The translations under genes were made by a program, and so were the position numbers. Below are positions 1-64,000 of a stretch of 64,000 bases of DNA, in pieces. Under the pieces are notes generated by a model. It was not told where the DNA came from. It worked only from the letters and a program-made list of their open reading frames with translations, and did not search any database. Source of the DNA: a candidate division CPR2 bacterium GW2011_GWC2_39_10. Its GTDB lineage: Bacteria; Patescibacteriota; CPR2. The stretch's first letter is position 1. Each line of letters opens with the position of its first letter. The stretch is taken from positions 2,897-66,896 of the forward strand of contig LBVV01000009.1 of assembly GCA_000993275.1 (NCBI GenBank). The letters are read 5' to 3'.

Positions 1-1
1 G

Positions 2-1441
2 CTTTTAGAAAAAGCCATTGAAGCAGATGATGCTTTGCTTGAAAAATATCTTGGCGGTGAAAAAATTACCACCGAAGAATTTAAATCGGCAATTCGAAAA
101 TCGGTTCTTAACGGTGATTTTTACTTAGTATTGGGCGGCGATGGAAGAGGCGTTATCGTTCAAACTCTGCTTAATGCGGTTAATGATTATTTGCCAAACC
201 CGCTTGATGTTCCGCCGGTAAAGGGTACGCATCCAAAAACCGGAGAAGAAATAGAAAGAAAAGCCTCCGACTCCGAACCTTTCTCGGCACTTGCCTTTAA
301 GATTGCCGCAGATCCTTTTGTCGGCAAACTTGCTTTCTTTAGAATTTATTCGGGAATCTTAAAATCCGGCTCATATGTTTTAAACTCCTCAACCGGACAA
401 AAGGAAAGAATCGGCCGAATACTTCGAATGCATGCAAATCACAGGGAAGACGTTCCCCAAGTTTATGCCGGAGAAATTGCAGCGGCCGTAGGTCTTAAAA
501 AAACTACAACCGGCGATACACTCTGCGATATTGACAAACCGATAATTTTAGAAAAAATTATTTTTCCGGAACCGGTTATTTCAGTTGCAATTGAGCCGAA
601 AACCAAAGCCGATCAGGAAAAAATGGGCATCGCATTATCCAGACTTGCTGAAGAAGACCCAACCTTTAGAGTAAAAACTGATGAAGAAGTTGCTCAGACT
701 ATTATTGAAGGTATGGGCGAACTTCATTTGGAAATTATCGTTGATCGAATGAAAAGGGAATTTAAGGTTGAAGCTAATGTTGGTAAACCCCAGGTTGCTT
801 ACAAAGAAACCATCCGAAAATCAACCAAAATTGAAGGTAAGTTTATTAGACAATCCGGCGGACGCGGTCAGTACGGTCATTGTTGGTTAGAGTTAGAGCC
901 GAATGAATCCGGAAAAGGTTTTGAGTTTATAAATAAAATCGTTGGCGGCGCCATTCCCAGGGAATATATTAATCCAATCGAACAGGGCGTTAAGGAAGCA
1001 ACAACTAATGGCGTTGTTGCCGGATATCCGGTAGTAGATGTTAAAGTTACCCTGTATGACGGCTCTTATCATGAGGTTGACTCGTCCGAAATGGCCTTTA
1101 AAATTGCCGGTTCCATGGCCCTGCAGGCTGGCGTCAAACAAGCCGATCCGGTCATTTTAGAACCAATTATGAGGGTGGAAGTTACCACCCCTGAAGATTT
1201 TATGGGCGACATTATGGGCGATTTAAATTCCAAAAGGGGACGAATTCAGAAAATGGACGAAAGAGCCGGCGTCAAAATTGTTGATGCTCTTGTTCCGCTT
1301 GCCGAAATGTTTGGTTATACAACCACATTAAGATCAATGTCGCAAGGACGTGCTGCATCTACAATGGAATTTGATCATTACGCTGAGGTTCCAAGAAACA
1401 TAATGGAAGAAATAATCGGAAAAAGAACAACAGCAAAGTAA
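2..1441 (+). CDS. fusA: Elongation factor G, C-terminal ~480 aa (5' end lies upstream of window)
   Basis: Frame is open from nt 2 ([20 protein letters not shown]) and continues through EF-G domain II-V motifs ([58 protein letters not shown]). Lies upstream of tuf as in str operons. Confidence 0.95.
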
Positions 1442-1472
1442 TAAACAATAAGCAAGAAACAATAAACAAAAA

Positions 1473-1493
1473 AGCCTCGAAAGGGGCTTTTTT
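1473..1493 (+). terminator. Rho-independent terminator after fusA
   Basis: Hairpin agcctc-gaaa-ggggct followed by a T run, about 30 nt after the fusA stop. Confidence 0.55.
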
Positions 1494-1500
1494 GTTTCTT

Positions 1501-1540
1501 TCGTCATTGCGAAGGAGCGAAGCGACTGCGGCAATCTCAT
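1501..1540 (+). repeat. Short variant of the 'cgtcattgcgaa...tgcggcaatct' repeat (family A)
   Basis: tcgtcattgcgaaggagcgaagcgactgcggcaatctcat shares both ends with the 97-nt copies at 1722 and 6206. Confidence 0.6.
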
Positions 1541-1721
1541 GGGAACACGATTAATGTCTCAGCCAAAGGTTGATCCGCCCTGGAGCGAGACAGGTCTTGG
1601 GCGGAAAATGCCAAATTACAAATAAGAAATATCAAAAAAGTATTAAGAATTGGAATATAGAATTTAGAATATGGTTTTTCTGCTTTATGCCATATTCTTT
1701 ATTCTCGCAAGTATTTGTCAT

Positions 1722-1818
1722 GTAACTGCTCACAATCGTCATTGCGAACGATCCGGCAGCCGCCGGAGAGTGCGGCAATCTTGTTTCAAGCAGAGGAGAT
1801 TGCTTCGTTTCACTCGCA
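1722..1818 (+). repeat. 97-nt intergenic repeat, family A copy 1
   Basis: gtaactgctcacaatcgtcattgcgaacgatccggcagccgccggagagtgcggcaatcttgtttcaagcagaggagattgcttcgtttcactcgca. Same orientation and 96/97 identical to 6206-6302. Contains internal hairpins ccggc-agc-gccgg and gcaatct...agattgc. Confidence 0.9.
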
Positions 1819-2132
1819 TTTGTCATTTTCAGCGCTTTTTTGTTCAAAATTCCAAAAAATTGTCTTCATGGGAAGTATTTAAACTATCTAATCTAACCTA
1901 CATTGATCTATTAAAGTTTATTATTATGAAAATGTAATTTTTGAAGCTATAAATTTAGTACCTTAACAGTGCTTGATCATTGTGGTCTAAAACCTGCAGG
2001 TTTAGCGGGGCCAAGCTTTAGGAACTCGAGAAGAGTTCCTAAAGACAGCTCATTACATAAAAAAAGGGGGGCAAAAGAAGTCACTACAAAAGGAGCCATA
2101 GCTGGCTTCTTTTGTTATTTCTAACAAAATAC

Positions 2133-2161
2133 TTGCAAAAAAAGAAAAAAGTAGGTATAAT
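2133..2161 (+). promoter_or_regulatory. Sigma70-type promoter for tuf-rpsJ
   Basis: ttgcaa (2133-2138), 17-nt spacer, tataat (2156-2161), about 95 nt upstream of the tuf ATG. Confidence 0.55.
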
Positions 2162-2256
2162 TTTTAAAGTTAGTGGAAGAGTAAAGTCGTCCACGATTTA
2201 ATTTGTAGACCAACACTAAACTTAAACAAAACCTATAAAAAGAAAGAAAGGAAAAT

Positions 2257-3438
2257 ATGGCAGAAAAATTTCAAAGAAATAAAACCCATGTCAATGTTGG
2301 TACAATTGGTCACGTTGACCATGGAAAAACCACACTTACTGCTGCTATTACCCACGTACTTGCTAAAAAGGGTCTAGCTAAAGCAGAGAAATACGAAGAT
2401 ATCGATAATGCCCCCGAAGAAAAAGAAAGAGGCATTACTATCGCAACTCATCACTCTGAATATGAATCAGAGAAAAGACATTATGCTCACGTGGATTGTC
2501 CGGGTCATGCCGACTATGTTAAAAACATGATTACCGGTGCAGCCCAAATGGACGGTGCTATTTTAGTTGTATCTGCGGCTGACGGGCCAATGCCTCAGAC
2601 CAGAGAGCATATTCTTTTAGCTCACCAAGTTGGTGTTCCACATATGGTTGTTTACATGAACAAAACCGATATGGTTGACGATCCAGAATTAATTGACTTG
2701 GTAGAAATGGAAATTAGAGAGCTTCTATCCAAATACGAATTTCCCGGTGATGACACCCCAATTATTAAAGGATCAGCCCTAAAGGCACTAGAGGGCGATA
2801 AAGACGCCGAACAGTCAATTCTGGACTTAATAGATGCCGTAGACTCTTTTATACCGGATCCAAAACGAGAAATCGACAAACCTTTCTTAATGGCAGTTGA
2901 AGATGTTTTCTCAATTAAAGGACGAGGTACAGTTGCTACCGGAAGAATTGAAAGGGGCAAAGTTAAGGTTAATGAAGAAGTTGAAATAGTAGGTATTCAC
3001 CCAACCAGAAAAACAGTTGTAACCGGCGTTGAAATGTTTAGAAAACTTTTAGACGAAGGTTTCGCCGGCGATAACGTTGGACTACTACTTCGAGGCGTTG
3101 AAAAAGACGACATCGAAAGAGGCCAGGTTGTTATCAAGCCGGGCTCTATTACTCCTCATACAGAATTTGACAGTGAAATATATATTCTAACCAAGGATGA
3201 AGGCGGACGACATACCCCTTTCTTCAAGGGTTACAAACCTCAGTTTTATATTAGAACAACTGACGTTACCGGTGAAGTTACTTTACCTTCAGGTGTAGAA
3301 ATGGTTATGCCTGGCGATACGGTTAAATTAGGAATTAAGTTAATTGCTCCAATTGCAATGGAAGATGGAATGAGATTTGCAATCCGCGAAGGTGGTCGAA
3401 CCGTAGGCGCCGGAGTAGTAACTAAGATCATAAAATAA
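2257..3438 (+). CDS. tuf: Elongation factor Tu
   Basis: 393 aa. [11 protein letters not shown]-loop, [12 protein letters not shown], and the full EF-Tu domain II/III sequence. RBS gaaagg is upstream. Confidence 0.98.
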
Positions 3439-3463
3439 GGTAAGTTTTTAAGGAGTAGGAACT

Positions 3464-3799
3464 TTGACAGCACAAGCAAAAACCCCAGAAAAGACGAAGC
3501 AAAGGATAAGAATCAGGCTAAAAGCTTATGACCATAAGATTATTGATGAGTCATGTAAGCAAATTATTGAAACTGCGGCAAGAACAGGCGCTTTGGTTGC
3601 CGGACCGGTACCGCTTCCAACTCAACGGAATGTGATTACGGTTATCAGATCTCCGCATATCGATAAAAATTCCCGGGAACAGTTCGAGATGAAAACCCAT
3701 AAAAGGCTGATTGACATCCTTGATCCCGCTCCAAAAACAATAGATTCCCTAATGAATCTAAACTTACCGGCCGGTGTAGATATCGAAATTAAGATGTAG
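3464..3799 (+). CDS. rpsJ: 30S ribosomal protein S10
   Basis: TTG start 8 nt after aggag. [21 protein letters not shown]...[23 protein letters not shown] is typical S10. Confidence 0.95.
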
Positions 3800-3824
3800 A
3801 TAAATTAAGATGTAGATAACAAAA

Positions 3825-3854
3825 AAGAGTCAGGCAGTTGCCAGACTCTTTTTT
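3825..3854 (+). terminator. Rho-independent terminator after rpsJ
   Basis: aagagtcaggca / tgccagactctt stem (one mismatch) followed by tttttt. Separates rpsJ from the rest of the S10 cluster. Confidence 0.65.
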
Positions 3855-3995
3855 AATGTCAAATGTCAAATTACAAAATATTTAGTTATTGGCATTAATT
3901 AATATCATTTGGTGGTTATTTTTTTTGTTTTAATCAAACGATTGCGATTTTGCTTTTTGCTTTATATACTTATGATATAAATAAAAGAGGGTGAA

Positions 3996-6068
3996 ATGTT
4001 TTCTAAAATAAAATCCGGTTTTAAGTCGCATAAAAAATTAGTTGTTATTCTATTTTCGTCTTTTTTAATTTTAGGGCTATCGGGCGGAATTTATTATTTT
4101 GACTATTTTAGAGATTCCATAAGTCCGAACATAATATCTAAAAAAAAACCTACTCCTACTCCAAAACTTGAACCATTAAAAGTATCGGATAACAATCTTA
4201 AAAAGTTTTCTTCCTGCAGCACCTTAACTAGCGTTTTTGAAAACAGAAAAAAAGAGCAGCAAAACAGACTTATGGAATTTGCTGCAACGGCACCCGCAGA
4301 TCCTCCGGGCAAGGGCGGCGGAGGCGGCGAATATTCTGAAACCAATGTTCAGGTTGAGGGTGTAGATGAGGGAGATATCGTTAAAACTGATGGTGATTAT
4401 ATTTACACTATTGTTAAAGAGAAGGCCATTAAAATTGTTAAGGCCTTGCCTGCTAACAATATTTCGCTGTCTTCAACTATTAATTTCCCCGACAATTATG
4501 CCGTAAAAGAGTTATTTTTAGATGGAAATAAGTTGGTTGCTCTTGGAAATTCAGCAATCAAAGCCCGGGGCATTACAAATGTGCCGGAATGGTATTCGGA
4601 TTATAATTTTAATGAGGTTTACACTTTTATTAAAATTTGGGATATTACTGATCGGAATAATCCTAATCTGGTTCGTGACCTGCAGTATCAGGGTAATTAT
4701 TCGACTTCCAGAAAAATTAGCAGCTCGGTTTATGTGGTTGTAAATACTGCTCCGGATTTTGAAATTATTAATAAAGACGCTAAGGCTGACCAATATATTC
4801 CCAAAATATCCACGTCTGTTGGATCTTCTCAGTATAAGCCGGCTTGCGAATGTCAGGACGTGCATTATCTCACTTCCTTAAATTCAAAAAAGGAAACCAC
4901 CGAGGCAGAAGATATTAGGAATTTAAAAGATAGCAATTTTGTTTCGGTGATTACTATTAAGGCTCAAGATGTAAGCGCAGATCCGGACAAAAAAGTGATT
5001 GTTGCAAGTACCGATAAGGCTTATGCCTCAGCTAAAAATCTTTATTTAGCAGAGCCGCAATATCCGGAATTAACGACAAATGGGACAGTTTCGAATTTAA
5101 TTCCGGATAGCAATAATACGGCTATTCATAAATTTGCCCTTTCGGCAGAAAGAACCGATTATTTATCAAGCACTATAGTTCCGGGCGAAGTCTTAAACAA
5201 ATACTCGATGGACGAATATAACGATCATCTTAGAATTGCAACCACCAAGGGCAATGTGTGGAACCAAACCACAAAATCAACAAACAATTTGTATGTTTTA
5301 GATAAAAACTTTAAATTAGTGGGCAAAATAGAAGGCTTGGCCGAAGGGGAACATATCTATTCGGCAAGATTTGTGGGAGAAAGAGGCTATCTGGTTACAT
5401 TTAAAAAAGTAGATCCTTTTTTCACCCTGGACCTTAAAGATCCGGCCAGTCCCAAAGTGGTCGGTCAATTAAAGATTCCGGGTTATAGCGATTATCTACA
5501 TCCGATAGACGAAAACCATATTATAGGCATCGGAAAAAACACCATTGAAGCACAGCAGGAGTTAGAAAGCGAGCGAAGGGTTGATTTTGCCTGGTATCAA
5601 GGAATAAAAATGGCAATATTTGATGTGACCGATTTTGCAAATCCAAAGGAAATGCATAAGGTTACCATAGGCGATAGGGGAACGGATTCTTACGCCTTAC
5701 ATGACCCCAAAGCTTTTCTTTACGATAAAAAGAAAAATTTATTAGTCATTCCAATTTTGCTTGCCGAAATGTCCGAGACTCAGAAAAAGCAAGCGGAAGA
5801 TTGGGAATACGGCGCCAATACTTATCAGGGATCTTATGTTTATAATGTAACCCTAGATGCGGGTTTCGAACTTAGGGGCAGGGTCACTCATTATTCGGAA
5901 AATCATTTTAAGGATATCGAAAATAACATGTCATATTATTATTACGGCGACGATAAATCTATAGCCAGATCTTTATATATTGGTGATAATCTTTATACCG
6001 TCTCCAATGGTAAAATTATGGTTAATAATCTATCCAATTTATCCAAACTAAAAGAACTAAGTCTATAG
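3996..6068 (+). CDS. Secreted or membrane-anchored beta-propeller domain protein (Beta_propel-family-like)
   Basis: 690 aa with an N-terminal TM/signal segment. C-terminal half has the family signature YSARFVGERGYLVTFKKVDPFFTLDLKDPASPKVVGQLKIPGYSDYLHPIDENHIIGIG. Family call is from memory of the motif. Confidence 0.7.
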   Translation: MFSKIKSGFKSHKKLVVILFSSFLILGLSGGIYYFDYFRDSISPNIISKKKPTPTPKLEPLKVSDNNLKKFSSCSTLTSVFENRKKEQQNRLMEFAATAPADPPGKGGGGGEYSETNVQVEGVDEGDIVKTDGDYIYTIVKEKAIKIVKALPANNISLSSTINFPDNYAVKELFLDGNKLVALGNSAIKARGITNVPEWYSDYNFNEVYTFIKIWDITDRNNPNLVRDLQYQGNYSTSRKISSSVYVVVNTAPDFEIINKDAKADQYIPKISTSVGSSQYKPACECQDVHYLTSLNSKKETTEAEDIRNLKDSNFVSVITIKAQDVSADPDKKVIVASTDKAYASAKNLYLAEPQYPELTTNGTVSNLIPDSNNTAIHKFALSAERTDYLSSTIVPGEVLNKYSMDEYNDHLRIATTKGNVWNQTTKSTNNLYVLDKNFKLVGKIEGLAEGEHIYSARFVGERGYLVTFKKVDPFFTLDLKDPASPKVVGQLKIPGYSDYLHPIDENHIIGIGKNTIEAQQELESERRVDFAWYQGIKMAIFDVTDFANPKEMHKVTIGDRGTDSYALHDPKAFLYDKKKNLLVIPILLAEMSETQKKQAEDWEYGANTYQGSYVYNVTLDAGFELRGRVTHYSENHFKDIENNMSYYYYGDDKSIARSLYIGDNLYTVSNGKIMVNNLSNLSKLKELSL

Positions 6069-6205
6069 TAAAAAAACCGCCCCATCATGGGATAGTCTCT
6101 CTCATTTGAGTCTCAATTGGATTACTAAAATCTCCATCTAAATGACTTAAGGCTGGCAGGAAATCGGAAAGACAACTAAAAAAATGAGTGTAACCCAGGC
6201 CCTTT

Positions 6206-6302
6206 GTAACTGCTCATAATCGTCATTGCGAACGATCCGGCAGCCGCCGGAGAGTGCGGCAATCTTGTTTCAAGCAGAGGAGATTGCTTCGTTTCACTCG
6301 CA
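6206..6302 (+). repeat. 97-nt intergenic repeat, family A copy 2
   Basis: Differs from 1722-1818 only at one position (cataat vs cacaat). Confidence 0.9.
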
Positions 6303-6400
6303 AAAAACTGCTTAAAATGTGCTAAAATTTAAAATCAAACAAAAATGCAACTTTACAATTAAATGAAAAATGTCAGCACTGATTTAGGAGGGGAATTAAA

Positions 6401-6766
6401 ATGAAAAGGTTGAATGATTTTAGTATCTATGCGAAATTGATTATTTTCGGAATAATGATTGAAATTTTAAGTTTATTTCTGCCGATGGTTTTTATTAAAT
6501 TATTGCCCTACGTATTGCCCAACATAGTAACTGTGTCGGAAATCCCATTTCCAGTTTTAATGATTCTCAATCTTCGGCCAACATTAGGCCATTATGGATT
6601 TATTTGCATCATGGCTGGATTAGATTATTACTTTTGGCGCAATAATAGCCCTGATGAAGAAAATGGACATTTATATCTATCAAGGCTAGTCATTAAGCAT
6701 TCCCCCGCATTGTTAATGGTTATTTACTCGATAGACTATTTCATTTTTACACGTTTTATTAATTGA
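6401..6766 (+). CDS. Hypothetical small membrane protein
   Basis: 121 aa with several hydrophobic segments. Strong RBS taggagggg 8 nt upstream. No recognisable family. Confidence 0.5.
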   Translation: MKRLNDFSIYAKLIIFGIMIEILSLFLPMVFIKLLPYVLPNIVTVSEIPFPVLMILNLRPTLGHYGFICIMAGLDYYFWRNNSPDEENGHLYLSRLVIKHSPALLMVIYSIDYFIFTRFIN

Positions 6767-6819
6767 TGAATGTCGGCACATTTCGCACTGGCAAGATAAC
6801 TGTTTTGAGGAGGTCTATT

Positions 6820-7341
6820 ATGAAAACTACAAGCAGTGGAATTATCGTTGCGCGGCATGTAATCGAGACGATTAAATTGGCACCGATTAGGATAGATCAT
6901 GATCTTGAGTTTGCGAGAATAATAGAGGGCTTATACGGCCACGATTCTGGCATCAACTACACCAATATCCCTGATTGCAACGCAGGAAAAAATGGCATCG
7001 AGGAGGCAAGCCTTTTTCTTGTCAGGCCCGTTCCTTATTGGCAGGTGTGGTTAACAGACAGGGTTTTGTCATTGCTTGATGAAGCAGGATTTGTCCAAGA
7101 AGAGTTTCCTACCCTGTTTTCGCTCATGGGTCATGCCGAAGAACTTTGCAAAGCACGTATTGATAACATCTCGGCTCTTGGTGAGCACTCTCGTTGGAGG
7201 CATTCCAACGGCAATATCTTTGCTCCGTTTATGTCGCTATACGCTGCTAAATTCGGTTATCCTGCATTTTGCGAATTCGAAAGTAAATTTATCGGGAGCA
7301 AATGGTCGGAAGATAATTGGCTTGTTGTCCGCCACAAGTAG
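6820..7341 (+). CDS. Hypothetical protein (orphan)
   Basis: ORF 6763-7341. I prefer the ATG at 6820 because gaggagg lies 6 nt upstream. No family recognised. Looks G+C-richer than neighbours by eye. Confidence 0.5.
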   Translation: MKTTSSGIIVARHVIETIKLAPIRIDHDLEFARIIEGLYGHDSGINYTNIPDCNAGKNGIEEASLFLVRPVPYWQVWLTDRVLSLLDEAGFVQEEFPTLFSLMGHAEELCKARIDNISALGEHSRWRHSNGNIFAPFMSLYAAKFGYPAFCEFESKFIGSKWSEDNWLVVRHK

Positions 7342-7397
7342 TTTTTAAGACATAGGAATTTGAATTATTAATTCTTTAATTCCTTCGGTCCCAAACG

Positions 7398-7433
7398 GGC
7401 GATTTTGACTTTAAGTTGAGATCGCCTTTTTTT
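7398..7433 (+). terminator. Putative terminator after the orphan gene
   Basis: ggcgat ... atcgcc stem with a long loop, followed by ttttttt. Confidence 0.4.
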
Positions 7434-7496
7434 ATTGTTGTTTTTAACCCATAAACCCATTGACCAATTAACCCATCCCACCCGCTAATTTTCTTC

Positions 7497-7525
7497 TTGA
7501 CAAATTGAGCTTAAAACCTTATACT
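7497..7525 (+). promoter_or_regulatory. Sigma70-type promoter for the rplC operon
   Basis: ttgaca (7497-7502), 17-nt spacer, tatact (7520-7525), then a ~117-nt leader before rplC. Confidence 0.6.
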
Positions 7526-7642
7526 TTTTAAGGTAATATTTTATAAAGAAATACTTACAGTATCAAGCGGGGAGTTGGAGCAGTCCGGCGAATGTCGGAA
7601 ACTTTCTAACTGTCCGAAATATTTGTTTGTCTAGGAAACAAA

Positions 7643-8269
7643 ATGAAAGCAGTTTTAGGTAAAAAAGTTGGAATGACCAGAATTTTCGCCGAAAACGGTA
7701 AAATTACACCCGTTACGGTTATTGAAGTTACTCCAAATACTGTCATCCAAATTAAAACCGCAGGCAAAGACGGATACAATGCAGTTCAAATTGGTTTCGG
7801 TAACGTAAAAAATATAAAAAAGCCTCAGGCCGGTCACTTAAAAAAGGCAAAAGTTGAAGCAAAATATTTAAAAGAAGTCCCCTCAATTGACATAGAAACT
7901 GCCGAAGGGCAGGAGCCTAAGGAGCTAAAAGTAGGGGATCAAATTTTAGTTGACATCTTTAACTCCGGCGATAAGGTTGAAGCTGTCGGTGTTTCCAAGG
8001 GCAAGGGCTTTGCCGGCACCATTAAAAGACACAACTTTAGTAGAGGCCCAAAATCGCACGGCTCTCATAATGTCAGAAAACCCGGTTCTATCGGAGCCAT
8101 GTTTCCGCAGCACGTTTTCAAGGGTCAGAAAATGCCTGGAAGAATGGGACATATTCAGGTTACCACCAAAAATTTAGAAATAGTTACAGTAGATAAAGAG
8201 AATAATTTATTAACAATTAAAGGCGCTGTGCCCGGACCGGCAAAAGGGCTAATAGTAATTAGAGGTTAA
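7643..8269 (+). CDS. rplC: 50S ribosomal protein L3
   Basis: MKAVLGKKVGMTRIF...GVSKGKGFAGTIKRHNF. First gene of the restarted S10-cluster order. Confidence 0.97.
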   Translation: MKAVLGKKVGMTRIFAENGKITPVTVIEVTPNTVIQIKTAGKDGYNAVQIGFGNVKNIKKPQAGHLKKAKVEAKYLKEVPSIDIETAEGQEPKELKVGDQILVDIFNSGDKVEAVGVSKGKGFAGTIKRHNFSRGPKSHGSHNVRKPGSIGAMFPQHVFKGQKMPGRMGHIQVTTKNLEIVTVDKENNLLTIKGAVPGPAKGLIVIRG

Positions 8270-8270
8270 A

Positions 8271-8945
8271 ATGAAAGCTCCGGTTTACGACATTAAAACC
8301 GATAAAAAAGAAGACAAAACCTTAAAAGACAAAGTTTTCGGTTTGGAAATAAATAAGCCGCTTTTGTCTGAAGTTGCTATTTTAATGCAGTCAAACCTTA
8401 GAGTCGGTTCCGCTAAAACCAAAACCAAGGGTGAAATTTCCGGCGGCGGCAGAAAACCGTGGAAACAAAAAGGTACCGGCAGAGCAAGAACCGGATCTAT
8501 CCGAAATCCAATTTGGCGAGGCGGCGGCACAACTTTTGGGCCAACCGGCGAACAAAATTTTAAAAAGCTTATTCCAATTAAGAAAAGAAGAGCTGCTCTT
8601 TTAAATGCGCTATCTTTAAAAGCTAAAGAAAAGCAAATTATTATGATAAAAGAAGTTCTAGTTAAAGAACCAAAAACCAAAGTAATGACTGAGGTTTTAG
8701 CCAAGATTCCTGTTTCCGGCCGAATTTTAATGGTTTTACCGGAACATAATGAAGTTTTTTACAAATCCGGCCGAAATATTCCAAATCTAAAAATGGTTGT
8801 TTATAAAGAGTTAAATACTCTGGAAGTTCTGCGTGCCGACTACTTAGTTTTAGTTAACGGCGTAGAAGCAAAACTGGAAGAGCTTGCGGTAGCCGGTAAA
8901 CCGAAAGAGCTTGCATTGAGTAAACCTAAGGGAGCGGCAAAATAA
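8271..8945 (+). CDS. rplD: 50S ribosomal protein L4
   Basis: GGGRKPWKQKGTGRARTGSIRNPIWRGGGTTFGP motif. Conserved position. Confidence 0.97.
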   Translation: MKAPVYDIKTDKKEDKTLKDKVFGLEINKPLLSEVAILMQSNLRVGSAKTKTKGEISGGGRKPWKQKGTGRARTGSIRNPIWRGGGTTFGPTGEQNFKKLIPIKKRRAALLNALSLKAKEKQIIMIKEVLVKEPKTKVMTEVLAKIPVSGRILMVLPEHNEVFYKSGRNIPNLKMVVYKELNTLEVLRADYLVLVNGVEAKLEELAVAGKPKELALSKPKGAAK

Positions 8946-9229
8946 TGAGTTTAGTAGTTATAAAAGAACCAGTTATATCAGAAAAATCGATTACCCAAGC
9001 CGATAAGGGTATCTACATTTTTAAAGTTGCGAAAAGCGCCAATAAACTTATAGTTAAAGAAGCGGTTGAATCAACTTTTAAAGTGAAAGTTACCAATGTA
9101 AACATGTTGATCACCAAGGGTAAAAGAAGACGATTTGGTCGCAAGGGAAAAATGGGCAAAATGGTGGATGTTAAAAAAGCCATTGTTACCTTAAAAGAAG
9201 GCGATAAAATCGAGATAATGAAAGGATAA
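8945..9229 (+). CDS. rplW: 50S ribosomal protein L23
   Basis: 94 aa, [30 protein letters not shown] pattern. Lies between rplD and rplB. Confidence 0.95.
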
Positions 9230-9231
9230 AA

Positions 9232-10050
9232 ATGCCGGTAGTTAAAGTTAAACCGACAACAAACGCAAGAAGAGGAATGACAGTTGATACTTTCTCAGAT
9301 ATCACAAAGAAAAAACCTGAGAAGTCTTTATTGGTACCTTTAAAAAAGAATGCCGGCAGATCACACGGTAAAATTACAATTAGGCATAGAGGCGGCGGCG
9401 CAAAAAGAATGTATAGACTTATAGATTTTAAGCAGTTTACTTATAAAAATGCTACAGTTGAGTCAATAGAGTATGATCCAAACAGATCGGCCAGAATTGC
9501 ACTTATTTCTTTTGATGGCGGTAAGGGCTATATGATTTCGCCTCAGGGACTTAAGGTTGGTGCAGAATTAGAATTTGGCGAGGAAGCCGAACCAAAAACA
9601 GGAAACAGAATGAGTTTAAAAAGGATTCCTGTTGGTACCCAAGTATTTAATATCGAAATTTATCCGGGTAGGGGCGCCCAGCTGGTAAGATCGGCTGGTG
9701 TTTCTGCTCAGATCGTGGGTCGTGAGGAAGGATTTATTCACGTTCGAATGCCGTCAGGCGAAATTAGACTTATAAACGAAAATTCCTGGGCAAGTATTGG
9801 TAATGTTTCTAATCCGGAACACGGTCTTATAAAAATTGGCAAAGCCGGCAGAAAAAGATGGATGGGTATTAGACCCACCGTTCGCGGTAAAGCCATGAAC
9901 CCCGTTGACCATCCGCATGGTGGCGGTGAAGGCGGATGCGATATCGGTTTGATCCATCCGAAAACCCCTTGGGGTGCTCCGGCTCTCGGATACAAAACCA
10001 GAAGAACGCCAAATAAAATGGTTATAAGATCAAGGAAGAAAAAGAGGTAA
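9232..10050 (+). CDS. rplB: 50S ribosomal protein L2
   Basis: [16 protein letters not shown]...[13 protein letters not shown] hallmark. Confidence 0.98.
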
Positions 10051-10053
10051 GAT

Positions 10054-10329
10054 ATGGGAAGATCACTAAAAAAGGGACCGTTTATAGATCCTAAGTTATT
10101 AAAGAAAATCGAAGGCTCTTCGGCAAATGATAAAAAAATCATTAAAACGTGGGCCAGAAGCTCATCTATTTCTCCGGAAATGGTTGGGTACACAATTGCC
10201 GTGCATAACGGTAAAGAACATCTTCCCGTATATATTACCGAAAACATGGTTGGTCATAAATTTGGTGAATTTTCCCCAACCAGGAAATTTAGAAGTCACG
10301 GCGGTAAAAAAGCTAAGGCTGGAAGGTAA
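10054..10329 (+). CDS. rpsS: 30S ribosomal protein S19
   Basis: [18 protein letters not shown]...[27 protein letters not shown]. Confidence 0.98.
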
Positions 10330-10334
10330 AAAGA

Positions 10335-10766
10335 ATGAAAGTTAAGTCACAAGCAAAATACGTTAGAACATCGCCCAGAAAGGTACGATTAGTAATTGAC
10401 CTTATTCGGGGCAAAAAAGCTGAAGATGCCATGGCTATTTTAAAATTCGTTAATAAGGCCGCAGCAAAGCCTGTTTTAAAGGTTGTTAAATCAGCAGTTG
10501 CTGACGCGGAACATAATTTCAATTTACGAAAAAAGGACCTTGTAATTACCGAGGCAAAAGCCGATGAGGGTCCAACATTAAAAAGAATTCGGCCAAGAGC
10601 CAAAGGTTCCGCTTTCGAAATTAAAAAAAGAACAAGCCACATTACGGTTTGTGTTGAAGCAGAAACTTCGAAAGCAAAAGGCGAATTATCCAAGGCTCGC
10701 TTAAGTTCCAAAGTTATAAAAAAAGCGGCCGTCGGTAAAAAGGAGCAAAATGGGTCAGAAAGTTAA
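10335..10766 (+). CDS. rplV: 50S ribosomal protein L22 (with C-terminal K-rich tail)
   Basis: [26 protein letters not shown]...[20 protein letters not shown], plus ~35 extra C-terminal residues. Overlaps rpsC by 17 nt. Confidence 0.95.
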
Positions 10767-11406
10767 TCCAACATCTTTCAGGTTACAACTAACAAGGGAT
10801 TGGCAATCCAGATGGTTTGCTGAACGAAATTATACGCAATTTTTACATGAGGATATAAAAATTAGAGAATTTATTATGGGCAAACACGGCGTAAAAAGCG
10901 GCATAAACAGAGTTGAAATTGAAAGAAGTCCAAGTTTGGTAACGGTAATTATTTATTCTTCAAAACCGGGCATAATAATCGGTCGCGGCGGAGCCGGCAT
11001 AGATGAGCTTAAAAAATCAGTTTCTAAAATAATTAAAATTCCGGTAAAAATTAATATCGAAGAAATTAGAAACGCGGAATTATATGCAAAATTAGTAGGA
11101 GATAACATTGTCGGTCAGTTAGAGCGAAGAATTGCCTTTAAAAGAGCAATTAAGCAGGCAATTGACAGATCCATGAAGGCAGGTGCCAAGGGTATAAAAG
11201 TTTCTGTTTCCGGCCGACTTGGCGGAGCAGATATTGCCAGAAATGAAACAAGGTCAGAAGGTAAAATTCCTTTACAAACCATTAAGGCTGATGTTGATTA
11301 CGCTTTGGCGAAAGCTAAAACCACTTACGGAATTCTTGGTGTAAAGGTCTGGATTTATAAAGGCGACATCCAAAGAAAAGCTGTAAATAAGAAAGAATCC
11401 AAATAA
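10750..11406 (+). CDS. rpsC: 30S ribosomal protein S3
   Basis: [12 protein letters not shown]..., KH domain [12 protein letters not shown], and [13 protein letters not shown]. Confidence 0.97.
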
Positions 11407-11428
11407 ATTTTAGGAGATATGTAATATC

Positions 11429-11845
11429 ATGTTAATGCCCAGAAAAACCAAGTACAGAAAAAGCCATAAATTAGAAATAACCGGTAACGAAACCAGAGGA
11501 CTTGAACTTAGCTTTGGTCAATACGGATTAAAGGCTTTAGAACCCATTTGGTTAAATTCCAGACAGATTGAATCTGCCAGAAGGGCAATGACCAGATATA
11601 TTAAAAGAGGCGGTAAGATTTGGATTAGAGTCTTTCCGGCAAAACCGGTAACCAAAAAACCGCAGGAAGTTAGAATGGGTGGCGGAAAAGGAGCTGTAGA
11701 TCATTATGTGGCAGTTATCAGACCGGGCAGAGTATTGTTTGAAATGGATGGCGTTTCAAAAGAAGTTGCAAAAGAAGCCTTAAGGCTTGCATCTCATAAG
11801 CTTCCAATTAAAACCAAATTTATTTCCAAAGACGAGGTAGAATAA
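11429..11845 (+). CDS. rplP: 50S ribosomal protein L16
   Basis: [14 protein letters not shown]...[28 protein letters not shown]. Confidence 0.97.
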
Positions 11846-12069
11846 TGAAATACAAAGAATTTATTGCAAAAAATGATAAGCAACTGACTAAAGACTTGGC
11901 CGATGCTTTAAAAAATTTAAGGGAATTAAGATTTGGCATTGCAACCAGAGAAGTTAAAAATACAAAGGCAATAGTTAATGTAAGGAAAGATATTGCCAGA
12001 ATTTTGACCTTAAGAAGAGAAAGAGAAATTGCAAAGGTACTAAGTGAGGAGAGCAAAAATGAGTCGTAA
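11845..12069 (+). CDS. rpmC: 50S ribosomal protein L29
   Basis: 74 aa, LKNLRELRFGIATREVKNT pattern. ATG overlaps the rplP stop (TAATG). Confidence 0.9.
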   Translation: MKYKEFIAKNDKQLTKDLADALKNLRELRFGIATREVKNTKAIVNVRKDIARILTLRREREIAKVLSEESKNES

Positions 12070-12355
12070 ATTAAAAGGGACGGTAGTCTCCGATAAAATG
12101 GATAAAACAGCAGTCGTAAGAGTTGACAGTCTAAAAACTCATCCGATTTACAAAAAAAAGTTTAAGGTTTCCAAAAAATATAAAATTCATGATGAAGGGA
12201 ATGTCTTAAAGGTTGGTGATGTTGTGGAGTTTGTCGAAACCAGACCAATTTCTAAAGACAAATCATGGGCGCTTTCCAAAGTATTAGAACAGGCTTCTTC
12301 GACAAGCTCACCTCGTGGTGACTCGCCGGAACCAGAACAGGCCAAGGGAGAATAA
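12059..12355 (+). CDS. rpsQ: 30S ribosomal protein S17 (with acidic/Ser-rich C-terminal tail)
   Basis: Preferred start is ATG 12059 (gaggag 8 nt upstream), giving [22 protein letters not shown]...[28 protein letters not shown]. The tail [22 protein letters not shown] is extra. Confidence 0.92.
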
Positions 12356-12356
12356 A

Positions 12357-12725
12357 ATGATCCAGGAAAGAACAATGTTAAAAGTTGCAGACAACACCGG
12401 TGCGAAAATTATTCAATGCATTCGTGTTCTTGGCGGTACAAGGAAAAGAACCGCTGCAGTTGGCGAACTTATCGTTGGTACCGTCAAAAGTGCAATGCCT
12501 GGCGGGACGGTAAAAAAGAAGGAAGTTGTAAGGTGCGTTATTGTTAGAGCAGTCAAGGAACAGAAAAGAAAAGACGGCTCAACCATTCGCTTTGATGAAA
12601 ATGCTTGTGTAGTTATTAATAAAGAAGGAAATCCAAGAGGAACCAGAATTTTTGGTCCTGTTGGAAGAGAATTAAGAGATAAAGGTTATTCGAAAATCAT
12701 ATCGCTTGCACCGGAGGTATTATAA
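12357..12725 (+). CDS. rplN: 50S ribosomal protein L14
   Basis: [17 protein letters not shown]...[25 protein letters not shown]. The ORF-track start at 12315 only adds the overlap with the rpsQ tail. Confidence 0.96.
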
Positions 12726-13031
12726 ATGAAAGTTAAAAAAGGCGACAATATACTCGTTACCGTTGGTAAGGATAAGGGCAAAACCGGCAAAGTTATGCAA
12801 GTTTTACCTTCAGACGCTGCAGTTATAGTTGAAGGTATCAATATTAAGAAAAAGGCTGTTAAAGCTTCGACAAAGATACCGGCCGGTGGCATTATTGAGG
12901 TTACAAAGTCGATTGATTCATCTAATTTAGCAGTTGTTTGTCCGAGATGTAATAAGCCGGCCAGAATGGGTTATACCGAAATAAAAGGCGGTAAGGTCAG
13001 AATTTGCAAGAGATGCAAGGAGAAAATCTAA
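12726..13031 (+). CDS. rplX: 50S ribosomal protein L24
   Basis: KOW motif MKVKKGDNILVTVGKDKGKTGKV. Conserved position. Confidence 0.95.
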   Translation: MKVKKGDNILVTVGKDKGKTGKVMQVLPSDAAVIVEGINIKKKAVKASTKIPAGGIIEVTKSIDSSNLAVVCPRCNKPARMGYTEIKGGKVRICKRCKEKI

Positions 13032-13582
13032 TGGCAAGACTAAAAGATTTATATAAGAAAGAAATAATAAAAAAGATGGAAACTGATTTTGGTTATACGA
13101 ACGCAATGGAGGTACCAAAAATAACGAAGATATCCGTAAACATTGGTGTCGGTCAAGCAATTACCAATTCCAAGTTGTTAGACGAGTTAGAAAATATTGT
13201 CGCTAAAATTACGGGTCAAAAACCAATCAGGACTATAGCCAAGAAATCCATCGCCGGTTTTAAATTAAGAGAAGGATATCCAATTGGCCTGTCTGTTATT
13301 CTAAGGGGCGAAAGAATGTATGATTTTTTAGATAGATTAGTTAATGTTGCTCTTCCGAGAGTCAGGGACTTTAGAGGCATAAAACCCAAAGCCTTTGACG
13401 GTAAAGGCAACTATTCGTTAGGAATTAATGAACATACAGTTTTTCCGGAGGTGTCGCATGATGATATTGTCGGAACGTATGGATTGCAGGTAAATATAAA
13501 TACTACCGCAACAAATAATGAAGAAGCCAAAAAGTTGTTAGAATATTTTGGATTTCCATTTAAGAAAGATGGGAGTAAATAA
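13031..13582 (+). CDS. rplE: 50S ribosomal protein L5
   Basis: Start [12 protein letters not shown] at ATG 13031 (TAATG overlap with rplX). [10 protein letters not shown]...[15 protein letters not shown]. Confidence 0.96.
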
Positions 13583-13584
13583 TT

Positions 13585-13770
13585 ATGGCAAGAAAAGCTT
13601 TAATAGAAAAAGCATTAAGAAAACCTAAATTTTCCACCCGAAAAATTAGTCGTTGCCAAATCTGTGGTCGGCCAAAAGCTTACATCAGAAAATACGGAAT
13701 GTGCAGAATCTGCTTCAGGGAAAGAGCGTCTAGGGGTGAAATTCCGGGTATAACTAAGAGTTCGTGGTAA
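13585..13770 (+). CDS. rpsN: 30S ribosomal protein S14, zinc-binding type Z
   Basis: 61 aa with CQICGRP...CRICFRE Cys pairs. Confidence 0.95.
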
Positions 13771-13795
13771 AATCTAAGGCAAAAAGGAGAAATAA

Positions 13796-14197
13796 ATGGC
13801 AGTATCAGATCCAATCGCTGACATGTTAACAAGAATAAGGAATGCCTTAAAAGTAAGAAAGGCAATAGTTGCATTACCGTCATCCAAGATGAAGATGGAT
13901 ATCCTTTCAATACTTAAAAAACGTGGTTTTATTGCCGATTTTAAGGAAATATCCAAAGAAGGTTTCAAAGAAATTGAAATAGAATTAAAGTATGAATCGG
14001 ATGGTCGAACCCCGGTTATTACTGAAACTTCCAGAATATCCAAACCCGGCAGGAGAGTGTACTCCAAAAAAGATGATATTCCGCGAGTAATGCAAGGTAG
14101 GGGCATTATCGTTATGTCAACTTCAAAAGGCATTATGTCTGGTGACGATGCTAAAAAAGAAGGTTTGGGAGGCGAAGTCCTTCTAAAAGCCTGGTAA
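13796..14197 (+). CDS. rpsH: 30S ribosomal protein S8
   Basis: SDPIADMLTRIRNA... and GGEVLLKAW C-terminus. Confidence 0.96.
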   Translation: MAVSDPIADMLTRIRNALKVRKAIVALPSSKMKMDILSILKKRGFIADFKEISKEGFKEIEIELKYESDGRTPVITETSRISKPGRRVYSKKDDIPRVMQGRGIIVMSTSKGIMSGDDAKKEGLGGEVLLKAW

Positions 14198-14218
14198 AGG
14201 GCAAAACCCTCACCCCTG

Positions 14219-14238
14219 CCCTCTCCCAATGGAGAGGG
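14219..14238 (+). repeat. Perfect 8-bp hairpin ccctctcc-caat-ggagaggg inside the rpsH-rplF spacer
   Basis: Read directly. Embedded in ccctcacccctgccctctcccaatggagagggagaaagagg. The spacer is otherwise unusually long (73 nt) for this operon. Confidence 0.8.
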
Positions 14239-14270
14239 AGAAAGAGGAAGTTAATCTATAGGGAGAAAAA

Positions 14271-14810
14271 ATGTCAAGAATCGGAAAATTACCAATAGAA
14301 ATCCCAAGCGGAGTAACCGTAGACTTAGAACAAAATCTAGTTAAGGTTATCGGTGCAAAAGGCAGTTTAGAACTGGAAGTGTCTGACCTTTTAGTTATTA
14401 AAAAAGATGAAGCCAGCATTACGGTAGTGCCAAAGGAAGAAACAACAAGCGCCAGACAGCTTTGGGGCTTAACCAGAACTTTAGTTAGCAATATGGTGAT
14501 TGGAGTTTCTGAGGGTTACGAAAAAAAACTTGAAATAGTAGGTATTGGCTATAAGGCGCAGATGCAAGGAAATAAATTGGTAGTAAATGCCGGCTATTCT
14601 CATCCGGTAGAATTTAATCCGCCGGAAGGAATTAGTCTAAAAGTAGAAAAAAATACAATAACCGTTTCGGGTTTTGATAAACAATTGGTAGGCCAGGCAG
14701 CCGCGAATATTAGAGAAATTAGAAAGCCGGAACCATATAAGGGCAAGGGCATAAAGTATGTCGGCGAACATATTAGAAGAAAAGCTGGGAAAGCAGCTAA
14801 GGCGAGGTAA
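14271..14810 (+). CDS. rplF: 50S ribosomal protein L6
   Basis: MSRIGKLPIEIPSGVTV...GYKAQMQGNKLVVNAGYSHPV...PEPYKGKGIKY. Confidence 0.96.
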   Translation: MSRIGKLPIEIPSGVTVDLEQNLVKVIGAKGSLELEVSDLLVIKKDEASITVVPKEETTSARQLWGLTRTLVSNMVIGVSEGYEKKLEIVGIGYKAQMQGNKLVVNAGYSHPVEFNPPEGISLKVEKNTITVSGFDKQLVGQAAANIREIRKPEPYKGKGIKYVGEHIRRKAGKAAKAR

Positions 14811-14812
14811 AA

Positions 14813-15157
14813 ATGACTAAAAGAGAAGCATTAATTAGAAGAAAAAACAGAATAAGGCAAAAAATAAGCGGTAATGCAAAAAGACCAAGATTATCCGTTT
14901 ATACTTCCAATAACCACGTTATTGCCCAACTGATTAACGATGAAAAGGGTAATACTATTGCTTATGCAACCGATATTAATATAAAAAATACTAAAGGTAC
15001 AAAGACCCAAATTGCAGCCTTGGTTGGGACAGAAATTGCCAAAATGGCAAAAACCAAAAAAATTGACGAAGTGGTTTTTGACAGAGGCGGTAAACTATAC
15101 CATGGCCGTGTTAAAGCGTTAGCTGAAGCTGCAAGAGAAGCCGGTCTTAAATTTTAA
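14813..15157 (+). CDS. rplR: 50S ribosomal protein L18
   Basis: RPRLSVYTSNNHVIAQLIND...FDRGGKLYHGRVKALAEAAREAGLKF. Confidence 0.96.
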   Translation: MTKREALIRRKNRIRQKISGNAKRPRLSVYTSNNHVIAQLINDEKGNTIAYATDINIKNTKGTKTQIAALVGTEIAKMAKTKKIDEVVFDRGGKLYHGRVKALAEAAREAGLKF

Positions 15158-15166
15158 GGGGAAAAT

Positions 15167-15844
15167 ATGGCAGATTTTGTGAAGTCCGAAGAGAAATTAT
15201 ATGATGAAAGAGTCGTACAAATCGACCGAATCACCCGTGTAGTTGCCGGTGGCAGAAGGCTTAGATTTAGAGCAACCGTAGTGGTTGGAGACAAAAACGG
15301 CAGTGTTGGTGTTGGCATAGCTAAGGGTCGTGAGGTTGTTTTGGCAATTAACAAAGCTTCCCAAAAGGCTCGAAAAAGCATGGTTAAAGTTACCCTTAAA
15401 GGCACAACTATCCCTCATGAAGTCATGGTGAAATTCAGTGGCGCGAAAGTTTTTCTTAAACCCGCATCTAAGGGTACCGGTGTTATTGCCGGCGGAGCGG
15501 TACGCGCAGTGGTGGAGGTTGCCGGCATCCATGATATTTTAAGTAAAATGATTGGTTCTTCCAATAAAATCAATAATGTTTATGCAACTTTTGAAGCTCT
15601 AAAGCAATTAAAGGCAATAAACAATAAACAAGAAACAATAAACAAGAAAACAGAAAAGAAAATGGTAGAAAACCCTGTTAAGGAAGAAAATGAAATCGAA
15701 GAAAAGGCTGATGAAGCAGTAAAGGAAGAAATTGCTAAATCACCAAAAATAGAAAAAGAAAAAGCTGCCGAAGCGGTAAAAATTGAAAAAAAAGAAACTA
15801 AGGCAAAAAAAGATATTAAAGAAGTAAAAAAGAGTAGTAAATAA
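15167..15844 (+). CDS. rpsE: 30S ribosomal protein S5 with ~65-aa K/E-rich C-terminal extension
   Basis: [40 protein letters not shown] core. The canonical end (...TFEALKQLK) is followed by [11 protein letters not shown]...KEVKKSSK. Confidence 0.95.
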
Positions 15845-16278
15845 TGAAGTTACACGAAATTACCCAAAAAGTTGGGAAAAAGTCAAAAAGAATTGGTCGC
15901 GGAATTGGTTCCGGGCGAGGCAAAACTGCCGGACGAGGAACAAAAGGTCAAAACTCCAGAACCGGAGGCGGAGTTAGGCCCGGCTTTGAAGGCGGACAGA
16001 CGCCTCTTATTAGGAGAATCCCCAAACTTAAAGGTTTTAAATCCAGAAATCCAAAAGCCAAAGTTATTAATTTGGATGATTTAAATAAATTAAGTGATGG
16101 CGCCAAGATTAATGACGGGACGCTGGTTGCATCCGGTCTGATTTTAAAGGGCCAAAAGTACAAGATATTGAACAGCGGCAATCTTGAAAAAAAATTGACC
16201 CTAGATACAGAAAGCGTTTCTAAAGAAGCCAAAAAAATTATTGATAAATCCACAAAAGAAGCCAAAAAAGCATCATAG
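15844..16278 (+). CDS. rplO: 50S ribosomal protein L15
   Basis: GRGIGSGRGKTAGRGTKGQNSRTGGGVRPGFEGGQTPLIRRIPK. Directly follows rpsE (TAATG overlap), so no L30 gene is present. Confidence 0.96.
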   Translation: MKLHEITQKVGKKSKRIGRGIGSGRGKTAGRGTKGQNSRTGGGVRPGFEGGQTPLIRRIPKLKGFKSRNPKAKVINLDDLNKLSDGAKINDGTLVASGLILKGQKYKILNSGNLEKKLTLDTESVSKEAKKIIDKSTKEAKKAS

Positions 16279-16364
16279 TTTAGTAAAGAATTGTATATTA
16301 GATCTTTATTAAATTAAAATCGATATATATGGATGGGCTTAAATAAGTCCGAAAGGTAAATTCG

Positions 16365-17681
16365 TTGGAAACAATAAAAGCTATTATCAAAAATAAGGAA
16401 CTTAGAGGAAAGATTTTTTATGTTGCCTTTATTTTGGTTATTTTTAGACTTGTTTCCCATGTTCCGGTTCCGGGTCCGGATCCGGAATTGATCAGACAAT
16501 TTATAAGCGGTTATTTCAATCAAAGTTCGGCATTAGGAGTGTATGAAATCTTAACCGGCGGCGGTTTAAGTAAATTTTCCATACTCTTGATGGGCGTAGG
16601 TCCGTATATTACAGCATCCATTATCATGCAGCTTTTAACTATGGTTGTTCCAAGCCTTCATGCTCTATCCAAGGAAGGTGAACAGGGGCATCACAAAATT
16701 AATCAGTATTCGAGATACCTAACTGTACCAATTTCGATTATTCAGGGTTATTCGATGCTTAAAATCATTGATAATTCTTCCACCGCTATTTTGGACGGAA
16801 CCAGACTAATTGGAAATCCGGGTGTGGGAACTTGGGCGCTAATGTTATTTGCTACAACCGTTGGAACACTTTTTCTGATGTGGATCGGCGAACTTATTAC
16901 CGAAAAAGGCATTGGTAACGGAGTTTCCTTAATAATCTTTGCCGGAATTGTGGCCGGACTTCCGGTTTCAATTTCTAACCAGATTAAAAATATTACTTAC
17001 GAAGGCGGTTTTACACCCACCATTTTCTGGAAAGACATTGGGTTTTTGGTTGCTGGCGCCCTGGCTATTTTTGCGGTTGTTATTATTACCGAAGGTGTCA
17101 GGAAAATTCCAATTTCTTATGCAAAAAAAGTTCGAGGAAATAAAATTTACGGGGGTATGGATACCCATTTACCGGTTAAAGTGAACACGGCTGGTGTTAT
17201 CCCAATTATCTTTGCAGGTGCTTTTATGAGCTTGCCGCAGGTTGTAGGTTTGCTATCTAATGCTAAAACGGCATTTATAGCAAATTTTGCCAAATGGACG
17301 CAGGTTGCTTTCTCTTATGGTAAATGGCCGTATGTTGTTGCTTATTTCTTTTTAATAGTCGGATTTACATATTTTTCCACCTTTTTATACTTTAAACCGG
17401 ATGAGGTATCCGAAAATGTTCAGAAGCATGGCGGGTTTATTCCCGGAATACGCCCCGGCAGACAAACCGCAGAGTATCTCAAGTACGTTTTAAATAGGCT
17501 GACTTTAACCGGATCGGTATTCTTAGGTGTTATTGCGTCAATGCCATTTTTCCTTCAGTATTTCACGGGCGATCCAAGCTTGACAATAGGCGGTACCGGA
17601 CTTCTAATCGTGGTTTCGGTAGTTTTAGAAACAATGAAAAAAGTTCAGGCTCAGCTTATAATGCGTACGTATGAGAAATAA
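16365..17681 (+). CDS. secY: Preprotein translocase subunit SecY
   Basis: 438 aa, TTG start, ~10 TM segments. GGGLSKFSILLMGVGPYITASIIMQLL and WIGELITEKGIGNGVSLIIFAGI motifs. Confidence 0.96.
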   Translation: METIKAIIKNKELRGKIFYVAFILVIFRLVSHVPVPGPDPELIRQFISGYFNQSSALGVYEILTGGGLSKFSILLMGVGPYITASIIMQLLTMVVPSLHALSKEGEQGHHKINQYSRYLTVPISIIQGYSMLKIIDNSSTAILDGTRLIGNPGVGTWALMLFATTVGTLFLMWIGELITEKGIGNGVSLIIFAGIVAGLPVSISNQIKNITYEGGFTPTIFWKDIGFLVAGALAIFAVVIITEGVRKIPISYAKKVRGNKIYGGMDTHLPVKVNTAGVIPIIFAGAFMSLPQVVGLLSNAKTAFIANFAKWTQVAFSYGKWPYVVAYFFLIVGFTYFSTFLYFKPDEVSENVQKHGGFIPGIRPGRQTAEYLKYVLNRLTLTGSVFLGVIASMPFFLQYFTGDPSLTIGGTGLLIVVSVVLETMKKVQAQLIMRTYEK

Positions 17682-17695
17682 GATAATGAAAACCC

Positions 17696-17724
17696 TTGCA
17701 AAAGAGCAAAAATTATAGTATATT
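17696..17724 (+). promoter_or_regulatory. Sigma70-type promoter upstream of infA
   Basis: ttgcaa (17696-17701), 17-nt spacer, tatatt (17719-17724). Confidence 0.5.
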
Positions 17725-17761
17725 AATTAGGTCTTAAATTTAAGGCAAGAAAGTACCAAGA

Positions 17762-17983
17762 ATGACTGATACAAAGGAAGTAATTGAGTTAACGGGAACC
17801 GTCCTCGAAACTCTGCCAAACGCAATGTTTAGGGTAGAGTTGGAGAACGGACATGTTATTTTAGCGCATATCTCCGGCAAAATGAGAATGCACTATATCA
17901 AGATTTTGCCTGGAGACAAAGTTACGGTTGAAATGACCCCATACGATTTAACTAAAGGCCGAATCACATTCAGGCTAAAGTAG
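17762..17983 (+). CDS. infA: Translation initiation factor IF-1
   Basis: 73 aa. [60 protein letters not shown]. Confidence 0.97.
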
Positions 17984-18041
17984 ATCAGGACAGGAAACAG
18001 GAAACAGGAAACAGTAATCAGGAAACAAAGGAAATATAGAT

Positions 18042-18155
18042 ATGAAAGTGCGAGCAAGTGTAAAACAAATATGTATGAAATGTAAGGTAATCCGCCGAAA
18101 AGGTGTTTTGCGGGTCATTTGTGAAAACCCCAAACACAAGCAAAGGCAAGGATAA
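18042..18155 (+). CDS. rpmJ: 50S ribosomal protein L36 (not in the ORF track, 37 aa)
   Basis: Hand translation gives [37 protein letters not shown] followed by a stop. RBS aaggaaa upstream. Canonical infA-rpmJ-rpsM position. Confidence 0.93.
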
Positions 18156-18238
18156 AACAAGTTAAACGGTTAGGCAGTTAAATAGGAATTTGTAACTAAT
18201 CAACTAATCAACTGATAGACTGATACCAAAGGAGAAAA

Positions 18239-18625
18239 ATGGCGAGAGTAAAAGGTGTAGACCTTCCAAGAGAAAAAAGAATAGAAATTGCCCTTACATA
18301 TATTTACGGTATTGGGCTCACGAGAAGTCATAAAATTCTTGAACAGGCAAAAATAAATGCTGATACCAGAGTTAGTAAGCTTACCGAATCGGAAGTAAAT
18401 AGAATTAGAGAAATTATTGAGAAGAATTTTACAGTTGAGGGCGATTTAAGAAGAGAAGTTCAAACCGATATAAAAAGATTAAAAGACATAAGTTCCTATA
18501 GGGGAAATAGGCATAAAGCCGGTTTGCCGGTTAGGGGGCAGCGAACGAAAACAAATTCCAGAACCAAAAGAGGCAGAAAAGTAACCATTGGTTCAGGAAA
18601 GAAGAAAGCGCCCGGAAAAACTTAA
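18239..18625 (+). CDS. rpsM: 30S ribosomal protein S13
   Basis: [26 protein letters not shown]...[21 protein letters not shown]. Confidence 0.97.
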
Positions 18626-18652
18626 AAATTTAAATCCAAAACGGAGATATTA

Positions 18653-19045
18653 ATGGCAGCAAAGAAATCAGTTGCGAAAAAAAAGAAAATTAAAAAAGTT
18701 GTCGTCGAAGGCAAGGCCTTTGTACGGTCTACTTTTAATAACACCATAATTACCATTTCCGATAAAGATGGCAATGTTCTTGCTTGGGATAGTTCCGGAG
18801 CTTCCGGTTTTAAAGGTTCCAGAAAAAGCACTCCCTATGCAGCTCAGGTTGCAGCTTCACATGTTGCCGACAAGGCCAAAGCTTATGGCATCAGAAAAGT
18901 TTCTGTTTTTGTAAAAGGTATTGGAAGCGGCAGAGAAACTGCTGTCAGATCAATCCAAAATAGCGGCATTGATGTCACTTCAATAAAAGATATAACTCCA
19001 ATTCCACATAATGGTTGCAGACCAAGAAAGCCGAGGAGAGTATAA
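18653..19045 (+). CDS. rpsK: 30S ribosomal protein S11
   Basis: [38 protein letters not shown]...[18 protein letters not shown]. Confidence 0.97.
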
Positions 19046-19677
19046 TGGCAAGAATGAAAGATGCTCAGTGCAGACTTTGCCGAAGAGCAGGTCAAAAACT
19101 ATTTTTAAAGGGCGATAGATGTTTGGGTCCGAAATGCGCCATCATAACCAAAAACTATCCGCCGGGACAGCATGGTGTTTCCGGTTCCAGAAAATCGTCC
19201 GCTTACGCTATGGCTTTAAAGGAAAAGCAAAAAGTTAAAAGAATGTATGGCGTTTTAGAAAGACAGTTTCGAAATTATTATAAAGCTGCCGATGGGAAAG
19301 AAGGCGTAACCGGAACAATACTTTTACAGTATTTAGAAAAAAGACTAGATAATACTGTTTATCGCTTAGGCTTTGCTTCATCCAGAAGGGCGTCCAGACA
19401 ATTAGTTAACCATGGACATTTTACGGTTAACGGAAAAAAAGTTGATATCCCGTCGTTTCAGGTTAAAAAAGGCGATAAAATAGAAATTTCCGAATTTTCC
19501 AAAAATGATAAATATTTTAAGGAAATATTAAAAGATATTTTAGTAAAGGCAGATGTTCCGCAGTGGTTAAAACAAGACAGTAAAAAAATGACCGGAGAAG
19601 TAACCGGCGAACCGCTAAGAGAAAACATGGACCCGTCCATTCAAGAAGCATTAATAGTCGAGCTATATTCAAAATAA
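19045..19677 (+). CDS. rpsD: 30S ribosomal protein S4
   Basis: Start [26 protein letters not shown] at ATG 19045 (TAATG overlap with rpsK). S4 RNA-binding domain RQLVNHGHFTVNGKKVDIPSFQVKKGD. Confidence 0.96.
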   Translation: MARMKDAQCRLCRRAGQKLFLKGDRCLGPKCAIITKNYPPGQHGVSGSRKSSAYAMALKEKQKVKRMYGVLERQFRNYYKAADGKEGVTGTILLQYLEKRLDNTVYRLGFASSRRASRQLVNHGHFTVNGKKVDIPSFQVKKGDKIEISEFSKNDKYFKEILKDILVKADVPQWLKQDSKKMTGEVTGEPLRENMDPSIQEALIVELYSK

Positions 19678-19697
19678 TCCTTTAAAGGAGGATATAA

Positions 19698-20648
19698 GTG
19701 ATACAGAATATTCATCTCCCAGAAATTAAAACAATTAAGGAAACCGGCAACCAAGGATCTTACTCCGTTGAGCCTCTTTATCCGGGCTACGGTATGACTC
19801 TTGGCAATTCGCTAAGAAGAGTGATTTTATCTTCTCTTCCGGGGTCTGCGGTGACTGCTGTTAAAATTGACGGGGTAACCCACGAGTTTACAACAATCCC
19901 TCATGTAAAAGAGGACATTGTTGAGATCATTCTTAACCTTAAGCAATTAACTGTCAAATCGCATTCTGAAGAAGAGCAGTATTTGTACTTAAGTGCTTCA
20001 GGTGAAGGCAAGGTAACTGCAAGGGATATCAAAGCCCCTTCTCAGGTAGAGATTTTAAATCCCGATCTTGAAATTGCCACTTTGGGCAATGCTAAAGCCA
20101 AGTTTGAAATGGAAATTAAAGTAGAGCAAGGCAGAGGCTATGTTCCGGTTGATAAAAGAGAAGGCGAAAAGTTACAAGTTGGCATGATTGCGATAGACGC
20201 TATTTATACGCCGGTTAAAAAGGTTCGTTATACCGTTGAAAGCACACGTGTCGGACAAATGACAGATCTTGACAAATTAATTATCGAACTTGAAACCGAT
20301 GGAACAATTTCTCCAAAGGAAGCAATTGTTCAAGCTTCAGAAATTTTAGTCAATCATTTCTTGGTTTTAGCCGGAAAAGAGGTTAAGGGTCAAGGTATGG
20401 TCACGGAAGGTGTGAAACCGGAAAAAAGTGCGGAAGACGCCGCTTCTAAAATTTTGGTTGAAGAAGTTAATCTTTCACCGCGCACTACTAATGCACTTCT
20501 AAACAACGATATCAAAACAATTGCCGATGTTCTAAATCTAACCGATGAAGAACTAAAAAGCCTTAAAGGCTTCGGCAACAAGGCTTATCAGGAAGTTAGA
20601 GAGAAGCTTGACGAATTAGGGTTTAATTTTGAGGTAGCTGGAGAGTAA
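19698..20648 (+). CDS. rpoA: DNA-directed RNA polymerase subunit alpha
   Basis: GTG start. PLYPGYGMTLGNSLRRVILSSLPGSAVTAVKIDGV... and a C-terminal domain LSPRTTNALLNNDIKTIADVLNLTDEELKSLKGFG. Confidence 0.96.
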   Translation: MIQNIHLPEIKTIKETGNQGSYSVEPLYPGYGMTLGNSLRRVILSSLPGSAVTAVKIDGVTHEFTTIPHVKEDIVEIILNLKQLTVKSHSEEEQYLYLSASGEGKVTARDIKAPSQVEILNPDLEIATLGNAKAKFEMEIKVEQGRGYVPVDKREGEKLQVGMIAIDAIYTPVKKVRYTVESTRVGQMTDLDKLIIELETDGTISPKEAIVQASEILVNHFLVLAGKEVKGQGMVTEGVKPEKSAEDAASKILVEEVNLSPRTTNALLNNDIKTIADVLNLTDEELKSLKGFGNKAYQEVREKLDELGFNFEVAGE

Positions 20649-20649
20649 A

Positions 20650-21141
20650 ATGCATAGACACAAATACGTCGGTCGAAAATTTGGAAGAGAAAAAGGCCCA
20701 AGAGAAGCTTTAATTAAGAACTTGGCAACCTCTTTAATTCTTCACGAAAGAATAGAAACCACTTTGGCGAAAGCAAAAGAAATTAGGCCTGTTGTAGAAA
20801 AAATTATTACCAAGGGCAAAAAAGGCGATTTAGCTGCCAGAAGACAGCTTCTAAAAAAACTGCCTGAAAATGCTGCTGCAAAAGTTATAGAAAAACTATC
20901 TGTTGAATATAAAGAAACTCCCGGCGGTTATACCAGAATTTTAAAAACCGGGTTTCGAGGTGGGGATGGAGCACCAACAGCAATAATTGAATTTACCGGA
21001 GCCGAAGTTGCCATCAAAGAAGAGAAAAAGGCCAGAGAGGCTAAAAAGGAAGCCAGAAAAGTAAAGAAAGAGACTAAAGAAAAAAAGCCGGCCGCAAAGA
21101 AGAAAGAAATAGCCAAAAAGCTTAAAGGAGCTTCGAAATGA
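20650..21141 (+). CDS. rplQ: 50S ribosomal protein L17 with K-rich C-terminal tail
   Basis: MHRHKYVGRKFGREKGPREALIKNLATSLILHERIETTLAKAKE...GGYTRILK, then a ~45-aa KE-rich tail. Confidence 0.95.
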   Translation: MHRHKYVGRKFGREKGPREALIKNLATSLILHERIETTLAKAKEIRPVVEKIITKGKKGDLAARRQLLKKLPENAAAKVIEKLSVEYKETPGGYTRILKTGFRGGDGAPTAIIEFTGAEVAIKEEKKAREAKKEARKVKKETKEKKPAAKKKEIAKKLKGASK

Positions 21142-21563
21142 AAACATACGTAACTAAACCGGCGGAAATAGTTAGAAAATGGTATTTGATTGACGGAAAC
21201 GATGTAGTTTTAGGACGTCTGTCAACAAATGTTGCCGATCTGCTTCGGGGTAAAAGAAAAGCTCATTTTTCCCCATCAGTTGATTGCGGCGACTTTGTAG
21301 TGGTTATTAATGCTTCTCAAATTAAAACCACCGGAAACAAAGAAGAAAAGAAAAAATATTACAGACATTCATGGTATCCGGGCGGGCTTAAAGAAGCAAC
21401 TTTAAGAGAAGTTAAAGCAAAAGACGACAGAATACCCTTATTTTTAGCGGTTAAGGGAATGCTGCCCAAAAATAAACTGCAAAATGAAATGTTAAAAAGG
21501 TTAAAAATATACTCTGGTAGCGACCATCCGCATACCCAGCAATTAGAAGAATACAAAGTATAA
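21138..21563 (+). CDS. rplM: 50S ribosomal protein L13
   Basis: KWYLIDGNDVVLGRLSTNVADLLRGKRKAHFSPSVDCGDFVVVINA. Confidence 0.96.
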   Translation: MKTYVTKPAEIVRKWYLIDGNDVVLGRLSTNVADLLRGKRKAHFSPSVDCGDFVVVINASQIKTTGNKEEKKKYYRHSWYPGGLKEATLREVKAKDDRIPLFLAVKGMLPKNKLQNEMLKRLKIYSGSDHPHTQQLEEYKV

Positions 21564-21623
21564 ATCAAAAGTCAAAATGCATAAAGAATTATATTCAAAA
21601 ATCACTATCTAAATACCCTTAAC

Positions 21624-21654
21624 TGTCATTCCCGCGGAGGCGGGAATCCAGAAG
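21624..21654 (+). repeat. Family B hairpin repeat (gtcattcc...ggaatcc) inside the rplM-rpsI spacer
   Basis: tgtcattcccgcggaggcgggaatccagaag. 8-bp stem attcccgc / gcgggaat. Confidence 0.85.
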
Positions 21655-21707
21655 CCTAAAATAGGCAATAAGGATTAGTGAAAGAAAAACCCCAAGAGGA
21701 GACATTA

Positions 21708-22118
21708 ATGGTTGAAGAAAAAAAACAAGTCAAAAAACAATACTACTACGGCTTAGGAAGACGAAAAGAAGCTATTTCTAAAGTTAGGCTATATATTGGA
21801 AAAGGTGAATTTACTATAAACGGAAAGAAAATTGAAGAAATATTTAGTGCTTATTTAATTCAAAGACTAATTCAGCCCCTAAAGTTAACCGGAACAGAAA
21901 ATAAATTTGATATTTCTGTTGTTTCCTCAAGCGGAGGCAAAACCGGTCAAGCAGAAGCCACCAGGCTAGGAATTTCCAGAGCTCTAATAGAATTTAATCC
22001 GGAACTCAGGACCACTCTTAAAAAAGCCGGATTCTTAACCAGAGATCCAAGAGAAAAAGAAAGAAAGAAATACGGCCTAAAAAGAGCCAGAAAAGCACCA
22101 CAATTTGCAAAAAGATAA
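21708..22118 (+). CDS. rpsI: 30S ribosomal protein S9
   Basis: Preferred start is ATG 21708 (gaggag 7 nt upstream). YYYGLGRRKEAISKVRL...GGKTGQAEATRLGISRAL...RDPREKERKKYGLKRARKAPQFAKR. Confidence 0.95.
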   Translation: MVEEKKQVKKQYYYGLGRRKEAISKVRLYIGKGEFTINGKKIEEIFSAYLIQRLIQPLKLTGTENKFDISVVSSSGGKTGQAEATRLGISRALIEFNPELRTTLKKAGFLTRDPREKERKKYGLKRARKAPQFAKR

Positions 22119-22124
22119 AAAAAA

Positions 22125-22146
22125 CCACTCGAAAGAGTGGTTTTTT
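22125..22146 (+). terminator. Rho-independent terminator closing the ribosomal supercluster
   Basis: ccactc-gaaa-gagtgg hairpin followed by tttttt, 7 nt after the rpsI stop. Confidence 0.8.
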
Positions 22147-22190
22147 AGTAAACAGTTAATGGCAAGCAGAAACCACCCTCATTTTTGCTT

Positions 22191-22451
22191 TGTCAATCCG
22201 GACATTCCTTTAGAAAATACAATCAAGTGATCCGGAATCCAGAAAGAAAAAAATATCAATCCTGTCCTTTTCTGAAGCAAAAAGTAACTGCTCACAATCC
22301 TGCATTTTATGTTCATATATTATATTAAACTATTTATGTCATACCAAACTTGATTTGGGATCCACTTGTTCAGTTAAATATCGAGCTTTCTGGATTCCGG
22401 ATCAAGTCCGGAATGACAAGAAAGGGGGGGGTGATTGTGAGCAGTTACAGC
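22191..22451. repeat. Composite repeat patch (family B long and short copies plus the gtaactgctcacaatc module in both orientations)
   Basis: 22191-22245 tgtcaatccggacattcc...gatccggaatccagaaag. 22284-22299 gtaactgctcacaatc. 22386-22420 is the reverse complement of gtcattccggacttgatccggaatccagaaag. 22433-22448 gattgtgagcagttac. Confidence 0.85.
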
Positions 22452-22798
22452 AAAAAATATTGATTTTTGGCCATATTTATGATAAAATATAAAATCAATC
22501 AAAATGTAACTTTGCAAAAAAATAAAAAAAGTGGAATGAATTTAGGAGGGGATTCGGATGTAATTGAAATGGTATCTCGTTTTGTTTGCAAGTTTCGTTG
22601 TGTGCGGACTGTTTTATTGGTACATAAGAAAGATCAATAAGGTAAGGGCTTTAGAACTCTGGAGATTACAGATTACAGATTCTATTATGGAAAATGGACT
22701 TTCAACAGTAGAAATGGGGGAACGAGGCGCGTAGGTAGAAATCCAACTTGCTTAAGATGTGTAAATTGTTTATGATAATTTAGTAAATAGGAGCAAGA

Positions 22799-23188
22799 AT
22801 GGGCGATCTCTCAGTTGCAATTTTGATATGTTTAATAATAGTTATTCTGATTTATTCCATACCATATCGTATTGTGGGAGATGTAATTGGTTTTATTCCG
22901 CGACATGCGATATCAAACTATCCAGAAATAGCTAAGAAATATTTCGGCTCAGAAATCGCTAATTTAACCTCTATGATAGCCATCTCTGGTGGAATATTTA
23001 GGTATAAAACTAAAATAAAGCAAATTAAAAGTTTTCTAAATGATACAGACTGTTCTCAGGATCCAAGGCTTGTGAAACTTGTCAAAAGGCTTAATATTTT
23101 TTTAGTGATGCGAAAGATCTATTTTGGATTACTAATTATGTTAACTATTTATTTCTTTATTTTTCTTTATCTAACATCGATGAGATAG
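22799..23188 (+). CDS. Hypothetical membrane protein
   Basis: 129 aa, hydrophobic N- and C-terminal segments, RBS aggag upstream. No family recognised. Confidence 0.45.
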   Translation: MGDLSVAILICLIIVILIYSIPYRIVGDVIGFIPRHAISNYPEIAKKYFGSEIANLTSMIAISGGIFRYKTKIKQIKSFLNDTDCSQDPRLVKLVKRLNIFLVMRKIYFGLLIMLTIYFFIFLYLTSMR

Positions 23189-23239
23189 TTGCAAGAAAAG
23201 GCTATTGGGTCTATTTATTATTTTCATAAAAGATTTTAT

Positions 23240-23455
23240 CTTTTGCCACTTTTTGGAAAGTGGCGTAAAACTTTCGGCTGTCTTCGCCAAAGTGTCGGAA
23301 GTAGCACTCATTCTTTCTCAAAAAAATTGCCGCTCCTCCGGATCGCCCTCACGCCCAGCTAAAGCTGGCCTCCGGTAGGAATTTTTTTGAGATAGTCATT
23401 CGTTTCTTCCTCTCTTTGGCTGCGGAGGCCGATTTAGGACTCGTAAAATCGAAGA
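23240..23455 (+). repeat. Family C intergenic element, divergent copy
   Basis: Begins ttgccactttttggaaagtggcg (hairpin as in the other copies). Contains tctcaaaaaaatt ... aatttttttgaga inverted pair. Confidence 0.55.
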
Positions 23456-23467
23456 TTTTTTGGTAAT

Positions 23468-24028
23468 ATGAAGTCAAAAGGAGCATTGGTGAAAATAAAA
23501 GATAATAGTGACTTGTTTAATGAATGTAAAGACGCCTTTAGGTTAGAAACGTTATCCGTTTACTCAATACCTGAAGAGGAAAAATACCTCCAATTATATT
23601 ATGATGGCAAGCCACTACCACCACAAGAATGTTGTATGACTGAATGGCACACAATGTTAACAAAAGCGAAAGAAAGAGGCGCCTCTTTTAAAAGATTGAG
23701 GTCTTTACCGGAAAGTTTTAATAACTACATAAGAGCCGAAATTGAATGGGGCTACATATATAATGCCGAATTCGGTGAAAATATAAGAATGATTACTCCT
23801 AGTTTGATAAAAGAGAAAGTTAGCAAGGAAAAACTTGTAGATTTTTGGATTTTTGATAATGCTTCAGTTTTACTAATGAATTACGATACGGAAGGTCATT
23901 TCCTTGGCAGCAATCTAGTGGATGACTTCAGGGAAGTTGATAAATATATAAAGATAAAAGAGTTGCTATGGCCGCTAGGCCAGAAGCTGGAAGATTTTTT
24001 AAAAGAATATCGCGCTAAAAAGTATTAA
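23468..24028 (+). CDS. Hypothetical protein, possibly DUF6879-like
   Basis: 186 aa. The pattern AFRLETLSVY...W...GASFKRLRSLP...YIRAEIEWGYIYNAEFGENIRM...DFWIFD resembles that family as I remember it. Unverified. Confidence 0.4.
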   Translation: MKSKGALVKIKDNSDLFNECKDAFRLETLSVYSIPEEEKYLQLYYDGKPLPPQECCMTEWHTMLTKAKERGASFKRLRSLPESFNNYIRAEIEWGYIYNAEFGENIRMITPSLIKEKVSKEKLVDFWIFDNASVLLMNYDTEGHFLGSNLVDDFREVDKYIKIKELLWPLGQKLEDFLKEYRAKKY

Positions 24029-24205
24029 AACTCGACAAATTTGTGGTTTTTTTGCTATAATTAAGCCATGAATTTATATTGTGCAATTTTTTTATAAGTT
24101 CTAGATTCCCGATCGGGTCGGGAATGACGAAGGGAAAGCAGATTCCGGCTTTTATCTAAAGAGGGTAGGCACGTAAAGACTTGTTTATTGCTTATTGCTT
24201 TTTGT

Positions 24206-25126
24206 TTATTTTTTAACTAGTGGTAATGTACAGCATCTAAAGCCTGCTCCGGTTTTGGGGGCTTCGTCAAATTTTACCGGAATAATTTTTATGTTCATAT
24301 CAGTTAAAAGTTTAATTAATCTTGTTGCATTGTGCCGCATAATAATTGTGTTCGGGTCAATTACCAAAACGTTGGAAAATAGGGCGTCTTGTTCTTCCCT
24401 CGAGATATCAATTAACGCGTAATTATCTAAAATCTCTTGAGGAATTTCTTTTAAACCATTTTTATAAATCAGGGCCTTGCCAGCGACAATTGGGCCAAAA
24501 GTACAGTCTAGGTGCAGACATTCTTCGTCGTCTTCCGGTAGTTTCATGAATACGGGAATAACTTTATATTTGGTATCCCTTAAAGCATCTTTCAAAAAAT
24601 TTAAGCCTTCTTCAGTTGATCTTTGACCGATTCCACAAAAAACAAAACCTTTGTCCAAAATTATGTCGCCGCTTTCTAAAATTATCCCTTCGGGAATTCG
24701 AATAATTTTATCTTCAGGAATTAAATCCAAAATATCTTTTAAGGCTTCCCATTCCCGTTTACGGCTTATCTTTTTCATGTTGCAGATAAAAAACAAATCG
24801 CCGATAACAAAGGCAATGTCGCGGGGTGGAAGCTGGTCGCATACGCCGGTAGAACAGGGCAATGGAAGCAAGTGCCGAACGTGAACGCCTAAATCCTTCA
24901 AAACCAATTCTAAACCGTCAAATTCCTTTTTTAAACTTTCGGCCGTAGGTTTATCGTCAGAGAAATAATATTTTTTTTGAGTATTATTAACTATTTCCAA
25001 AGTTTTAGGGTCAGAAAGGAAATTATCCGGATAGCCAATTACCACATCCCTTAAAGTGTCCGTTTCATTCAAGCAATGGGGGATTAAGTTTTCTTTTTTA
25101 TTTTTAGTAATTATTTCTTCTTTCAT
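24206..25126 (-). CDS. Amidinotransferase / DDAH / arginine-deiminase-superfamily enzyme
   Basis: 306 aa. CLHLDCTFGPI and C-terminal GAGFRCCTLPL (catalytic Cys context) are typical of guanidino-group-modifying enzymes. Confidence 0.65.
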   Translation of the reverse strand: MKEEIITKNKKENLIPHCLNETDTLRDVVIGYPDNFLSDPKTLEIVNNTQKKYYFSDDKPTAESLKKEFDGLELVLKDLGVHVRHLLPLPCSTGVCDQLPPRDIAFVIGDLFFICNMKKISRKREWEALKDILDLIPEDKIIRIPEGIILESGDIILDKGFVFCGIGQRSTEEGLNFLKDALRDTKYKVIPVFMKLPEDDEECLHLDCTFGPIVAGKALIYKNGLKEIPQEILDNYALIDISREEQDALFSNVLVIDPNTIIMRHNATRLIKLLTDMNIKIIPVKFDEAPKTGAGFRCCTLPLVKK

Positions 25127-25213
25127 AGGTTCTAGAAGATTTTATCAAGGAAAGGGCTAGGTGTTAAGACGATTTTTCATAAATGCTATTTAGTGGTGTT
25201 TTTCTCACATTTC

Positions 25214-25414
25214 CGTCATTCCGGACATTCATTTAAAAAGTACAATCATTTGATCCGGAATCCATTCTTTTTTAAAGTACTTTCTTTTCCACTTTTGGCA
25301 GCAAAAGTGGAGCAAAACTGCCGACACGCTACAAAATCGGATTAGCACATAAGGCTCATTCACTCTCAAAAAGTCGAACTCGTCGTGCATCTCGATTTTT
25401 CCGCTACAGTCGGA
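25214..25414 (+). repeat. Family B long hairpin (25214-25267) followed by family C element copy (25287-25414)
   Basis: 25287-25384 is identical, by my reading, to 31450-31547 (ttccacttttggcagcaaaagtggagcaaaactgccgacacgctacaaaatcggattagcacataaggctcattcactctcaaaaagtcgaactcgtc). Both end in ...tttttccgctacagtcgga. Confidence 0.9.
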
Positions 25415-25484
25415 CAAAAGAAGGGAAATTTGATTTAAAGGCAAAAATTATTTTTTTAATCAATTCTTTGCTATAATAACATTA

Positions 25485-25811
25485 ATGAAAAAGCGGCGGA
25501 TAAAATTTATCTTAAAAGCAACGGATTTTGTTTTGCTAACATTTATTCTTTTTCCGATGGCTTTTTATATTAATCGAATTTATGGTTGCGATGCTTGTCA
25601 TTTAAATTTCATTCAGAACCTCTTAAAATCTATTGCCCAATACTTAATCAAGGTTCAGGTTTTAGTGTTTGCGCCGGCCTTAGTCGTTTTTTTTATCCCG
25701 TTTTCCATTGTCATGGAATGGGCAAGCGGCAGTCCCAGGGAATGGAAGCTGACTGCATATATCGCTTGCATCATTAGTCTTATGGCTCTAATGTATTTTG
25801 TGTTTACATAA
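25485..25811 (+). CDS. Hypothetical membrane protein
   Basis: 108 aa with three hydrophobic segments. No family recognised. Confidence 0.4.
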   Translation: MKKRRIKFILKATDFVLLTFILFPMAFYINRIYGCDACHLNFIQNLLKSIAQYLIKVQVLVFAPALVVFFIPFSIVMEWASGSPREWKLTAYIACIISLMALMYFVFT

Positions 25812-25869
25812 AATACAATTGGCACTTATGAAGCGACCATGGTAAAATAGTTTTTAGTTAAGGAGGGAT

Positions 25870-26265
25870 ATGGGTTATATCGACAAAATTGCTTCTTCAT
25901 TTGCAAACTACCTGGTTGCGGTTTGGCAGCAGATTAGTTGGATTTTTACTACGGATACAATTAAAATGAAGCCGCTGTTATTTTTGGATATTATTTTAGT
26001 GGCCTTTGTTTTCTATTGGATTTACATTTTTCTTAAAAAAACCACAGCTTCACGATTCCTACCCGGGTTCCTCGCATTTTCTGTTTTTGCCGGCCTTGGT
26101 TATCTTTTTGATTTAAATGCCGTTGCTTGGTTATTTTCTAAAATGTTTTTAGTCATAATTGTGGCAATTCCCATAATATTTCAACCGGAAATTAGGGAAG
26201 CATTAAGTTTGATGTCAAAGAAAAAATCTTTGGTTAACGCTCCGATTAATAAGGAAGATAGATGA
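25870..26265 (+). CDS. CdaA (diadenylate cyclase) N-terminal membrane domain only; DAC domain absent
   Basis: FLDIILVAFVFYWIYIFLKKTTASRFLPG...WLFSKMFLVIIVAIPIIFQPEIREAL parallels the three-TM N-terminus of CdaA up to the FQPELRRALEQLG hinge. The ORF stops 24 aa later. ATGA overlap with the cdaR-like gene. Confidence 0.7.
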   Translation: MGYIDKIASSFANYLVAVWQQISWIFTTDTIKMKPLLFLDIILVAFVFYWIYIFLKKTTASRFLPGFLAFSVFAGLGYLFDLNAVAWLFSKMFLVIIVAIPIIFQPEIREALSLMSKKKSLVNAPINKEDR

Positions 26266-27482
26266 AGTACATAACCAATAATTTTTTTGTTAAATTTTTA
26301 TGTTTGGTGCTTGCCTTTGTTTTTTGGGTTTTTGTGATGGCAGCTGACACCAGAATGGGTTATTTCCCCAAAGAAATCGAGGTAAAAGTTAGAAATATTG
26401 CTAACGGTCTTGCGGTAGTGGAGGATACTGTTCCAATAAAAATTAAAGTAAAAGCTCCCTTAACCGTATATAATAAATTAAATGATAAAAGTTTTGAGGC
26501 TTACGTGGACGCTTCCAGTATAAAAGAAGCCGGGGCCGAAAATTTAGATATTAAAATTGATTCAAAGGAAGCGGGTGTTCAGGTAGTAGGGTCGGACCCT
26601 AAATCCTTCCTATTAAAATTGGAAGATGAAGAAACTAAAAAAATGGCTATAACCCTAAGCCATAAGGGAAAACCGTCTGATGATTATAAAGTTGGAACCG
26701 GGGAAATTTCGACAAAAGACGTTATAGTGACCGGTTCCCCTACAAAATTAAAAAAAATAGCAGATGTTGTGGCGTTGATAGAGTTAAAGGGTAATGAAAA
26801 AGGAAATATTGATGCCGACATGCCGGTAGTCGCTTTAGACGAAGATAACAATACCATTAATTATCTGGTTTTTGATCCGGAAATTGTGGGTGTTAAGATG
26901 GCCATTATTCCAAAGGTGGTGTCTAAATCCGTTGGTATAAAAGTGAACTTAACAGGTGAGGCGGCTAAAGGCTACTGGGTAAGCAAGATAAAAACCGATC
27001 CGGAGATTGTGGCCGTTAAAGGAGAGCTTGAAAAAATAAAAAATATGGAATATGTGGAAACTGAAAAAATTGATTTGGTGGGGAATTCGCAAACTATGAT
27101 TGCTCGTGCTAAGTTTCAGTTGCCGGAAGGTGTAAAAGTGGCAGATAATATAGACAAAGTTAATGTCCAAATTTTTATTTCTAAAATTGATGCTACCAAA
27201 ACCATATCGCCCGCGGTAAACTTTAAAAGGGGAAATCCGAAATATAAAGCGGAGACCTTAAATATGCCGGCCGTTACCTTGTCCGGTTCGCAAGCCGCCC
27301 TAAATGCCGCTACTTCTGAAAATGTTGTTTTGAATATAGATTTGTCAAGTTACGGACCGGGCGAGCAAAAAATTCAAATTAAAAAAGAAATGGTGACAGT
27401 TTCTGGTGAAGTTGAAGTGACTAAAGTTTTACCGGAGTTTATAACAATAAAAATAACGGAGATAGCAACACCAACCCCATGA
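26262..27482 (+). CDS. cdaR: YbbR-domain protein (CdaR-like)
   Basis: 406 aa. N-terminal anchor FFVKFLCLVLAFVFWVFV followed by four repeated ~85-aa YbbR-like modules. Canonical position after cdaA. Confidence 0.75.
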   Translation: MKYITNNFFVKFLCLVLAFVFWVFVMAADTRMGYFPKEIEVKVRNIANGLAVVEDTVPIKIKVKAPLTVYNKLNDKSFEAYVDASSIKEAGAENLDIKIDSKEAGVQVVGSDPKSFLLKLEDEETKKMAITLSHKGKPSDDYKVGTGEISTKDVIVTGSPTKLKKIADVVALIELKGNEKGNIDADMPVVALDEDNNTINYLVFDPEIVGVKMAIIPKVVSKSVGIKVNLTGEAAKGYWVSKIKTDPEIVAVKGELEKIKNMEYVETEKIDLVGNSQTMIARAKFQLPEGVKVADNIDKVNVQIFISKIDATKTISPAVNFKRGNPKYKAETLNMPAVTLSGSQAALNAATSENVVLNIDLSSYGPGEQKIQIKKEMVTVSGEVEVTKVLPEFITIKITEIATPTP

Positions 27483-28501
27483 AATTAGAAGATAGACATA
27501 ATTTAAAACTTATCATTATCCTATTCCTGGCGCTGCTATTGGGTGGTACTATTGGTTTTGTTGCTTTTACGGACGAAGACATACTAACCGCTTTCTACAG
27601 GACTATCATTTTAATGCTGACTCACTTTGACCATGAAATTCCGGAGACTTGGGGAGTAAGGCTTCTTGTCTTGGGTCTAATTTTTGGAAGTCTTATCATT
27701 ATGGCATATTTAATAAAGATATTTGCTCAGTATATTTTTGAAGGAACGCTGAGTGATAATATAAGGAGGCGAAGAATGAAAAAAGAAATAGATGCTATGA
27801 AAGACCATTTTATAGTTTGCGGTTTTGGGCGTGTCGGACAACAGATCGTTCAGGAGCTTATAAATGAAGATGTCAATTTTGTCGTTTTAGATCGTGACGA
27901 AAAAGCATTTCATGATAGAATATCAAAGAAGATTAAATTTTTGCCTAAAGATCCAACATTCGAGGATAATTTGCGTGATGCGGGTATTTACAGGGCCAAG
28001 TCTTTAATTGCGGGTTTGGGTGAAGATACGGATAATTTGCTTCTAACATTGGCGGCCAGATCCCTAAATCCCAACCTTTATATCGTTTCCAGATGTAGTT
28101 TTGAGGAAAATGCGGCAAAATTAGAAAAGGCAGGAGCGGACAGAGTTGCAATGCCGTATCAAATTGGCGGATATCATATGGCCACTATGGCCTTGAGGCC
28201 GGCAGTTGTTGATTTTTTAGATGTCATTATAGACAGCAAGCATCACGAATTGCAAATAGAAGAAGTTTGTGTTGAAGAAGATTCGCCGCTAATTGGCAAG
28301 CCATTAACGGAATATTTATCCAGAAAAAGAACGGGTGCCACAATTTTGGCAATTAACCGTTATGATGGAACATCTGTTATTAATCCGGCGGGAGACGAAA
28401 TAATTTATAGTAAAGACAAACTAATAATTATGGGCACAAAGAAGCAGTTGGAAAATTTGGCCAGTTCAATCTTTAGCGAGGAGAGTATTATTGTTAAGTA
28501 A
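27479..28501 (+). CDS. Two-TM pore + RCK (TrkA-N/TrkA-C) channel-like protein with non-canonical filter
   Basis: 340 aa. M1, pore helix and M2, then Rossmann HFIVCGFGRVGQQIVQEL and a TrkA-C-like end. The TVGYGD position reads LTHFDH. Confidence 0.75.
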   Translation: MKLEDRHNLKLIIILFLALLLGGTIGFVAFTDEDILTAFYRTIILMLTHFDHEIPETWGVRLLVLGLIFGSLIIMAYLIKIFAQYIFEGTLSDNIRRRRMKKEIDAMKDHFIVCGFGRVGQQIVQELINEDVNFVVLDRDEKAFHDRISKKIKFLPKDPTFEDNLRDAGIYRAKSLIAGLGEDTDNLLLTLAARSLNPNLYIVSRCSFEENAAKLEKAGADRVAMPYQIGGYHMATMALRPAVVDFLDVIIDSKHHELQIEEVCVEEDSPLIGKPLTEYLSRKRTGATILAINRYDGTSVINPAGDEIIYSKDKLIIMGTKKQLENLASSIFSEESIIVK

Positions 28502-28844
28502 AGAATTTACAGAAGAGCAAAAAGAGATTTTGAAAAAAAAGCTTAAAGATATCGAGGCAGAACTGGAAGAAAGAGCAGTTAAGTCGCCGGATAATATTTT
28601 TTGGAAGGCAAAATTTGATGATTTTGGCATAGAGGACGACGATGAGGTCTTAGAAGACGAAGTTTTCGATGTCAAAGTTGCCCAAATAAAAAATTTGTTA
28701 GAAGATAAGGCGCAAATTGAGTTAGCGTTGGAAAAGTTTTATAACGGAAGTTACGGTATTTGTGCGAATTGCCGTCAAGAAATTGATGTAGAAAGATTAA
28801 AGGCTTTCCCTGAAGCAACATTTTGTATAAAATGTGATTCATGA
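28491..28844 (+). CDS. DksA/TraR-family C4 zinc-finger protein
   Basis: Coiled-coil N-terminus, then C-terminal CANCRQEI...ATFCIKCDS. Confidence 0.8.
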   Translation: MLSKEFTEEQKEILKKKLKDIEAELEERAVKSPDNIFWKAKFDDFGIEDDDEVLEDEVFDVKVAQIKNLLEDKAQIELALEKFYNGSYGICANCRQEIDVERLKAFPEATFCIKCDS

Positions 28845-29770
28845 AAAAGGATTATAAAATTGATAATGAGGGATCCGGCAAAAGACTGGATGTTTTTTTA
28901 GTTTCCAGGGAGACTAATTATTCCAGGTCTTTTGTCCAGAAATTAATAATTGGGGGTAGGGTGCTAATTAATAATGTTTCCGGAAAAGCGAATATGATAT
29001 TAAAAGTGGGAGACTCCGTTTCATTTACAGCTCCGGAAGCAAAAAAAGAAGAAAAATTAAAGCCGTCTAACGATATAGAGATCCCTATAATTTTTGAGAA
29101 TGAAGAATTTTTAGCAATAAACAAACCGGCCGGGCTTGTTGTTCATCCGGCATTTGGTCACCCGGATGATACCTTAGTAAATATTCTTGTATCAATGCGT
29201 CCGGATTTAATGCGTCTGGATAATTTACGTCCGGGAATTATTCATCGGCTGGATAAAGATACTTCCGGCATAATGCTGGTTGCAAAAACCCAGGAAGCGG
29301 TAACTTTTTTATCCAAGGAAATTGAAAATAGAAAAGTAAAGAAACATTATTTGGCTTTGGTTTTTGGCAAGGTCGATCCTAAAAGGGGAGAGATTAATGT
29401 TCCCCTTAAAAGATCTTCGGTTAATAGAAAAAAAGTTGATGTTTCCGCGGCGGGTAAAACAGCAATTACGAATTATGAAGTGGCGGAGGAACTGGGCAAC
29501 GCGACATTAATAAATGCTTTTCCGGTAACCGGCAGAACGCATCAAATTAGAGTTCATTTTTCGTATATTGGTCATCCAATAATTGGCGATGAAACATATT
29601 CGTCAGGGTTACAACTTCTGGAGGCGAAAAAGTTGGGGGTTACCAGGCAAATGCTTCATGCTTATCGCTTGGGTTTTAAAGACCCCAAAACTAAAAAATG
29701 GCTGGAACTAGAGGCTCCGGTTCCTCAAGATTTTCAAAAGTTACTTCAGAAAACAAGGATGGAAAAATGA
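28841..29770 (+). CDS. rluD: RluA-family 23S rRNA pseudouridine synthase (RluD-like)
   Basis: S4 domain (GKRLDVFLV...), catalytic HRLDKDTSGIMLVAK, and GRTHQIRVHF. Confidence 0.9.
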   Translation: MKKDYKIDNEGSGKRLDVFLVSRETNYSRSFVQKLIIGGRVLINNVSGKANMILKVGDSVSFTAPEAKKEEKLKPSNDIEIPIIFENEEFLAINKPAGLVVHPAFGHPDDTLVNILVSMRPDLMRLDNLRPGIIHRLDKDTSGIMLVAKTQEAVTFLSKEIENRKVKKHYLALVFGKVDPKRGEINVPLKRSSVNRKKVDVSAAGKTAITNYEVAEELGNATLINAFPVTGRTHQIRVHFSYIGHPIIGDETYSSGLQLLEAKKLGVTRQMLHAYRLGFKDPKTKKWLELEAPVPQDFQKLLQKTRMEK

Positions 29771-30684
29771 TCGGCGACATTATCCAATTGGAGAAGGCGA
29801 GAATGGCCTATAAAAATGGCACCCTAAAACAGTCATATTTAATTACCGGTCCGTGGGATATCGGAAAAAAAGATTTTGCCATAGCGTTTTCGGCAATGAT
29901 TTTTTGCGAAACTAAAGACAATTGCGGTAAATGTAAGGGCTGCAAAAAAACCAATTCTTTTTCTAATCCCGACTTCTATGTTTTAGATGAGGAAGGGCAA
30001 ATAAAAATTGATTCGATAAGAGAGCTAAATAAAAAATTAAATTTAAAGCCCTATGAGTTTGAAAGTAAGGTAGCTTTAATAATTGGGGCAGAGAGAATGA
30101 CAATTGAAGCGGCAAATAGTTTACTAAAGATATTAGAAGAACCGCCGGAAGATTCTGTTATTATTCTTACATCCGCCGTACCCGGTCAATTGCTAGAAAC
30201 CATTAAGTCCAGATGTCAGGATATCAAGTTAAAAAATATGCCTAAAAAAATGATTGTTGAAGAATTAATTAAAAACCATGGCTTGAAAAGCGATGAGGCC
30301 TTAAGAATTGCCAATATCGCTTTAGGAAGGCCAAAATTAGCGGAGAAATTGGTCGTAAATGATGATTATGGTGAAGAGGTTGAATTTTTAAGAGAAATTG
30401 CAAAAAAAAATTTGTGCGATAGGTTCAAATTGGCGTCAGATTTTGCCGAAAAAAAGAATGTGTTAAGGTTAATCGGTTATTGGGAGACTTTTTTTATGGA
30501 TCTTTTAAAAGCAAAAATGGATGGCAGGGATGACCTGTCAACAACAAAACATAAGGTTAAAGATTTCTCTTGGGACATCTGGGCAATCGTAAACATACTT
30601 GACATTTTAGAGAAAATGAGGGAATATATCCAGAGTAAAATCAAAAATAAACTAATTCTAGAGAACATATTCTTAAATATATGA
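29767..30684 (+). CDS. holB: DNA polymerase III delta' subunit
   Basis: Preferred start is ATG 29767 (ATGA overlap with rluD). CGKCKGCKK zinc module and LLKILEEPPEDSVIILTS sensor region. Confidence 0.8.
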   Translation: MIGDIIQLEKARMAYKNGTLKQSYLITGPWDIGKKDFAIAFSAMIFCETKDNCGKCKGCKKTNSFSNPDFYVLDEEGQIKIDSIRELNKKLNLKPYEFESKVALIIGAERMTIEAANSLLKILEEPPEDSVIILTSAVPGQLLETIKSRCQDIKLKNMPKKMIVEELIKNHGLKSDEALRIANIALGRPKLAEKLVVNDDYGEEVEFLREIAKKNLCDRFKLASDFAEKKNVLRLIGYWETFFMDLLKAKMDGRDDLSTTKHKVKDFSWDIWAIVNILDILEKMREYIQSKIKNKLILENIFLNI

Positions 30685-31367
30685 AGCTTGCCGGAATCCA
30701 ATTTCAATACTCTCTTAAAATTTATGATTTCGATCAGAACGACCTGGAAATTTCATTGGGTGATTTTGTTTTGGTAGAAACTATTCAGGGTCAGGAAATA
30801 GGAAGGGTGGTTTACTTAAATAAAAAGAAAAAAACGAGTGATGAAGATGCCAGGCCGATACTCCGAAAAGCAACTTTGGAAGACCGGGAAAAAATGAAAG
30901 AGTTAAAAGAGGAAGCTGCCACTTATTTGCCGGATTTCGAAAAACAAGTCAAGAGTTTTGGGCTTAAAATGAGACCGCTTGCCGCTGATATTTCTGTTGA
31001 TGAAAAGAGATTGACTTTTTATTTTATGGCAGAAAGCAGGATTGATTTTAGGGATATGGTAAGAGAATTGGCCAGGGAATATAAAAAGCAAATAAGACTC
31101 TTACAGGTTGGTGCCAGAGACGGAGCCCGAATTGTGGGCGGTTATGGCAGGTGCGGTTTAGTAGTCTGCTGTCAGAGATTCCTTACGGACTTAGAAAGCA
31201 TCACCATGGATATGGCGAGGAATCAGAATTTGGCGGCTAAATCAGGTTCTAAAATTTCCGGAATTTGCGGCAAACTAATGTGCTGTCTTGCATACGAAAC
31301 TGATGATAAAAATAAGATTGAGAAAGAGATGGAAAAAGAAATTGATGCTGCTCAAAGCCGAGACTAA
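30681..31367 (+). CDS. PSP1 domain protein (RicT/YaaT-like)
   Basis: PSP1 C-terminal domain with Cys cluster GRCGLVVCCQRF...CGKLMCCLAYE. Follows holB as in many Firmicutes. Confidence 0.85.
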   Translation: MKLAGIQFQYSLKIYDFDQNDLEISLGDFVLVETIQGQEIGRVVYLNKKKKTSDEDARPILRKATLEDREKMKELKEEAATYLPDFEKQVKSFGLKMRPLAADISVDEKRLTFYFMAESRIDFRDMVRELAREYKKQIRLLQVGARDGARIVGGYGRCGLVVCCQRFLTDLESITMDMARNQNLAAKSGSKISGICGKLMCCLAYETDDKNKIEKEMEKEIDAAQSRD

Positions 31368-31403
31368 ATAATTGTGCATCTAATTTCAGAATGGGTTTAA
31401 GTA

Positions 31404-31593
31404 TGTCATTCCGGACTTGATCCGGAATCTATTATTTCTTTATTTCTATTTCCACTTTTGGCAGCAAAAGTGGAGCAAAACTGCCGACACGCTACAAAAT
31501 CGGATTAGCACATAAGGCTCATTCACTCTCAAAAAGTCGAACTCGTCATCTTCTCTTCGCCAAGTGCATCTCGATTTTTCCGCTACAGTCGGA
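31404..31593 (+). repeat. Family B short hairpin (31404-31432) followed by family C element copy (31450-31593)
   Basis: gtcattccggacttgatccggaatc, then the same ~98-nt core as 25287-25384 with a 16-nt insertion (atcttctcttcgccaa) before gtgcatctcgatttttccgctacagtcgga. Confidence 0.9.
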
Positions 31594-31643
31594 GAAGAAT
31601 TATAGATATTGATATCGCAAATAGTATGGACTATTATTAATTT

Positions 31644-31880
31644 ATGTTTGGTGCATGTTTTGTAACTGATTACGGATATTATATGCTTGCCGGATTTATT
31701 ATTGCAGGTTTATTATCCGGGTACATTTCATTTTTATTAATTAGAAAACTAATCAAGACAAAGAAAGACTCTTTACTGATACCAATAATATTATTAGGAA
31801 TAGTTTTTCTTATTTCGGCCATTTTTATTTTGAATTTTAAACAACTTGCATGGATGTCGACATGTATTGCCTCAGTTTAA
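31644..31880 (+). CDS. Hypothetical small membrane protein
   Basis: 78 aa with two hydrophobic helices. No family recognised. Confidence 0.35.
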   Translation: MFGACFVTDYGYYMLAGFIIAGLLSGYISFLLIRKLIKTKKDSLLIPIILLGIVFLISAIFILNFKQLAWMSTCIASV

Positions 31881-31902
31881 TACAAATAATAATAACAAAT
31901 AA

Positions 31903-31931
31903 TTGACTATAAGGCATAATTTAGATATAAT
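31903..31931 (+). promoter_or_regulatory. Sigma70-type promoter upstream of the tRNA cluster
   Basis: ttgact (31903-31908), 17-nt spacer, tataat (31926-31931). Confidence 0.55.
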
Positions 31932-32019
31932 AGTACAGAATTTCGGCCTCTTTTTTTGTTTTTAAAAATGTGTCAATTGAGTTTTAATGGTAGGGGGCTG
32001 GTTGCATGGATAAAAAAAT

Positions 32020-32073
32020 GCCGATGTAGCGTTAGTGGCAGAGTCCGGCAACTGACGGATAAACAGTAGGTTG
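32020..32073 (+). pseudogene. Partial 5' duplicate of tRNA-Thr(UGU); no T arm and no 3' acceptor strand
   Basis: aaaaatgccgatgtagc...ggcagag...aaacagtaggttg matches the first two thirds of the tRNA at 32106, including 5 flanking nt. It then diverges and no catcggc follows. Confidence 0.7.
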
Positions 32074-32105
32074 ACCGTAAGGCTAGGTAAGTGAGCAGGA
32101 AAAAT

Positions 32106-32177
32106 GCCGATGTAGCTCAATGGCAGAGCAACTGTTTTGTAAACAGTAGGTTGTGGGTTCGAATCCCTCCATCGGCT
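32106..32177 (+). tRNA. tRNA-Thr (anticodon UGU), CCA encoded at 32178-32180
   Basis: Hand fold: acceptor gccgatg/catcggc, D arm gctc-aatggca-gagc, anticodon stem actgt/acagt with loop ttTGTaa, T arm gtggg-ttcgaat-ccctc (one U-U mismatch). Confidence 0.88.
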
Positions 32178-32265
32178 CCATAAAAGTTATCAGGAATCAG
32201 TAACCAGGAAACATTAATAGGGATAGAAGATTGTTTACTGATTACTGTTTCCTGATTCCTGACAC

Positions 32266-32348
32266 GGGCAGGTACCCAAGTGGCCAACGGGGGCAGACTG
32301 TAAATCTGCTGGCATTCGCCTTCGAAGGTTCGAATCCTTCCCTGCCCA
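32266..32348 (+). tRNA. tRNA-Tyr (anticodon GUA), long variable arm, CCA encoded
   Basis: Acceptor gggcagg/cctgccc, anticodon stem gcaga/tctgc with loop ctGTAaa, variable arm tggcattcgccttc, T arm gaagg-ttcgaat-ccttc. Confidence 0.93.
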
Positions 32349-32444
32349 CCAATAACAATAAACAATTAACAAGGAACAAAAAACAAAAGCACAGTTTTAC
32401 GGATAAAATGTTTTTTGTTGATTGCACTTTGTTTTTTGGCTCGG

Positions 32445-32517
32445 GCCCAGATAGCTCAGTTGGCAGAGCGCATCCATGGTAAGGATGAGGTCACGGGTTC
32501 GAATCCCGTTCTGGGCT
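32445..32517 (+). tRNA. tRNA-Thr (anticodon GGU), CCA encoded
   Basis: Acceptor gcccaga/tctgggc, D arm gctc-agttggca-gagc, anticodon stem catcc/ggatg with loop atGGTaa, T arm acggg-ttcgaat-cccgt. Confidence 0.93.
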
Positions 32518-32617
32518 CCAGATAACTTGCTAAGTTTTCAAACAATGTTACCTCAATAATTTGCCCTAGTAACTTGCAAACTTACCAATTAATAAACTAG
32601 AATAAAAGGAGAAATAA

Positions 32618-32782
32618 ATGGCAAAGAAAGAAAATCGGCCGGTAATTGCACTTGCTTGCGGTGAATGTAAAAACAGGAACTATTCAACTACAAAAAATAA
32701 GAAGAATACGACTGACAGGATAGAATTAAGCAAATTTTGTCCTTTTTGCCGAAAAACCACAGCTCACAAAGAAACGAAATAA
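32618..32782 (+). CDS. rpmG: 50S ribosomal protein L33 (not in the ORF track, 54 aa)
   Basis: Hand translation: [54 protein letters not shown]. Two CxxC pairs. RBS aaaggag 7 nt upstream. Possible promoter ttgcaa(32574)/tagaat(32598). Confidence 0.93.
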
Positions 32783-32870
32783 AACTTTATATAGTTCGAT
32801 ATTTGACAAGTAAATGTTGATATTTTAGAATGGTTATGGGTGTAAATATAACTGTTGATTATTATTCAAA

Positions 32871-33533
32871 ATGAAAACTAATCTTAAATCAAAAGCCATA
32901 TCTTTGCGTAAGCAAGGCTTCTCTTTGAAAGAAATAAGTGAAGATTTAGGTATAGCAAAAAGTACGGCATCCTTGTGGTTAAGGGATACTGTTTTAAGCG
33001 CAAATGCTATAAAAAGGATTGAAAGTAGAATAACTAAAGGACAAATAAAAGCGGCTGAAATAAAGAGAGAAAAAACAAGAAAATTGTTAAATGAATTTCA
33101 AGCAAAAAGCGATGTGTTAGTTGGGCGAACTATATTAAATATTGATATGATAAAGATAATATGTTCATTGATTTATTGGTGTGAGGGGGGTAAATATAGC
33201 GATAATTTCGTACAATTTACCAATTCAGATCCCAGTCTTATGGGTACATTTCTGCAATTACTTAGGCAGGTATTTATGGTAGATGAAAAAAAATTTAGGG
33301 TTTGTATGCATCTTCATGACTATCATAATGAAAAAAAGCAAAGACAATTTTGGTCTATGGTAACAGAAGTTCCCGAGAGCCAGTTTATAAAGTCATACAA
33401 TAAGCCAAATACGGGAAAGAGAATTAGAAAAGGTTATCAAGGATGTGTGCAGTTGAGGTATTATGATGCGGTAGTATCGAGAGAATTATTAGCAATAGCT
33501 AAATCTTTCATGAATAAACTTGAAAACAAATAA
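32871..33533 (+). CDS. HTH protein with LAGLIDADG-like homing-endonuclease-like C-terminal domain (tentative)
   Basis: N-terminal HTH LRKQGFSLKEISEDLGIAKSTASLWLRD. Then LIYWCEGGKYSDNFVQFTNSDPSLMGTFLQLL, resembling the single LAGLIDADG-type motif (hydrophobic-YW-x-EG-x-K). Own promoter ttgaca(32803)/tagaat(32826). The stop abuts tRNA-Trp. Confidence 0.45.
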   Translation: MKTNLKSKAISLRKQGFSLKEISEDLGIAKSTASLWLRDTVLSANAIKRIESRITKGQIKAAEIKREKTRKLLNEFQAKSDVLVGRTILNIDMIKIICSLIYWCEGGKYSDNFVQFTNSDPSLMGTFLQLLRQVFMVDEKKFRVCMHLHDYHNEKKQRQFWSMVTEVPESQFIKSYNKPNTGKRIRKGYQGCVQLRYYDAVVSRELLAIAKSFMNKLENK

Positions 33534-33606
33534 AGGGGCGTTCGTTAATTGGATAAACGGCTACTCTCCAAAAGTAGTCCTGCCGGTTCGAGTCCGGCCG
33601 CCCCTG
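33534..33606 (+). tRNA. tRNA-Trp (anticodon CCA), CCA end encoded
   Basis: Acceptor aggggcg/cgcccct, D arm cgtt-aattggata-aacg, anticodon stem ctact/agtag with loop ctCCAaa, T arm gccgg-ttcgagt-ccggc. Starts the nucleotide after the preceding stop codon. Confidence 0.92.
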
Positions 33607-34041
33607 CCAAAAGAATAAATTCACGATTAGCCGATAGCTTATGGCTAGTTATATAAAGAGAAGAAATAAATTTACTGATTGCCAATGACTTGTGGTCATA
33701 AATAAGAAAGCCAAAGAAAGATTTTTAGCTTCGCGCTTGACTAAACTGGACTTACGCAAAATGGCACATCTATCCAAGCCGAAAACAAGTGAGATAAAAT
33801 CTCTTTTCTCTACTGGAAGCGTATTTGTAGATACGCTGACAGGAGAAAAAGGGATTTTAGCCACTTGGGGTGGTTTGGGAGGTGTGGTAGGTTTGCGTAA
33901 GTTCAGTAAAGCCATTTTAGAGTTATTATTTATACCAAGGGGAATAAATATTATGATAAGAATAATTAAAAAATTGGTCGGAGAAAAGCTTAAGGAATAT
34001 TTTTTTGTGTAATAACATTTAATTATTGCCTAATGCATTTT

Positions 34042-34064
34042 CCGGCCGATAAGCCGGTTTTTTT
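34042..34064 (+). terminator. Rho-independent terminator
   Basis: ccggc-cgataa-gccgg hairpin followed by ttttttt, ending directly at ATG 34065. Confidence 0.6.
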
Positions 34065-34092
34065 ATGAAAAATTTAAAGAAATACATTTTTA

Positions 34093-34866
34093 ATGCAAAG
34101 ACTTATGTTAATGGATGCTTTCGAATACAGAGCTTCTTATTGGTTTTGGGTATTTATTCAGACCTTGCCAATTATTGGCATTTATTTCTTGTGGAGTGCC
34201 ATTATTCCTGCCGGCGGTTCCTTAAAGGGCTATAATTACCAGGCAATTTTGACTTATTATATTGGCGTTACTATAGCGGTAAGAATAATTCAGTCCACCC
34301 CCGAATGGGACTTAAATTGGAGCATAAACGAAGGATATTTTACATATTATTTATATAGACCAATTAGTCCGTATTTAGAGATGCTATCGGTACGTATCGC
34401 CATGAAAATTTTTAATTTGATGTTATTTATTCCGGCGATATCGCTTATCATTTATTTGCTGGGTTCTAATATTGCCTTGCCCTCGCTGGCTAACCTTCTT
34501 TTATTTTTTGGTTTCTGTTTGATCAGTTTTGTCATAATGTTTACAATTTCTTTTACAGTTGGGCTTATTGCTTTTTGGTGGGAAAATGCGGCGGCCATAT
34601 TTTATTTTAAGAACGCCATTGTTGCCTTATTATCAGGCTATACTATTCCTTTCGAATTTTTTCCGGCAAAATTTCAAAATTTTTTAAACATCTTGCCCTT
34701 TAAATATGTTGCTTATTTTCCGGCAAAAATATTTCAAGGACAGCTTTCTTTAGGCGAGATTGGTAAAGGAGCTTTGCTAGCCTTGCTCTGGATGTTAATT
34801 TTACTGACAATCATGCGTTTTATCTATCTTAAAGGCTTAAGAAGGTATTCGGCGGTGGGAGGATAA
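34093..34866 (+). CDS. ABC-2-type transporter permease (DUF990/COG4587-like)
   Basis: 257 aa, six hydrophobic segments, paralogous in layout to the next gene. The N-terminus may actually start at ATG 34065 in another frame (see findings). Confidence 0.7.
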   Translation: MQRLMLMDAFEYRASYWFWVFIQTLPIIGIYFLWSAIIPAGGSLKGYNYQAILTYYIGVTIAVRIIQSTPEWDLNWSINEGYFTYYLYRPISPYLEMLSVRIAMKIFNLMLFIPAISLIIYLLGSNIALPSLANLLLFFGFCLISFVIMFTISFTVGLIAFWWENAAAIFYFKNAIVALLSGYTIPFEFFPAKFQNFLNILPFKYVAYFPAKIFQGQLSLGEIGKGALLALLWMLILLTIMRFIYLKGLRRYSAVGG

Positions 34867-34867
34867 A

Positions 34868-35656
34868 ATGAAAAGACATTTAAAATTAATTTTGTTATTT
34901 ATGAAGCTTTCCTTGATGAAGGAAATGATCTATAAAAAAACCTTTGTTTGGTCTTTTATTACCATAACGGCTTGGTGGCTCGTGCAGCTTACCATGGTTA
35001 ATTTAATATATTATAACGTGAAGGCGATTGCAGGTTGGAATTTTGGCGAGATGCTGGTGCTGCTTGGTACTTTTAATATTGTTGATTCATTGATTTTTGC
35101 TTTTTTCGTTAATAATATGGGCAAAATTGCTGATTATATTAGAAAGGGCGACTTAGACTTCTTCTTGATAAAACCTATTAGCAGTCAATTTTATGTAACT
35201 TTTAAGCTTTTTAGCTTTAACGAATTATATGAAGTTTTTCTGGGTATGTTCCTTGTATTTTTTGGTTTAGGAAAAATTAGTTATAATATCCCTCTAATAA
35301 ATTGGTCAGTTTTTATAATTATGATTTTTTCGGCCATTGCTATTTCTTATGCGTTATGGCTTATTACTTCCTGTTTCGCTTTTATTTCGCCTCGTATCAG
35401 CGAAATTCATGAGGCATTCATTTCGATTTCCCAGTTTTCGAAATATCCGGTTGGAATATATAACAAATTTTTTAACCGGTTGCTTGTTTGGTTTTTCCCA
35501 GTTCTATTTATGGCCGCCATACCTGCTGGAGTGTTGCTAGGCAAATATAGTTTTATTTATGCCGCTTTTTCCATTATTCTAGCCGTTATGTTCATTCTTA
35601 TTTCGACAAAAATTTGGAATTTTTCTTTAAAATATTATCAGAGTGCATCTAGTTAA
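34868..35656 (+). CDS. ABC-2-type transporter permease (COG3694-like)
   Basis: 262 aa multi-TM protein, adjacent to and paired with the permease upstream and the ATPase downstream. Confidence 0.7.
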   Translation: MKRHLKLILLFMKLSLMKEMIYKKTFVWSFITITAWWLVQLTMVNLIYYNVKAIAGWNFGEMLVLLGTFNIVDSLIFAFFVNNMGKIADYIRKGDLDFFLIKPISSQFYVTFKLFSFNELYEVFLGMFLVFFGLGKISYNIPLINWSVFIIMIFSAIAISYALWLITSCFAFISPRISEIHEAFISISQFSKYPVGIYNKFFNRLLVWFFPVLFMAAIPAGVLLGKYSFIYAAFSIILAVMFILISTKIWNFSLKYYQSASS

Positions 35657-35665
35657 AGGAGTTTT

Positions 35666-36642
35666 ATGGCAATTATAGAAGTGAAAAATTTAGTAAAAAA
35701 TTTTCCTTATCACGAAAAAAGGCGGGTCTTAAAGATTCGGTTAAGAATTTATTTGTTAGGGAAAGACTAATCAAAGAAGCGGTTAACGGTATTTCTTTTG
35801 AGATTGACGAAGGAGAGATGGTGGGTTTTATTGGTCCAAACGGTGCCGGCAAAACAACCACTTTAAAGATACTTTCCGGAATTATGTATCCGACGTCCGG
35901 CAAAGTTAGGGTAGATGGATTTATCCCATGGGAAAGAAAAAAAGAATATCAGAGGCAGATATCAATTGTAATGGGACAGAAAGCTCAGCTTTGGTGGGAT
36001 TTGCCGCCGATGGATTCCTTTATTCTAATTAAAGAAATTTATCAGATACCCAAAAAACAGTTTGAAGAAAAGGTAGGCGCTCTAATTGATCTATTAGATA
36101 TTAAAGAGCAACTCGCAACTCAGGTTAGAAAATTATCCTTAGGTCAAAGAATGAAATGTGAAATAATTGCGGCCTTGCTTTATGGTCCAAGAATTTTATA
36201 TCTGGACGAACCAACTATCGGAGTTGATCTTGTAACTCAGGAAAAAATCAGAAATTTCTTAAAAGATCATAACGATAGGGAAAAAACTACCATCATTTTA
36301 ACTTCTCATTATATGCAGGACATAGAAAGAGTTTGCGACAGGGTAATATTTATCGATCGCGGTAAAATAATTTTTGATGGCCAAATTTCTACTTTGTATG
36401 ATAAATATGCCAAAGAAAAAAATTTAGAACTTTTGTTTAAGAAGCAAGTTGCCGCGAAAGACCTCGAAGTTTATGGCCAACTTACAAAATTGGAAGGCAA
36501 AAAAGCCATAATTAAGGTTGAAAGAAATAAAAGCCCCGAGATAGCCGGCAAAATTTTAAGTAAGTTACCGGTAGAAGATATTTTAATAACGGAACCGGAT
36601 TTAGAAGAAATTATCCAGAGATTTTACGGCACTTCTTCTTGA
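35666..36642 (+). pseudogene. ABC transporter ATP-binding protein (COG4586-like) interrupted by a frameshift in an A6 run
   Basis: ATG 35666 gives MAIIEVKNLVKNFPYHEK, then a stop at 35774-35776. The -1 frame from 35716 reads KKAGLKDSVKNLFVRERLIKEAVNGISFEIDEGEMVGFIGPNGAGKTTT (Walker A) through 36642 (LSLGQRMK signature, ILYLDEPT Walker B). Confidence 0.85.
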
Positions 36643-36673
36643 ATGGTTTGCTGATTAGTCTTATGCTTAATAT

Positions 36674-37159
36674 ATGAAAAAAATATTTCCGATATTTTTA
36701 GTGAGTTTAGGTGCTGTTTTTTTGTTTTTTCATTGGCAAGATCAAAAAAACATGACCTTAAAAGTCATCAATAATTACCCTTACTATGAAAAAACTGCAT
36801 TTGATATGGCCAGGTTAAATTATGAGGATCATTTTTTAAAGTTAAAAAAGATTGTTATCTCTTTTGGAGGTCCGGGCGATCCCATAGCATATTATGTATA
36901 TAGCTCCAAATATTCGCCAAAAGCTTATATAGCGGTGCATTTAAAAAACGGCAATCAGGCCGTACCCGAAGAAAAAATTAAGAATTATATTGAACAAAAT
37001 GTTTTAAAAGGAGATGATTTATCAAGTGCGGATTTTGTTGAATTTACAAAAAACAACCTAGGAAAAAAAACTTATCTAACGGAAATTGAGAAACAAAATT
37101 CTCAAATAAAATTTAAGGCTTGCAATATAGGCAAAAATGGTAGTATCATATGCGCATAA
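36674..37159 (+). CDS. Hypothetical secreted protein
   Basis: 161 aa with an N-terminal signal-like segment. No family recognised. Confidence 0.45.
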   Translation: MKKIFPIFLVSLGAVFLFFHWQDQKNMTLKVINNYPYYEKTAFDMARLNYEDHFLKLKKIVISFGGPGDPIAYYVYSSKYSPKAYIAVHLKNGNQAVPEEKIKNYIEQNVLKGDDLSSADFVEFTKNNLGKKTYLTEIEKQNSQIKFKACNIGKNGSIICA

Positions 37160-37172
37160 AGTCTATTTTGAA

Positions 37173-37201
37173 TTGACAATTGTGGATAAAGTACCTATAG
37201 T
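37173..37201 (+). promoter_or_regulatory. Sigma70-type promoter at the start of the surface-protein island
   Basis: ttgaca (37173-37178), 17-nt spacer, tatagt (37196-37201). Confidence 0.55.
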
Positions 37202-37262
37202 ACATTTAGGTTAATATCGGCTTCTAATTTTAGAATGCGAAAGTATAAAAGAGGAGTATTAA

Positions 37263-38201
37263 ATGAGAAAAAAGGTTTTCAAGCTTGTGGTTGGGATTTT
37301 TGCATTAGCGGCAATACTGGCAATGCCCAAACACATTTATGCGGAGGGTGATACGGGGGGAGCGCGTGGAATAACCATAGTCCCTTTAAATTTCGAGTTG
37401 TTTGCTAATCCGGGAGAAAGTATTACCGACAAGGTTAGAGTTACCAACACATCCGATGTCGAAGGTAGTTATCAAATTCTAATCCAAGATTTTGCGGCTA
37501 CGGGCGAAGAAGGCAATGTATCTTTATTTGAGGATGATCAAACTAACCACAGCTTTTCTTTGGCTAAGTGGATTCAGCCGGAGCCCAAAAATTTTACCCT
37601 GAAAGCAAAAGAAGAGAAAACCATATATTTTACTATAAATGTACCCAAAGATGCTGAACCGGGCGGCCACTATGCATCTGTTTTGGTTAATATGGGCGGT
37701 GATGTAAAGCCAAGCGGCGGTGCGTCAGTTGCTTCCAGAATTGGATCTCTCATTCTTCTAAGAGTTTCCGGCAATATCAGAGAAGAAGCTAATATAGAGT
37801 CCTTTACCGCACCGAGTTATTCCGAAAAGAGTCCAATCGAATTTGATTTAAGAGTAAAAAATACCGGCAATAATCACATCAGACCAAAAGGCACCATTGT
37901 TATCACAAATATTTTAGGCCAAAAAGTTACCGAAGTTCCCTTGGACGGTTTAAATGTTTTGCCGAATGCTATTAGAAAAATACCAACCACTTGGAAACCG
38001 AATCAAATGTTGGCAGGACGTTACACGGCAACTCTGGTAGCTAACTATGGTTCATCAAACAAGCAATTAACATCGACAGTATCATTTATAGTTTTTCCTA
38101 AATGGCTTGCATTAGTTGTTGGTACAGGTATTATTTTGCTTGCTGTTGTTATATCAAACAAGAAAGCAGTTAAAAAATTACTGCATAAGTTAACTAAATA
38201 A
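37263..38201 (+). CDS. Surface protein, DUF916/DUF3324-like (CscA-like), C-terminal TM anchor; paralog 1
   Basis: 312 aa. Signal peptide, two beta-sandwich-like halves (ITIVPLNFELFANPGESITDKVRVTN...INVPKDAEPGGHYASVLV; RVKNTGNNHIRPKGTIVITN...LAGRYTATLVANY), then a TM segment plus a KK tail. Alignable to 56191-57129 along its full length. Confidence 0.6.
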   Translation: MRKKVFKLVVGIFALAAILAMPKHIYAEGDTGGARGITIVPLNFELFANPGESITDKVRVTNTSDVEGSYQILIQDFAATGEEGNVSLFEDDQTNHSFSLAKWIQPEPKNFTLKAKEEKTIYFTINVPKDAEPGGHYASVLVNMGGDVKPSGGASVASRIGSLILLRVSGNIREEANIESFTAPSYSEKSPIEFDLRVKNTGNNHIRPKGTIVITNILGQKVTEVPLDGLNVLPNAIRKIPTTWKPNQMLAGRYTATLVANYGSSNKQLTSTVSFIVFPKWLALVVGTGIILLAVVISNKKAVKKLLHKLTK

Positions 38202-38262
38202 TAACTTACTTGAGCTTTTGTTAACAAAGCTCTTAGGGGGTGGCAAGAGTTTGGGTTTGGGT

Positions 38263-39498
38263 ATGAGAAAACTTACAAAGAATATAATAGTTGGTGTCAC
38301 CCTGTTTATTGCCTTCTTTGTCTTTTCGGCTGACAAGGCAAGCGCTGCGGTTCAGGGGCTAAATTTCCCAAGAGATACAATTAACACGGGTAATCCCGAA
38401 GCATACGCCCAGCATTTAATTAAATTCGGACTGCCTTTAGAATCTCTACAGGTAAGTGCCGGCGACTATATTTTAATAGATTTTCCATTTTATTCATCGC
38501 TGACCGAGCCAACTTTTTTGAGTGGTTCTTTTACGGGGAATCCGGTTTTTAGCGTGATTGATAAGAGAATTAGAATTACCGGCATAGAACTGTTGCCGGG
38601 TAAAACGTTGCAAATTAATGGTATTAATGCCTATAATCCGGCCAATAGGGACGAATATGACGTTTATATTCGTATTTCTTCTGATCCGGACGGAATAGTT
38701 ACTAGAAATATGGCCCAGATCATAGCCACGCCGACCGATAATTCGGTCTCAGTTTCAGCCACAATAATGGCCAATGTTGGAACTCTAAAAGTAACAGGCT
38801 ATGCCGCTCCGGGACTTTTTTTGACATTTTCGGAAAACGGTACCATTATCGGCACCACTACCGGCACGCCCACCGGAACATTTTCTCAAATCTTTCCCGG
38901 CATTAATCCGGTTCAGCACACCATTATTATATTTGGTACGGATTCCGTAAATAGAACCACATCTCCCGTGACGATAGAGGCATTCACCAGGGTTAGGGAA
39001 TTGACCATAGTATCCGGCGTATTAATGCCGCCAACCATGTCTATTGATAAAGATCAAATTACTCAAGGGGAGTCCTTAACTATCTCAGGGATGGGCGTAC
39101 CTGGTCACATGATTATTATTTATACTCAACCGGCTCCCGATGAAAGCTATCAGACTGCGCCGGAATTGGATGGGGCTTGGTCTCATACTATTACCGATAC
39201 ATCCAGTTTCGAGATTGGCGTTCATTCGGTTTGGGCGATTGATCAAGATATTTTTGGAGGGCAAAGCTTGTATAGCCGTACTTTGGATTTTAGAGTGACG
39301 CAGGCCTTGCCACCAAACCCCGGTCCTCCTTGCGATATAGAAAAAGGCGATTTATCCTGTGACTTGCTTGTTAATATCGTAGATTTTTCGATTCTTTTAT
39401 ATTATTGGGGCACCAATAACGGTGTTGCCGATATCAATGCTGATGGCAGCGTCAATCTCATCGATTTCTCTGTCATGATGTTCTATTGGCAAGGATAA
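38263..39498 (+). CDS. Secreted protein with C-terminal dockerin-like module
   Basis: ATG 38263 precedes a signal peptide (...FSADKASA). The C-terminus GDLSCDLLVNIVDFSILLYYWGT...ADINADGSVNLIDFSVMMFYW shows the duplicated EF-hand-like dockerin repeat. Confidence 0.65.
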   Translation: MRKLTKNIIVGVTLFIAFFVFSADKASAAVQGLNFPRDTINTGNPEAYAQHLIKFGLPLESLQVSAGDYILIDFPFYSSLTEPTFLSGSFTGNPVFSVIDKRIRITGIELLPGKTLQINGINAYNPANRDEYDVYIRISSDPDGIVTRNMAQIIATPTDNSVSVSATIMANVGTLKVTGYAAPGLFLTFSENGTIIGTTTGTPTGTFSQIFPGINPVQHTIIIFGTDSVNRTTSPVTIEAFTRVRELTIVSGVLMPPTMSIDKDQITQGESLTISGMGVPGHMIIIYTQPAPDESYQTAPELDGAWSHTITDTSSFEIGVHSVWAIDQDIFGGQSLYSRTLDFRVTQALPPNPGPPCDIEKGDLSCDLLVNIVDFSILLYYWGTNNGVADINADGSVNLIDFSVMMFYWQG

Positions 39499-39655
39499 AG
39501 ACCGCTAACGCGGAATATCAAATTAAAAATGTCAAATGTCTAATGAAATTCTAATGATTAAATTCCGAAAATTAAGATTTAAGATTTTGACATTCATTTG
39601 TAATTGACATTTGACATTAAGATCTTCATATCTTCCAAATTTCACAAATTCGTTA

Positions 39656-39771
39656 TGTCATTCCAAACTCGACTACAGAATCTAGGAAGAATGGATTCCT
39701 GGTCAAGCCTGCCTCGCTTTGCTCATCAAGGCGGGCCAGGAATGACAAGTTGGGATTGTGAGCAGTTACAG
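39656..39771. repeat. Family B variants plus gattgtgagcagttacag module
   Basis: tgtcattccaaactcgactacagaatctagg. The reverse-orientation copy ends ...ggccaggaatgacaag. gattgtgagcagttacag (39754-39771) is identical to 22433-22450. Confidence 0.8.
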
Positions 39772-39844
39772 TTATGTCTCTTGACTAAAATCGTTTGCTT
39801 GTGATCTTTAAGTTTGTTAAAATTGATGCTAGAGAGCGCAAAGG

Positions 39845-41758
<1,914 letters not shown>

Positions 41759-41767
41759 GAGGGTATT

Positions 41768-42304
41768 TTGGCTGATTGGTTAATAAATATATTTATCACA
41801 TCCGTGTGTTTATTCACTTTGGGCTTATATTTTACTTACAGGGAAAGAGAACTGGAAGCAATTGCCAAAAGTAAGCTTGATGAAACTAAAGAAAAATACT
41901 TGGATCAAATTGCCAAAAGAAAAGCCAGGGAAAGAGAAGAAATAAGTAAATTACAAGCTATTGTTGCAGAAATTGAAAAGAAACATCAGGAAGTGGAAGT
42001 GGCGAGGCAAAATATTGGGCAAGGATCCGAGAGGGGTGCCGGTCAAAATGTATCCAATGTATCCACGGAAGAAGCTGAAAAAATTCTTGAAAGCGCAAGG
42101 GAAAGAGCAGCGGAAATTGAAGAAGAGGCGAAGAAAAAAGCTGACGAGTTTTTAGACAAACAAAAGAAGGAAGTTCAAACGAAAATGGTTGATTTGGTAA
42201 TGGGCGTAGTCAAAAAAGTTATTGGCCAGTTAGTAAGCTATGAGGATCACAAGAAAATAATTAAATCGGCGTTGGATGATATGGAGGGGGAGGGCAAGCG
42301 TTAG
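41768..42304 (+). CDS. atpF: F-type ATPase subunit b-like
   Basis: TTG start, single N-terminal TM helix, then a long charged coiled coil ending in ...VDLVMGVVKKVIGQLVSYEDHKKIIKSALDDM. Position is between c and delta. Confidence 0.75.
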   Translation: MADWLINIFITSVCLFTLGLYFTYRERELEAIAKSKLDETKEKYLDQIAKRKAREREEISKLQAIVAEIEKKHQEVEVARQNIGQGSERGAGQNVSNVSTEEAEKILESARERAAEIEEEAKKKADEFLDKQKKEVQTKMVDLVMGVVKKVIGQLVSYEDHKKIIKSALDDMEGEGKR

Positions 42305-42843
42305 TGAAAACCATAAAGGATCATATAGATACAATCCTAGGTTCCATACATTCCAAGAAGGATTTGGATGAGGCGGTTTTTTGTGTGTGTTCTTTCGCCG
42401 AGCTTGTAGATTATAAGTCGGTTGGCGGCGACCAAAGCCAGAAAAGAAAACTCTTAATTGCCTCGGAAGTTAAAAATATCCAATCTGTTATTATCGGGGA
42501 TTATTTTACTAAACTTGTGAAGGCAAACCAAATGTGGCTTTTCGAGCCGTCACATTTTGCCGATTTTAATACGGCACTAAGTAGCATGGCATCTGAAACG
42601 TCAGCTATCGACTTAAAAGTAGCCATCGATTTAAAAGAAAGTGATATCCGGGAAATTGCCGATTATTTTTCCGCGAAGCAGCAGCATAAAGTCATCTTAA
42701 ATATTTCAGTTGATAAGTCGCTAATTGGCGGCGCCATAATAAAAAAGGATAATTACATAATGGACTTTTCCTTAAAAAATAAGCTTTCTACCTTAAGCGC
42801 TCAATGGAAAAAGTCTATTAAATTAAGTAAAGCCGATGAGTAA
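42304..42843 (+). CDS. atpH: F-type ATPase subunit delta (OSCP)-like
   Basis: GTG start overlapping the atpF stop. 179 aa. The C-terminal LIGGAIIKKDNYIMDFSLKNKLSTL matches the delta signature (GG-x-I-x-x-x-x-x-x-D-x-S). Confidence 0.75.
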   Translation: MKTIKDHIDTILGSIHSKKDLDEAVFCVCSFAELVDYKSVGGDQSQKRKLLIASEVKNIQSVIIGDYFTKLVKANQMWLFEPSHFADFNTALSSMASETSAIDLKVAIDLKESDIREIADYFSAKQQHKVILNISVDKSLIGGAIIKKDNYIMDFSLKNKLSTLSAQWKKSIKLSKADE

Positions 42844-44590
42844 AAGCATAGTCGATTTTTTAAATGAAATTGATGAAAAACCAAAAGATAAGGCAGCGCC
42901 TAAAAAGAAAAAAAAGACGGTTGCTGCATTTAAGCCTTCTTTAAATTCCCCAAAAACTGTTAAAAATATTTCTAAAGTTTTGGAAGAATCAATGCCGGTA
43001 AACGAGTTGTCGCCGGATATAGTTGAGGTGGGCGAGGTTGTTTATATCGGTGATGGTGTCTGCAAGATTGAAGGCTTATCTAACGCTCGAATTGACGACG
43101 TTTTAAAAATTGAAACAGAAAAAGGTGAGGTTTTAACGTTGGTTCTGGGTATGTCGGACAGTCTGGTAGAAACAGTTGTTTTGGGAGACTATTTTGGCAT
43201 CAAAAAGGGGCAAAATGTTATTTCAACCAGAAAGACTTTAAAAATTTCCAGTGGCGAAGATATTTTAGGAAGAGTAATTTCTCCAATCGGAAAACCCTTG
43301 GACGGCAGGGGCCCGATTAAAGGGGGGAAAATGATGCAGGTTGAACGTCCTGCGCCGCCCGTTTATATGCGCTCTCCGATAGTGGATCAATTAAAGACTG
43401 GTTTTCTGGTGGTTGACTCTATTATTCCTGTCGGTCTTGGGCAGAGGGAGTTGGTAATAGGCGATAGAAAGACCGGCAAAACAAGATTTATGGCTGACGT
43501 AATATGCAACTTAAAGGGAGCCGGCATCTATTGCGTATATGTTGCTATTGGTGCTCAAAAAGCAAAAGTCAAGGGATTCACCGAATATTTGGATAGGTTT
43601 GGTGCTTTAGAATATACGGCAATTGTTATGAGTAGCTCGGATGATCCGCCATCTTTAAATTATTTGGCGCCGTATGCCGGATCTGCCTTGGCGGAATATT
43701 TTTTAGATCAGGGAAAGAATGCTTTAGTGATATATGACGATTTATCAAAACACGCCAAAGCTTATCGCCAGATGGCACTTCTTTTAAAAAGATCTCCGGG
43801 GCGAGATGCCTATCCCGGCGACATTTTCTTTTTGCATTCAAGGCTTTTAGAACGAAGCGCCAAGCTTTCTGGACAGTATGGCGGGGGTTCCATTACAGCC
43901 CTTCCGATGGCGGAAACGCAAAACGGTGATATTTCCGAATACATCACTACCAACTTGATGTCTATTACCGACGGCCACATCTACTTGGACAGTCTTATGA
44001 TGCACGATGGTATTCTGCCGGCAGTTAATTCCGGAGCATCGGTTTCTCGTATTGGCGGCAGCATTCAGCCGCCTATGCTTAGAAAACTGGCTGAGCTTGC
44101 AGCGGGTCAGTTAGCCAGGTATAACGAGGTAAAATCCTATGAAATAATGAATACGGAAATATCCATAGAAACAGAAAGAGAAATTGCTAAAGGCAAAAGA
44201 ATCTTAGAGATTTTCACGCAAAAATCAGGTATTAATTATTTGCAAGATGAAGAAGTTTTGCTCCTATATTTAGTGACTACCGGCCTCTTGGACTTTATCG
44301 ATTTGTCGGTCGTAACTAACATTAAAAGTGAAATAATTGAATTTTATCGGAACAATAGAGATAACTTTTCCGATTTTGCTAAAGGCGCTTTAAGCGTTAT
44401 GAAAAGTGTTGATGAAATAAAACCGTTTGCCGATCACCTTATTGAGGGATTTTATGCTAAATCCGAATCCGAAAGTGCTAAAACTTTAAAAAATGCCTAT
44501 TTGAAAGATGTAGAGGATAAAGAGACAAAGGAAAAAGAAAAGGCAAGTAAGGAAGCGGAAAATAAAGCTAAAGAAGGCGATAAAACGTAA
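42836..44590 (+). CDS. atpA: F-type ATPase subunit alpha, with K-rich N-terminal and KE-rich C-terminal extensions
   Basis: GDRKTGKT Walker A, LVIYDDLSKHAKAYRQMALLLKRSPGRDAYPGDIFFLHSRLLERSAK, ITALPMAETQNGDISEYITTNLMSITDGHIYL. Confidence 0.93.
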   Translation: MSKSIVDFLNEIDEKPKDKAAPKKKKKTVAAFKPSLNSPKTVKNISKVLEESMPVNELSPDIVEVGEVVYIGDGVCKIEGLSNARIDDVLKIETEKGEVLTLVLGMSDSLVETVVLGDYFGIKKGQNVISTRKTLKISSGEDILGRVISPIGKPLDGRGPIKGGKMMQVERPAPPVYMRSPIVDQLKTGFLVVDSIIPVGLGQRELVIGDRKTGKTRFMADVICNLKGAGIYCVYVAIGAQKAKVKGFTEYLDRFGALEYTAIVMSSSDDPPSLNYLAPYAGSALAEYFLDQGKNALVIYDDLSKHAKAYRQMALLLKRSPGRDAYPGDIFFLHSRLLERSAKLSGQYGGGSITALPMAETQNGDISEYITTNLMSITDGHIYLDSLMMHDGILPAVNSGASVSRIGGSIQPPMLRKLAELAAGQLARYNEVKSYEIMNTEISIETEREIAKGKRILEIFTQKSGINYLQDEEVLLLYLVTTGLLDFIDLSVVTNIKSEIIEFYRNNRDNFSDFAKGALSVMKSVDEIKPFADHLIEGFYAKSESESAKTLKNAYLKDVEDKETKEKEKASKEAENKAKEGDKT

Positions 44591-44615
44591 GGAAAAAGAA
44601 AGGGTAAAATAAAAA

Positions 44616-45494
44616 ATGCCGACGCTAAATGAGGTTAAAGAACAAATTGCGGTTGTAGGATCTGTGGGTGATTTTGCCAATGCGCTCCAACAAATTGCGG
44701 CAATGCGGATGGTAGCCCTGCGAAACCAGGTCTTAAACAGCAAGAGGTTTGTAGATGAGGCAACCGAAATTTTAAAAGAACTTAAATATTATCGTGAACT
44801 TTTATTTTTGGAAGAATACGAAAGAACCTCAAAAAAAGCATTTGGCAAGAACGAGAAAAAAGAGGAAAAGCCCATTAAAGATGCAGTAATGGTGGTGTCT
44901 TCAAACCAGGGTTTATGCGGTAGGTTCAACGCCGAAATATTTAAAAAAATGGAAAACTATATTTTTCCTAGAAATCCGGATGCCGATTATTATCTTTTAG
45001 GCAAAAAATGTCAGGAGCATTATTTGTCGTCTAAAAGGTTTAAGTTAAAGTTTTTCCCATATAACGTACCCGATAATTTTACAGCAAAAGATTTGATAAG
45101 GCTAACGGGTGTCTTTTCTCACTACAATAAAATTATTTTAATTTATACGAGGTATATAAACACTGTTAACAGTCAAGTAGTCGAAACTTTATTAGTTACA
45201 CCGCCAACCCCCATAGAGAAACAAAAAAAGGGTGACAAGGTTCAATATTTATTTGAACCTTCAATCGAAGATTTAATTATTGATGCTTCCGCTAAGTTGA
45301 GGGCGGCGGCATTTCAGCAGCAGATATTGGATTCAAGGCTGGCCCAATATTCAGCGCAAATGGTGGGTATGCAAGGAGCCTCAGAAAACGCCAAAGTAAT
45401 GCTTGATGATCTCGGGCACGAATATAATAAGCAAAGAAGAAAAATGATTGATAAAAAAATTGGGGAAGTTTTTGCCGGAAGCGCTTTATGGTAG
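44616..45494 (+). CDS. atpG: F-type ATPase subunit gamma
   Basis: N-terminal IAAMRMVALRNQV... and C-terminal SENAKVMLDDLGHEYNKQRRKMIDKKIGEVFAGSAL helices, with the SSNQGLCGRFNAEIFK core. Confidence 0.9.
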   Translation: MPTLNEVKEQIAVVGSVGDFANALQQIAAMRMVALRNQVLNSKRFVDEATEILKELKYYRELLFLEEYERTSKKAFGKNEKKEEKPIKDAVMVVSSNQGLCGRFNAEIFKKMENYIFPRNPDADYYLLGKKCQEHYLSSKRFKLKFFPYNVPDNFTAKDLIRLTGVFSHYNKIILIYTRYINTVNSQVVETLLVTPPTPIEKQKKGDKVQYLFEPSIEDLIIDASAKLRAAAFQQQILDSRLAQYSAQMVGMQGASENAKVMLDDLGHEYNKQRRKMIDKKIGEVFAGSALW

Positions 45495-45512
45495 AGATAG
45501 GCTAAAAGTTAA

Positions 45513-46905
<1,393 letters not shown>

Positions 46906-46921
<16 letters not shown>

Positions 46922-47262
46922 AAGAGATTAAACCCCAAGAGGAAGCTGAAAAACAGAACAAAGATACTCCGGAATTTGTGGCTAAGGAAAAACAGGACTT
47001 GGCCGCAAAAGAATTTCCGGAAACTTTTAATTTGGTAATTGTTGATATGGACAGGGTAACCTTCGAGGGGCCGGCAAAATCCCTCATTGCTCCCGGATCG
47101 AATGGAAATTTTGCCATTTTGCCCGGGCATACGCCTTTATTTGCTAAAATCGATTCGGGCAAGCTTTTCATCGAACATAAATTTGGCACTGAGGAATTAC
47201 AGATAAAGGGCGGTATTGCTAAAATTAATCAATTTCAGGTAACAATATTGGTGGATTTTTAA
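46906..47262 (+). CDS. atpC: F-type ATPase subunit epsilon (beta-sandwich only), with acidic N-terminal extension
   Basis: FNLVIVDMDRVTFEGPAKSLIAPGSNGNFAILPGHTPLFAKIDSGKLFI is the epsilon N-terminal domain. No C-terminal helical hairpin. Overlaps the atpD end by 16 nt. Confidence 0.85.
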
Positions 47263-47310
47263 TAAGTCCAGTAAAATATAAACATATTTTATAGGTACCT
47301 AAAAATTATG

Positions 47311-47339
47311 TTGACATGTTTTTAAGCATTATTTATTAT
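47311..47339 (+). promoter_or_regulatory. Sigma70-type promoter with ~200-nt leader before the WxL-like gene
   Basis: ttgaca (47311-47316), 17-nt spacer, tattat (47334-47339). Confidence 0.55.
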
Positions 47340-47536
47340 AGATATAACTTGTTTAAGCAAAGGCAAGTTTTATAAGCAGTTAGTTTATTAATAACCAAAT
47401 AAAAAATAGCAAAGAGTTGGCAAAGGAGGTGAATATAGGAGCATAAACTTCTATTACGTGCGTGTAAATTTGAAAAAACCATCAATTAACAGGGGGAATG
47501 AAAACAAATATTATTTAAAATTTAAAAGGAGAGAAG

Positions 47537-48685
47537 ATGTTACAACGCTTCCAAAAATTACTGGTCTACACCACTGCTGTAATGGCAATGTTTGTAAACG
47601 GCCTACCGGCAATGGCGGCCGATAAGTTAGACGATACAAACGTCAGGCTATCTGAGCCAAGAGCCAGCCAATCGTCCACCTATACTTTTGCAACCAAGGC
47701 TAAAACCACCGGTTCAATAAAAGGTATTAAAATGAAATTTAGAAGAGAGGCCTCTAACGGTCAGCAGCACCCAACGGATATGACTCAAACCAGTGCCGCA
47801 AAAGGCACCATGACAGGCGGCCTTACTGCAGCCAATTACACTCTAGACAGGACAACCGATGCCGGAACCGGTATTTTATACCTGCAAAATAACACTGGCG
47901 ATACTATAAATGGCGGGACTAGCATTACCTGGGAAGTTACCGGTATGGGCAATCCGTCAATTGGCGCAACTAACGCCGGTTGTACCCCAAGCTCAAATAA
48001 TTCCAGCGGTACTTGCTACCTAAGAATTCTTACTTTTAACACCGATACTTTAGCAGATCTTCAGGCAGAAACTCCTGCTAACATATTAGACACTGCCACC
48101 GTATCTTACACTGTTACTTCCGATGTTACCGTAACTGCCACCGTAGATCCGTCGCTTACCTTCACCGTAACCGGTGTCGCTTCCGGTGCAAGTGCTAACG
48201 GTCAGACCACTTCTCACACTTCAACCTTTACCACTTTACCCTTCGGTAATTTAGCAACCAATACCCCGAAGTATTTGGCTCATGACTTAACTGTTAGAAC
48301 CAATGCTACTAAGGGCTATCAGGTAACAATGAAAATGAGAGATGACATGACCGGAACTTATGCGGCGAACAACATTGATCCATACGTTGGTAACGCTGCT
48401 ACTTGGGCTGTTCCACAAGCTTGGACATCTCCAACTAGCGCAACTGCCAATGAGGACACAGGTTGGATTGGCGCCAATACTCCGGACACTGATGTATCCG
48501 GCTGGGCGGCACCATCCGGTAAATGGGGCCCTGTAAACGGTACCGAAAATCAAGTAATGCTTTCATCCGGTCCGGACATAGGCACTGTTGCAACCAGAAT
48601 CAGCTACACTATGGAAACCGACGTATATCAGCCAGCTGACAATTACACTGGATACCTAATATACAACTGCATCCCAACTTACTAA
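47537..48685 (+). CDS. Secreted surface protein, WxL-like C-terminal domain; paralog 1
   Basis: Signal peptide (...LPAMAADK). N-terminal module VRLSEPRASQSSTYTFATKA. C-terminal domain LTFTVTG...LPFGNL...LTVRTNATKGYQVTMK...TGWIGAN...ADNYTGYLIYNCIPTY. No membrane anchor. Confidence 0.55.
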   Translation: MLQRFQKLLVYTTAVMAMFVNGLPAMAADKLDDTNVRLSEPRASQSSTYTFATKAKTTGSIKGIKMKFRREASNGQQHPTDMTQTSAAKGTMTGGLTAANYTLDRTTDAGTGILYLQNNTGDTINGGTSITWEVTGMGNPSIGATNAGCTPSSNNSSGTCYLRILTFNTDTLADLQAETPANILDTATVSYTVTSDVTVTATVDPSLTFTVTGVASGASANGQTTSHTSTFTTLPFGNLATNTPKYLAHDLTVRTNATKGYQVTMKMRDDMTGTYAANNIDPYVGNAATWAVPQAWTSPTSATANEDTGWIGANTPDTDVSGWAAPSGKWGPVNGTENQVMLSSGPDIGTVATRISYTMETDVYQPADNYTGYLIYNCIPTY

Positions 48686-48709
48686 CAAAACCTAGTTAAG
48701 TTTAAAAAA

Positions 48710-48734
48710 GAAGACCCGCAAGGGTCTTCTTTTG
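48710..48734 (+). terminator. Rho-independent terminator
   Basis: gaagaccc-gcaa-gggtcttc perfect 8-bp hairpin followed by ttttg. Confidence 0.8.
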
Positions 48735-49076
48735 ATTCCGAGGAAAAACTAGAATTAAGAATAACGAATTATGAATTAATTATGCGAATGAAGAATAAGG
48801 GATAAGCAGGACTTACGTACATCAATATTGTTCGACCTTGCCTGCCTGCCCGAAGCAAAGCGGAGGAGGATGGAGAACTACATTAATGCAACTTCAGTGT
48901 CTGGCAGCTGCCGGATCCTGAAGAGTAAAATAAGCAGTTCTGCGTAAGTCCCATAAAGCAAAAAGTTCTATCTTCTAATATTCTATATTCCCATACTTAA
49001 TACCTTATACTAGATTCTTTATTCTTCCCCCTTCTCTTATTGCTTTTCTGTCTAAAATTAGGTTACAATTAGATCA

Positions 49077-50153
49077 ATGAATAAGAGTTTCTGGGCTTCA
49101 AAAATAGTTGTTGGTTTGTTATTTTTTATAATCTTTTTTAATTGGCCCAATTTAGCGTTTGCGGGCACCTTAACCGGTGTTTCGGTTACTTTAGGATCAG
49201 TTACCCCCAAAACCACCACAACACACACAGCCGGATTTACAACAGCCACAGAAGCAACTTTAAAGCAGGTTACTTTCCAGTGGGAAAAAGATGCCGGTGA
49301 TTCGACTAAGCCTACAAGCTTAAACTTGGTTAATATAACTATCGGATCGGTAAGCGGTTTAAATTCATCAAATTGGACATTAGATACAGCGTCTTATAAT
49401 ACGGGACTTATCAAATATAATAATTCAGATGGCGAAAGCAAGACGGCATCCAGTGCCATAAGCATGGCTTTTGACAACGTATATAATGCGGAAATAGGTG
49501 ATTGCACTGTTTCGGGGAAAATGTTTGATACTTGTCACTTAACTGTCAAAACCTACAGCGACGCCGGAATAACTTTAGTTGATAATGCCACAACGTCTTA
49601 TCAACTGGAAGACGTGCCGTCCTTAACGTACAAGGTAGAAGGTGTGGTACAAGACACTGTTACAAATAATATTACTACCACTATAGATACCGGTTATGAT
49701 GAAATTGCTTTCGGTAAGCTGGGATTAAGAGAGGTGGAGTATGGCGCCCATAAGCTGTATGTAGAAACGACTGCTGCGGATGGATATACGGTTACAATGA
49801 AATTGGATGGGTACATACAAGGGCTAAAAGCGGCCAATAAAATAGATCCGTTTGCGGCCGTAGATTGCACATGGACTACCCCTAAGTCATGGACGACGCC
49901 TACGGGAACCGCAAATAGCACCGATACGGGTTGGATTGGGGCAAATACAAGTGATACCAGAGTAAGTGGCTGGAGTACGGATTCCGGGGGTAAATTTGGT
50001 CCCGTAAGTTCTACGGCTCATGAAGTTATGAAATCGACAGGGAAAGACTATGGAACCTATAAATATGTCACCTATGCGCTAGAGGTTAACGAATATCAGC
50101 CGTACGATTCTTATGCAGGAACTTTAATTTATGAAATTACGCCCACTTACTAA
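49077..50153 (+). CDS. Secreted surface protein, WxL-like C-terminal domain; paralog 2
   Basis: Same architecture as 47537-48685: ...LTYKVEG...IAFGKL...LYVETTAADGYTVTMK...TGWIGANTSDTRVSGW...YDSYAGTLIYEITPTY. Confidence 0.55.
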   Translation: MNKSFWASKIVVGLLFFIIFFNWPNLAFAGTLTGVSVTLGSVTPKTTTTHTAGFTTATEATLKQVTFQWEKDAGDSTKPTSLNLVNITIGSVSGLNSSNWTLDTASYNTGLIKYNNSDGESKTASSAISMAFDNVYNAEIGDCTVSGKMFDTCHLTVKTYSDAGITLVDNATTSYQLEDVPSLTYKVEGVVQDTVTNNITTTIDTGYDEIAFGKLGLREVEYGAHKLYVETTAADGYTVTMKLDGYIQGLKAANKIDPFAAVDCTWTTPKSWTTPTGTANSTDTGWIGANTSDTRVSGWSTDSGGKFGPVSSTAHEVMKSTGKDYGTYKYVTYALEVNEYQPYDSYAGTLIYEITPTY

Positions 50154-51273
50154 TTTAATTATCCTTTTACTTTTATTATTGCCGGTGAAAGTTTTGGGCT
50201 TGCCGGAAGTAGCAGGATTAATGATATCTTCCGTGTCTCCCTTTGCCGGACAAACTAACGTGCCGGTAAAAATTAATGAAGGCGCAAAAATAGTTTTTGC
50301 TAACTCATCTCTAAACATTAATGAAAGCTCTTTAGAAAATAATATAATTATTCTCTCAAGTGACAGCAGCGAAAAAATGTTCGCTAAAAACTTCCAGACA
50401 CATAACAGTCAAGACCCTATAATTGATACAGTTGTTAATTTTTATTTTGGTAGGGCGGGGGATGCTTCAAGTTTAAACTGCCAGTTAAAAAACAATACAA
50501 CCTACACTGTCACCTTAAAAGGCGGCAGTAGCGGCATAAAGGGTATAGCCGATGGGTATAGCCAAATAATGGCTTCGGATTATTCTTGGTCGTTTACGAC
50601 AGGGGACGATACTTTTAGTCCTGATGTTAAAATTTTGTCCGGAAAAAATCAACCCAACGTTAATGCGCTTTTTTCTTTCGAAACAGACGAGCCAACCAAT
50701 TACGAGATAAATTATGGTTATGCGGGCGGCACACAAGCTAAATTTTCATCAAATAATTTTAAAAGCAGACACGATTTTTATATGCCGGTTTTAATGGTTG
50801 GAAAAAACTATAATTTAAAACTAACGGCAAAGGATCGACAAGGAAATACCAAGGAAGTTGATTTTATAATTGAGGTGTTAAATATTTCCAATGTTAGTAT
50901 CAAGATCGGCGAAAAATCGGCTCAAATTACTTGGCAAACTTCGCGGCCCACGGCAACAGCCATCGAATATGGCGTATCAACCAAATATGAAATAAAGAAA
51001 AATATTAATGAATCTAGGACAAGCCACCAATTAGCATTAAATGATCTTTTGCTTGGGCAAAACAAGTATCATTTTCGAATAAAGGCCGAAGAAAAATCCG
51101 GCATCTCATACTCTATTGATTATGATTTTCAAACGTTGGCGAATAATCCGACTTATTATAATGATGAAGGTTTCTGGAGGAATGTGGGCGGCGAAACGGT
51201 GTCTGATGCGGGTACGCTTGAGCTAGTAACGCCCGTTAAAGACGCGGCGCAGGCAATTGGTAAAAGGGCTTAG
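50131..51273 (+). CDS. Secreted Ig-like / FN3-like repeat protein
   Basis: Signal peptide. ISSVSPFAGQTNVPVKIN (SbsA-type Ig-like start). Later SAQITWQTSRPTATAIEYGVSTKYE (FN3-like). The start overlaps the previous gene by 23 nt. Confidence 0.55.
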   Translation: MKLRPLTNLIILLLLLLPVKVLGLPEVAGLMISSVSPFAGQTNVPVKINEGAKIVFANSSLNINESSLENNIIILSSDSSEKMFAKNFQTHNSQDPIIDTVVNFYFGRAGDASSLNCQLKNNTTYTVTLKGGSSGIKGIADGYSQIMASDYSWSFTTGDDTFSPDVKILSGKNQPNVNALFSFETDEPTNYEINYGYAGGTQAKFSSNNFKSRHDFYMPVLMVGKNYNLKLTAKDRQGNTKEVDFIIEVLNISNVSIKIGEKSAQITWQTSRPTATAIEYGVSTKYEIKKNINESRTSHQLALNDLLLGQNKYHFRIKAEEKSGISYSIDYDFQTLANNPTYYNDEGFWRNVGGETVSDAGTLELVTPVKDAAQAIGKRA

Positions 51274-51496
51274 CGATGACAAGAGCCAGCCGGCAGATAG
51301 TTTTGGTGACGTTATTCTATATATGTTACTTATTATTGGGTTAGGTTCCGTAATCTATTTAAAGCAAAAAGAACTTAGCCTCTTAGGGAAGAGGGTTTAT
51401 TCAGGGCTTCTGTCGCCTTTTAAGGCTAACAATAAACTAAATAAAACAATCGATTCAGCGATAGAAGAAGAGATAAAGAAAAAAAGGGGTCAATAG
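51257..51496 (+). CDS. Small single-TM protein, or the detached C-terminal anchor of the preceding gene
   Basis: TTG start. DVILYMLLIIGLGSVIYL TM segment followed by a basic tail. Overlaps the 50131 ORF end in a different frame. Confidence 0.35.
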   Translation: MVKGLSDDKSQPADSFGDVILYMLLIIGLGSVIYLKQKELSLLGKRVYSGLLSPFKANNKLNKTIDSAIEEEIKKKRGQ

Positions 51497-51518
51497 TTTC
51501 TTTCTAGAGAACTTCTCT

Positions 51519-51724
51519 TTCTACTTTTTGGCAGCAAAAAGATAGCAAAAACTGCCGACAAAGCTACAAAATTGGGTTAGGACTGAGTCTTGTTCACTCT
51601 CAAAAAGTCGAACTCGTCGTAACCTCCTCAAACACAACTTTTTGAGATGTTCCCTGCGACATCCGACCTCAGCTTCGCCGAAGGCGAGACGGGAGTCCAC
51701 CACAATTTTTACGCTACAGTCGGA
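51519..51724 (+). repeat. Family C intergenic element, long copy
   Basis: ttctactttttggcagcaaaaagatagcaaaaactgccgacaaagctacaaaattgg...ttcactctcaaaaagtcgaactcgtc, then a ~90-nt insertion, then tttttacgctacagtcgga. Same ends as the copies at 25287 and 31450. Confidence 0.85.
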
Positions 51725-51738
51725 AAAAATGAAATATT

Positions 51739-52923
51739 CTATATCAGACTTCGGAGTTTCTTAAAGAATCCTTTGGCTGATCTAATTTTCATTGTCAATG
51801 ACTCGGTGGTTTTGTTGCCGGCATCATCGTCAATTTCAATATCAACCTTGTATTTGCCAATGGGATACTTATCGAAAGAAAAGTTCTCGGAATCCGTTTC
51901 GTATTTGATGCCGTCAACAGTGACAAAAATTTTATTTACGCCCGAGGTAACATCCTTAACGGTATATCTTAAGTTTACGCCATCTATTGAAGCGTTCAAA
52001 TTTTCGGGAGGAATATTGTCCGTTTTAACGGCAAAGATGGTTTCCGGTCCATTTTTGTCACTTGCTATTGGGATTATATGGAAATACCATTCTCCTTCCT
52101 TAGCATCCAATTCTAAATTTGTCTGATTAGTACTACTTAAATCCGTACAGCTTTTTAATTCTTGATTTAAGCAGTATTTAAAATTTGTTACCCCCGATTC
52201 TCTTAGCCAGCCCAAATTAATTTTCTTAGAATTGTACCAATGGTTAGTGTCCGGATGGGTGGTTGAAAAAATCGTAATTTTTTGAAGTTGTCCGGGTAAT
52301 TTGTTCGACTTTATCTTAGAAACTATATAATCGCCGGACGCCGTTTGTCCTTTTATGGTGGTGGAGAAGTTTTCCTTATTTTTTATAAAAGTATCGCTTT
52401 CAACCAGCTTTATGTTGGCCGTGCCGGGATTATAGTACTTAAAAGTTATGGAAGCAATTTCAAAAGCCGGTGCTTTTGAAACGAAATTATCGGGTGGCAG
52501 GCAAGTGATATTTACAAAGCCGATGTCATTATCAAAATGCCGATTAAAAACAGTTTTGCAAACGGAGGAAGATAAATCTATGGATTCGGCAATTATGATA
52601 TCTTTTGAAAACTGTATTTTTGCCTGAATAGCCGTAACGGTCAAATTGGAGTTGGTTGAAGCTAGTAATTTAACAGTTGATTTTTCGTTCTCATCGATAA
52701 AGCTTCGTCCAACATTAAAAAACATTTTAGGGTTATTCCTTGCAGGATCGCTACTTCCTATTTCTTCCAAATTTTTTTGCTGGGCATCGTATATCTGATT
52801 AAAAACCGGAAAACAAATTAGCGTTAATATAAAGATTGACATAAAAGCCCATAAAATATGAAAAGAAGGTTTTTTCACCTTTGGCGTTAATCTTGTAATA
52901 ATTTTTGTAAGTATTTTTTTCAA
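51739..52923 (-). CDS. Membrane-anchored cohesin-like domain protein
   Basis: N-terminal TM. LTVTAIQAKIQFSKDIIIAESIDLSSSVCKTVF...GFVNITC...EIASITFKYYNPGTANIKL (cohesin-like pattern). Then a STTHPDTNHWYNSKK module and an Ig-like C-terminus. Confidence 0.55.
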   Translation of the reverse strand: MKKILTKIITRLTPKVKKPSFHILWAFMSIFILTLICFPVFNQIYDAQQKNLEEIGSSDPARNNPKMFFNVGRSFIDENEKSTVKLLASTNSNLTVTAIQAKIQFSKDIIIAESIDLSSSVCKTVFNRHFDNDIGFVNITCLPPDNFVSKAPAFEIASITFKYYNPGTANIKLVESDTFIKNKENFSTTIKGQTASGDYIVSKIKSNKLPGQLQKITIFSTTHPDTNHWYNSKKINLGWLRESGVTNFKYCLNQELKSCTDLSSTNQTNLELDAKEGEWYFHIIPIASDKNGPETIFAVKTDNIPPENLNASIDGVNLRYTVKDVTSGVNKIFVTVDGIKYETDSENFSFDKYPIGKYKVDIEIDDDAGNKTTESLTMKIRSAKGFFKKLRSLI

Positions 52924-52924
52924 T

Positions 52925-54133
52925 TTACATCCTTATAAACTTTTCTTTGTAAGCAAAGATTGTAAGTGCCAAAGTGCTTAAGATTGTTAGTATTAGCCAT
53001 GCTTGGACACTCACATAATTATTTCCCAAAAAAGACACCGTTATGATATTACCGGCACTTTTATCGCCTGCGTCTTTTATAGTTGAAGAATATACAGTAT
53101 ATATTTGCCCGCCTTTTGCAATTACCGCTCCTTCATTTTTTGAGGATAAGGGCGTAAAATTTTGAGAGGCGAAAAATCGAAGAATATCTTTTGAGTCGCT
53201 ATAGTACCCATAAATCTTGCCGTCAGTTAAAAACCCGACATTAATATGTGTTTTGTTGTGCAAGCTTTTTGATAGCTTGTCATTAAAAAGGTATCCTCCA
53301 AAGATTGCGCCAATAATTTTGCCATCTTTTATAATGGGAGTGCCGGCAGTATTAGAGAGTAAGCCATCGGAACTTCTTTCAATACTGTTGGCGGGCTTAC
53401 CTTCGAGGATTTCTTTTGCAAAGGGGTTGGAATTTAAAATATTGTCTCCAAAAGATGCGGGTTTATGCGCGCGCACTAAAACATACCCCAACTCATTGGT
53501 TATTGTAAGCGAGGACAAATCGTTTTGTAGCATTTTAGTTTGAGAATAGGTAGATAGCTCAGAAGTTTTGTTTGATGCAATATAAGCACTAATTACAGGG
53601 TCTTCGGCGATGGTTTTTGTCTTTTTTGCCGCCACATCTTTGGCAGCGCTTATTTCGTTATCTATTGTTTGGTTTTGACTTTTGGCCTTTAAAATAGAGT
53701 TTCGTATAAATTTATCATTAAGAGCAGATTCTATAAACGGCAAAATAGCTATAAAAAATATCCCGACAATATAGATATATTTTAAAGTGTCCATGTCTTT
53801 TTTTTCTAAACGTACAGTCAATTTATTTTTTTGTACGATAAAATAAATAATAGCAATTAACGGAAATATCGTCAGCCAAAACCAGCTCACCCTTAGGGTT
53901 AAAAAGAAAAAAACAAATCCTAATAACACGTATGAGCCTCCAATGAAATGCTTCTTCCTGGATTTCTGTTTAAATCCGTCAAAAACAAAAATTGTGGCGA
54001 TGGAAATAGCCGTAAGGAGGAAAAAGCCGGCGAAAATTATAGAGCCAAAACTAACAATTGCCGGCAAAACGGCAAGCGAAAAAATTACTTCAAACGGGTG
54101 GCGAATTAAAAATTGAATAATTTTTTGAACCAT
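52925..54133 (-). CDS. Multi-TM protein with extracytoplasmic Cache/PDC-like domain (tentative), no output domain
   Basis: Four N-terminal TM segments, a ~230-aa external domain (GYVLVRAHKP...PIIKDGKIIGAIFGGYLF...) and a C-terminal TM. The fold call is tentative. Confidence 0.35.
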   Translation of the reverse strand: MVQKIIQFLIRHPFEVIFSLAVLPAIVSFGSIIFAGFFLLTAISIATIFVFDGFKQKSRKKHFIGGSYVLLGFVFFFLTLRVSWFWLTIFPLIAIIYFIVQKNKLTVRLEKKDMDTLKYIYIVGIFFIAILPFIESALNDKFIRNSILKAKSQNQTIDNEISAAKDVAAKKTKTIAEDPVISAYIASNKTSELSTYSQTKMLQNDLSSLTITNELGYVLVRAHKPASFGDNILNSNPFAKEILEGKPANSIERSSDGLLSNTAGTPIIKDGKIIGAIFGGYLFNDKLSKSLHNKTHINVGFLTDGKIYGYYSDSKDILRFFASQNFTPLSSKNEGAVIAKGGQIYTVYSSTIKDAGDKSAGNIITVSFLGNNYVSVQAWLILTILSTLALTIFAYKEKFIRM

Positions 54134-54135
54134 GT

Positions 54136-56079
54136 TTATCTGTTAGAAGAATTATTTGATGAATAATTTTTTGAAATAAACTCTATCGAATTTATCATTT
54201 CCTGAACTCTTTTTTCGTCATCAGAATTTTCGCCCGGTAAGTAGGTGCGATACCATATGCGGTAAATATGCTGGTTGAACTTTGCAATAAAATAGTTTCC
54301 TTTGACGGCCAAATCTTCTTGAAGGACTAATTTGATAGCAGGTACTCCCTTAATAACAACTTTCTCCACACCATATTTAGCAGTCATTTTTGAGGAGGCA
54401 AAGAAGTCATCTAGCGATTTAGCGTATTCAATTCTGTCTATGCTCATCAAATATCCGTCTTGTCTTAAAAACCAAATGTTTTCGCTGCCCATTGGTTTTA
54501 ACCTATGGCTTGTATTTTGAGGGTAAGTTACGGTGATGCCATAATCGGTATCTTTGTATACTTGCCAAATTGTTTTATCAAAGGGTACTTCGGCAAAAGC
54601 TTCTTTGTATCTTTTTTCGGGATCGGTGGCGGCCATGCCGTAGGGGTCTGTTTTATTTGTGCCGCTATTTGTTGTTTGCACACCTTTAACCTGGGCAACG
54701 TACATTTCGGTTGTTTTTTTGGCGTTTCTGACCTGATAAATGAAGCCGGCGGCAAAGATTGCCAAAAGAAAAACAGCTGCCTTAATAAAGGGTATTCCGC
54801 CCGTAGCTTCCACTTTATCAGCTTCAATTTCGTTTGTGGTTACAGCTGCTTTTGTGTCCGCTTTTTTATTTTTTCTGTTTTTTGATTTTTCAAAAATTAA
54901 CGTAAATAGCTTAAGTACCAATTTGAAAGGAAGCATGATCAAAGCAAGAATTTTTTTAACAATTCCTTTTTTGGGTTTATCTTTTTCAGGCGCAGTGTTA
55001 GTTGCAGCCGAGCTTGGTATATCAACCGGATTGACGCCGGCTTGTATGAGTATTTTATTAATGCTTTCGGCGGCGGCCAGGTCTGTAGCGCTTGTATCAG
55101 TATCAGCGGGCTTTACATCATTTGAAATAACCGCCGGCGCAGTATCGGGAGACTTCTCTTTATCCGTTTCTGTTTTTGTGCCAGCTGCCAGATCGATTAT
55201 ATTTGTAGTAGTATCTTTCGATGCCTCTTCTGCCGGTTTTGGCGCATCATCCGAGATTTCAATTGCAGAAGCTTCTTTTTCCAAATTTAGCAGTTCTTGT
55301 TTTATCCGGTCAAAATCACTAAAATCCTCTTCCACAACATCCGCACCCATGTCAACAACATTTACTGGTATTTGCGCTTGTTTTTCCTCGCCTGTAACCG
55401 CTGTTTCTTCTCCGATAGTACTTTTCGTTTCTTCACCTATGGTAGATTCCTTTATGGCAGTTTCTTCATTCTTTTCCGGATTCTTGGTAGGTTCGTTTTG
55501 AACGGAAGAAAATAAGGCTTTTGTCTCCTCGATGCTATCTTTTTTAACTTCTACGCTGCCGGGTGTCGTATCTAAATGCTCTGTATTGTTCTTAATCTTA
55601 CTGTCCTCCAAGACCTTTAAAGATTCCATTATTCTGGTCTGGAATTCTTCGGCTTGTTTGGAAACATTGCTTTTTAAGCTTCCGATAACTGATTTTAAGC
55701 CGTCCATTTCACTTTGGTATGCGGAAATTTTTTCTTTAAGTTCTTGGTTCTCTTTTTGCAGGTTCGATATATTTAGAGCTTCTTTTTCGCTTTCTTCCTT
55801 GGTTTTTATATCTTCTTTCTTTTTTAGGTCCTCGAGGTCTACTTTCATTTTATTTAATTCTTCAAAAGTTTCCTGAGCTTTTTTCAACTTATCCTGAATA
55901 GCCAAAATTTGAGCATCTAAATTGCTAGCTCCTTTTGTGTTTTTGCCCTCGGTAGCTGCACTGGTTGTGCTCGTTTTGTGGTTTCCCTCTTCTATTTTTT
56001 CTTCGGTTTTATGTTCCGGCATATATAATATATTTAACAGTTTGGGCAAGCCTTTGTAAAGACATTTTAATAAATTCAT
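54136..56079 (-). CDS. Large coiled-coil / acidic low-complexity membrane protein
   Basis: 647 aa. Heptad-rich N-terminal third, E/T/A-rich linker, TM (FIKAAVFLLAIFAAGFIY), ~190-aa C-terminal globular part. The true start may be the internal MPEHK. Confidence 0.5.
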   Translation of the reverse strand: MNLLKCLYKGLPKLLNILYMPEHKTEEKIEEGNHKTSTTSAATEGKNTKGASNLDAQILAIQDKLKKAQETFEELNKMKVDLEDLKKKEDIKTKEESEKEALNISNLQKENQELKEKISAYQSEMDGLKSVIGSLKSNVSKQAEEFQTRIMESLKVLEDSKIKNNTEHLDTTPGSVEVKKDSIEETKALFSSVQNEPTKNPEKNEETAIKESTIGEETKSTIGEETAVTGEEKQAQIPVNVVDMGADVVEEDFSDFDRIKQELLNLEKEASAIEISDDAPKPAEEASKDTTTNIIDLAAGTKTETDKEKSPDTAPAVISNDVKPADTDTSATDLAAAESINKILIQAGVNPVDIPSSAATNTAPEKDKPKKGIVKKILALIMLPFKLVLKLFTLIFEKSKNRKNKKADTKAAVTTNEIEADKVEATGGIPFIKAAVFLLAIFAAGFIYQVRNAKKTTEMYVAQVKGVQTTNSGTNKTDPYGMAATDPEKRYKEAFAEVPFDKTIWQVYKDTDYGITVTYPQNTSHRLKPMGSENIWFLRQDGYLMSIDRIEYAKSLDDFFASSKMTAKYGVEKVVIKGVPAIKLVLQEDLAVKGNYFIAKFNQHIYRIWYRTYLPGENSDDEKRVQEMINSIEFISKNYSSNNSSNR

Positions 56080-56108
56080 GAATTAAAATATGTACCCCTT
56101 GAATCTGT

Positions 56109-56137
56109 TTGACTTTAACGTGCTTATGTTGTATATT
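56109..56137 (+). promoter_or_regulatory. Sigma70-type promoter for the second DUF916-like gene
   Basis: ttgact (56109-56114), 17-nt spacer, tatatt (56132-56137). Confidence 0.5.
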
Positions 56138-56190
56138 GCCCTTAGTATTTTTTAATAAATTGATATTCATTTTCTTTAAAGGAGAAAATT

Positions 56191-57129
56191 ATGGTTAAGA
56201 AAGTGCTGTTTTTTGGTGCTAGTGTTGTCCTTGCATTTATTGTTACTTTTGTTCCGACAAAAATTAAAGCCGCGGATACGCCGGCTACGGGATCTGTTAC
56301 TGTTGTGCCGCCTCGATTTGAATTATTTGGAAATCCCGGCGAAGATGTGCCGAACCAGGCTTTAAAAGTTACAAATGAGTCGACTGTCGAAGGAAGCTTC
56401 ATGGTGGATATGGAAGATTTTAAGGCTGTTGGAGAGGACGGAAACGTCAATTTGATGGAGCAGAATTCTGACATCACTTATTCTCTTGCCAAGTGGATTA
56501 CCGTTAACCCCAGCTCGTTTACTTTAAAACCAAAAGAAACAAAAATCATTAATTTTTCAGTCAGCATCCCTAAAAATGCCGAACCGGGCGGAAGGTACGC
56601 CAGTATTATTGTTAATATGGGCGGCCAAGTTAAGGTAGAGGGTGGTGCTGTCGTTGCTCCCAGGGTTGTATCTTTAGTACTTTTAAGGGTTTCCGGTAAT
56701 GTTAAGGAAGAAGCCTCGGTGGAATCATTCACGGCGCCACAGTATTCGGAAAAAGCGCCGGTAAAATTTGACCTCAGAATGAAAAATTCCGGCCGAAATC
56801 ATATAAAACCGAAAGGCACCATTATTATTACTAATCTTTTGGGACAAAAGGTAGATGAAATTCAGCTAAGCGGCGAAAACGTTTTGCCCGGGGCCATAAG
56901 GAAAATGACTACGGAATGGAAAACAAATAAGTTTTTAGCCGGTCGTTACACTGCCACTTTGGTTGCTACTTACGGCGAAAAAAATGATAAGCCGTTATCA
57001 ACAACTGTTTCTTTTTTTGTAATGACTAAATCAACAGCTTACACACTGGGTATTGGTACGGTCGCCCTTGCCCTTGCCTTTGTTAAAAGAAAGTCACTTA
57101 GAAAGACTTTACATAATTTGACTAAATAA
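56191..57129 (+). CDS. Surface protein, DUF916/DUF3324-like (CscA-like), C-terminal TM anchor; paralog 2
   Basis: 312 aa, collinear with 37263-38201 (VTVVPPRFELFGNPGEDV...SIPKNAEPGGRYASIIVNMGG...MKNSGRNHIKPKGTIIITN...LAGRYTATLVATYG). Confidence 0.6.
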   Translation: MVKKVLFFGASVVLAFIVTFVPTKIKAADTPATGSVTVVPPRFELFGNPGEDVPNQALKVTNESTVEGSFMVDMEDFKAVGEDGNVNLMEQNSDITYSLAKWITVNPSSFTLKPKETKIINFSVSIPKNAEPGGRYASIIVNMGGQVKVEGGAVVAPRVVSLVLLRVSGNVKEEASVESFTAPQYSEKAPVKFDLRMKNSGRNHIKPKGTIIITNLLGQKVDEIQLSGENVLPGAIRKMTTEWKTNKFLAGRYTATLVATYGEKNDKPLSTTVSFFVMTKSTAYTLGIGTVALALAFVKRKSLRKTLHNLTK

Positions 57130-57148
57130 TCTTTAAATAGAGTTTGCA

Positions 57149-57706
57149 TTGAGAGAGAAAATTAAAAAAGTTGCGTCAAAAAAAGAATTTTTAATTGCTG
57201 CTTTTTTAGTTTCTCTTTTAGTCGTAATTTATTTTAAAAATAATCCCCCCAAAAGGGTTGATTGGAACATGGTTTCTTGGGGGAAAAGTCCGGCTTCTTT
57301 AATAATTATCGGTCCAAGTGAAATACCGGGAGCCGGAACTCCTTTTAAGATAAGCTTAGATCTTGATACCAACGAGTACTTGATAAACGCCATTCAGGCT
57401 AATATTGAGTATGATCCAGCGGTTTTAGAGGCTCTGAAATTGGATACCACCGATTCCTTTTGCAAACTCTATATAGAAAACAAATATCAAAACGAAAAAG
57501 GTCTTGTGAAAGTTGCCTGCGGCTTGCCGTCCCCCGGATTTAAAGGTAAAAACAGAGTTTTAACAATAGATTTTATTGCAAAGTCTTTTTCAAATACTAC
57601 AATAAGAGTAAGAGAAGATAGCATGATAATGGCTAATGGAAAAAAAGGAATCAATATATTAAAGAATTTTGATTCCAAGATAATTAGGGTGAGGGTTGCT
57701 GTTTGA
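57149..57706 (+). CDS. Small membrane-anchored cohesin-like protein
   Basis: TTG start, N-terminal TM. FKISLDLDTNEYLINAIQANIEYDPAVLEALKLDTTDSFCKLY...GLVKVACGLP...VLTIDFIAKSFSNTTIRV. Confidence 0.55.
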   Translation: MREKIKKVASKKEFLIAAFLVSLLVVIYFKNNPPKRVDWNMVSWGKSPASLIIIGPSEIPGAGTPFKISLDLDTNEYLINAIQANIEYDPAVLEALKLDTTDSFCKLYIENKYQNEKGLVKVACGLPSPGFKGKNRVLTIDFIAKSFSNTTIRVREDSMIMANGKKGINILKNFDSKIIRVRVAV

Positions 57707-58740
57707 TGAAAAATAAAAAAATAATTTTTTATCTTATAATTTGTGTTATAAATGCGCTTTTTTTGTTGCCGGGAAAAGCTAGTGCGGCCAAAATAGTATA
57801 TTTGACTTCCGCAAACAATACCGTGGAAACCGGCAAGGCTATTAAATATGAATTACGAATTAATACTGATGCTGAAAAAATAAATGCGGTCCAAGTCAAA
57901 ATTAATTTTCCAACGGAAATATTAGAAGGTTTGCAGCCGGAGCAAAGCGGATCGTTCTGTAATAGATGGATAGAAAGCTCGTCGACTACTCTGGCCTGTG
58001 GCGTTACCGGTACTCAAGGGTTTTCCGGAGATGGACTAATAGCCAAGTTGGTTTTTAAGGGGAAAAATCCGGGCGAAGCTTCTATAACCTTAAATGATAT
58101 TTGGGTGACTTTTAACGGCACGGTTTTGAATAATTACGGTCAAGGTTCTGCCCAGCTTACGGTTTTTGGTGAAGGTCAAACTCCAACACCAACAAGGCAG
58201 CCTATCATAACTCCCACACCAATCCCATCCTCGGCAATTACTCCTCCTCCCGTATCAGGGAATACTTCCGGTGTCACTGATAATTCAGGCGGCCAATCTT
58301 TTTCCGGAAGCGAACCTAAGGTTCAGGGACAAGGAGGAACAACACCCGAAGAACCGCTGGCTAAGCAAACGCCCGCCGATGTTGAAATTACGGTTTCACA
58401 GAATCCATCAACTGCCACAAGCGGTATATTAGTTAAGGATTTTTTTTCCGATAACAAGAAAGCCTTGTTTGGCTTTTTCCCAACCCTTTTGCTTTTAGCG
58501 CTTGTTGTTCATTTGGCAATCAAACTCTATTTTACGGAGAAAAGAAGAAAAATGGAGCTGGAAAAACTTTACGAGGAACAGCTGGGCGCATTGTCTGCTT
58601 TGGAGAGCAAACTAGATCTTCTTGATCAAAAGGGAGAGCAGGGCAGAGAGGCTTTCGAACAAGGATTTAAAGATGCTAAATCTCAAATACTAAATCAAGC
58701 TAACCCAACGCTTCAGGGTGGGACCGGACCTGCTCAGTAA
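57706..58740 (+). CDS. Cohesin-like domain protein with P/T linker, TM anchor and cytoplasmic coiled coil
   Basis: Signal peptide. AIKYELRINTDAEKINAVQVKINFPTEILEGL...LIAKLVFKGKNPGEASITL. PTPTPTRQPIITPTPIP linker. TM LLLLALVVHLAIKLYF. Confidence 0.55.
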   Translation: MKNKKIIFYLIICVINALFLLPGKASAAKIVYLTSANNTVETGKAIKYELRINTDAEKINAVQVKINFPTEILEGLQPEQSGSFCNRWIESSSTTLACGVTGTQGFSGDGLIAKLVFKGKNPGEASITLNDIWVTFNGTVLNNYGQGSAQLTVFGEGQTPTPTRQPIITPTPIPSSAITPPPVSGNTSGVTDNSGGQSFSGSEPKVQGQGGTTPEEPLAKQTPADVEITVSQNPSTATSGILVKDFFSDNKKALFGFFPTLLLLALVVHLAIKLYFTEKRRKMELEKLYEEQLGALSALESKLDLLDQKGEQGREAFEQGFKDAKSQILNQANPTLQGGTGPAQ

Positions 58741-58742
58741 AA

Positions 58743-59753
58743 TTAAACGCCCAGCTTGGAAAACCCATATTCAAAGAGATTGATACCGTCGTTCATTCCA
58801 TCATTTGTATCTAAATATATCATCACTATTTTTCTATCATTTTTTTGGGCGACTCCGATTAAAGTATGTCCGGCGCCATAAGTGAATCCCGGTTTCGAGG
58901 CAATCATGTATGGGTAGTTTTTAAGCAGATCGCTGATATGCGCAGTATAATGTTCGTAGTTTAAATTCTCAGTGCCGGAAACAGTATGTTCCCGAATTCC
59001 GGCATAACGAATAACGTCGGGAGTTTTATCCATGGCATATCTAACAATAGTGGCCATGTCGAGCGCCGAAGTATAAAAACCATCCTCATCGAGCCCGGAG
59101 GGGTTTTTGTAGTGAGTGTTAGCAAGACCAAGATCACTAATTTTTTCGTTTAATTTGCTTATAAATGCTTCTCGTCCGCCGGGAAAATTTTCGGCAATAA
59201 CTTCTGCAGCGTCATTTGCCGAAGCTGTCATTAGGCATATAAGCAAATCTTCAAGCCTTATTTCTTCATCGGCTTGAAGATAAGCTTTATTTGGTTCTAT
59301 TGCTGCAGCTGCCTCAGACACCTTTAATCGTTTGTTTAGATCTATGTTTTCGATGGCAACTATAGCCGTCAAGATTTTTGCAATGCTGGCAGGCGGTCTT
59401 TTGGTGTTAATGTCTTTTTCAAAAAGCACATTGCCGGTTGAGTTATCCACCACAATGGCGGACTTGGCGCTTACATAAAGGTTGCTTTCATTGCCCGCTC
59501 CCTGAGAAATTTTCGGGTGATATTTTTGGTTCTGAATCTGTTTCAGCTTGGTAAGATTAACTTGAGCAAGCTCCGTTTTAATTCCCTTAACTTGCGTATT
59601 AGTTTTTTTATGACGATAGGCTAGTGGAATAATTATGACTAAAGCTACTATTGCCGATACAAGGTAAGTCTTTCTGGTAATTCTCATGGTTACCATTTTA
59701 ATGTTATTCTTTAAATTTTTCAAAAGTTTTTTATTTGGGAAATAGGTTGACAC
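58743..59753 (-). CDS. D-alanyl-D-alanine carboxypeptidase (peptidase S11, PBP5-like)
   Basis: N-terminal anchor. SAIVVDNSTGNVLFEKDINTKRPPASIAKILT (SxxK), SANDAA (SxN), and a KPGFT (KTG-like) box. Confidence 0.85.
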   Translation of the reverse strand: MSTYFPNKKLLKNLKNNIKMVTMRITRKTYLVSAIVALVIIIPLAYRHKKTNTQVKGIKTELAQVNLTKLKQIQNQKYHPKISQGAGNESNLYVSAKSAIVVDNSTGNVLFEKDINTKRPPASIAKILTAIVAIENIDLNKRLKVSEAAAAIEPNKAYLQADEEIRLEDLLICLMTASANDAAEVIAENFPGGREAFISKLNEKISDLGLANTHYKNPSGLDEDGFYTSALDMATIVRYAMDKTPDVIRYAGIREHTVSGTENLNYEHYTAHISDLLKNYPYMIASKPGFTYGAGHTLIGVAQKNDRKIVMIYLDTNDGMNDGINLFEYGFSKLGV

Positions 59754-59773
59754 TTTGGAAGGAAGAAAATAAG

Positions 59774-60751
59774 ATGGTTTCGAAAGGTATAAGTATGAAG
59801 CTTTTAGTTGCTATTCCTTGTTTTAATGAAGAAAAAACCATAAGTAAGGTTATCGGTGATGTTCCCAAAAAAATTCAGGGGATTAGTGAAATAAACATAT
59901 TGGTAATGGACGATGGATCTGAGGATGCAAGCGCTATGGTTGCCAAAGAATGCAAGGCGGAAGTCCATTCATTTCCAAAAAATAGAGGGCTTGGATGGGT
60001 TTTTACCAAAAGTGTCAGTGTGGCTCTTTCAAAAAAAGTGGATATTTTGGTAACAATTGATGGCGACGGGCAATTCAAGGCGAAGGATATTTCAAAATTA
60101 ATTAAACCGATTATTGCAAAAGAAGCGGACTTTGTAACCTGTTCCCGTTTTATTGATAAGGACTTAACGCCAAATATGTCGGTTATTAAGCTTTGGGGCA
60201 ACCGTTTTATGTCGAAATTTATAAGCATGCTAATTAAAAGAAAATTTTATGATGTGTCTTGCGGGTTTAGAGCTTATTCTAGAGAGGCTCTGCTTAACGT
60301 TAATCTATTCGGCAAATTTACCTATACCCAGGAAGCATTTCTGGATTTAGCATATAAGGGCATTAGAATAAAAGAAATTCCATTAAAAGTTAGGGCAAAA
60401 CGACAATTTGGTAGGTCAAAAATTTCCGACAATTTGCTTGCTTACGGTTATAAAACTTTAAAAATAATTTTCCGTACGTTAAGAGACTACAAGCCTTTAA
60501 AATTTTTCGGTTCACTGGGACTTATTATTTTTATGATAGGATTCGTTTTTGATTTTTTCCTTTTATATCATTATGTTTTTACCCATTCCCTAAGCCCTTA
60601 TAAGTCATTAGGGTTTATTGGGGGTTTTTTAAATGCTATTGGGCTTGTTATATTGGTCCTTGCCTTAGTGGCTGATATGCTGGAACGAATACGGTTAAAC
60701 CAGGAAAAAATACTTTATTTGCAAAAGAAAAGGGAGTACGAGATTGACTGA
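59774..60751 (+). CDS. Family 2 glycosyltransferase with C-terminal TM helices (polyprenol-phosphate sugar transferase-like)
   Basis: KLLVAIPCFNEEKTISKVI...ILVMDDGSEDAS...TIDGDGQF (DxD), with two C-terminal TM segments. The start could also be ATG 59795. Confidence 0.8.
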   Translation: MVSKGISMKLLVAIPCFNEEKTISKVIGDVPKKIQGISEINILVMDDGSEDASAMVAKECKAEVHSFPKNRGLGWVFTKSVSVALSKKVDILVTIDGDGQFKAKDISKLIKPIIAKEADFVTCSRFIDKDLTPNMSVIKLWGNRFMSKFISMLIKRKFYDVSCGFRAYSREALLNVNLFGKFTYTQEAFLDLAYKGIRIKEIPLKVRAKRQFGRSKISDNLLAYGYKTLKIIFRTLRDYKPLKFFGSLGLIIFMIGFVFDFFLLYHYVFTHSLSPYKSLGFIGGFLNAIGLVILVLALVADMLERIRLNQEKILYLQKKREYEID

Positions 60752-61853
60752 AAAAAACAAAAAAGGTGTGAAGATATTTATTATTTTAGGAACAAAAGCT
60801 CAATTAATAAAAATGGCTCCAATTATGCTGGAGTTTGATAAACAAAAGATACCCTATAAATTCATTTTTACCGGACAGCATAAAGAAACAATAAATAAAT
60901 TAGAGTTGGATTTTAAAATAAGAAAGCCTGATTTTGTTTTATATGACGGTCCGGATATTACAAGTATCTTTAAAATGATTATTTGGGCATGTAAGATTAC
61001 CACAAAAGCTATTCTAAATAAGAAAAAATTTTTTGGAAAAACAAAGAATGGCATAGTGCTTGTTCACGGCGACACATTTTCTACGTTAGTAGGGGCGATT
61101 ATCGGCAAATTGGCCGGCTTCAAAGTTGGACATGTGGAGGCGGGTCTTAGGTCCTTTAATTTGAGAGATCCCTTTCCTGAAGAGCTAATAAGAGTAATAG
61201 TTTTTAGAATGGCAGATTATTTTTTTTGCCCCGGCAATTGGGCGTTAAAAAACCTAAAGAAATATTCTGGAAAAAAAATTAATCTTCATAATAACACTTT
61301 GCAAGATTCTTTAAGTCTGGCGCTAATCTCCGTCAATAATACGAAATCAAATATTCCCGAAGAACCATATTGCGTTTGTTCTATCCATCGTTTTGAAAAT
61401 ATTTTTAATAAAAATAAGTTGAAGGATATTGTCGATAAAATTGAAAAAATCTCGAAGGACTTTCCGGTGGTCTTTATTCTTCATATGCCAACAAAAAAAA
61501 AGTTGAATGAATTTAATCTTTTAGTAAATCTGAAAAGCAATAAAAATATTGAGCTTAGAAATCGATGTGGTTATTTTGACTTTATTAAATTGATAAATAG
61601 CTCCCGGTTTTTAATATCGGACGGCGGGAGTAATCAGGAAGAGACATATTATTTGGGCTTGCCGGTGTTACTATTTAGAAACGCTACTGAAAGAAAAGAA
61701 GGATTAGGAAAAAATGCTTTTTTATCTCATCTAAGTGAAAAAAAGATTAATTACTTTCTAAAAAATATTAATAAGTTTAGGACGAATAAAATTAATATTA
61801 TAGAAAGCCCTTCTTCAATTGCCGTTGAATTTTTAAAAAAGGAATTTGCTTAA
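60744..61853 (+). CDS. UDP-N-acetylglucosamine 2-epimerase (WecB)-like protein
   Basis: IFIILGTKAQLIKMAPI...FTGQH...VLVHGDTFSTLVGAIIGKLAGFKVGHVEAGLRSFNLRDPFPEE matches the epimerase_2 N-terminal pattern. Confidence 0.7.
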   Translation: MTEKNKKGVKIFIILGTKAQLIKMAPIMLEFDKQKIPYKFIFTGQHKETINKLELDFKIRKPDFVLYDGPDITSIFKMIIWACKITTKAILNKKKFFGKTKNGIVLVHGDTFSTLVGAIIGKLAGFKVGHVEAGLRSFNLRDPFPEELIRVIVFRMADYFFCPGNWALKNLKKYSGKKINLHNNTLQDSLSLALISVNNTKSNIPEEPYCVCSIHRFENIFNKNKLKDIVDKIEKISKDFPVVFILHMPTKKKLNEFNLLVNLKSNKNIELRNRCGYFDFIKLINSSRFLISDGGSNQEETYYLGLPVLLFRNATERKEGLGKNAFLSHLSEKKINYFLKNINKFRTNKINIIESPSSIAVEFLKKEFA

Positions 61854-61854
61854 A

Positions 61855-63276
61855 ATGAGCGAATTTAATTACAAAAAATATTGGATTAAAAGGCATAATA
61901 AAATAAAAGACTATTCAAGCGTTGGCATAAAAAGTATAGGAAATAAAGCAAATGAACTTTCTTATAATATTCTCCTAAAAAGATACGAAGCAGTCTTGGA
62001 AAAACTGGAATTAAAAAAAAGTACTACCTTTCTGGATGCTGGTGCCGGAATAGGGATTTTGTCAAGTTTTCTAGCAAAAAATAAATTTGATGTGACAGCA
62101 ATAGATATTTCCACGGAAGCTTTGGATCAAATAAAAAATAAGAGAATTAAGACTCATTGTTCTAAAATTTCAACTTTTAAAAATGGCAATTTTGAGGTTG
62201 TACAGTGCTTCGACGTTTTATATCATATTACCGATGATGGGGAGTGGCAAAAAAGCATTAAAGCTTTGTGCGCGCTTTCAAAGGACTATGTTATTTTGCA
62301 TCAGCGTTTTTTAAAAATAAAGCCGCTTATAAACCCTTCTCATATAAAATTCAGGAGTTATAAAGACATAACTTTAGAGATGCAAAAAAATGGGTTTAGA
62401 GAAGTCTTATCGGTTCCTTCTCATGTGGTTCAGAGAGTCCCTATCTATATTTTGTATAAGATAATGCCGGTTTTCCTCTCAAAAATTGATAATTTTCTAC
62501 TTAAGAATTGGCCTTTTGGCTTGTTAGGCATAAGTTCCCACGAGATAAAAGTTTTTAAACAACAAGGAGAAAAGGAGAAAGAAAAAATATCGGGAGTAAT
62601 TTACAATATAAAATATTTTGAAAAAGAATTTGATGGTCAAAAAAGTAACAATAAACATTATAATAATAAGGCAAAGAATGTCTTGACAATGGTTTTGCCG
62701 ATAAAAAGAGGAGAAAAGATTCTTGATATCGGGACTTGCAGCGGCACCTTTGCCTTTGAGTGCGCAAAACACAAATGCAATGTTATCGGAACGGATCTTT
62801 CTGCTATAGCAATAAAAAAGTGCAATGAAATCAGTAGCAAAAAAAAGATAGAAAATGTAAAGTTTATAGTTTGTTCGGCCGATAAGCAGCCGTTTCAAGA
62901 TGAGCATTTTGATAAAATTATTATGGGGGACATTGCAGAACATTTAAAACCAAAAATTTTTCAAAGAACAATTAAGGAGTGCCATCGCTTATTAAAAAAC
63001 GGCGGAAGCTTGATAATTTATACGCCCAACAAATATCATTTATTTGAATTATTAAAAAAGAATAATTTTTTGCTAAAGAAGGACCCTACCCATATTAATT
63101 TATTGTCCAAAAAAGATATTTGCAAAGTATTAAAAAAGAATGAATTTAAAATTTTAGAGGCATATTTCAGGCCGTCTCATTTGCCGGTTTATGGCGTTTT
63201 GGAGGAGGTTTTAATAAATATTCCTATTTTCGGCAATTTGTTCAGGCGCCGAATATGCATTGTTGCAAAGAAATAA
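61855..63276 (+). CDS. Tandem class I SAM-dependent methyltransferase (two MTase domains)
   Basis: Two motif I copies: FLDAGAGIGILSSFLA and ILDIGTCSGTFAFECA. ATG 61855 is preferred over the TTG at 61846. Confidence 0.75.
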   Translation: MSEFNYKKYWIKRHNKIKDYSSVGIKSIGNKANELSYNILLKRYEAVLEKLELKKSTTFLDAGAGIGILSSFLAKNKFDVTAIDISTEALDQIKNKRIKTHCSKISTFKNGNFEVVQCFDVLYHITDDGEWQKSIKALCALSKDYVILHQRFLKIKPLINPSHIKFRSYKDITLEMQKNGFREVLSVPSHVVQRVPIYILYKIMPVFLSKIDNFLLKNWPFGLLGISSHEIKVFKQQGEKEKEKISGVIYNIKYFEKEFDGQKSNNKHYNNKAKNVLTMVLPIKRGEKILDIGTCSGTFAFECAKHKCNVIGTDLSAIAIKKCNEISSKKKIENVKFIVCSADKQPFQDEHFDKIIMGDIAEHLKPKIFQRTIKECHRLLKNGGSLIIYTPNKYHLFELLKKNNFLLKKDPTHINLLSKKDICKVLKKNEFKILEAYFRPSHLPVYGVLEEVLINIPIFGNLFRRRICIVAKK

Positions 63277-63277
63277 G

Positions 63278-64000
63278 ATGAAAAAAATATCTATAATAAC
63301 ACCAATATATAATGAGTCTAATAATATTGAACATTTTTTATGTTCAATAGAAAAAATTAAATATTCTTATACTAGTTTTGAATTAGTTTTAATAAATGAT
63401 GGTTCCATGGATGAAACTTTAAAAATAATTATTGATTTTAAAAAACAAACAAAAATCGATTTAAAAATAATTAGTTTTAGAAAGAATAGGGGACGAGCTT
63501 ATGCCAGACATATAGGCGCAAAAAAGGCAAAGTATGATTTACTATTTTTTTTGGATTGCAGGTGTGTCGTTTTCCCTGATGCCCTAATAGTATTAAATAG
63601 TATTAAGTATCAGCCACTTTTGGGCGTTGCAATACAAGAAACAGGCGATTTGGTTAGCCGTTTTTTTCATAAAGTAAGAAAAAAAATTTATAAAGATAGT
63701 TTTTCATCTAGTTTTAAAGACTTATATATAAATGAAAGCAATTTCAATCATATTTCAAAAGGGATGGCCACTTTTTTTTGTAATCGAAAATTATTTCTTA
63801 AGTGCCAAATTAAAAATCTGGAGGACAAGGATTCCTCAGATGATACCAAATTGCTACAAAACATTATCCGCAACAAACCAATTTTGAAAACAGCGAAAAT
63901 TAAAGTTACATATTATATGCGGTCTAGTTTGTGGGAAAATTTACTGCACATATATAAAAGAGGTCCAAAGTTTAGTGATTATTATATCAATAATAAGGGG
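63278..64000 (+). CDS. Family 2 glycosyltransferase, N-terminal 241 codons (runs off the window end)
   Basis: Hand translation is open to nt 64000: MKKISIITPIYNESNNIEHFL...LVLINDGSMDETLKII...DLLFFLDCR. Not in the ORF track because no stop is reached. Confidence 0.8.
   Translation, partial: MKKISIITPIYNESNNIEHFLCSIEKIKYSYTSFELVLINDGSMDETLKIIIDFKKQTKIDLKIISFRKNRGRAYARHIGAKKAKYDLLFFLDCRCVVFPDALIVLNSIKYQPLLGVAIQETGDLVSRFFHKVRKKIYKDSFSSSFKDLYINESNFNHISKGMATFFCNRKLFLKCQIKNLEDKDSSDDTKLLQNIIRNKPILKTAKIKVTYYMRSSLWENLLHIYKRGPKFSDYYINNKG

Follow-up and report, generated by a model that had tools for sequence, protein, structure and literature searches.

The junction between rpsJ and rplC in the candidate division CPR2 bacterium GW2011_GWC2_39_10 is probably an ancestral operon boundary that holds variable cargo, and not the wound left by an insertion. 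The two genes normally form a tight ribosomal pair within the S10-spc cluster, which is the textbook case of an unchanging gene order and whose 16 proteins are the usual markers for placing candidate phyla on the tree of life. In the 64,000-nt stretch of contig LBVV01000009.1 that we analysed (the window), rpsJ and rplC are 3843 nt apart, and from comparison with other genomes (CPR2-type loci L006, L007, L089 and L114-L116, and Saccharibacteria) it appears that the split is ancestral and only the cargo recent. The features on the rpsJ side of the junction are:

2133-2161, + strand: predicted promoter of the tuf-rpsJ unit, TTGCAA-17-TATAAT (10/12 matches)
2257-3438, + strand: tuf, 25 nt upstream of rpsJ
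3464-3799, + strand: rpsJ, with a TTG start (PF00338, E=3.5e-38)
3786-3817, + strand: 16-nt tandem duplication, AAATTAAGATGTAGAT twice, spanning the rpsJ stop codon
~3822-3854, + strand: predicted intrinsic terminator of rpsJ, AAAGAGTCAGGCAGTTGCCAGACTCTTT then TTTTAATG
3855-3995, + strand: AT-rich spacer with a block, AATGTCAAATGTCAAATTAC, also present in L006, a promoter-like site and an RBS (ribosome-binding site)
3942-3970, + strand: promoter-like site within this spacer, TTGCGA-17-TATACT

In CPR2-type bacteria the first transcription unit would run from a conserved promoter through tuf and rpsJ to an intrinsic terminator. Co-transcription of rpsJ with tuf, as suggested in a preliminary description of this DNA, is supported by the 25-nt spacing, in which no terminator was found in the window, by a tuf promoter core (CTTGCAAA-N17-GTATAAT or GTATACT) that is invariant in four CPR2-type species (the window, L006, L007 and L114), and by the terminator 3' of rpsJ. 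Elsewhere tuf and rpsJ are similarly close: L006, L007 and L114 have 22-29 nt between them, L115 and L116 7-11 nt. The rpsJ terminator of that description was also borne out, as a stem of 12 pairs (six G-C, one mismatch) followed by TTTTTT at about 3823-3854, which a stock scan overlooked because of its single A·A mismatch; in L006, L007, L114, L115 and L116 a terminator likewise follows rpsJ at this position, with a stem sequence that differs between the window and these relatives. The RBS in the AT-rich spacer belongs to the first cargo gene. An S10 gene behind an elongation-factor gene is the str-operon arrangement of archaea, cyanobacteria and plastids. As in that arrangement, rpsJ travels with tuf and is predicted here to be transcriptionally separate from the L3-L4-L23-L2 block; unlike in that arrangement, the two units remain neighbours, parted only by a variable accessory-gene spacer. 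On the other side of this spacer lie:

7497-7525, + strand: predicted sigma-70-type promoter of the rplC operon, TTGACA-17-TATACT
7532-7642, + strand: rplC leader, with a hairpin at 7568-7616 and a U-rich tract at 7620-7631
7643-8269, + strand: rplC (PF00297), heading the tightly packed rplC-rplD-rplW-rplB... cluster

The second unit would begin at this near-consensus sigma-70 promoter and continue through a leader of ~110 nt into the cluster that opens with rplC-rplD-rplW-rplB. No promoter-like site in 12 kb fits better than this one (11/12 matches), and it is kept in six other CPR2-type species (L006, L007, L089 and L114-L116), its conserved core being ATTTTCTTCTTGACAA ... TATACTTT. The separate promoter and leader that had been proposed for rplC are therefore both present in the window and conserved among relatives, and from these signals we infer where transcription of the two units starts and stops.

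A comparison with relatives, chosen by S10 and L3 similarity and not across a phylogeny, recovered the split but not the inserted genes. In L006, whose S10 is 97% identical to that of the window, the gap is 1051 nt and holds one unrelated 220-aa ORF, and in L007 it is 1936 nt with two other ORFs; these two are closer relatives than L114-L116, and their cargo consists of unrelated ORFans. The gaps in L114, L115 and L116 (302, 272 and 207 nt respectively) are geneless, and each keeps the rpsJ terminator, a TTGACx-17-TATAxT promoter, the leader hairpin and the U-tract before rplC. Among 72 Saccharibacteria species the rpsJ–rplC gap ranges from 134 to 4336 nt (median 1390), with none below 60 nt, while rplC–rplD spacing in the Saccharibacteria loci is ~8 nt; the proteins encoded in these gaps gave 108 clusters, of which 95 have a single member. 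That the junction is open in all 72 Saccharibacteria species, and that the signals stand at empty sites, argues that the boundary predates the cargo. The cargo of the window consists of:

3996-6068, + strand: cargo gene 1, 690 aa (PF09826 Beta_propel, E=1.4e-156)
6198-6302, + strand: copy of a MITE, with the left target duplication GGCCCTTT at 6198-6205, the element from 6206 and a truncated right end
6320-6394, + strand: promoter/5'UTR/RBS module, TGcTAAAAT ... GGAGGGG
6401-6766, + strand: cargo gene 2, a 121-aa ORFan, predicted membrane protein
6820-7341, + strand: cargo gene 3, a 173-aa ORFan, with an ATG start behind GAGGAGG
7397-7437, + strand: predicted terminator of the cargo unit, a 14-pair stem followed by T7

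In this strain the spacer holds a β-propeller gene and a MITE, together with two ORFan genes that form a unit with a promoter module and a predicted terminator to itself. The β-propeller exoprotein and the two orphan genes listed in the preliminary description were all confirmed. The 690-aa protein matches PF09826 over profile positions 1-494 of 495 (522.7 bits, above the gathering score), and its N-terminus, basic and then hydrophobic, predicts a membrane anchor or signal sequence and hence a secreted or anchored protein. Its closest homologue is 48% identical, many of its named matches are from DPANN archaea, and the homologues checked have unrelated gene contexts. The 121-aa and 173-aa proteins each matched only themselves in searches of 5.8 billion clusters and 1.84 billion representatives, and the latter has no family in Pfam, NCBIfam or PHROGs. 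A longer version of the third gene (192 aa, from a TTG at 6763) was considered less likely than the ATG behind GAGGAGG.

The preliminary description had explained this arrangement by a 3.8-kb accessory cassette that invaded the junction, the rest of the operon having acquired or kept a promoter. On such a model a recent insertion would have cut an S10 operon that was intact and co-transcribed. None of the sampled relatives shares the cargo, L006 and L007 having other genes in its place and L114-L116 no gene; it contains a MITE with target-site duplications; and there is a 16-nt duplication at the rpsJ stop codon, which is absent from L006 and L007. We nevertheless regard such an insertion as very improbable and largely refuted, because at the empty sites of 207-302 nt the terminator, promoter and leader are all in place already, and the promoter and leader are kept across species in which L3 is only 59-92% identical to that of the window. 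In addition, no integrase or transposase domain, phage gene or tRNA gene was found in the cargo, nor any att-like repeats flanking it, and by composition the cargo is native, its tetranucleotide z lying between -0.9 and +0.6. By integrase, att repeats and composition, the 3.8-kb cargo does not qualify as an integrative mobile element or genomic island, and the MITE is the only mobile-element hallmark found in it. The boundary with its variable cargo resembles integration hotspots and genomic islets in that the content between conserved flanks varies by species, but differs from hotspots in its location inside the most conserved bacterial gene cluster, in its cargo devoid of an integrase, tRNA gene or phage gene, and in its native composition.

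We also considered whether the two halves of the region had been wrongly joined at the 98-nt repeat formed by the MITE copy. The NCBI contig LBXQ01000055 stops exactly at this repeat (window position 6304) and differs from the window in small deletions at the right end of the repeat, and in the NCBI assembly orf173 is on another contig, UT66_C0034. However, three other assemblies (ENA ERZ909595, ENA ERZ27254739 and JGI 3300025309) span the whole gap and run through the full-length repeat with unchanged gene order. On the rplC side of the repeat they match the window at 100% identity, and on its other flank they show no more than 5 mismatches plus the 25-nt gap; two shorter contigs agree in gene order as far as they extend. 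A misassembly join at the repeats is excluded for gene order, and an artefact of this kind is exceedingly improbable.

The leader lies between the promoter and rplC, downstream of the conserved -10 box, and is therefore inside the transcript. Its predicted fold is a long, imperfect hairpin that has conserved elements in its interior (AGU / AA-ACU) and a U-tract behind it. The hairpin comprises outer stems P1 and P2, a short stem P3 in which AGU pairs with ACU, an AA bulge and the inner hairpin P4, and in the window it folds with z=-3.1 against shuffles. In seven CPR2-type species 94.1% of cells pair, with compensatory changes in 13 of 22 pairs and none of 500 shuffles as good, the covariation count resting on a hand alignment that leans towards the structure. 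A covariance model, R1, gave one match per locus, on the + strand, at 65 Saccharibacteria loci, at a median of 38 nt (maximum 210 nt) upstream of rplC. In the alignment of these 65 leaders 92.4% of cells pair, against 77.3% in shuffles (0/500 as good) and 23-46% in slid controls, and 17 of the 21 pairs show compensatory changes, a count made on a model-fitted alignment that likewise leans towards the structure. Nucleotides of the internal loops are invariant or nearly so, namely AGGUC, GAAACC and the loop AACAG in Saccharibacteria and AGU...AA-ACU in the CPR2-type leaders.

A second model, R2, built from Saccharibacteria only, found the leader of the window as its best match in the 4-kb region (15.8 bits, E=0.015) and scored 15-18 bits at four CPR2-type leaders but missed the other three (L006, L089 and L114), with unrelated hairpins, ordinary terminators included, reaching 12-17 bits. 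The CPR2-type and Saccharibacteria-type leaders may accordingly be homologous, which these scores support weakly in statistical terms. Neither the window nor seven relative loci matched an Rfam model of a ribosomal-protein leader at the gathering score, Rfam models gave nothing relevant in the leader regions even at E<=10, and we found no ribosomal-protein leader for the Saccharibacteria or CPR2-type groups in Rfam 15 or in the literature searched.

Taken together, the rplC leader appears to be a structured, attenuator-like RNA and is a candidate ribosomal-protein autoregulatory leader. It could instead be a constitutive element (an insulator terminator, an RNA stabilizer or a processing site) or a target of translational control, and it does look like an ordinary terminator, a class of hairpin that scores 12-17 bits with R2. 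In addition, the U-tract of the window is interrupted (AAAUAUUUGUUUG) and begins 4 nt past the stem, so that intrinsic termination may be weak. We judge these roles unlikely, given that the hairpin is within the transcript, that its loops are near-invariant while its stems covary, as is typical of a specific ligand site and not of a generic terminator, and that in the window a separate predicted terminator at 7397-7437 already closes the upstream unit. In an autoregulatory leader, transcription would be attenuated in response to a ribosomal protein that the operon encodes, with uL4 as the candidate by analogy with the S10 leader of E. coli, in which uL4 mediates NusA-dependent transcription attenuation and translational repression (Zengel and Lindahl; summarised in PMC3616713) and which is restricted to Gammaproteobacteria (PMC3616713). 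Like that element, the CPR2-type leader is structured, has a hairpin and U-run that resemble a terminator and lies 5' of the operon for uL3, uL4, uL23, uL2 and the proteins after them, presumably serving feedback control of ribosomal-protein synthesis; unlike it, it precedes rplC and not rpsJ, and no Rfam family matches it. A candidate L4 r-leader has been described in Archaeoglobi upstream of rplC-rplD-rplW-rplB (Eckert and Weinberg 2020, PMC7247131), in a paper that makes no mention of Saccharibacteria, TM7 or candidate phyla. It too stands before an S10-less operon starting with rplC, but it belongs to another domain of life and had no match to the present loci in Rfam scans.

Between the terminator of the first unit and the promoter of the second, a short AT-rich spacer would tolerate extra DNA, being empty in some relatives and filled with unrelated, mostly ORFan genes in others. 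The cargo has turned over between species, probably by recombination in which the highly conserved flanking genes would serve as homology arms. It is conceivable, albeit a tentative idea that we would not expect to hold, that Saccharibacteria and CPR2-type bacteria share an undescribed class of ribosomal-protein-sensing attenuator that replaced the S10 leader after rpsJ became detached, and that the spacer is a 'cargo bay'. If so, tuf-rpsJ and rplC would be universal homology arms with which naturally competent cells swap lineage-specific surface or ORFan genes at a highly expressed site. An open, gene-collecting spacer across the lineage would change how assumptions of synteny and contig binning are applied there, and the conserved leader offers a concrete candidate for the balancing of ribosomal-protein synthesis in bacteria of reduced genome. 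The spacer may also provide a natural neutral or high-expression site in Saccharibacteria, which are now genetically manipulable (PMC10633639).

The '97-nt repeat' of the preliminary description exists, as 98 nt at 6205-6302 that are 99% identical to 1721-1818, and proves to be part of a MITE. The full element measures 123 nt, and the window has two truncated copies of it, the second at 1722-1818. The full-length element is found in the sibling assemblies L001-L003, in which alone its right ends are visible, and has 14-nt terminal inverted repeats (GTAACTGCTCACAA/TTGTGAGCAGTTAC); relative to three other assemblies of the same strain, the two copies in the window are 25 nt and 39 nt short at their right ends. 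Three full copies and one partial copy were identified, the elements measuring 123-165 nt, with 8-bp target duplications TTTGTCAT, GGCCCTTT and AGCAAAAA. As in known MITEs, there are terminal inverted repeats, target duplications and several copies, and the element is small and has no ORF. The promoter/RBS module said to be shared with a site near 22.5 kb was also found, 6320-6394 matching 22480-22552 with 80% identity over 76 nt (E=8.6e-9). In L001 a TTTACA -35 box is located 17 nt upstream, and it falls within the 39 nt that are absent from the window.

The gene order in the window is fusA (partial)–tuf–rpsJ, a gap of 3843 nt, and then rplC–rplD–rplW–rplB and onwards. The preliminary description had reported that rpsJ is cut off from rplC by 3.8 kb of accessory DNA, and our analysis of the window bears this out; the inventory that it gave of the gap (a terminator, a promoter, a β-propeller gene, a repeat, a common module and two orphan genes) could likewise be found in full in the sequence. 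The features of the junction, with the spacer genes referred to below as cargo and the promoters and terminators being predictions from sequence, are as follows.

Features of the rpsJ–rplC junction in the window
3464–3799: rpsJ
~3823–3854: terminator of rpsJ, with one A·A mismatch
3996–6068: β-propeller gene (cargo)
6401–6766: orf121 (cargo)
6820–7341: orf173 (cargo)
7397–7437: strong terminator, ending the orf121–orf173 unit
7497–7525: rplC promoter, TTGACA-17-TATACT, the top promoter-like site in 12 kb
7532–7642: rplC leader (5′ RNA)
7643–8269: rplC

The terminator downstream of rpsJ was overlooked by a stock scan because of its single A·A mismatch. In addition, a 16-nt perfect tandem duplication, two copies of AAATTAAGATGTAGAT, lies across the rpsJ stop codon (3786–3817); it is not present in the relatives L006 and L007, and could be the footprint of an earlier recombination event.

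Relatives were gathered by S10 (80 GTDB species), by metagenome L3 and by L3 homologues; the S10 genome scan returned mostly Saccharibacteria, with coverage of the other Patescibacteria classes not being systematic. The CPR2-type loci obtained share the split, with other cargo or none.

The rpsJ–rplC gap in CPR2-type relatives (values for S10 and L3 relative to the window)
L006, the closest relative (S10 97%, L3 92%): gap 1051 nt, a single unrelated 220-aa ORF
L007, CPR2 GWC2_39_35 (S10 92%, L3 69%): gap 1936 nt, two ORFs, one for a 136-aa membrane protein (minus strand), the other of 131 aa
L114 (L3 67%): gap 302 nt, geneless
L115 (L3 63%): gap 272 nt, geneless
L116 (L3 62%): gap 207 nt, geneless

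All three empty junctions keep the rpsJ terminator, a TTGACx-17-TATAxT promoter and the leader hairpin with its U-tract, and the promoter block of L114, ATTTTCTTCTTGACAA…TATACTTT, is identical to that of the window, so the two-unit architecture exists without cargo. Where cargo is present, it occupies the AT-rich spacer between terminator and promoter. The preliminary description had proposed that an accessory cassette invaded the junction and split the S10 operon. This part of its interpretation is wrong, as the L114–L116 junctions are free of cargo and yet carry terminator, promoter and leader, whereas the separation into a tuf–rpsJ unit and an rplC unit stands, as does the species specificity of the cargo; in the synteny comparison, the split proved common to the relatives and the cargo genes of the window did not. 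Taken together, the junctions argue that the split is old and the cargo young. Among more remote L3 relatives, whose taxonomy is unassigned, gaps were mostly ~35–340 nt with no cargo gene. Two metagenomic loci, L091 and L094 (L3 48–52% identical), have rplC but, over the 8 kb upstream of it, neither rpsJ nor tuf nor fusA, and show at 7800–8000 their own promoter-like site and a GUCCC…GGGAC hairpin with U-tract ahead of rplC.

The upstream unit is similarly constant, the tuf promoter (CTTGCAAA…GTATAAT or GTATACT) being invariant in four CPR2-type species and the tuf–rpsJ spacing being 7–29 nt in this group. In archaea and cyanobacteria, S10 is also placed with elongation-factor genes; the likeness lies in this association of rpsJ, but here both units stay adjacent around a variable spacer. 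Directly after the conserved tuf promoter, the 5′UTR (2172–2194) contains a hairpin-forming block, AGTGGAAGAGTAAAGTCGTCCAC, which is well conserved between the window, L006 and L007, with L114 retaining the GTCC core only. The fusA–tuf spacer varies too: it measures 816 nt in the window (1441–2257), with a MITE and a palindromic repeat (GTCATTGCGAA…GCGGCAATCT), 2036 nt in L007 (6760–8796), with a 231-aa minus-strand ORFan, 868 nt in L114 (4294–5162) and 115–164 nt in L115 and L116.

Across 72 species of Saccharibacteria, rpsJ and rplC lie 134 to 4336 nt apart (median 1390 nt), with none below 60 nt and 62 above 500 nt, and in these loci rplC is followed by rplD after ~8 nt; tuf to rpsJ is loose as well (median 524 nt). 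The ORFs in these gaps fall into 108 clusters, 95 of them singletons, and the recurrent clusters comprise a membrane protein of ~95 aa (in 37 of the 72 loci) and NUDIX hydrolases (in 12), besides a few smaller ones. This membrane protein (~88–114 aa; for example 11354–11644 in L008 and 10554–10829 in L016) has no Pfam family and is usually encoded by the last ORF before the rplC promoter. When the 200-nt upstream regions were lined up, the promoter showed a −35 box TTGACA and a −10 box TAATCT, and directly before TTGACA, ~40 nt upstream of the −35, a strongly conserved block, TGTAGAATTTGCAACA (e.g. L016 10830–10850), which may act as an UP element or be bound by a transcription factor.

Of the by-products of this work, we rate highest a candidate r-protein leader RNA in Saccharibacteria and CPR2, for which support is good. 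RNAalifold applied to a plain MAFFT alignment of the leaders returned zero pairs, as the alignment had shifted the stems against one another, and with four sequences gave weak covariation; covariance models, and a hand alignment padded with N, were used to align the leaders instead. The Saccharibacteria hairpin reads CUUGGUG…gcAGGUCUACC–(AACAG loop)–GGUAGAAACCgc…CACCAAG, followed by the U run CAUUUUUAUG. A covariance model, R1, for which ten Saccharibacteria sequences (alignment A6) were given a structure drawn by hand, gave one match per locus in 65 loci, on the plus strand in the rpsJ–rplC interval, with a median distance of 38 nt to the start of rplC downstream. In the alignment of these 65 matches (A8), 92.4% of cells pair, compared with 77.3% in shuffled alignments; 17 of the 21 pairs changed on both sides (211 such cells compared with 63 expected), and sliding the partners reduced pairing to 23–46%. 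The CPR2-type leader consists of outer stems P1 and P2, an unpaired A, a short P3 (AGU/ACU) and the inner hairpin P4, with a bulge of AA or AU and then a U-tract, and in a hand alignment of seven CPR2-type species (A10), 94.1% of cells are paired, 13 of 22 pairs being compensatory, with 0 of 500 shuffles as good and slid partners pairing in 26–44%.

The two leader types are built on the same plan. A second model, R2, made from the 65 Saccharibacteria sequences only, scores best, within the 4-kb region of the finding, at precisely 7563–7632 (15.8 bits, E=0.015) and also matches the leaders of L007, L115 and L116 (14.8–18 bits), but among the CPR2-type leaders those of L006, L089 and L114 were not found, and unrelated hairpins gave similar scores. 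The first P3 pair is A-U rather than G-C in eight Saccharibacteria sequences, as in the CPR2-type leaders. The two types are probably homologous, although this is not statistically established: with these misses and scores of 15–18 bits, we state homology as likely and not as proven. Neither the window nor its relatives gave a match in Rfam 15, and of the 20 new r-protein leaders in a published collection none is from these groups, the nearest being an L4 candidate upstream of Archaeoglobi rplC (PMC7247131). Literature searches on CPR and Saccharibacteria turned up no relevant report of a split S10 operon or of an r-protein leader.

The −10 box precedes the hairpin, which ends in a U-run, weak in the window's own leader, and whose internal-loop nucleotides are invariant or nearly so while the stems covary, a pattern that would suit attenuation under ligand control. 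In the S10 leader of E. coli, transcription is terminated by uL4 with NusA and translation is also blocked, this type of leader being restricted to Gammaproteobacteria (PMC3616713). By analogy, an excess of a primary rRNA-binding protein of the operon might stabilize the terminator form of the leader, uL4 being the first candidate and uL3, uL23, uL2 and uL22 also possible. Homologous recombination in the conserved flanks may be what exchanges the cargo, which is plausible because natural competence has been shown in Saccharibacteria, in a genetics paper in which the rpsJ promoter serves only as a tool (PMC10633639).

The β-propeller gene product belongs to PF09826 (E=1.4e-156), with a basic and then hydrophobic N-terminus, and this 690-aa protein matches UT66_C0055G0004 of candidate division CPR2 bacterium GW2011_GWC1_39_9 exactly. 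Its nearest homologue is 48% identical, and the named top matches include many DPANN archaea and also other bacteria; a habitual linkage with r-protein genes was rejected, the homologues checked lying in unrelated neighbourhoods. The other two genes form their own unit, running from a promoter/5′UTR module adjoining the right side of the MITE to the terminator at 7397–7437. This 75-nt module of promoter, 5′UTR and RBS recurs at 22.5 kb (80% identity, E=8.6e-9), where the common RBS GGAGGGG is followed, in the stretch 22548–22575, by a minimal ATG TAA ORF and then a TTG-initiated ORF of ~57 aa, which looks like a small membrane protein. The start of orf173 is most likely ATG 6820 after GAGGAGG, giving 173 aa, and AlphaFold2 without an alignment reached for this protein a pLDDT of 35.5, too low for the model to be used. 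Both orf173 and orf121 are true ORFans, the sole match being to self among 5.8 billion clusters for orf173 and in an exhaustive HMMER search of 1.84 billion representatives for orf121; Pfam, NCBIfam and PHROGs held no family for either, nor for the cargo ORFs of L006 and L007. A compositional comparison, as the preliminary description had suggested, found the gap native-like, tetranucleotide composition over 3–8.5 kb being unremarkable (z −0.9 to +0.6, ranks 24–111 of 125 windows). In GC3, the β-propeller gene and orf121 match the r-protein genes, with orf173 alone somewhat higher (0.46). The rpsJ–rplC gap is free of integrase, transposase and tRNA genes and of flanking direct repeats.

The gap repeat spans 98 nt, and its counterpart between fusA and tuf shows 99% identity to it. 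When the window is set against three further assemblies of this strain (L001–L003, two from ENA and one from JGI), they prove to have 25 extra nt after the first copy and 39 after the second, corresponding to right ends that the window lacks, and otherwise to diverge by ≤5 mismatches. These extra nucleotides fill out the element, so that the full repeat could be recognized as a 123-nt MITE with 14-nt terminal inverted repeats (GTAACTGCTCACAA and TTGTGAGCAGTTAC) and 8-bp target-site duplications (TTTGTCAT for the fusA–tuf copy, GGCCCTTT for the gap copy).

Members of the MITE family
1722–1818 and 6206–6302 in the window, 7702–7824 and 12211–12333 in L001: the 123-nt MITE, body identical between both copies
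22284–22448: third family member, 165 nt, with another interior and target duplication AGCAAAAA
39756–39769: lone right end

Two MITEs closely precede the −35 box of the common module (6320–6394 and 22480–22552). The NCBI contig LBXQ01000055 ends exactly at the repeat, and its copy 1 carries another small deletion; given these differing deletions, the MITE ends reflect local assembly trouble or population variation. Misassembly, raised in the preliminary description, is ruled out for the gene order, as L001–L003 cross the whole gap with the order unchanged; the NCBI contig and a Logan contig match it over their extent, and the gene order across the gap is not in doubt. A second repeat family, of 99 nt, occurs at 25286–25384, 31449–31547 and 51520–51618, with two copies 100% identical and the third 62%, and each copy is trailed by a related 33-nt block (at 25385, 31564 and 51695).

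What the first reader, a model, noticed from the sequence alone, without database searches (positions are those of the whole stretch)
25287..25414. Family C: a 130-210-nt intergenic element in four copies with conserved ends and a variable internal insert
SEEN: the copies lie at 25287-25414, 31450-31593, 51519-51724 and (divergent) 23240-23455.
- The first two share a ~98-nt core that I read as identical (ttccacttttggcagcaaaagtggag...cactctcaaaaagtcgaactcgtc).
- All of them end ...ttttt(c/a)cgctacagtcgga.
- Between core and end they carry 0, 16 or ~90 extra nt.
- Each starts with a hairpin (cacttttgg-cagc-aaaagtgg). The long copies add ctcaaaaag...ctttttgag pairing.
- Two copies are immediately preceded by a family B hairpin.
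- No copy has a credible ORF; the ORF-track hits 25229-25444 (minus strand) and 51521-51703 (minus strand) are translations of the repeat.
INFERENCE: this is a structured small RNA family or a MITE with a modular insert. I do not recognise it as a known RNA class.
Basis: seen in the sequence. Interest (0 to 1): 0.5.

Follow-up and report, generated by a model that had tools for sequence, protein, structure and literature searches.

The report
Structured mobile-like intergenic repeat family
A non-coding element of about 172 bases, which folds into a small hairpin plus a long imperfect hairpin, is scattered between unrelated genes of an uncultivated groundwater bacterium and a few relatives; it behaves like a small selfish repeat of the ERIC/REP/MITE kind, not like any catalogued RNA gene.

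Summary
The four copies are real and are the only ones in the window, all on the + strand. They belong to one family with at least three subtypes. All share a 5' hairpin, an AAAACU spacer and a long irregular hairpin. The pairing is kept through many double changes (22 of 44 pairs; 0 of 500 shuffles). There is no Rfam match, no ORF, no promoter, no terminal inverted repeats and no target duplication.

The "modular insert" is not a module. Other assemblies of the same two loci carry identical full-length 172-nt copies. The window versions lack 44 and 28 internal nt, and copy 3 carries a nested 32-nt hairpin.

Copies sit at non-orthologous sites in the sister species. One is missing from the orthologous site of a Howlettbacteria relative. 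Some are chimeric or decayed. Between species, same-subtype copies are 96-97% identical, against 64% at four-fold sites of neighbouring genes. They usually lie just downstream of "family B", which fits the published CGTC-tagged REP class.

Best reading: a new family of structured, non-autonomous, horizontally spreading intergenic repeats. The mobilising enzyme is unknown. An RNA-level role is not excluded.

The parts
25287..25414 (+). Copy 1, subtype 1a. In this window it lacks 44 internal nt (the 3' arm of inner helix P6 and part of the 3' strand of the long hairpin).
   Evidence: cmsearch R1 gives 123 bits. Seven of the eight other assemblies carry the full-length sequence identical to full copy 2, and L094 has a 174-nt variant.
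31450..31593 (+). Copy 2, subtype 1a. In this window it lacks 28 internal nt (GTAACCTCCTCAAACACAACTTTTTGAG).
   Evidence: cmsearch R1 gives 142 bits. L038 has 99.96-100% identical flanks but a 172-nt copy.
51519..51724 (+). Copy 3, subtype 1b. It is the only structurally complete copy in the window and carries a nested 32-nt insertion.
   Evidence: cmsearch R1 gives 180 bits. It is 96.4-96.5% identical to subtype-1b copies of the sister species.
51521..51545 (+). P1, the 5' hairpin of copy 3 (CTACTTTTTG GCAG CAAAAAGATAG).
   Evidence: Folds. Six of 10 pairs show double changes across the family.
51555..51723 (+). Long irregular hairpin of copy 3, from the closing helix CCGAC (51555-51559) to GTCGG (51719-51723).
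   Evidence: RNAfold and RNAalifold. Helices 2-4 hold 13 pairs with double changes.
51599..51646 (+). Inner helix P6 of copy 3: CTCAAAAAG (51599-51607) pairs with CTTTTTGAG (51638-51646), enclosing a ~30-nt apical region.
51662..51693 (+). Nested 32-nt insertion with its own small hairpin (GCTTCGCC GAA GGCGAG). It is absent from all other copies and unique in the window.
   Evidence: Alignment A3.
23245..23433 (+). Copy 4, subtype 2. It has the same architecture: P1 GCCACTTT/AAAGTGGC, spacer GTAAAACTT, and a long hairpin TCGGC...GCCGA. An AT-rich leader hairpin lies at 23228-23244 and a tail runs to about 23455.
   Evidence: R1 gives 44 bits, E 1.6e-9. R2 gives 223 bits. Fold -73 kcal/mol, z -4.2.
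25214..25264 (+). Family B hairpin upstream of copy 1: a CGTC-tagged REP-like element (CGTC ATTCCGGA ... TCCGGAAT CCA) with an enlarged loop.
   Evidence: The features match the published definition in PMC3733652.
31404..31431 (+). Family B hairpin upstream of copy 2 (TGTC ATTCCGGA CTTGA TCCGGAAT CTA). It looks like a terminator.
   Evidence: A stretch of 29 nt is 96.6% identical to a Sphingopyxis plasmid sequence.

Best explanation
Family C is a family of small, non-coding, structured intergenic repeats. Each is about 172 nt: a 5' AT-rich hairpin, an AAAACU spacer and a roughly 135-nt imperfect hairpin. The family behaves as a non-autonomous selfish element.

Proposed behaviour:
- It multiplies or is exchanged between intergenic regions. 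It usually lands just downstream of CGTC-type REP hairpins (family B), between the end of one transcription unit and the promoter of the next.
- It moves between lineages.
- Individual copies then decay through internal deletions, nested insertions and broken helices.

What is shown:
- The element is repeated, and the three subtypes are homologous.
- The fold is conserved through compensatory change.
- Sites are not orthologous, and one orthologous site is empty.
- Sequence divergence is far below the neutral level.

What is inferred:
- One strand (the + strand as given) is recognised in folded form by an enzyme acting in trans.
- Because there are no terminal inverted repeats and no target duplication, that enzyme is more likely an HUH/Y1-type (IS200/IS605 or RAYT-like) or another site- or structure-specific recombinase than a DDE transposase.
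- Homologous recombination between the shared B/leader and tail sequences also shuffles subtypes.
- When read through, the hairpin may additionally affect mRNA ends, as REP, ERIC and Correia elements do.
For: One family, four copies here:
- R1, built from subtype 1, finds subtypes 2 and 3. R2, built only from subtypes 2 and 3, finds subtype 1 in return at E 7.6e-7 to 3e-4.

Structure conserved:
- 95% of cells are paired, and 22 of 44 pairs have changes on both sides. No shuffle of 500 reaches this, and slid controls give at most 7.
- Fold z-scores are -4.2 to -4.6 as RNA and -5.2 as DNA.

Selfish or mobile behaviour:
- Flanking genes are unrelated housekeeping genes.
- The syntenic sister species (L035, 86.7% nt) has a subtype-2 element at the copy-1 site, followed by a short tail resembling the 3' end of copy 1. 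It has no element at the copy-2 site, and it has an extra copy where the window has none.
- A syntenic relative of the Howlettbacteria host (Dxs 84% identical) has a 98-nt spacer with no element. No copy was found in 48 kb from three relatives.
- Copies cluster by subtype, not by species. Between species they are 96.4-97.0% identical, against 63.6% identity at 674 four-fold sites of adjacent orthologous genes.
- The full copies 1 and 2 are identical.
- There are nested insertions and chimeras, and copies with broken helices such as L004 and L094.

Not a gene:
- No promoter-like site lies in or just upstream of any copy, and there is no ORF.

Association with REP:
- A B hairpin lies 20-46 nt upstream in 8 of about 12 loci, including the Howlettbacteria one.
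Against: - No transposase or recombinase was found among about 40 neighbouring genes, and no autonomous parent element was seen.
- There is no clean filled-versus-empty pair with exact junctions, so the termini are not defined.
- No presence/absence polymorphism was seen within either species across many samples.
- There are no terminal inverted repeats and no target duplication.
- The two end hairpins do not resemble each other, unlike IS200/IS605 ends.
- The very low divergence over the whole length, loops included, could instead reflect strong purifying selection on a functional RNA.
- G-U pairs outnumber A-C (22 to 4) on the + strand. Orientation follows the local gene strand in 10 of 13 copies. 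Both would also fit an RNA.
Confidence: 0.55

Rival explanations
1. Family C is primarily a functional structured RNA. It would be either a cis-acting element carried on read-through transcripts (stabilising 3' ends, serving as a processing site, or insulating adjacent units) or a trans-acting small RNA. Its sequence would be held by purifying selection. Its dispersal would be secondary.
For: - Compensatory changes occur in all main helices.
- Wobble pairs favour the + strand, 22 G-U against 4 A-C.
- Single-sided changes such as CUC to CUU, or GAG to GGG in P6, give G-U on the + strand.
- Between species the element is 96-97% identical, against 64% at neutral sites.
- Unpaired motifs are conserved across subtypes: CAUUC before P6 and GAGAU...UCG after it.
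- All four window copies are co-oriented with the genes.
Against: - No promoter-like site was detected.
- Most copies lie downstream of a terminator-like REP hairpin.
- Neighbours are unrelated and sites are not orthologous.
- Some copies have broken helices or large internal deletions.
- The strand-energy test does not favour the + strand: the minus strand folds 5-15 kcal/mol better in subtype 1.
- The orientation bias is weak, 5:2 in informative tandem contexts.
- Loops are as conserved as stems, which suggests recent origin rather than selection on structure.
- There is no Rfam family.
Confidence: 0.25
2. Family C is a recombinase-less derivative of an IS110/IS1111-type element, or a hitch-hiking small-RNA module like ssr9 of ISPpu9. 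It would carry a bridge/seek-RNA-like structured RNA and insert next to REP sequences by RNA-guided recombination supplied in trans.
For: - The size is about 175 nt, with a 5' stem-loop plus a hairpin containing large internal loops.
- It is regularly adjacent to REP hairpins, which are known IS110-family targets.
- There are no terminal inverted repeats and no target duplication.
- There is a precedent for solo sRNA modules mobilised by an IS110 transposase into REPs (PMC12288879).
- In two copies (window copy 2 and L037), a 7-nt stretch of the pyrimidine-rich internal loop is complementary to the 3' flank and differs in step with it (read).
Against: - Flanks are not conserved among near-identical copies, whereas IS110-type targeting predicts one specific target.
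- The distance to the B hairpin varies from 20 to 46 nt.
- Complementarity between loop and flank is absent in the other seven subtype-1 copies.
- No DEDD recombinase was found in the sampled neighbourhoods.
- There is no Rfam hit.
Confidence: 0.08
3. The resemblance is an assembly artefact or a chance similarity of AT-rich intergenic DNA.
For: The window assembly does contain small deletions inside these repeats and elsewhere.
Against: - The same elements are assembled independently in many samples, by different assemblers, and in three organisms.
- The motifs occur 3 times against 0.00-0.04 expected by chance.
Confidence: 0.02

Closest known systems
ERIC (enterobacterial repetitive intergenic consensus) and similar large palindromic intergenic repeats such as Correia/NEMIS, RUP, BOX and RPE. 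The comparison rests on my own knowledge of these families; PMC3733652 lists them among bacterial MITEs.
   Same: - It is a non-coding imperfect palindrome of 100-200 nt, located between genes.
- Size variants arise from internal deletions and insertions.
- Locations differ between related species while the sequence stays highly conserved.
- It has strong RNA/DNA hairpin potential.
- There is no known dedicated transposase (as for ERIC).
   Different: - No sequence similarity to any of them was found.
- It has an extra 5' hairpin and spacer outside the long hairpin, so the element as a whole is not a palindrome.
- There are no terminal inverted repeats and no TA or other target duplication, unlike Correia or RUP.
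- The hosts are uncultivated groundwater bacteria. One is labelled Candidatus Howlettbacteria; the phylum of the window organism was not established.
REP / BIME mosaics and REPIN-RAYT systems (PMC3733652, PMC3116915)
   Same: - It is dispersed between genes and has several coexisting subfamilies that differ by compensatory stem changes.
- It persists with little sequence change.
- It is physically associated with genuine REP-like hairpins (family B), giving a mosaic like a BIME.
   Different: - C is 172 nt, not a hairpin of 20-40 nt.
- It is not two inverted REPs.
- It has no conserved GTAG or CGTC tag at a hairpin foot shared by all subtypes.
- No RAYT gene was seen.
IS200/IS605-derived palindrome-associated elements (PATEs) and their single-strand 'peel and paste' transposition
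   Same: - There are no terminal inverted repeats and no target duplication.
- It has a subterminal hairpin and a strand-specific fold.
- All window copies lie on the strand that would be the lagging-strand template if genes follow replication.
- The 5' flank is T-rich.
   Different: - The left and right end hairpins are unrelated in sequence.
- No fixed 4-5-nt target sits 5' of the element.
- No tnpA or tnpB was seen.
- Three of 13 copies lie against the local gene strand.
ssr9 module of ISPpu9 (IS110 family) in Pseudomonas putida (PMC12288879)
   Same: - A small structured-RNA-sized module occurs as solo copies.
- It is associated with REP sequences and is thought to be a selfish passenger of a recombinase acting in trans.
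   Different: - ssr9 has its own promoter and defined A'/B' end boxes shared with the IS.
- C has no detectable promoter, no identified partner IS and non-conserved flanks.

Membership tests
Any Rfam RNA family | A covariance-model match at or near the family's gathering score | tested here: not met
   No hit over any copy at gathering score on the whole window. At E up to 10 on 23000-25700 nothing overlaps either copy; on the full-length L038 copy the only overlapping matches have E 1.4-5.1 and score far below their gathering scores.
Classical MITE | Terminal inverted repeats of 15-30 bp at the two ends | tested here: not met
   The inverted repeats found are internal (P1, P6). The ends TTCCAC... 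and ...GTCGGA are not complementary.
Classical MITE | Target-site duplication flanking each copy | tested here: not met
   No direct repeat is shared by the flanks of the nine subtype-1 copies.
Classical MITE | Small, non-coding and multi-copy, at different sites in related genomes | tested here: met
Classical MITE | A related autonomous IS with the same ends | not testable with these tools
   The whole genomes could not be scanned. None was found among about 40 neighbouring genes.
REP (GTAG- or CGTC-tagged), applied to family C | A single hairpin of 20-40 bp with a terminal GTAG or CGTC tag | tested here: not met
   C is 172 nt with several helices. CGCTAC (GTAGCG on the other strand) occurs twice in subtype 1 but not at the same positions in subtypes 2 and 3.
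CGTC-tagged REP, applied to family B (the neighbour) | A CGTC/TGTC tag, a stem of 8-9 bp starting with A-T pairs, a loop of 4-5 nt and a short CCA-like tail (PMC3733652) | tested here: met
   (C/T)GTC ATTCCGGA CTTGA TCCGGAAT C(C/T)A. The definition was read. A stretch of 29 nt is 96.6% identical to a Sphingopyxis plasmid sequence.
REPIN | Two REPs in inverted orientation forming one hairpin, plus a cognate RAYT gene | tested here: not met
   The two arms of the long hairpin are not REP units. The RAYT part could not be tested.
IS200/IS605-type PATE | Similar subterminal hairpins at both ends and a fixed 4-5-nt target 5' of the left end | tested here: not met
   P1 has no counterpart at the 3' end. 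The 5' flanks are only pyrimidine-rich (TCTTT, CTATT, CTCTT, CCTTT...).
IS200/IS605-type PATE | Orientation bias linked to the replication strand | tested here: inconclusive
   4 of 4 copies in the window, and 10 of 13 overall, follow the local majority gene strand. The replication direction is unknown.
IS110/IS1111 bridge- or seek-RNA element | One specific target sequence shared by all insertions, complementary to an internal loop | tested here: not met
   Flanks differ among near-identical copies. Loop-to-flank complementarity was seen in 2 of 9 copies only.
IS110/IS1111 bridge- or seek-RNA element | An adjacent DEDD recombinase gene | tested here: not met
   None in the sampled neighbourhoods. 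A partner acting in trans could not be tested.
Integron attC site | R''/R' boxes RYYYAAC...GTTRRRY, and arrays of single-gene cassettes | tested here: not met
   The closing helix is CCGAC/GTCGG or CGGC/GCCG. Copies flank ordinary operons, not cassettes.
Intrinsic terminator | A G+C-rich stem-loop followed directly by a U tract, conserved in all members | tested here: not met
   A T5 run follows the P3 strand only in subtype 1 and is absent in subtype 3 and one subtype-2 copy. The scan flags B, not C.

The most novel reading that the evidence does not exclude
Family C is a horizontally mobile structured RNA gene. It could be, for example, a guide- or scaffold-type RNA of a not yet recognised RNA-guided recombination system in uncultivated groundwater bacteria, or a new self-processing RNA. 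Its whole 172-nt sequence would be held by selection, and it would insert next to REP hairpins.
Probability: 0.08. Interest if true: 0.8.

Novelty: new member of a known kind. Interest (0 to 1): 0.35.

Why it matters
Small dispersed palindromic repeats (REP, ERIC, Correia, RPE) are well known in Proteobacteria and Firmicutes. In two literature searches I found no description of such elements in Patescibacteria / Candidate Phyla Radiation genomes, which are small and thought to be poor in mobile DNA.

Here an element of about 172 nt, together with CGTC-type REP hairpins, populates the few intergenic spaces of such genomes. It is shared by at least three uncultivated groundwater organisms, one of them labelled Candidatus Howlettbacteria. 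It is far more conserved than neutral sites. That points to horizontal exchange of non-coding DNA between these organisms, or to a real function.

On the practical side, these identical 172-nt repeats break or corrupt short-read assemblies. Many contigs end inside them, and the window itself carries deletions. This matters for MAG curation.

Tried and rejected
- Rfam was searched at gathering and at relaxed thresholds. Nothing was found.
- Pattern scans of genome, metagenome and viral collections found real hits in only three organisms; the rest were chance or unrelated coding matches.
- A protein search with the spurious ORF that spans the repeat, meant to fish out further copies, found nothing.
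- I tested whether the pyrimidine-rich 5' flank pairs with the purine-rich 3' flank of the same copy. Matched flanks gave -6.4 kcal/mol and mismatched flanks -5.2 (sd 2.7), which is not significant.
- The strand of the fold could not be settled from folding energies. They are confounded by composition, and the minus strand folds better in subtype 1.
- A pseudoknot or alternative pairing between the P1 loop GGCAG and the downstream CUGCC is not kept in subtypes 2 and 3, so I dropped it.
- I considered and rejected a small toxin or peptide gene, a DGR template/variable repeat pair, an integron attC site, a group II intron fragment, a retron and an RCR single-strand origin (the 6-mer TAGCGT only).
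- No transposase was found among the neighbours.
- BLAST against phage and plasmid collections matched only the family B hairpin.
- No presence/absence polymorphism was found within either species.
- The taxonomy look-up of the host names failed.

Full report
**1. Observation**

- The conserved 22-mer CTCTCAAAAAGTCGAACTCGTC and the 3' motif TTTTTMCGCTACAGTCGGA each occur three times on the + strand. Shuffles give 0.00 and 0.04.
- Model R1 was built from eight full-length relatives. Run over every position of the window, it finds exactly four copies, all on the + strand. They are 51520-51724 (180 bits), 31450-31593 (142 bits), 25287-25414 (123 bits) and 23245-23433 (44 bits, E 1.6e-9).
- Model R2 was built only from the divergent subtypes. 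It finds the same four and nothing else.
- Copies 1 and 2 are identical over the first 98 nt and the last 30 nt.
- The divergent copy 4 does not carry the ...CGCTACAGTCGGA end.

**2. The 'modular insert' is not a module**

The window comes from a Rifle groundwater organism; the contigs carrying its proteins are from the ANAN16 and PRJNA268031 assemblies.
- Eight other assemblies of the copy-1 locus carry a full-length element. As far as each contig reaches, seven show the same 172-nt sequence as full copy 2; L094 has a 174-nt variant with a different 3' arm.
- L038 covers the copy-2 locus with 99.96-100% identical flanks and also carries a 172-nt copy.
- In the population, therefore, copies 1 and 2 are identical 172-nt elements. 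The window versions lack 44 and 28 internal nt.
- Copy 3 is a full-length copy of a sister subtype with a nested 32-nt insertion at 51662-51693.
- The window also lacks 47 nt inside a protein gene relative to four other assemblies. These short deletions may be errors of this assembly rather than biology.

**3. Anatomy**

The full element (L038) has three parts:
- P1, a 9-11-bp AT-rich hairpin (CCACUUUUG GCAG CAAAAGUGG).
- A spacer, AGCAAAACUG.
- A hairpin of about 135 nt. It is closed by CCGAC/GUCGG and followed by an internal loop with CGCUAC on both strands. Next comes a bulged helix, AAAAUCGGAU..GCAC pairing with GUGC.AUC.UCGAUUUU. The inner helix is CUCAAAAAG/CUUUUUGAG, capped by a 30-nt apical region.

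Folding energy is -48 kcal/mol as RNA (z -4.6) and -29.6 kcal/mol as DNA (z -5.2). The opposite strand folds equally well or better.

No reading frame is conserved, and the length differences are not multiples of three. No sigma-70-like promoter lies in or just upstream of any copy, on either strand.

**4. Relatives and subtypes**

A degenerate pattern scan of 185,579 species genomes hit only two organisms, apart from chance. These are 'bacterium CG2_30_37_16' (five loci) and a Candidatus Howlettbacteria MAG. The metagenome scan added contigs of the same organisms and of the window's own population. The viral scan added nothing.

With the models I recognise the following:
- Subtype 1a: window copies 1 and 2, L008, L004, L037.
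- Subtype 1b: window copy 3, L022, L001.
- Subtype 2: window copy 4, L035 3895-4083, L035 about 1081-1293.
- Subtype 3: L049 4578-4771.

The subtypes differ in sequence but keep P1, the AAAACU spacer, the closing helix and P6. P1 reads GCCACUUU/AAAGUGGC, GUUCUUUC/GAAAGAAC or GUCCUUUU/AAAAGGAC in the different subtypes. The unpaired motifs CAUUC before P6 and GAGAU...UCG after it are also kept. Recognition is reciprocal between the two models.

On 12 distinct copies:
- 95% of cells are standard pairs.
- 22 of 44 pairs show changes on both sides.
- None of 500 shuffles reaches this, and partners slid by 1-3 columns give at most 7 such pairs.

Caveat: this alignment was fitted to the model. However, the subtype 1a/1b compensations are visible in a plain MAFFT alignment. 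They are AAAAUCG/CGAUUUU against AAAAUUG/CAAUUUU, GAU/AUC against GGU/ACC, and GCAC/GUGC against GGAC/GUCC.

**5. Genomic behaviour**

*Neighbours.* They are unrelated: DUF6879, a DDAH/ADI-family enzyme, a cdaA-ybbR-trkA operon, PSP1, an fn3 surface protein, alanyl-tRNA synthetase, YceG, Obg, Dxs and others.

*Sister species.* L035 is syntenic over window 23227-33649. Across eight adjacent gene pairs, identity is 86.7% for nucleotides, 89.2% for amino acids and 63.6% at 674 four-fold sites.
- At the copy-1 site the sister species has a subtype-2 element, followed by a short tail resembling the 3' end of copy 1.
- At the copy-2 site it has no element.
- Downstream of the DDAH-like gene it has an extra minus-strand subtype-1b copy where the window has none.

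*Howlettbacteria.* In that MAG the element sits between a 126-aa gene and dxs. A syntenic relative (L109, Dxs 84% identical) has only a 98-nt spacer there, with no element and only a remnant of the B tail. No copy was found in 48 kb from three relatives.

*Within species.* The copies are fixed in every sample examined.

*Sequence identity.* Copies cluster by subtype rather than by host.
- The same subtype in the two species: 96.4-97.0%.
- Subtypes 1a against 1b within one genome: about 91.5%.
- The Howlettbacteria copy against all others: 86-87%.

The element is thus more than ten times less diverged than neutral sites. That means either recent horizontal exchange or very strong constraint over its whole length.

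*Rearranged copies.* Chimeras and nested insertions are common.
- L037 and L049 carry a subtype-2 leader in front of a subtype-1 body.
- L001 and L004 have a 20-nt hairpin inserted in the P1 loop.
- L035 (about 1081) has a 23-nt palindrome inserted in the long hairpin.
- Some copies have broken helices, for example L004 and the L094 variant.

**6. Orientation and strand**

All four window copies are on the gene-rich + strand. Over 13 distinct copies, 10 follow the local majority gene strand. In the informative tandem-gene contexts the ratio is 5:2, which is suggestive but not significant.

On the fitted alignment, G-U cells outnumber A-C cells 22 to 4 on the + strand. Folding energies do not favour the + strand. 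I therefore regard the + strand as the more likely folded strand, whether as RNA or as single-stranded DNA, but this is not established.

**7. Association with family B**

A hairpin of the form (C/T)GTC-ATTCCGGA-CTTGA-TCCGGAAT-C(C/T)A lies 20-46 nt upstream of the element in 8 of about 12 loci. These include the Howlettbacteria locus.

It matches feature by feature the published definition of CGTC-tagged REPs (PMC3733652):
- a CGTC or TGTC tag;
- a stem of 8-9 bp beginning with A-T pairs;
- a loop of 4-5 nt;
- a CCA-like tail.

One of these hairpins is flagged as terminator-like. Its 29-nt core is 96.6% identical to a sequence on a Sphingopyxis plasmid. Family C therefore sits in a REP-containing mosaic between the end of one transcription unit and the promoter of the next.

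**8. Interpretation**

The best-supported reading is a new family of structured, non-autonomous, selfish intergenic repeats. They resemble ERIC-type large palindromic repeats and REP/BIME mosaics in phenomenology, but show no sequence relation to them.

| Status | Points |
|---|---|
| Shown | Repetition; homology of the subtypes; conserved fold; non-orthologous sites and one empty site; decay of single copies; divergence far below neutral |
| Inferred | Mobilisation in trans of a folded single strand. The lack of terminal inverted repeats and target duplications argues against a DDE transposase. It is compatible with HUH/Y1 enzymes or structure-specific recombinases. Homologous recombination through the shared leader and tail explains the subtype swaps at one site. 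|

I could not find the enzyme, and I could not define exact termini.

The main rival is a functional RNA, which would be cis-acting on read-through transcripts or a small RNA. It explains the covariation, the wobble bias and the slow evolution. It fits poorly with five observations:
- the missing promoter;
- the position after terminator-like REPs;
- the unrelated neighbours;
- the broken copies;
- loops that are conserved as well as stems.

The two readings are not exclusive.

An IS110-type RNA-guided module, of which ssr9 of ISPpu9 is a precedent (PMC12288879), is attractive because of the REP association. It fails the test of a common target sequence.

**9. Verdict**

The 'modular insert' is an artefact of deletions. 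The element is a new member of a known kind of bacterial repeat, in an unusual host group. It carries one oddity worth following up: its extreme conservation between species.

Noticed in passing
They have a CGTC/TGTC tag, a stem of 8-9 bp starting with AT, a loop of 4-5 nt and a CCA-like tail. The inner stems differ by compensatory changes. The core is 96.6% identical over 29 nt to a Sphingopyxis plasmid sequence.
   Followed up: partly
window 51258/51259; 25386/25387; 31547/31548; window 24551-24602 versus L083: The window assembly differs from other assemblies of the same population by short indels. A 47-nt deletion splits a 470-aa fn3 gene into ORFs of 380 and 79 aa. Deletions of 44 and 28 nt lie inside repeat copies 1 and 2. 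Conversely, contig L083 lacks 52 nt of the DDAH-like gene. These are probably local assembly errors or minority alleles.
   Followed up: partly
window 25287-25414 and 31450-31593: In the population these two copies are identical 172-nt direct repeats, each preceded by a B hairpin. They bracket the 6-kb operon 25485-31367 (cdaA-like, ybbR, trkA, dksA-type zinc finger, PSP1 and others). Many short-read contigs end inside them.
   Followed up: partly
window 25468-25487 (TGCTATAAT, then 8 nt, then ATG); also 31644, 32871 and 1671; L035 1320-1335; L019 upstream of dxs: Some genes have an extended -10 box only 6-9 nt before the start codon and no Shine-Dalgarno sequence. This suggests leaderless mRNAs. 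About 7 of 70 genes in the window look like this, while 39 have a Shine-Dalgarno-like motif.
   Followed up: partly
window 51662-51693; L001 P1 loop (CCCTAAATACTCAGGGTAAACTT); L035 about 1117-1139 (CCCAATACGGATCCGTATGGACT): Three different copies of family C carry different small hairpin-forming insertions of 20-32 nt at different internal positions. It is as if tiny palindromes insert into, or arise within, the element.
   Followed up: no
L091 950-1010 and the 3' flank of the L001 copy: Two unrelated loci of the sister species share a segment of about 70 nt directly after the element (GCCAYCATRTYGRYGGCAAGATRAAGGCCACCG...). It may be a further repeat family or a longer variant of family C.
   Followed up: no
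window 22118-22799: This is an unusually long (681-nt) intergenic region. It has two B hairpins in opposite orientation (22192 +, 22406 -) and a strong bidirectional-looking terminator at 22119-22146.
   Followed up: no
L049 4353-4546 (+) and 4578-4771 (-): A subtype-1 and a subtype-3 copy lie tail to tail, 31 nt apart, in the sister species, between two + strand genes.
   Followed up: partly

Follow-up and report, generated by a model that had tools for sequence, protein, structure and literature searches.

A predicted cyclase-less CdaA, reduced to its membrane domain, beside cdaR in candidate division CPR2

Candidate division CPR2, a lineage of tiny groundwater bacteria, carries a cdaA gene that encodes the membrane domain of CdaA, lacks the DAC cyclase domain, and is followed immediately by an intact cdaR. 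From sequence comparison we consider it probable (roughly 0.6) that this short cdaA encodes a functional CdaA that became fixed in evolution without its cyclase and is kept as the membrane partner of CdaR. Work on c-di-AMP has yet to settle what the CdaA membrane domain and CdaR do, and the short cdaA-cdaR pair of CPR2 presents a natural separation-of-function allele: the cyclase is deleted, the membrane domain and CdaR are under strong purifying selection, and a cyclase-independent activity of the CdaA_N-CdaR pair is predicted. Table 1 lists the features of the locus, which lies within a 64-kb stretch of CPR2 DNA that was analysed as a whole (the window).

Table 1. Features of the short cdaA locus (positions in the window)
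Feature	Position	Strand	Description	Basis
Small membrane ORF with CxxC motif	25485..25811	+	108 aa, directly upstream of short cdaA	ORF list
Promoter-like site TTGGCA-18-TAAAAT, TG before -10	25819..25848	+	10/12 matches; weak, such sites being at chance expectation in the region	
Short cdaA	25870..26265	+	131 aa, CdaA_N-only	ORF list and profile matches
Three transmembrane helices	25972..26178	+	residues 35-57, 61-79, 83-103	AF2 boundaries and CdaA_N match
Amphipathic linker helix FQPEIREALSLMSKKKS	26179..26229	+	residues 104-120	conserved columns, 9g69 alignment
Charged tail of short CdaA	26230..26262	+	residues 121-131	unconstrained
cdaR	26262..27482	+	406 aa, N-terminal TM helix and four YbbR domains	ORF list, profile match
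MthK-like 2-TM RCK_N + RCK_C membrane protein	27479..28501	+	340 aa	profile and PDB matches
DksA/TraR-type zinc-finger gene	28491..28844	+	overlaps RCK gene end	

Short cdaA encodes the membrane domain of CdaA

A preliminary description of this DNA had read the 131-aa product by eye as the three-TM N-terminus of CdaA up to the conserved hinge, and profile and structure-based comparisons agree with that reading. Short CdaA scores above the cutoff of the Pfam CdaA_N family (PF19293; 25.6 vs. 23.8 bits, E 1.4e-5), with residues 38-108 aligned to profile positions 10-81 of 81; it matches positions 3-110 only of a 270-position CdaA HMM that we made from 31 full-length CdaAs (E 2.6e-32); and its residues 22-111 align with the solved L. 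lactis CdaA (PDB 9g69; E 1.3e-12), the hinge IIFQPEIREAL pairing with iifqpeirralesLG. With the NCBIfam CdaA model TIGR00159 the protein covers model positions 14-99 of 254 only and scores 41.8 bits, below the equivalog cutoff of 188.8 bits. Its GenBank records (KKQ94631.1 and KKR33776.1) carry the annotation 'TIGR00159 family protein' or call it hypothetical. Short forms in public databases bear the names 'TIGR00159 family protein', 'diadenylate cyclase' or 'DisA with diadenylate cyclase activity', so that c-di-AMP censuses based on names or on N-termini would wrongly score CPR2 as cyclase-positive.

The three-TM architecture is that described for CdaA, the transmembrane domain of which tetramerises through TMH3 and is followed by a conserved amphipathic helix (PMC11686323). 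In an AF2 model of short CdaA, which has a pLDDT of only 61 and served for helix boundaries only, an N-terminal helix (residues 3-26) precedes the TM helices, and residues 123-131 have pLDDT < 50. Residues F104-L112 of the linker helix (FQPE[IL]R, after TM3) are invariant or near-invariant across the family, and the conservation of this cytoplasmic amphipathic helix in short forms, which is as strict as that of the TM helices, suggests an interaction at the cytoplasmic face. Short CdaA thus shares with CdaA/DacA (TIGR00159) an extracellular N-terminus, three TM helices, a linker helix and a charged C-terminal tail, together with a cdaR immediately downstream in a start/stop overlap; whereas the linker helix of full-length CdaA (CdaA_N PF19293 plus DAC PF02457) leads into the DAC domain, in short CdaA the whole domain, of ~150 aa, is missing. 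The tails of relatives are K/E-rich and vary in length (about 10-55 residues past residue 120). The protein had been described as stopping 24 residues after the hinge motif; the real distance is 19 residues. An alternative genetic code (P0001 reads TGA as Trp) is irrelevant here, a TAA standing three codons further on, and would change the length from 131 aa with code 11 to 134 aa with code 4.

Short cdaA is coupled to cdaR within a syntenic gene string

The stop of short cdaA overlaps the start of cdaR in an ATGA (GATAGATGAAG, 26262-26265), and the arrangement previously read in the sequence, an intact 406-aa YbbR-repeat protein in the canonical cdaA-cdaR order, holds. The 406-aa protein has a visibly hydrophobic N-terminus and four YbbR stretches (E 4.8e-20), evolves with a dN/dS of 0.04, and aligns end to end, with 33% identity over 403 aa, with a CdaR that partners a full-length CdaA (L018). 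Like the CdaR of Firmicutes and of CPR bacteria with full-length CdaA, it has a TM helix at the N-terminus and, after it, four YbbR domains; it differs in that its C-terminus stops right past the fourth YbbR domain, where B. subtilis CdaR is known for an intrinsically disordered sensing region, and in that the only CdaA-like partner at the locus has no cyclase to regulate. In all relatives of the short-form family cdaR lies directly 3' of short cdaA, with a start/stop overlap or a gap of <=9 nt in every lineage, and the identities of short CdaA and CdaR run parallel (61/54, 48/47 and 37/38%). The function of YbbR/CdaR is called unclear in reviews (PMC13508791), and CdaA and CdaR are reported to interact (bioRxiv 10.64898/2026.09.06.749708), physical contact of CdaR with the CdaA membrane domain being known from Firmicutes. 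From the invariant adjacency, the translational coupling, the equal evolutionary rates and this published interaction we infer a CdaA_N-CdaR complex, and gene coupling and co-evolution likewise suggest a putative physical interaction of the two proteins in CPR2. Loss of the cyclase and retention of a remnant as a partner of CdaR had been put forward as alternatives; the two are not exclusive, and both appear to be true of this maintained gene, which always lies beside cdaR. The partnership is not obligatory for CdaA_N-only proteins, since another lineage has a CdaA_N-only gene without cdaR (P0109).

The pair is embedded in the order secY-infA-rpsM-rpsK-rpsD-rpoA-rplQ-rplM-rpsI-[variable]-short cdaA-cdaR-(RCK)-dksA-rluD-holB-PSP1, a tightly packed syntenic string in which rluD, holB and PSP1 follow the dksA-like gene, and the order is kept across lineages with SecY merely 51-70% identical. 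Unlike the canonical cdaA-cdaR-glmM operon, the locus has no glmM after cdaR; no PGM_PMM domain was found among the window ORFs scanned, and glmM is absent also from related full-length CPR cdaA loci. Directly upstream of short cdaA lies a 108-aa ORF with no family match in Pfam or NCBIfam, 86% identical to its counterpart in L100 (dN/dS 0.22) and 43% identical (E 1e-24) to a 115-aa ORF upstream of P0002 in L001; as a conserved neighbour it is confined to the closest relatives. The promoter-like site lies between this ORF and short cdaA, and a Shine-Dalgarno sequence, AAGGAGGG, can be read at 25860-25867.

The position of the pair, downstream of the rpsM...rpsI cluster, whereas related CPR bacteria have theirs between infB and obg, bears on the possibility that short cdaA is a regulatory paralogue: a full-length cdaA-cdaR would lie elsewhere (for example between infB and obg), and the short form would co-assemble with it via TMH3 and modulate it, or would titrate CdaR. 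With cdaA-cdaR at a different site in related CPR, the pair next to rpsI might represent an additional copy, and the TMH3 tetramers of the CdaA transmembrane domain would permit mixed oligomers. However, the short form has its own complete CdaR, diverging at the same rate; duplicates of membrane modules are seldom retained in CPR genomes, which are small; and neither infB nor obg is in the window, where tblastn with infB, obg, gyrA and KefC returned nothing relevant. We therefore regard a regulatory paralogue as unlikely.

The locus lacks a cyclase domain

The absence of the DAC domain, described earlier from the sequence, stands up to profile searches. Short CdaA has no match to PF02457 and contains neither of the catalytic motifs DGA and RHR, and a DAC-domain HMM, which scored its positive controls at 195-213 bits, found nothing in the six frames of the window or in all frames of the short-form loci of relatives (~80 kb of related DNA), the best E in each case being > 1. 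The overlap of the short cdaA stop with the cdaR start leaves no room for DAC remnants. Because the catalytic domain is missing, and cleanly so, the locus is predicted to be without the capacity for c-di-AMP synthesis, as had been proposed. In the window Rfam detected no c-di-AMP riboswitch, and among the window genes scanned there was no DHH/DHHA1 or HD phosphodiesterase. A DAC profile search of a set of 5.8 billion proteins gave no CPR2-labelled protein among 120 listed of at least 8000 candidates, a result that is uninformative on a CPR2 cyclase elsewhere. If CPR2 has no DAC domain, a signalling pathway would have been lost and its sensor hardware repurposed.

In principle, c-di-AMP could still be made by a split cyclase, complemented in trans, with a soluble DAC protein encoded elsewhere in CPR2 and with short CdaA_N and CdaR as its anchor and regulator. 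Such an anchor would be useful, membrane tethering being known to raise CdaA activity >100-fold (PMC11686323); there is strict conservation of the amphipathic helix that leads into the DAC domain in ordinary CdaA; and the RCK_C protein next door is a possible c-di-AMP receptor, by analogy with KtrA/KtrC/KhtT. Against this stand the blank DAC searches of the window and of the related loci, the lack of a riboswitch or phosphodiesterase among the window genes scanned, and the nature of DAC-only proteins in databases. Two of the latter, P0262 and P0288, were considered as precedents for a split cdaA and rejected: they stand where cdaA is normally found, each behind ~300-400 nt that carry no annotation, and so resemble artefacts of start calling or of frameshifts. 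A precedent for a two-gene CdaA was not found in the literature, nor was anything pertinent on diadenylate cyclases in CPR or Patescibacteria. A split cyclase is, on balance, quite unlikely.

An RCK-domain membrane protein adjoins the pair

The stop of cdaR overlaps the start of the next gene by a second ATGA. The preliminary description had called the product of this gene an RCK-domain channel, and the RCK domains on an MthK-like 2-TM body are borne out: TrkA_N (E 3.7e-28) and TrkA_C (E 4.6e-12) match, residues 12-330 align with MthK residues 23-333 through the 2-TM pore, RCK_N and RCK_C, an alignment over the whole length of the 340-aa protein, and dN/dS is 0.07. The K+ selectivity filter is absent. 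LTHFDHE (residues 47-53, nt 27617-27637) stands in its place, MLTHFDHEI aligning with GsuK MTTLGFGDI; the pattern T-[VIL]-G-[YF]-G is missing, with L[TS]HF at the place of TVGYG; and where MthK/GsuK have the filter T-x-G-[YF]-G-D, the RCK protein has T/S-H-F-[DY]-[HK]-E, conserved in two relatives (L011 and L013). The match to Ion_trans_2 is only E 0.12, below cutoff. Because the selectivity filter is replaced, K+ selectivity, and perhaps conduction, of the RCK protein is doubtful. Chains of KtrA/KtrC and KhtT are among the PDB matches of its RCK domains, and it shares the RCK_C domain with the c-di-AMP receptors KtrA/KtrC, KhtT and CpaA; any c-di-AMP binding by the protein is putative.

A gene for an RCK-bearing cation-transport protein adjoins cdaA/cdaR in 4/4 assessable short-form lineages, some relatives having a KefC-like RCK antiporter, and one short-form lineage (L012) is without a downstream RCK gene. 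At the distinct nearest full-length loci (L017; L018/L019, two places with one protein; and the P0288 context) an RCK neighbour is found in 0/3; the closest relatives with full-length CdaA belong to CPR bacteria, in the order infB-cdaA-cdaR-obg, and an RCK gene does not adjoin the pair there. The proposed c-di-AMP/K+ module without its cyclase is supported in part, by the recurrent RCK cation-transport neighbour; L[TS]HF stands in for the filter of the MthK-like protein, and the label 'K+ module' is unsafe because that protein is without a K+ selectivity filter.

These observations also bear on a purely structural reading, in which CdaA_N and CdaR form a cyclase-independent structural or cell-wall complex with no signalling output and the RCK gene is unrelated. 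Sensing of the state of the peptidoglycan is ascribed to CdaR, which may act beyond CdaA (bioRxiv 10.64898/2026.09.06.749708); the operon contains unrelated housekeeping genes (dksA-like, rluD, holB and PSP1), so that gene order need not mean shared function; and L012 is missing the RCK gene. The 4/4 vs. 0/3 distribution of the RCK neighbour and the cytoplasmic amphipathic helix, with its conservation equal to that of the TM helices, argue otherwise, and we judge the structural reading very unlikely.

Proposed role of the CdaA_N-CdaR pair

According to the reading that we prefer, that of a cyclase-less CdaA kept as the partner of CdaR, short CdaA would keep the extracellular N-terminus, the three TM helices and the amphipathic helix, with a disordered charged tail in place of the DAC domain, and the CdaA_N membrane domain and the co-translated CdaR would form a non-enzymatic membrane complex. 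The most likely role of the complex would be that of an envelope-state sensor or scaffold, with the extracytoplasmic YbbR domains of CdaR as the input; the CdaA_N tetramer and the amphipathic helix would hand the signal on, inside the membrane, to a neighbouring protein, and not to a DAC domain. The recipient would most plausibly be the adjacent MthK-like RCK protein or, in relatives, the KefC-like RCK antiporter, a relay that is speculative: the link to RCK proteins rests on gene order in one clade, and a single evolutionary event may lie behind it. Dead-enzyme scaffolds offer an analogy. The degenerate GGDEF domain of GdpP/Pde1 is a catalytically dead signalling domain kept as a scaffold, and short CdaA resembles it, by analogy and not by homology, as a homologue under selection without catalysis; in GdpP/Pde1 the GGDEF domain is degenerate, whereas in short CdaA the catalytic domain is wholly deleted and the membrane module is left.

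In a bolder version, which strikes us as improbable, CdaA_N and CdaR would constitute an autonomous envelope-sensing module that operates with no second messenger, the CdaA_N tetramer directly controlling the MthK-like pore, itself tetrameric and co-translated, or the RCK antiporters of relatives. If so, the locus would amount to the osmoregulatory circuit in hard-wired form, free of c-di-AMP (with a pore that has a non-K+ filter), and the ordinary CdaA membrane domain would also have a cyclase-independent signalling function.

Short cdaA is conserved and under purifying selection in relatives

The same gene is present in five assemblies: the Rifle scaffold, three ENA re-assemblies from different runs, and one Logan assembly. 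Complete DAC-less genes of 127-174 aa occupy the same position in relatives of 92, 65, 61, 49 and 37% identity, in the order rpsI ... short cdaA-cdaR and then usually an RCK gene; the short architecture and the synteny are thus shared down to 37% identity. In a search of 5.8 billion proteins the 10 best clusters were all without PF02457, and full-length CdaAs appeared only from E about 1e-20. A profile search of genome contigs with the short-form alignment listed at least 600 matches, and among those listed there were distant full-length cdaA loci only (Chloroflexota and others) and no CPR2 relatives; a search of metagenome contigs with the single short CdaA protein yielded one locus, which was used for dN/dS. 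The core short forms make up a single clade (100/100), and loss of the DAC domain would have been a single event, deep in candidate division CPR2.

Comparison with the 92% relative gives 15 synonymous vs. 1 nonsynonymous change over residues 1-120 (pN/pS 0.02) and a pN/pS of about 1.3 for the tail; in deep comparisons pS is saturated, and pN is 0.23-0.45. We conclude that short cdaA is an actively maintained gene, which neither a collapse in the assembly nor a new pseudogene would explain. The reading as a remnant without function, whether from a truncation of recent date, as a pseudogene or through a collapsed assembly, is effectively refuted, since, although the assembly has at least one apparent frameshift (in atpD), the five independent assemblies, the 92% relative and the orthologues down to 37% identity agree on the short architecture, residues 1-120 are under strong purifying selection, and the stop overlaps the cdaR start with a DAC remnant in no frame.

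Many other short CdaA_N matches (for example P0017, P0033, P0320 and P0336) were set aside as contig-edge fragments or frameshift translations with non-charged, out-of-frame-looking tails. Elsewhere in the window, atpD is split across two frames at 45531-46921, where the assembly appears to contain a frameshift.

The short cdaA product is a CdaA membrane domain without a cyclase domain

The 131-aa product of short cdaA scores above the Pfam gathering cutoff for CdaA_N, the membrane domain of CdaA (PF19293; 25.6 vs. 23.8 bits), with residues 38-108 aligning to profile positions 10-81 of 81, and covers only positions 14-99 of 254 of the NCBIfam CdaA equivalog TIGR00159, scoring 41.8 bits, below the cutoff of 188.8. 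A 270-position HMM that we built from 31 full-length CdaAs is matched at positions 3-110 only (E 2.6e-32), and a short-family profile searched against solved structures gives one match, full-length L. lactis CdaA (9g69, residues 22-111), in which iifqpeirralesLG lies opposite the hinge motif, IIFQPEIREAL. The results indicate that the protein is related to CdaA and corresponds to its three-TM N-terminus up to the hinge, as the preliminary description had proposed. CdaA comprises an extracellular N-terminus, three TM helices, a ~16-aa amphipathic helix, a ~8-aa linker, and the DAC catalytic domain, and its membrane domain forms a tetramer via TMH3 (PMC11686323). The helices predicted in an AF2 model of short CdaA (3-26, 35-57, 61-79, 83-103, and 106-122) fit this plan, at a weak pLDDT of only 61. 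The protein ends 19 residues past the hinge motif (not 24, as first described), exactly at the expected start of the linker to DAC.

Absence of the DAC domain, also claimed initially, is borne out. The DGA and RHR motifs are absent from short CdaA, Pfam gives no PF02457 match in it, and a 167-position DAC HMM, run with every filter off on six-frame translations of the window and of related loci L001-L019, gives a best E of 1.3, with three full-length loci as positive controls scoring 195-213 bits. The short-cdaA locus is predicted to be unable to make c-di-AMP. Public labels read 'TIGR00159 family protein' for the window protein (KKQ94631.1; NCBI/UniRef), 'diadenylate cyclase' for others, and 'DisA with diadenylate cyclase activity' for the DAC-less protein P0300 (JGI). 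These labels are contradicted by domain content, and name-based censuses would wrongly score proteins such as P0001 (a database copy of the window protein), P0300, and KKQ94631.1 as cyclases.

The short form is an old, conserved arrangement

The original Rifle scaffold, three ENA re-assemblies from different sequencing runs, and one Logan assembly all contain the same 131-aa gene beside the same neighbours, which effectively excludes the collapsed deletion considered earlier. Exact sequence matches belong to candidate division CPR2 bacterium GW2011_GWC2_39_10 / GWC1_39_9, and relatives >90% identical occur in Crystal Geyser MAGs. The copy P0001 (134 aa) has TGA read as Trp, and a TAA follows three codons further, so the truncation is independent of the genetic code. 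A pseudogene or assembly artefact is effectively refuted.

In an exhaustive HMMER search across 1.84 billion representatives, the top matches are short proteins (P0004, 127 aa; P0005, 148 aa; P0008, 127 aa), with full-length CdaAs of 275-300 aa ranking below them. A profile search of a 5.8-billion-protein set yields best 10 clusters (E ≤ 1e-34) of 69-174 aa, 0/10 having a DAC domain, with full-length proteins only from about E 1e-20, leaving a gap. Each member whose contig was inspected (P0002, P0004, P0005, and P0008) is a complete, contig-internal gene, and the short-form members all end 24-70 residues past the hinge start, in an apparently disordered tail rich in K and E. In a neighbour-joining tree of N-domains, five core short forms make up a clade (100/100), to which the P0008 group, identical in synteny, is sister with weak support (53/100); a single ancient DAC loss in the short forms is most parsimonious. 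P0109 (122 aa), the product of a complete gene in an unrelated lineage (locus L102, 87-455), likewise has only CdaA_N and a charged tail. It is placed outside the CPR2 short clade, and its gene is followed by rsmE, not cdaR, so it probably lost the DAC domain independently.

In related genomes, short cdaA-cdaR stands in the common order secY-infA-rpsM-rpsK-rpsD-rpoA-rplQ-rplM-rpsI-[variable insert]-short cdaA-cdaR-(RCK protein)-dksA-like-rluD-holB-PSP1. This order is kept across lineages with SecY only 51-70% and RpoA 71-81% identical to the window's, and the arrangement is therefore old. We conclude that the short-cdaA locus encodes a CdaA membrane domain that is maintained without DAC and whose gene is always coupled to cdaR.

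The variable insert comprises DUF6879, a DDAH-like gene, and the 108-aa membrane ORF in the window, and a KefC-like Na_H_Exchanger+TrkA_N (RCK) antiporter in the short-cdaA loci L011 and L012, L012 also having a P-type ATPase. The 108-aa ORF is 86% identical in the close relative L100 (dN/dS 0.22) and 43% identical to the L001 ORF that lies upstream of P0002; being kept in close relatives, it is a real gene.

Between the window and L100 (92% aa identity), residues 1-120 of short cdaA show 15 synonymous changes and 1 nonsynonymous change (pN/pS 0.02), and residues 121-131 a pN/pS of about 1.3; dN/dS is 0.04 for cdaR and 0.07 for the RCK gene. In deep comparisons of short cdaA, pS is 0.7-0.8 (saturated) and pN 0.23-0.45, with amino acid identities to the window (short CdaA/CdaR) of 61/54% in L011, 48/47% in L012, and 37/38% in L013. 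Across window 25485-26265 vs. L100 4144-4960, dS is 0.24 for short cdaA and 0.35 for the upstream ORF, both far below the dS of other genes in the same operon (cdaR 0.82, RCK gene 0.63, rluD 0.78). The low values may stem from a tract of recent recombination or from constraint at the nucleotide level.

The neighbours are a CdaR and an RCK protein without a K+ selectivity filter

Direct reading of the sequence shows ATGA stop/start overlaps at both the short cdaA/cdaR junction, as described previously, and the cdaR/RCK junction.

Features of the short-cdaA region and of other parts of the window
Feature	Position	Strand	Remarks
Variable insertion spot	22799-25126
129-aa membrane ORF	within 22799-25126		between rpsI and short-cdaA module
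DUF6879 protein	23468-24028
DDAH/arginine-deiminase-like amidinotransferase	24206-25126	opposite to module
108-aa membrane ORF	25485-25811		CxxC motif; no family match; directly upstream of short cdaA
Promoter-like site	25819-25848	+	site frequency in region no higher than chance
Shine-Dalgarno AAGGAGGG	25860-25867	+	upstream of short cdaA
short cdaA	25870..26265	+	ORF, 131 aa
cdaR	26262..27482	+	ORF, 406 aa
RCK-domain membrane protein gene	27479..28501	+	ORF, 340 aa
LTHFDHE	27617-27637		RCK protein residues 47-53; in place of T-x-G-[YF]-G-D
Large secreted/surface proteins	37263-41405; 49077-58740
atpD, split	45531-46921		two overlapping ORFs, different frames
atpD ORF	45531..46574		ATP-synt_ab positions 1-121
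atpD ORF	46355..46921		ATP-synt_ab positions 141-213 + C-terminal domain

The 406-aa protein, reported initially as an intact YbbR-repeat protein, matches YbbR in four stretches (E 4.8e-20) and shares 33% identity over 403 aa with a CdaR partnered with full-length CdaA, which identifies it as a genuine CdaR.

The 340-aa protein resembles MthK and GsuK in having TrkA_N and TrkA_C domains and in aligning with MthK over residues 12-330, but differs in its pore segment, where MLTHFDHEI lies opposite GsuK MTTLGFGDI, with both filter glycines gone. The replacement motif, L[TS]HF[DY][HK]E, is kept in the L011 (LTHFYKE) and L013 (LSHFYHE) orthologues, and the label "K+ channel" is therefore unsafe. 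Of the RCK channel in a c-di-AMP/K+ module proposed in the preliminary description, the RCK domains and MthK likeness hold, but the K+ selectivity filter is absent. L012 is without the downstream RCK gene; an RCK-bearing cation-transport gene adjoins the module in 4/4 assessable lineages, L012 included.

A possible cyclase-independent role

CdaA and CdaR are documented to interact in Firmicutes. CdaR is regarded as a sensor of peptidoglycan status, and a study in pneumococcus has suggested CdaR functions beyond CdaA (bioRxiv 10.64898/2026.09.06.749708). We infer that short CdaA is retained as a membrane partner of CdaR. Alternatively, the genome may contain a second full-length cdaA, modulated by the short form; the nearest full-length CdaAs, from other CPR bacteria (Patescibacteria group, Berkelbacteria), occur in gyrB-gyrA-infB-cdaA-cdaR-obg contexts with no RCK neighbour, and the infB/obg region is absent from the 64-kb window. 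Short CdaA may also belong to a split enzyme with a soluble DAC encoded elsewhere in the genome; among non-ribosomal ORFs of the rest of the window, Pfam finds no second cyclase, DHH/DHHA1 or HD phosphodiesterase, or PII-like receptor, and Rfam finds four tRNAs only in the window, with no c-di-AMP riboswitch.

Speculatively, the output of short CdaA and CdaR could be relayed inside the membrane to the co-translated RCK protein; this protein, by analogy, might form an MthK-like tetramer matching the tetrameric CdaA membrane domain. Our literature search found no paper linking diadenylate cyclases to CPR or Patescibacteria and no description of a CdaA_N-only protein. As a natural separation-of-function allele, short cdaA opens a possible cyclase-independent role of CdaR and the membrane domain of CdaA to direct testing.

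Other features of the window

The split of atpD, the gene for the ATP synthase beta subunit, may stem from a frameshift error, from pseudogene formation, or from programmed frameshifting. The large secreted/surface proteins (WxL-interacting PG-binding, Big_1, fn3, dockerin, cohesin, and BACON domains), together with a dCache_3 protein, form a cell-surface/adhesion cluster of the kind expected for a bacterium attached to other cells.
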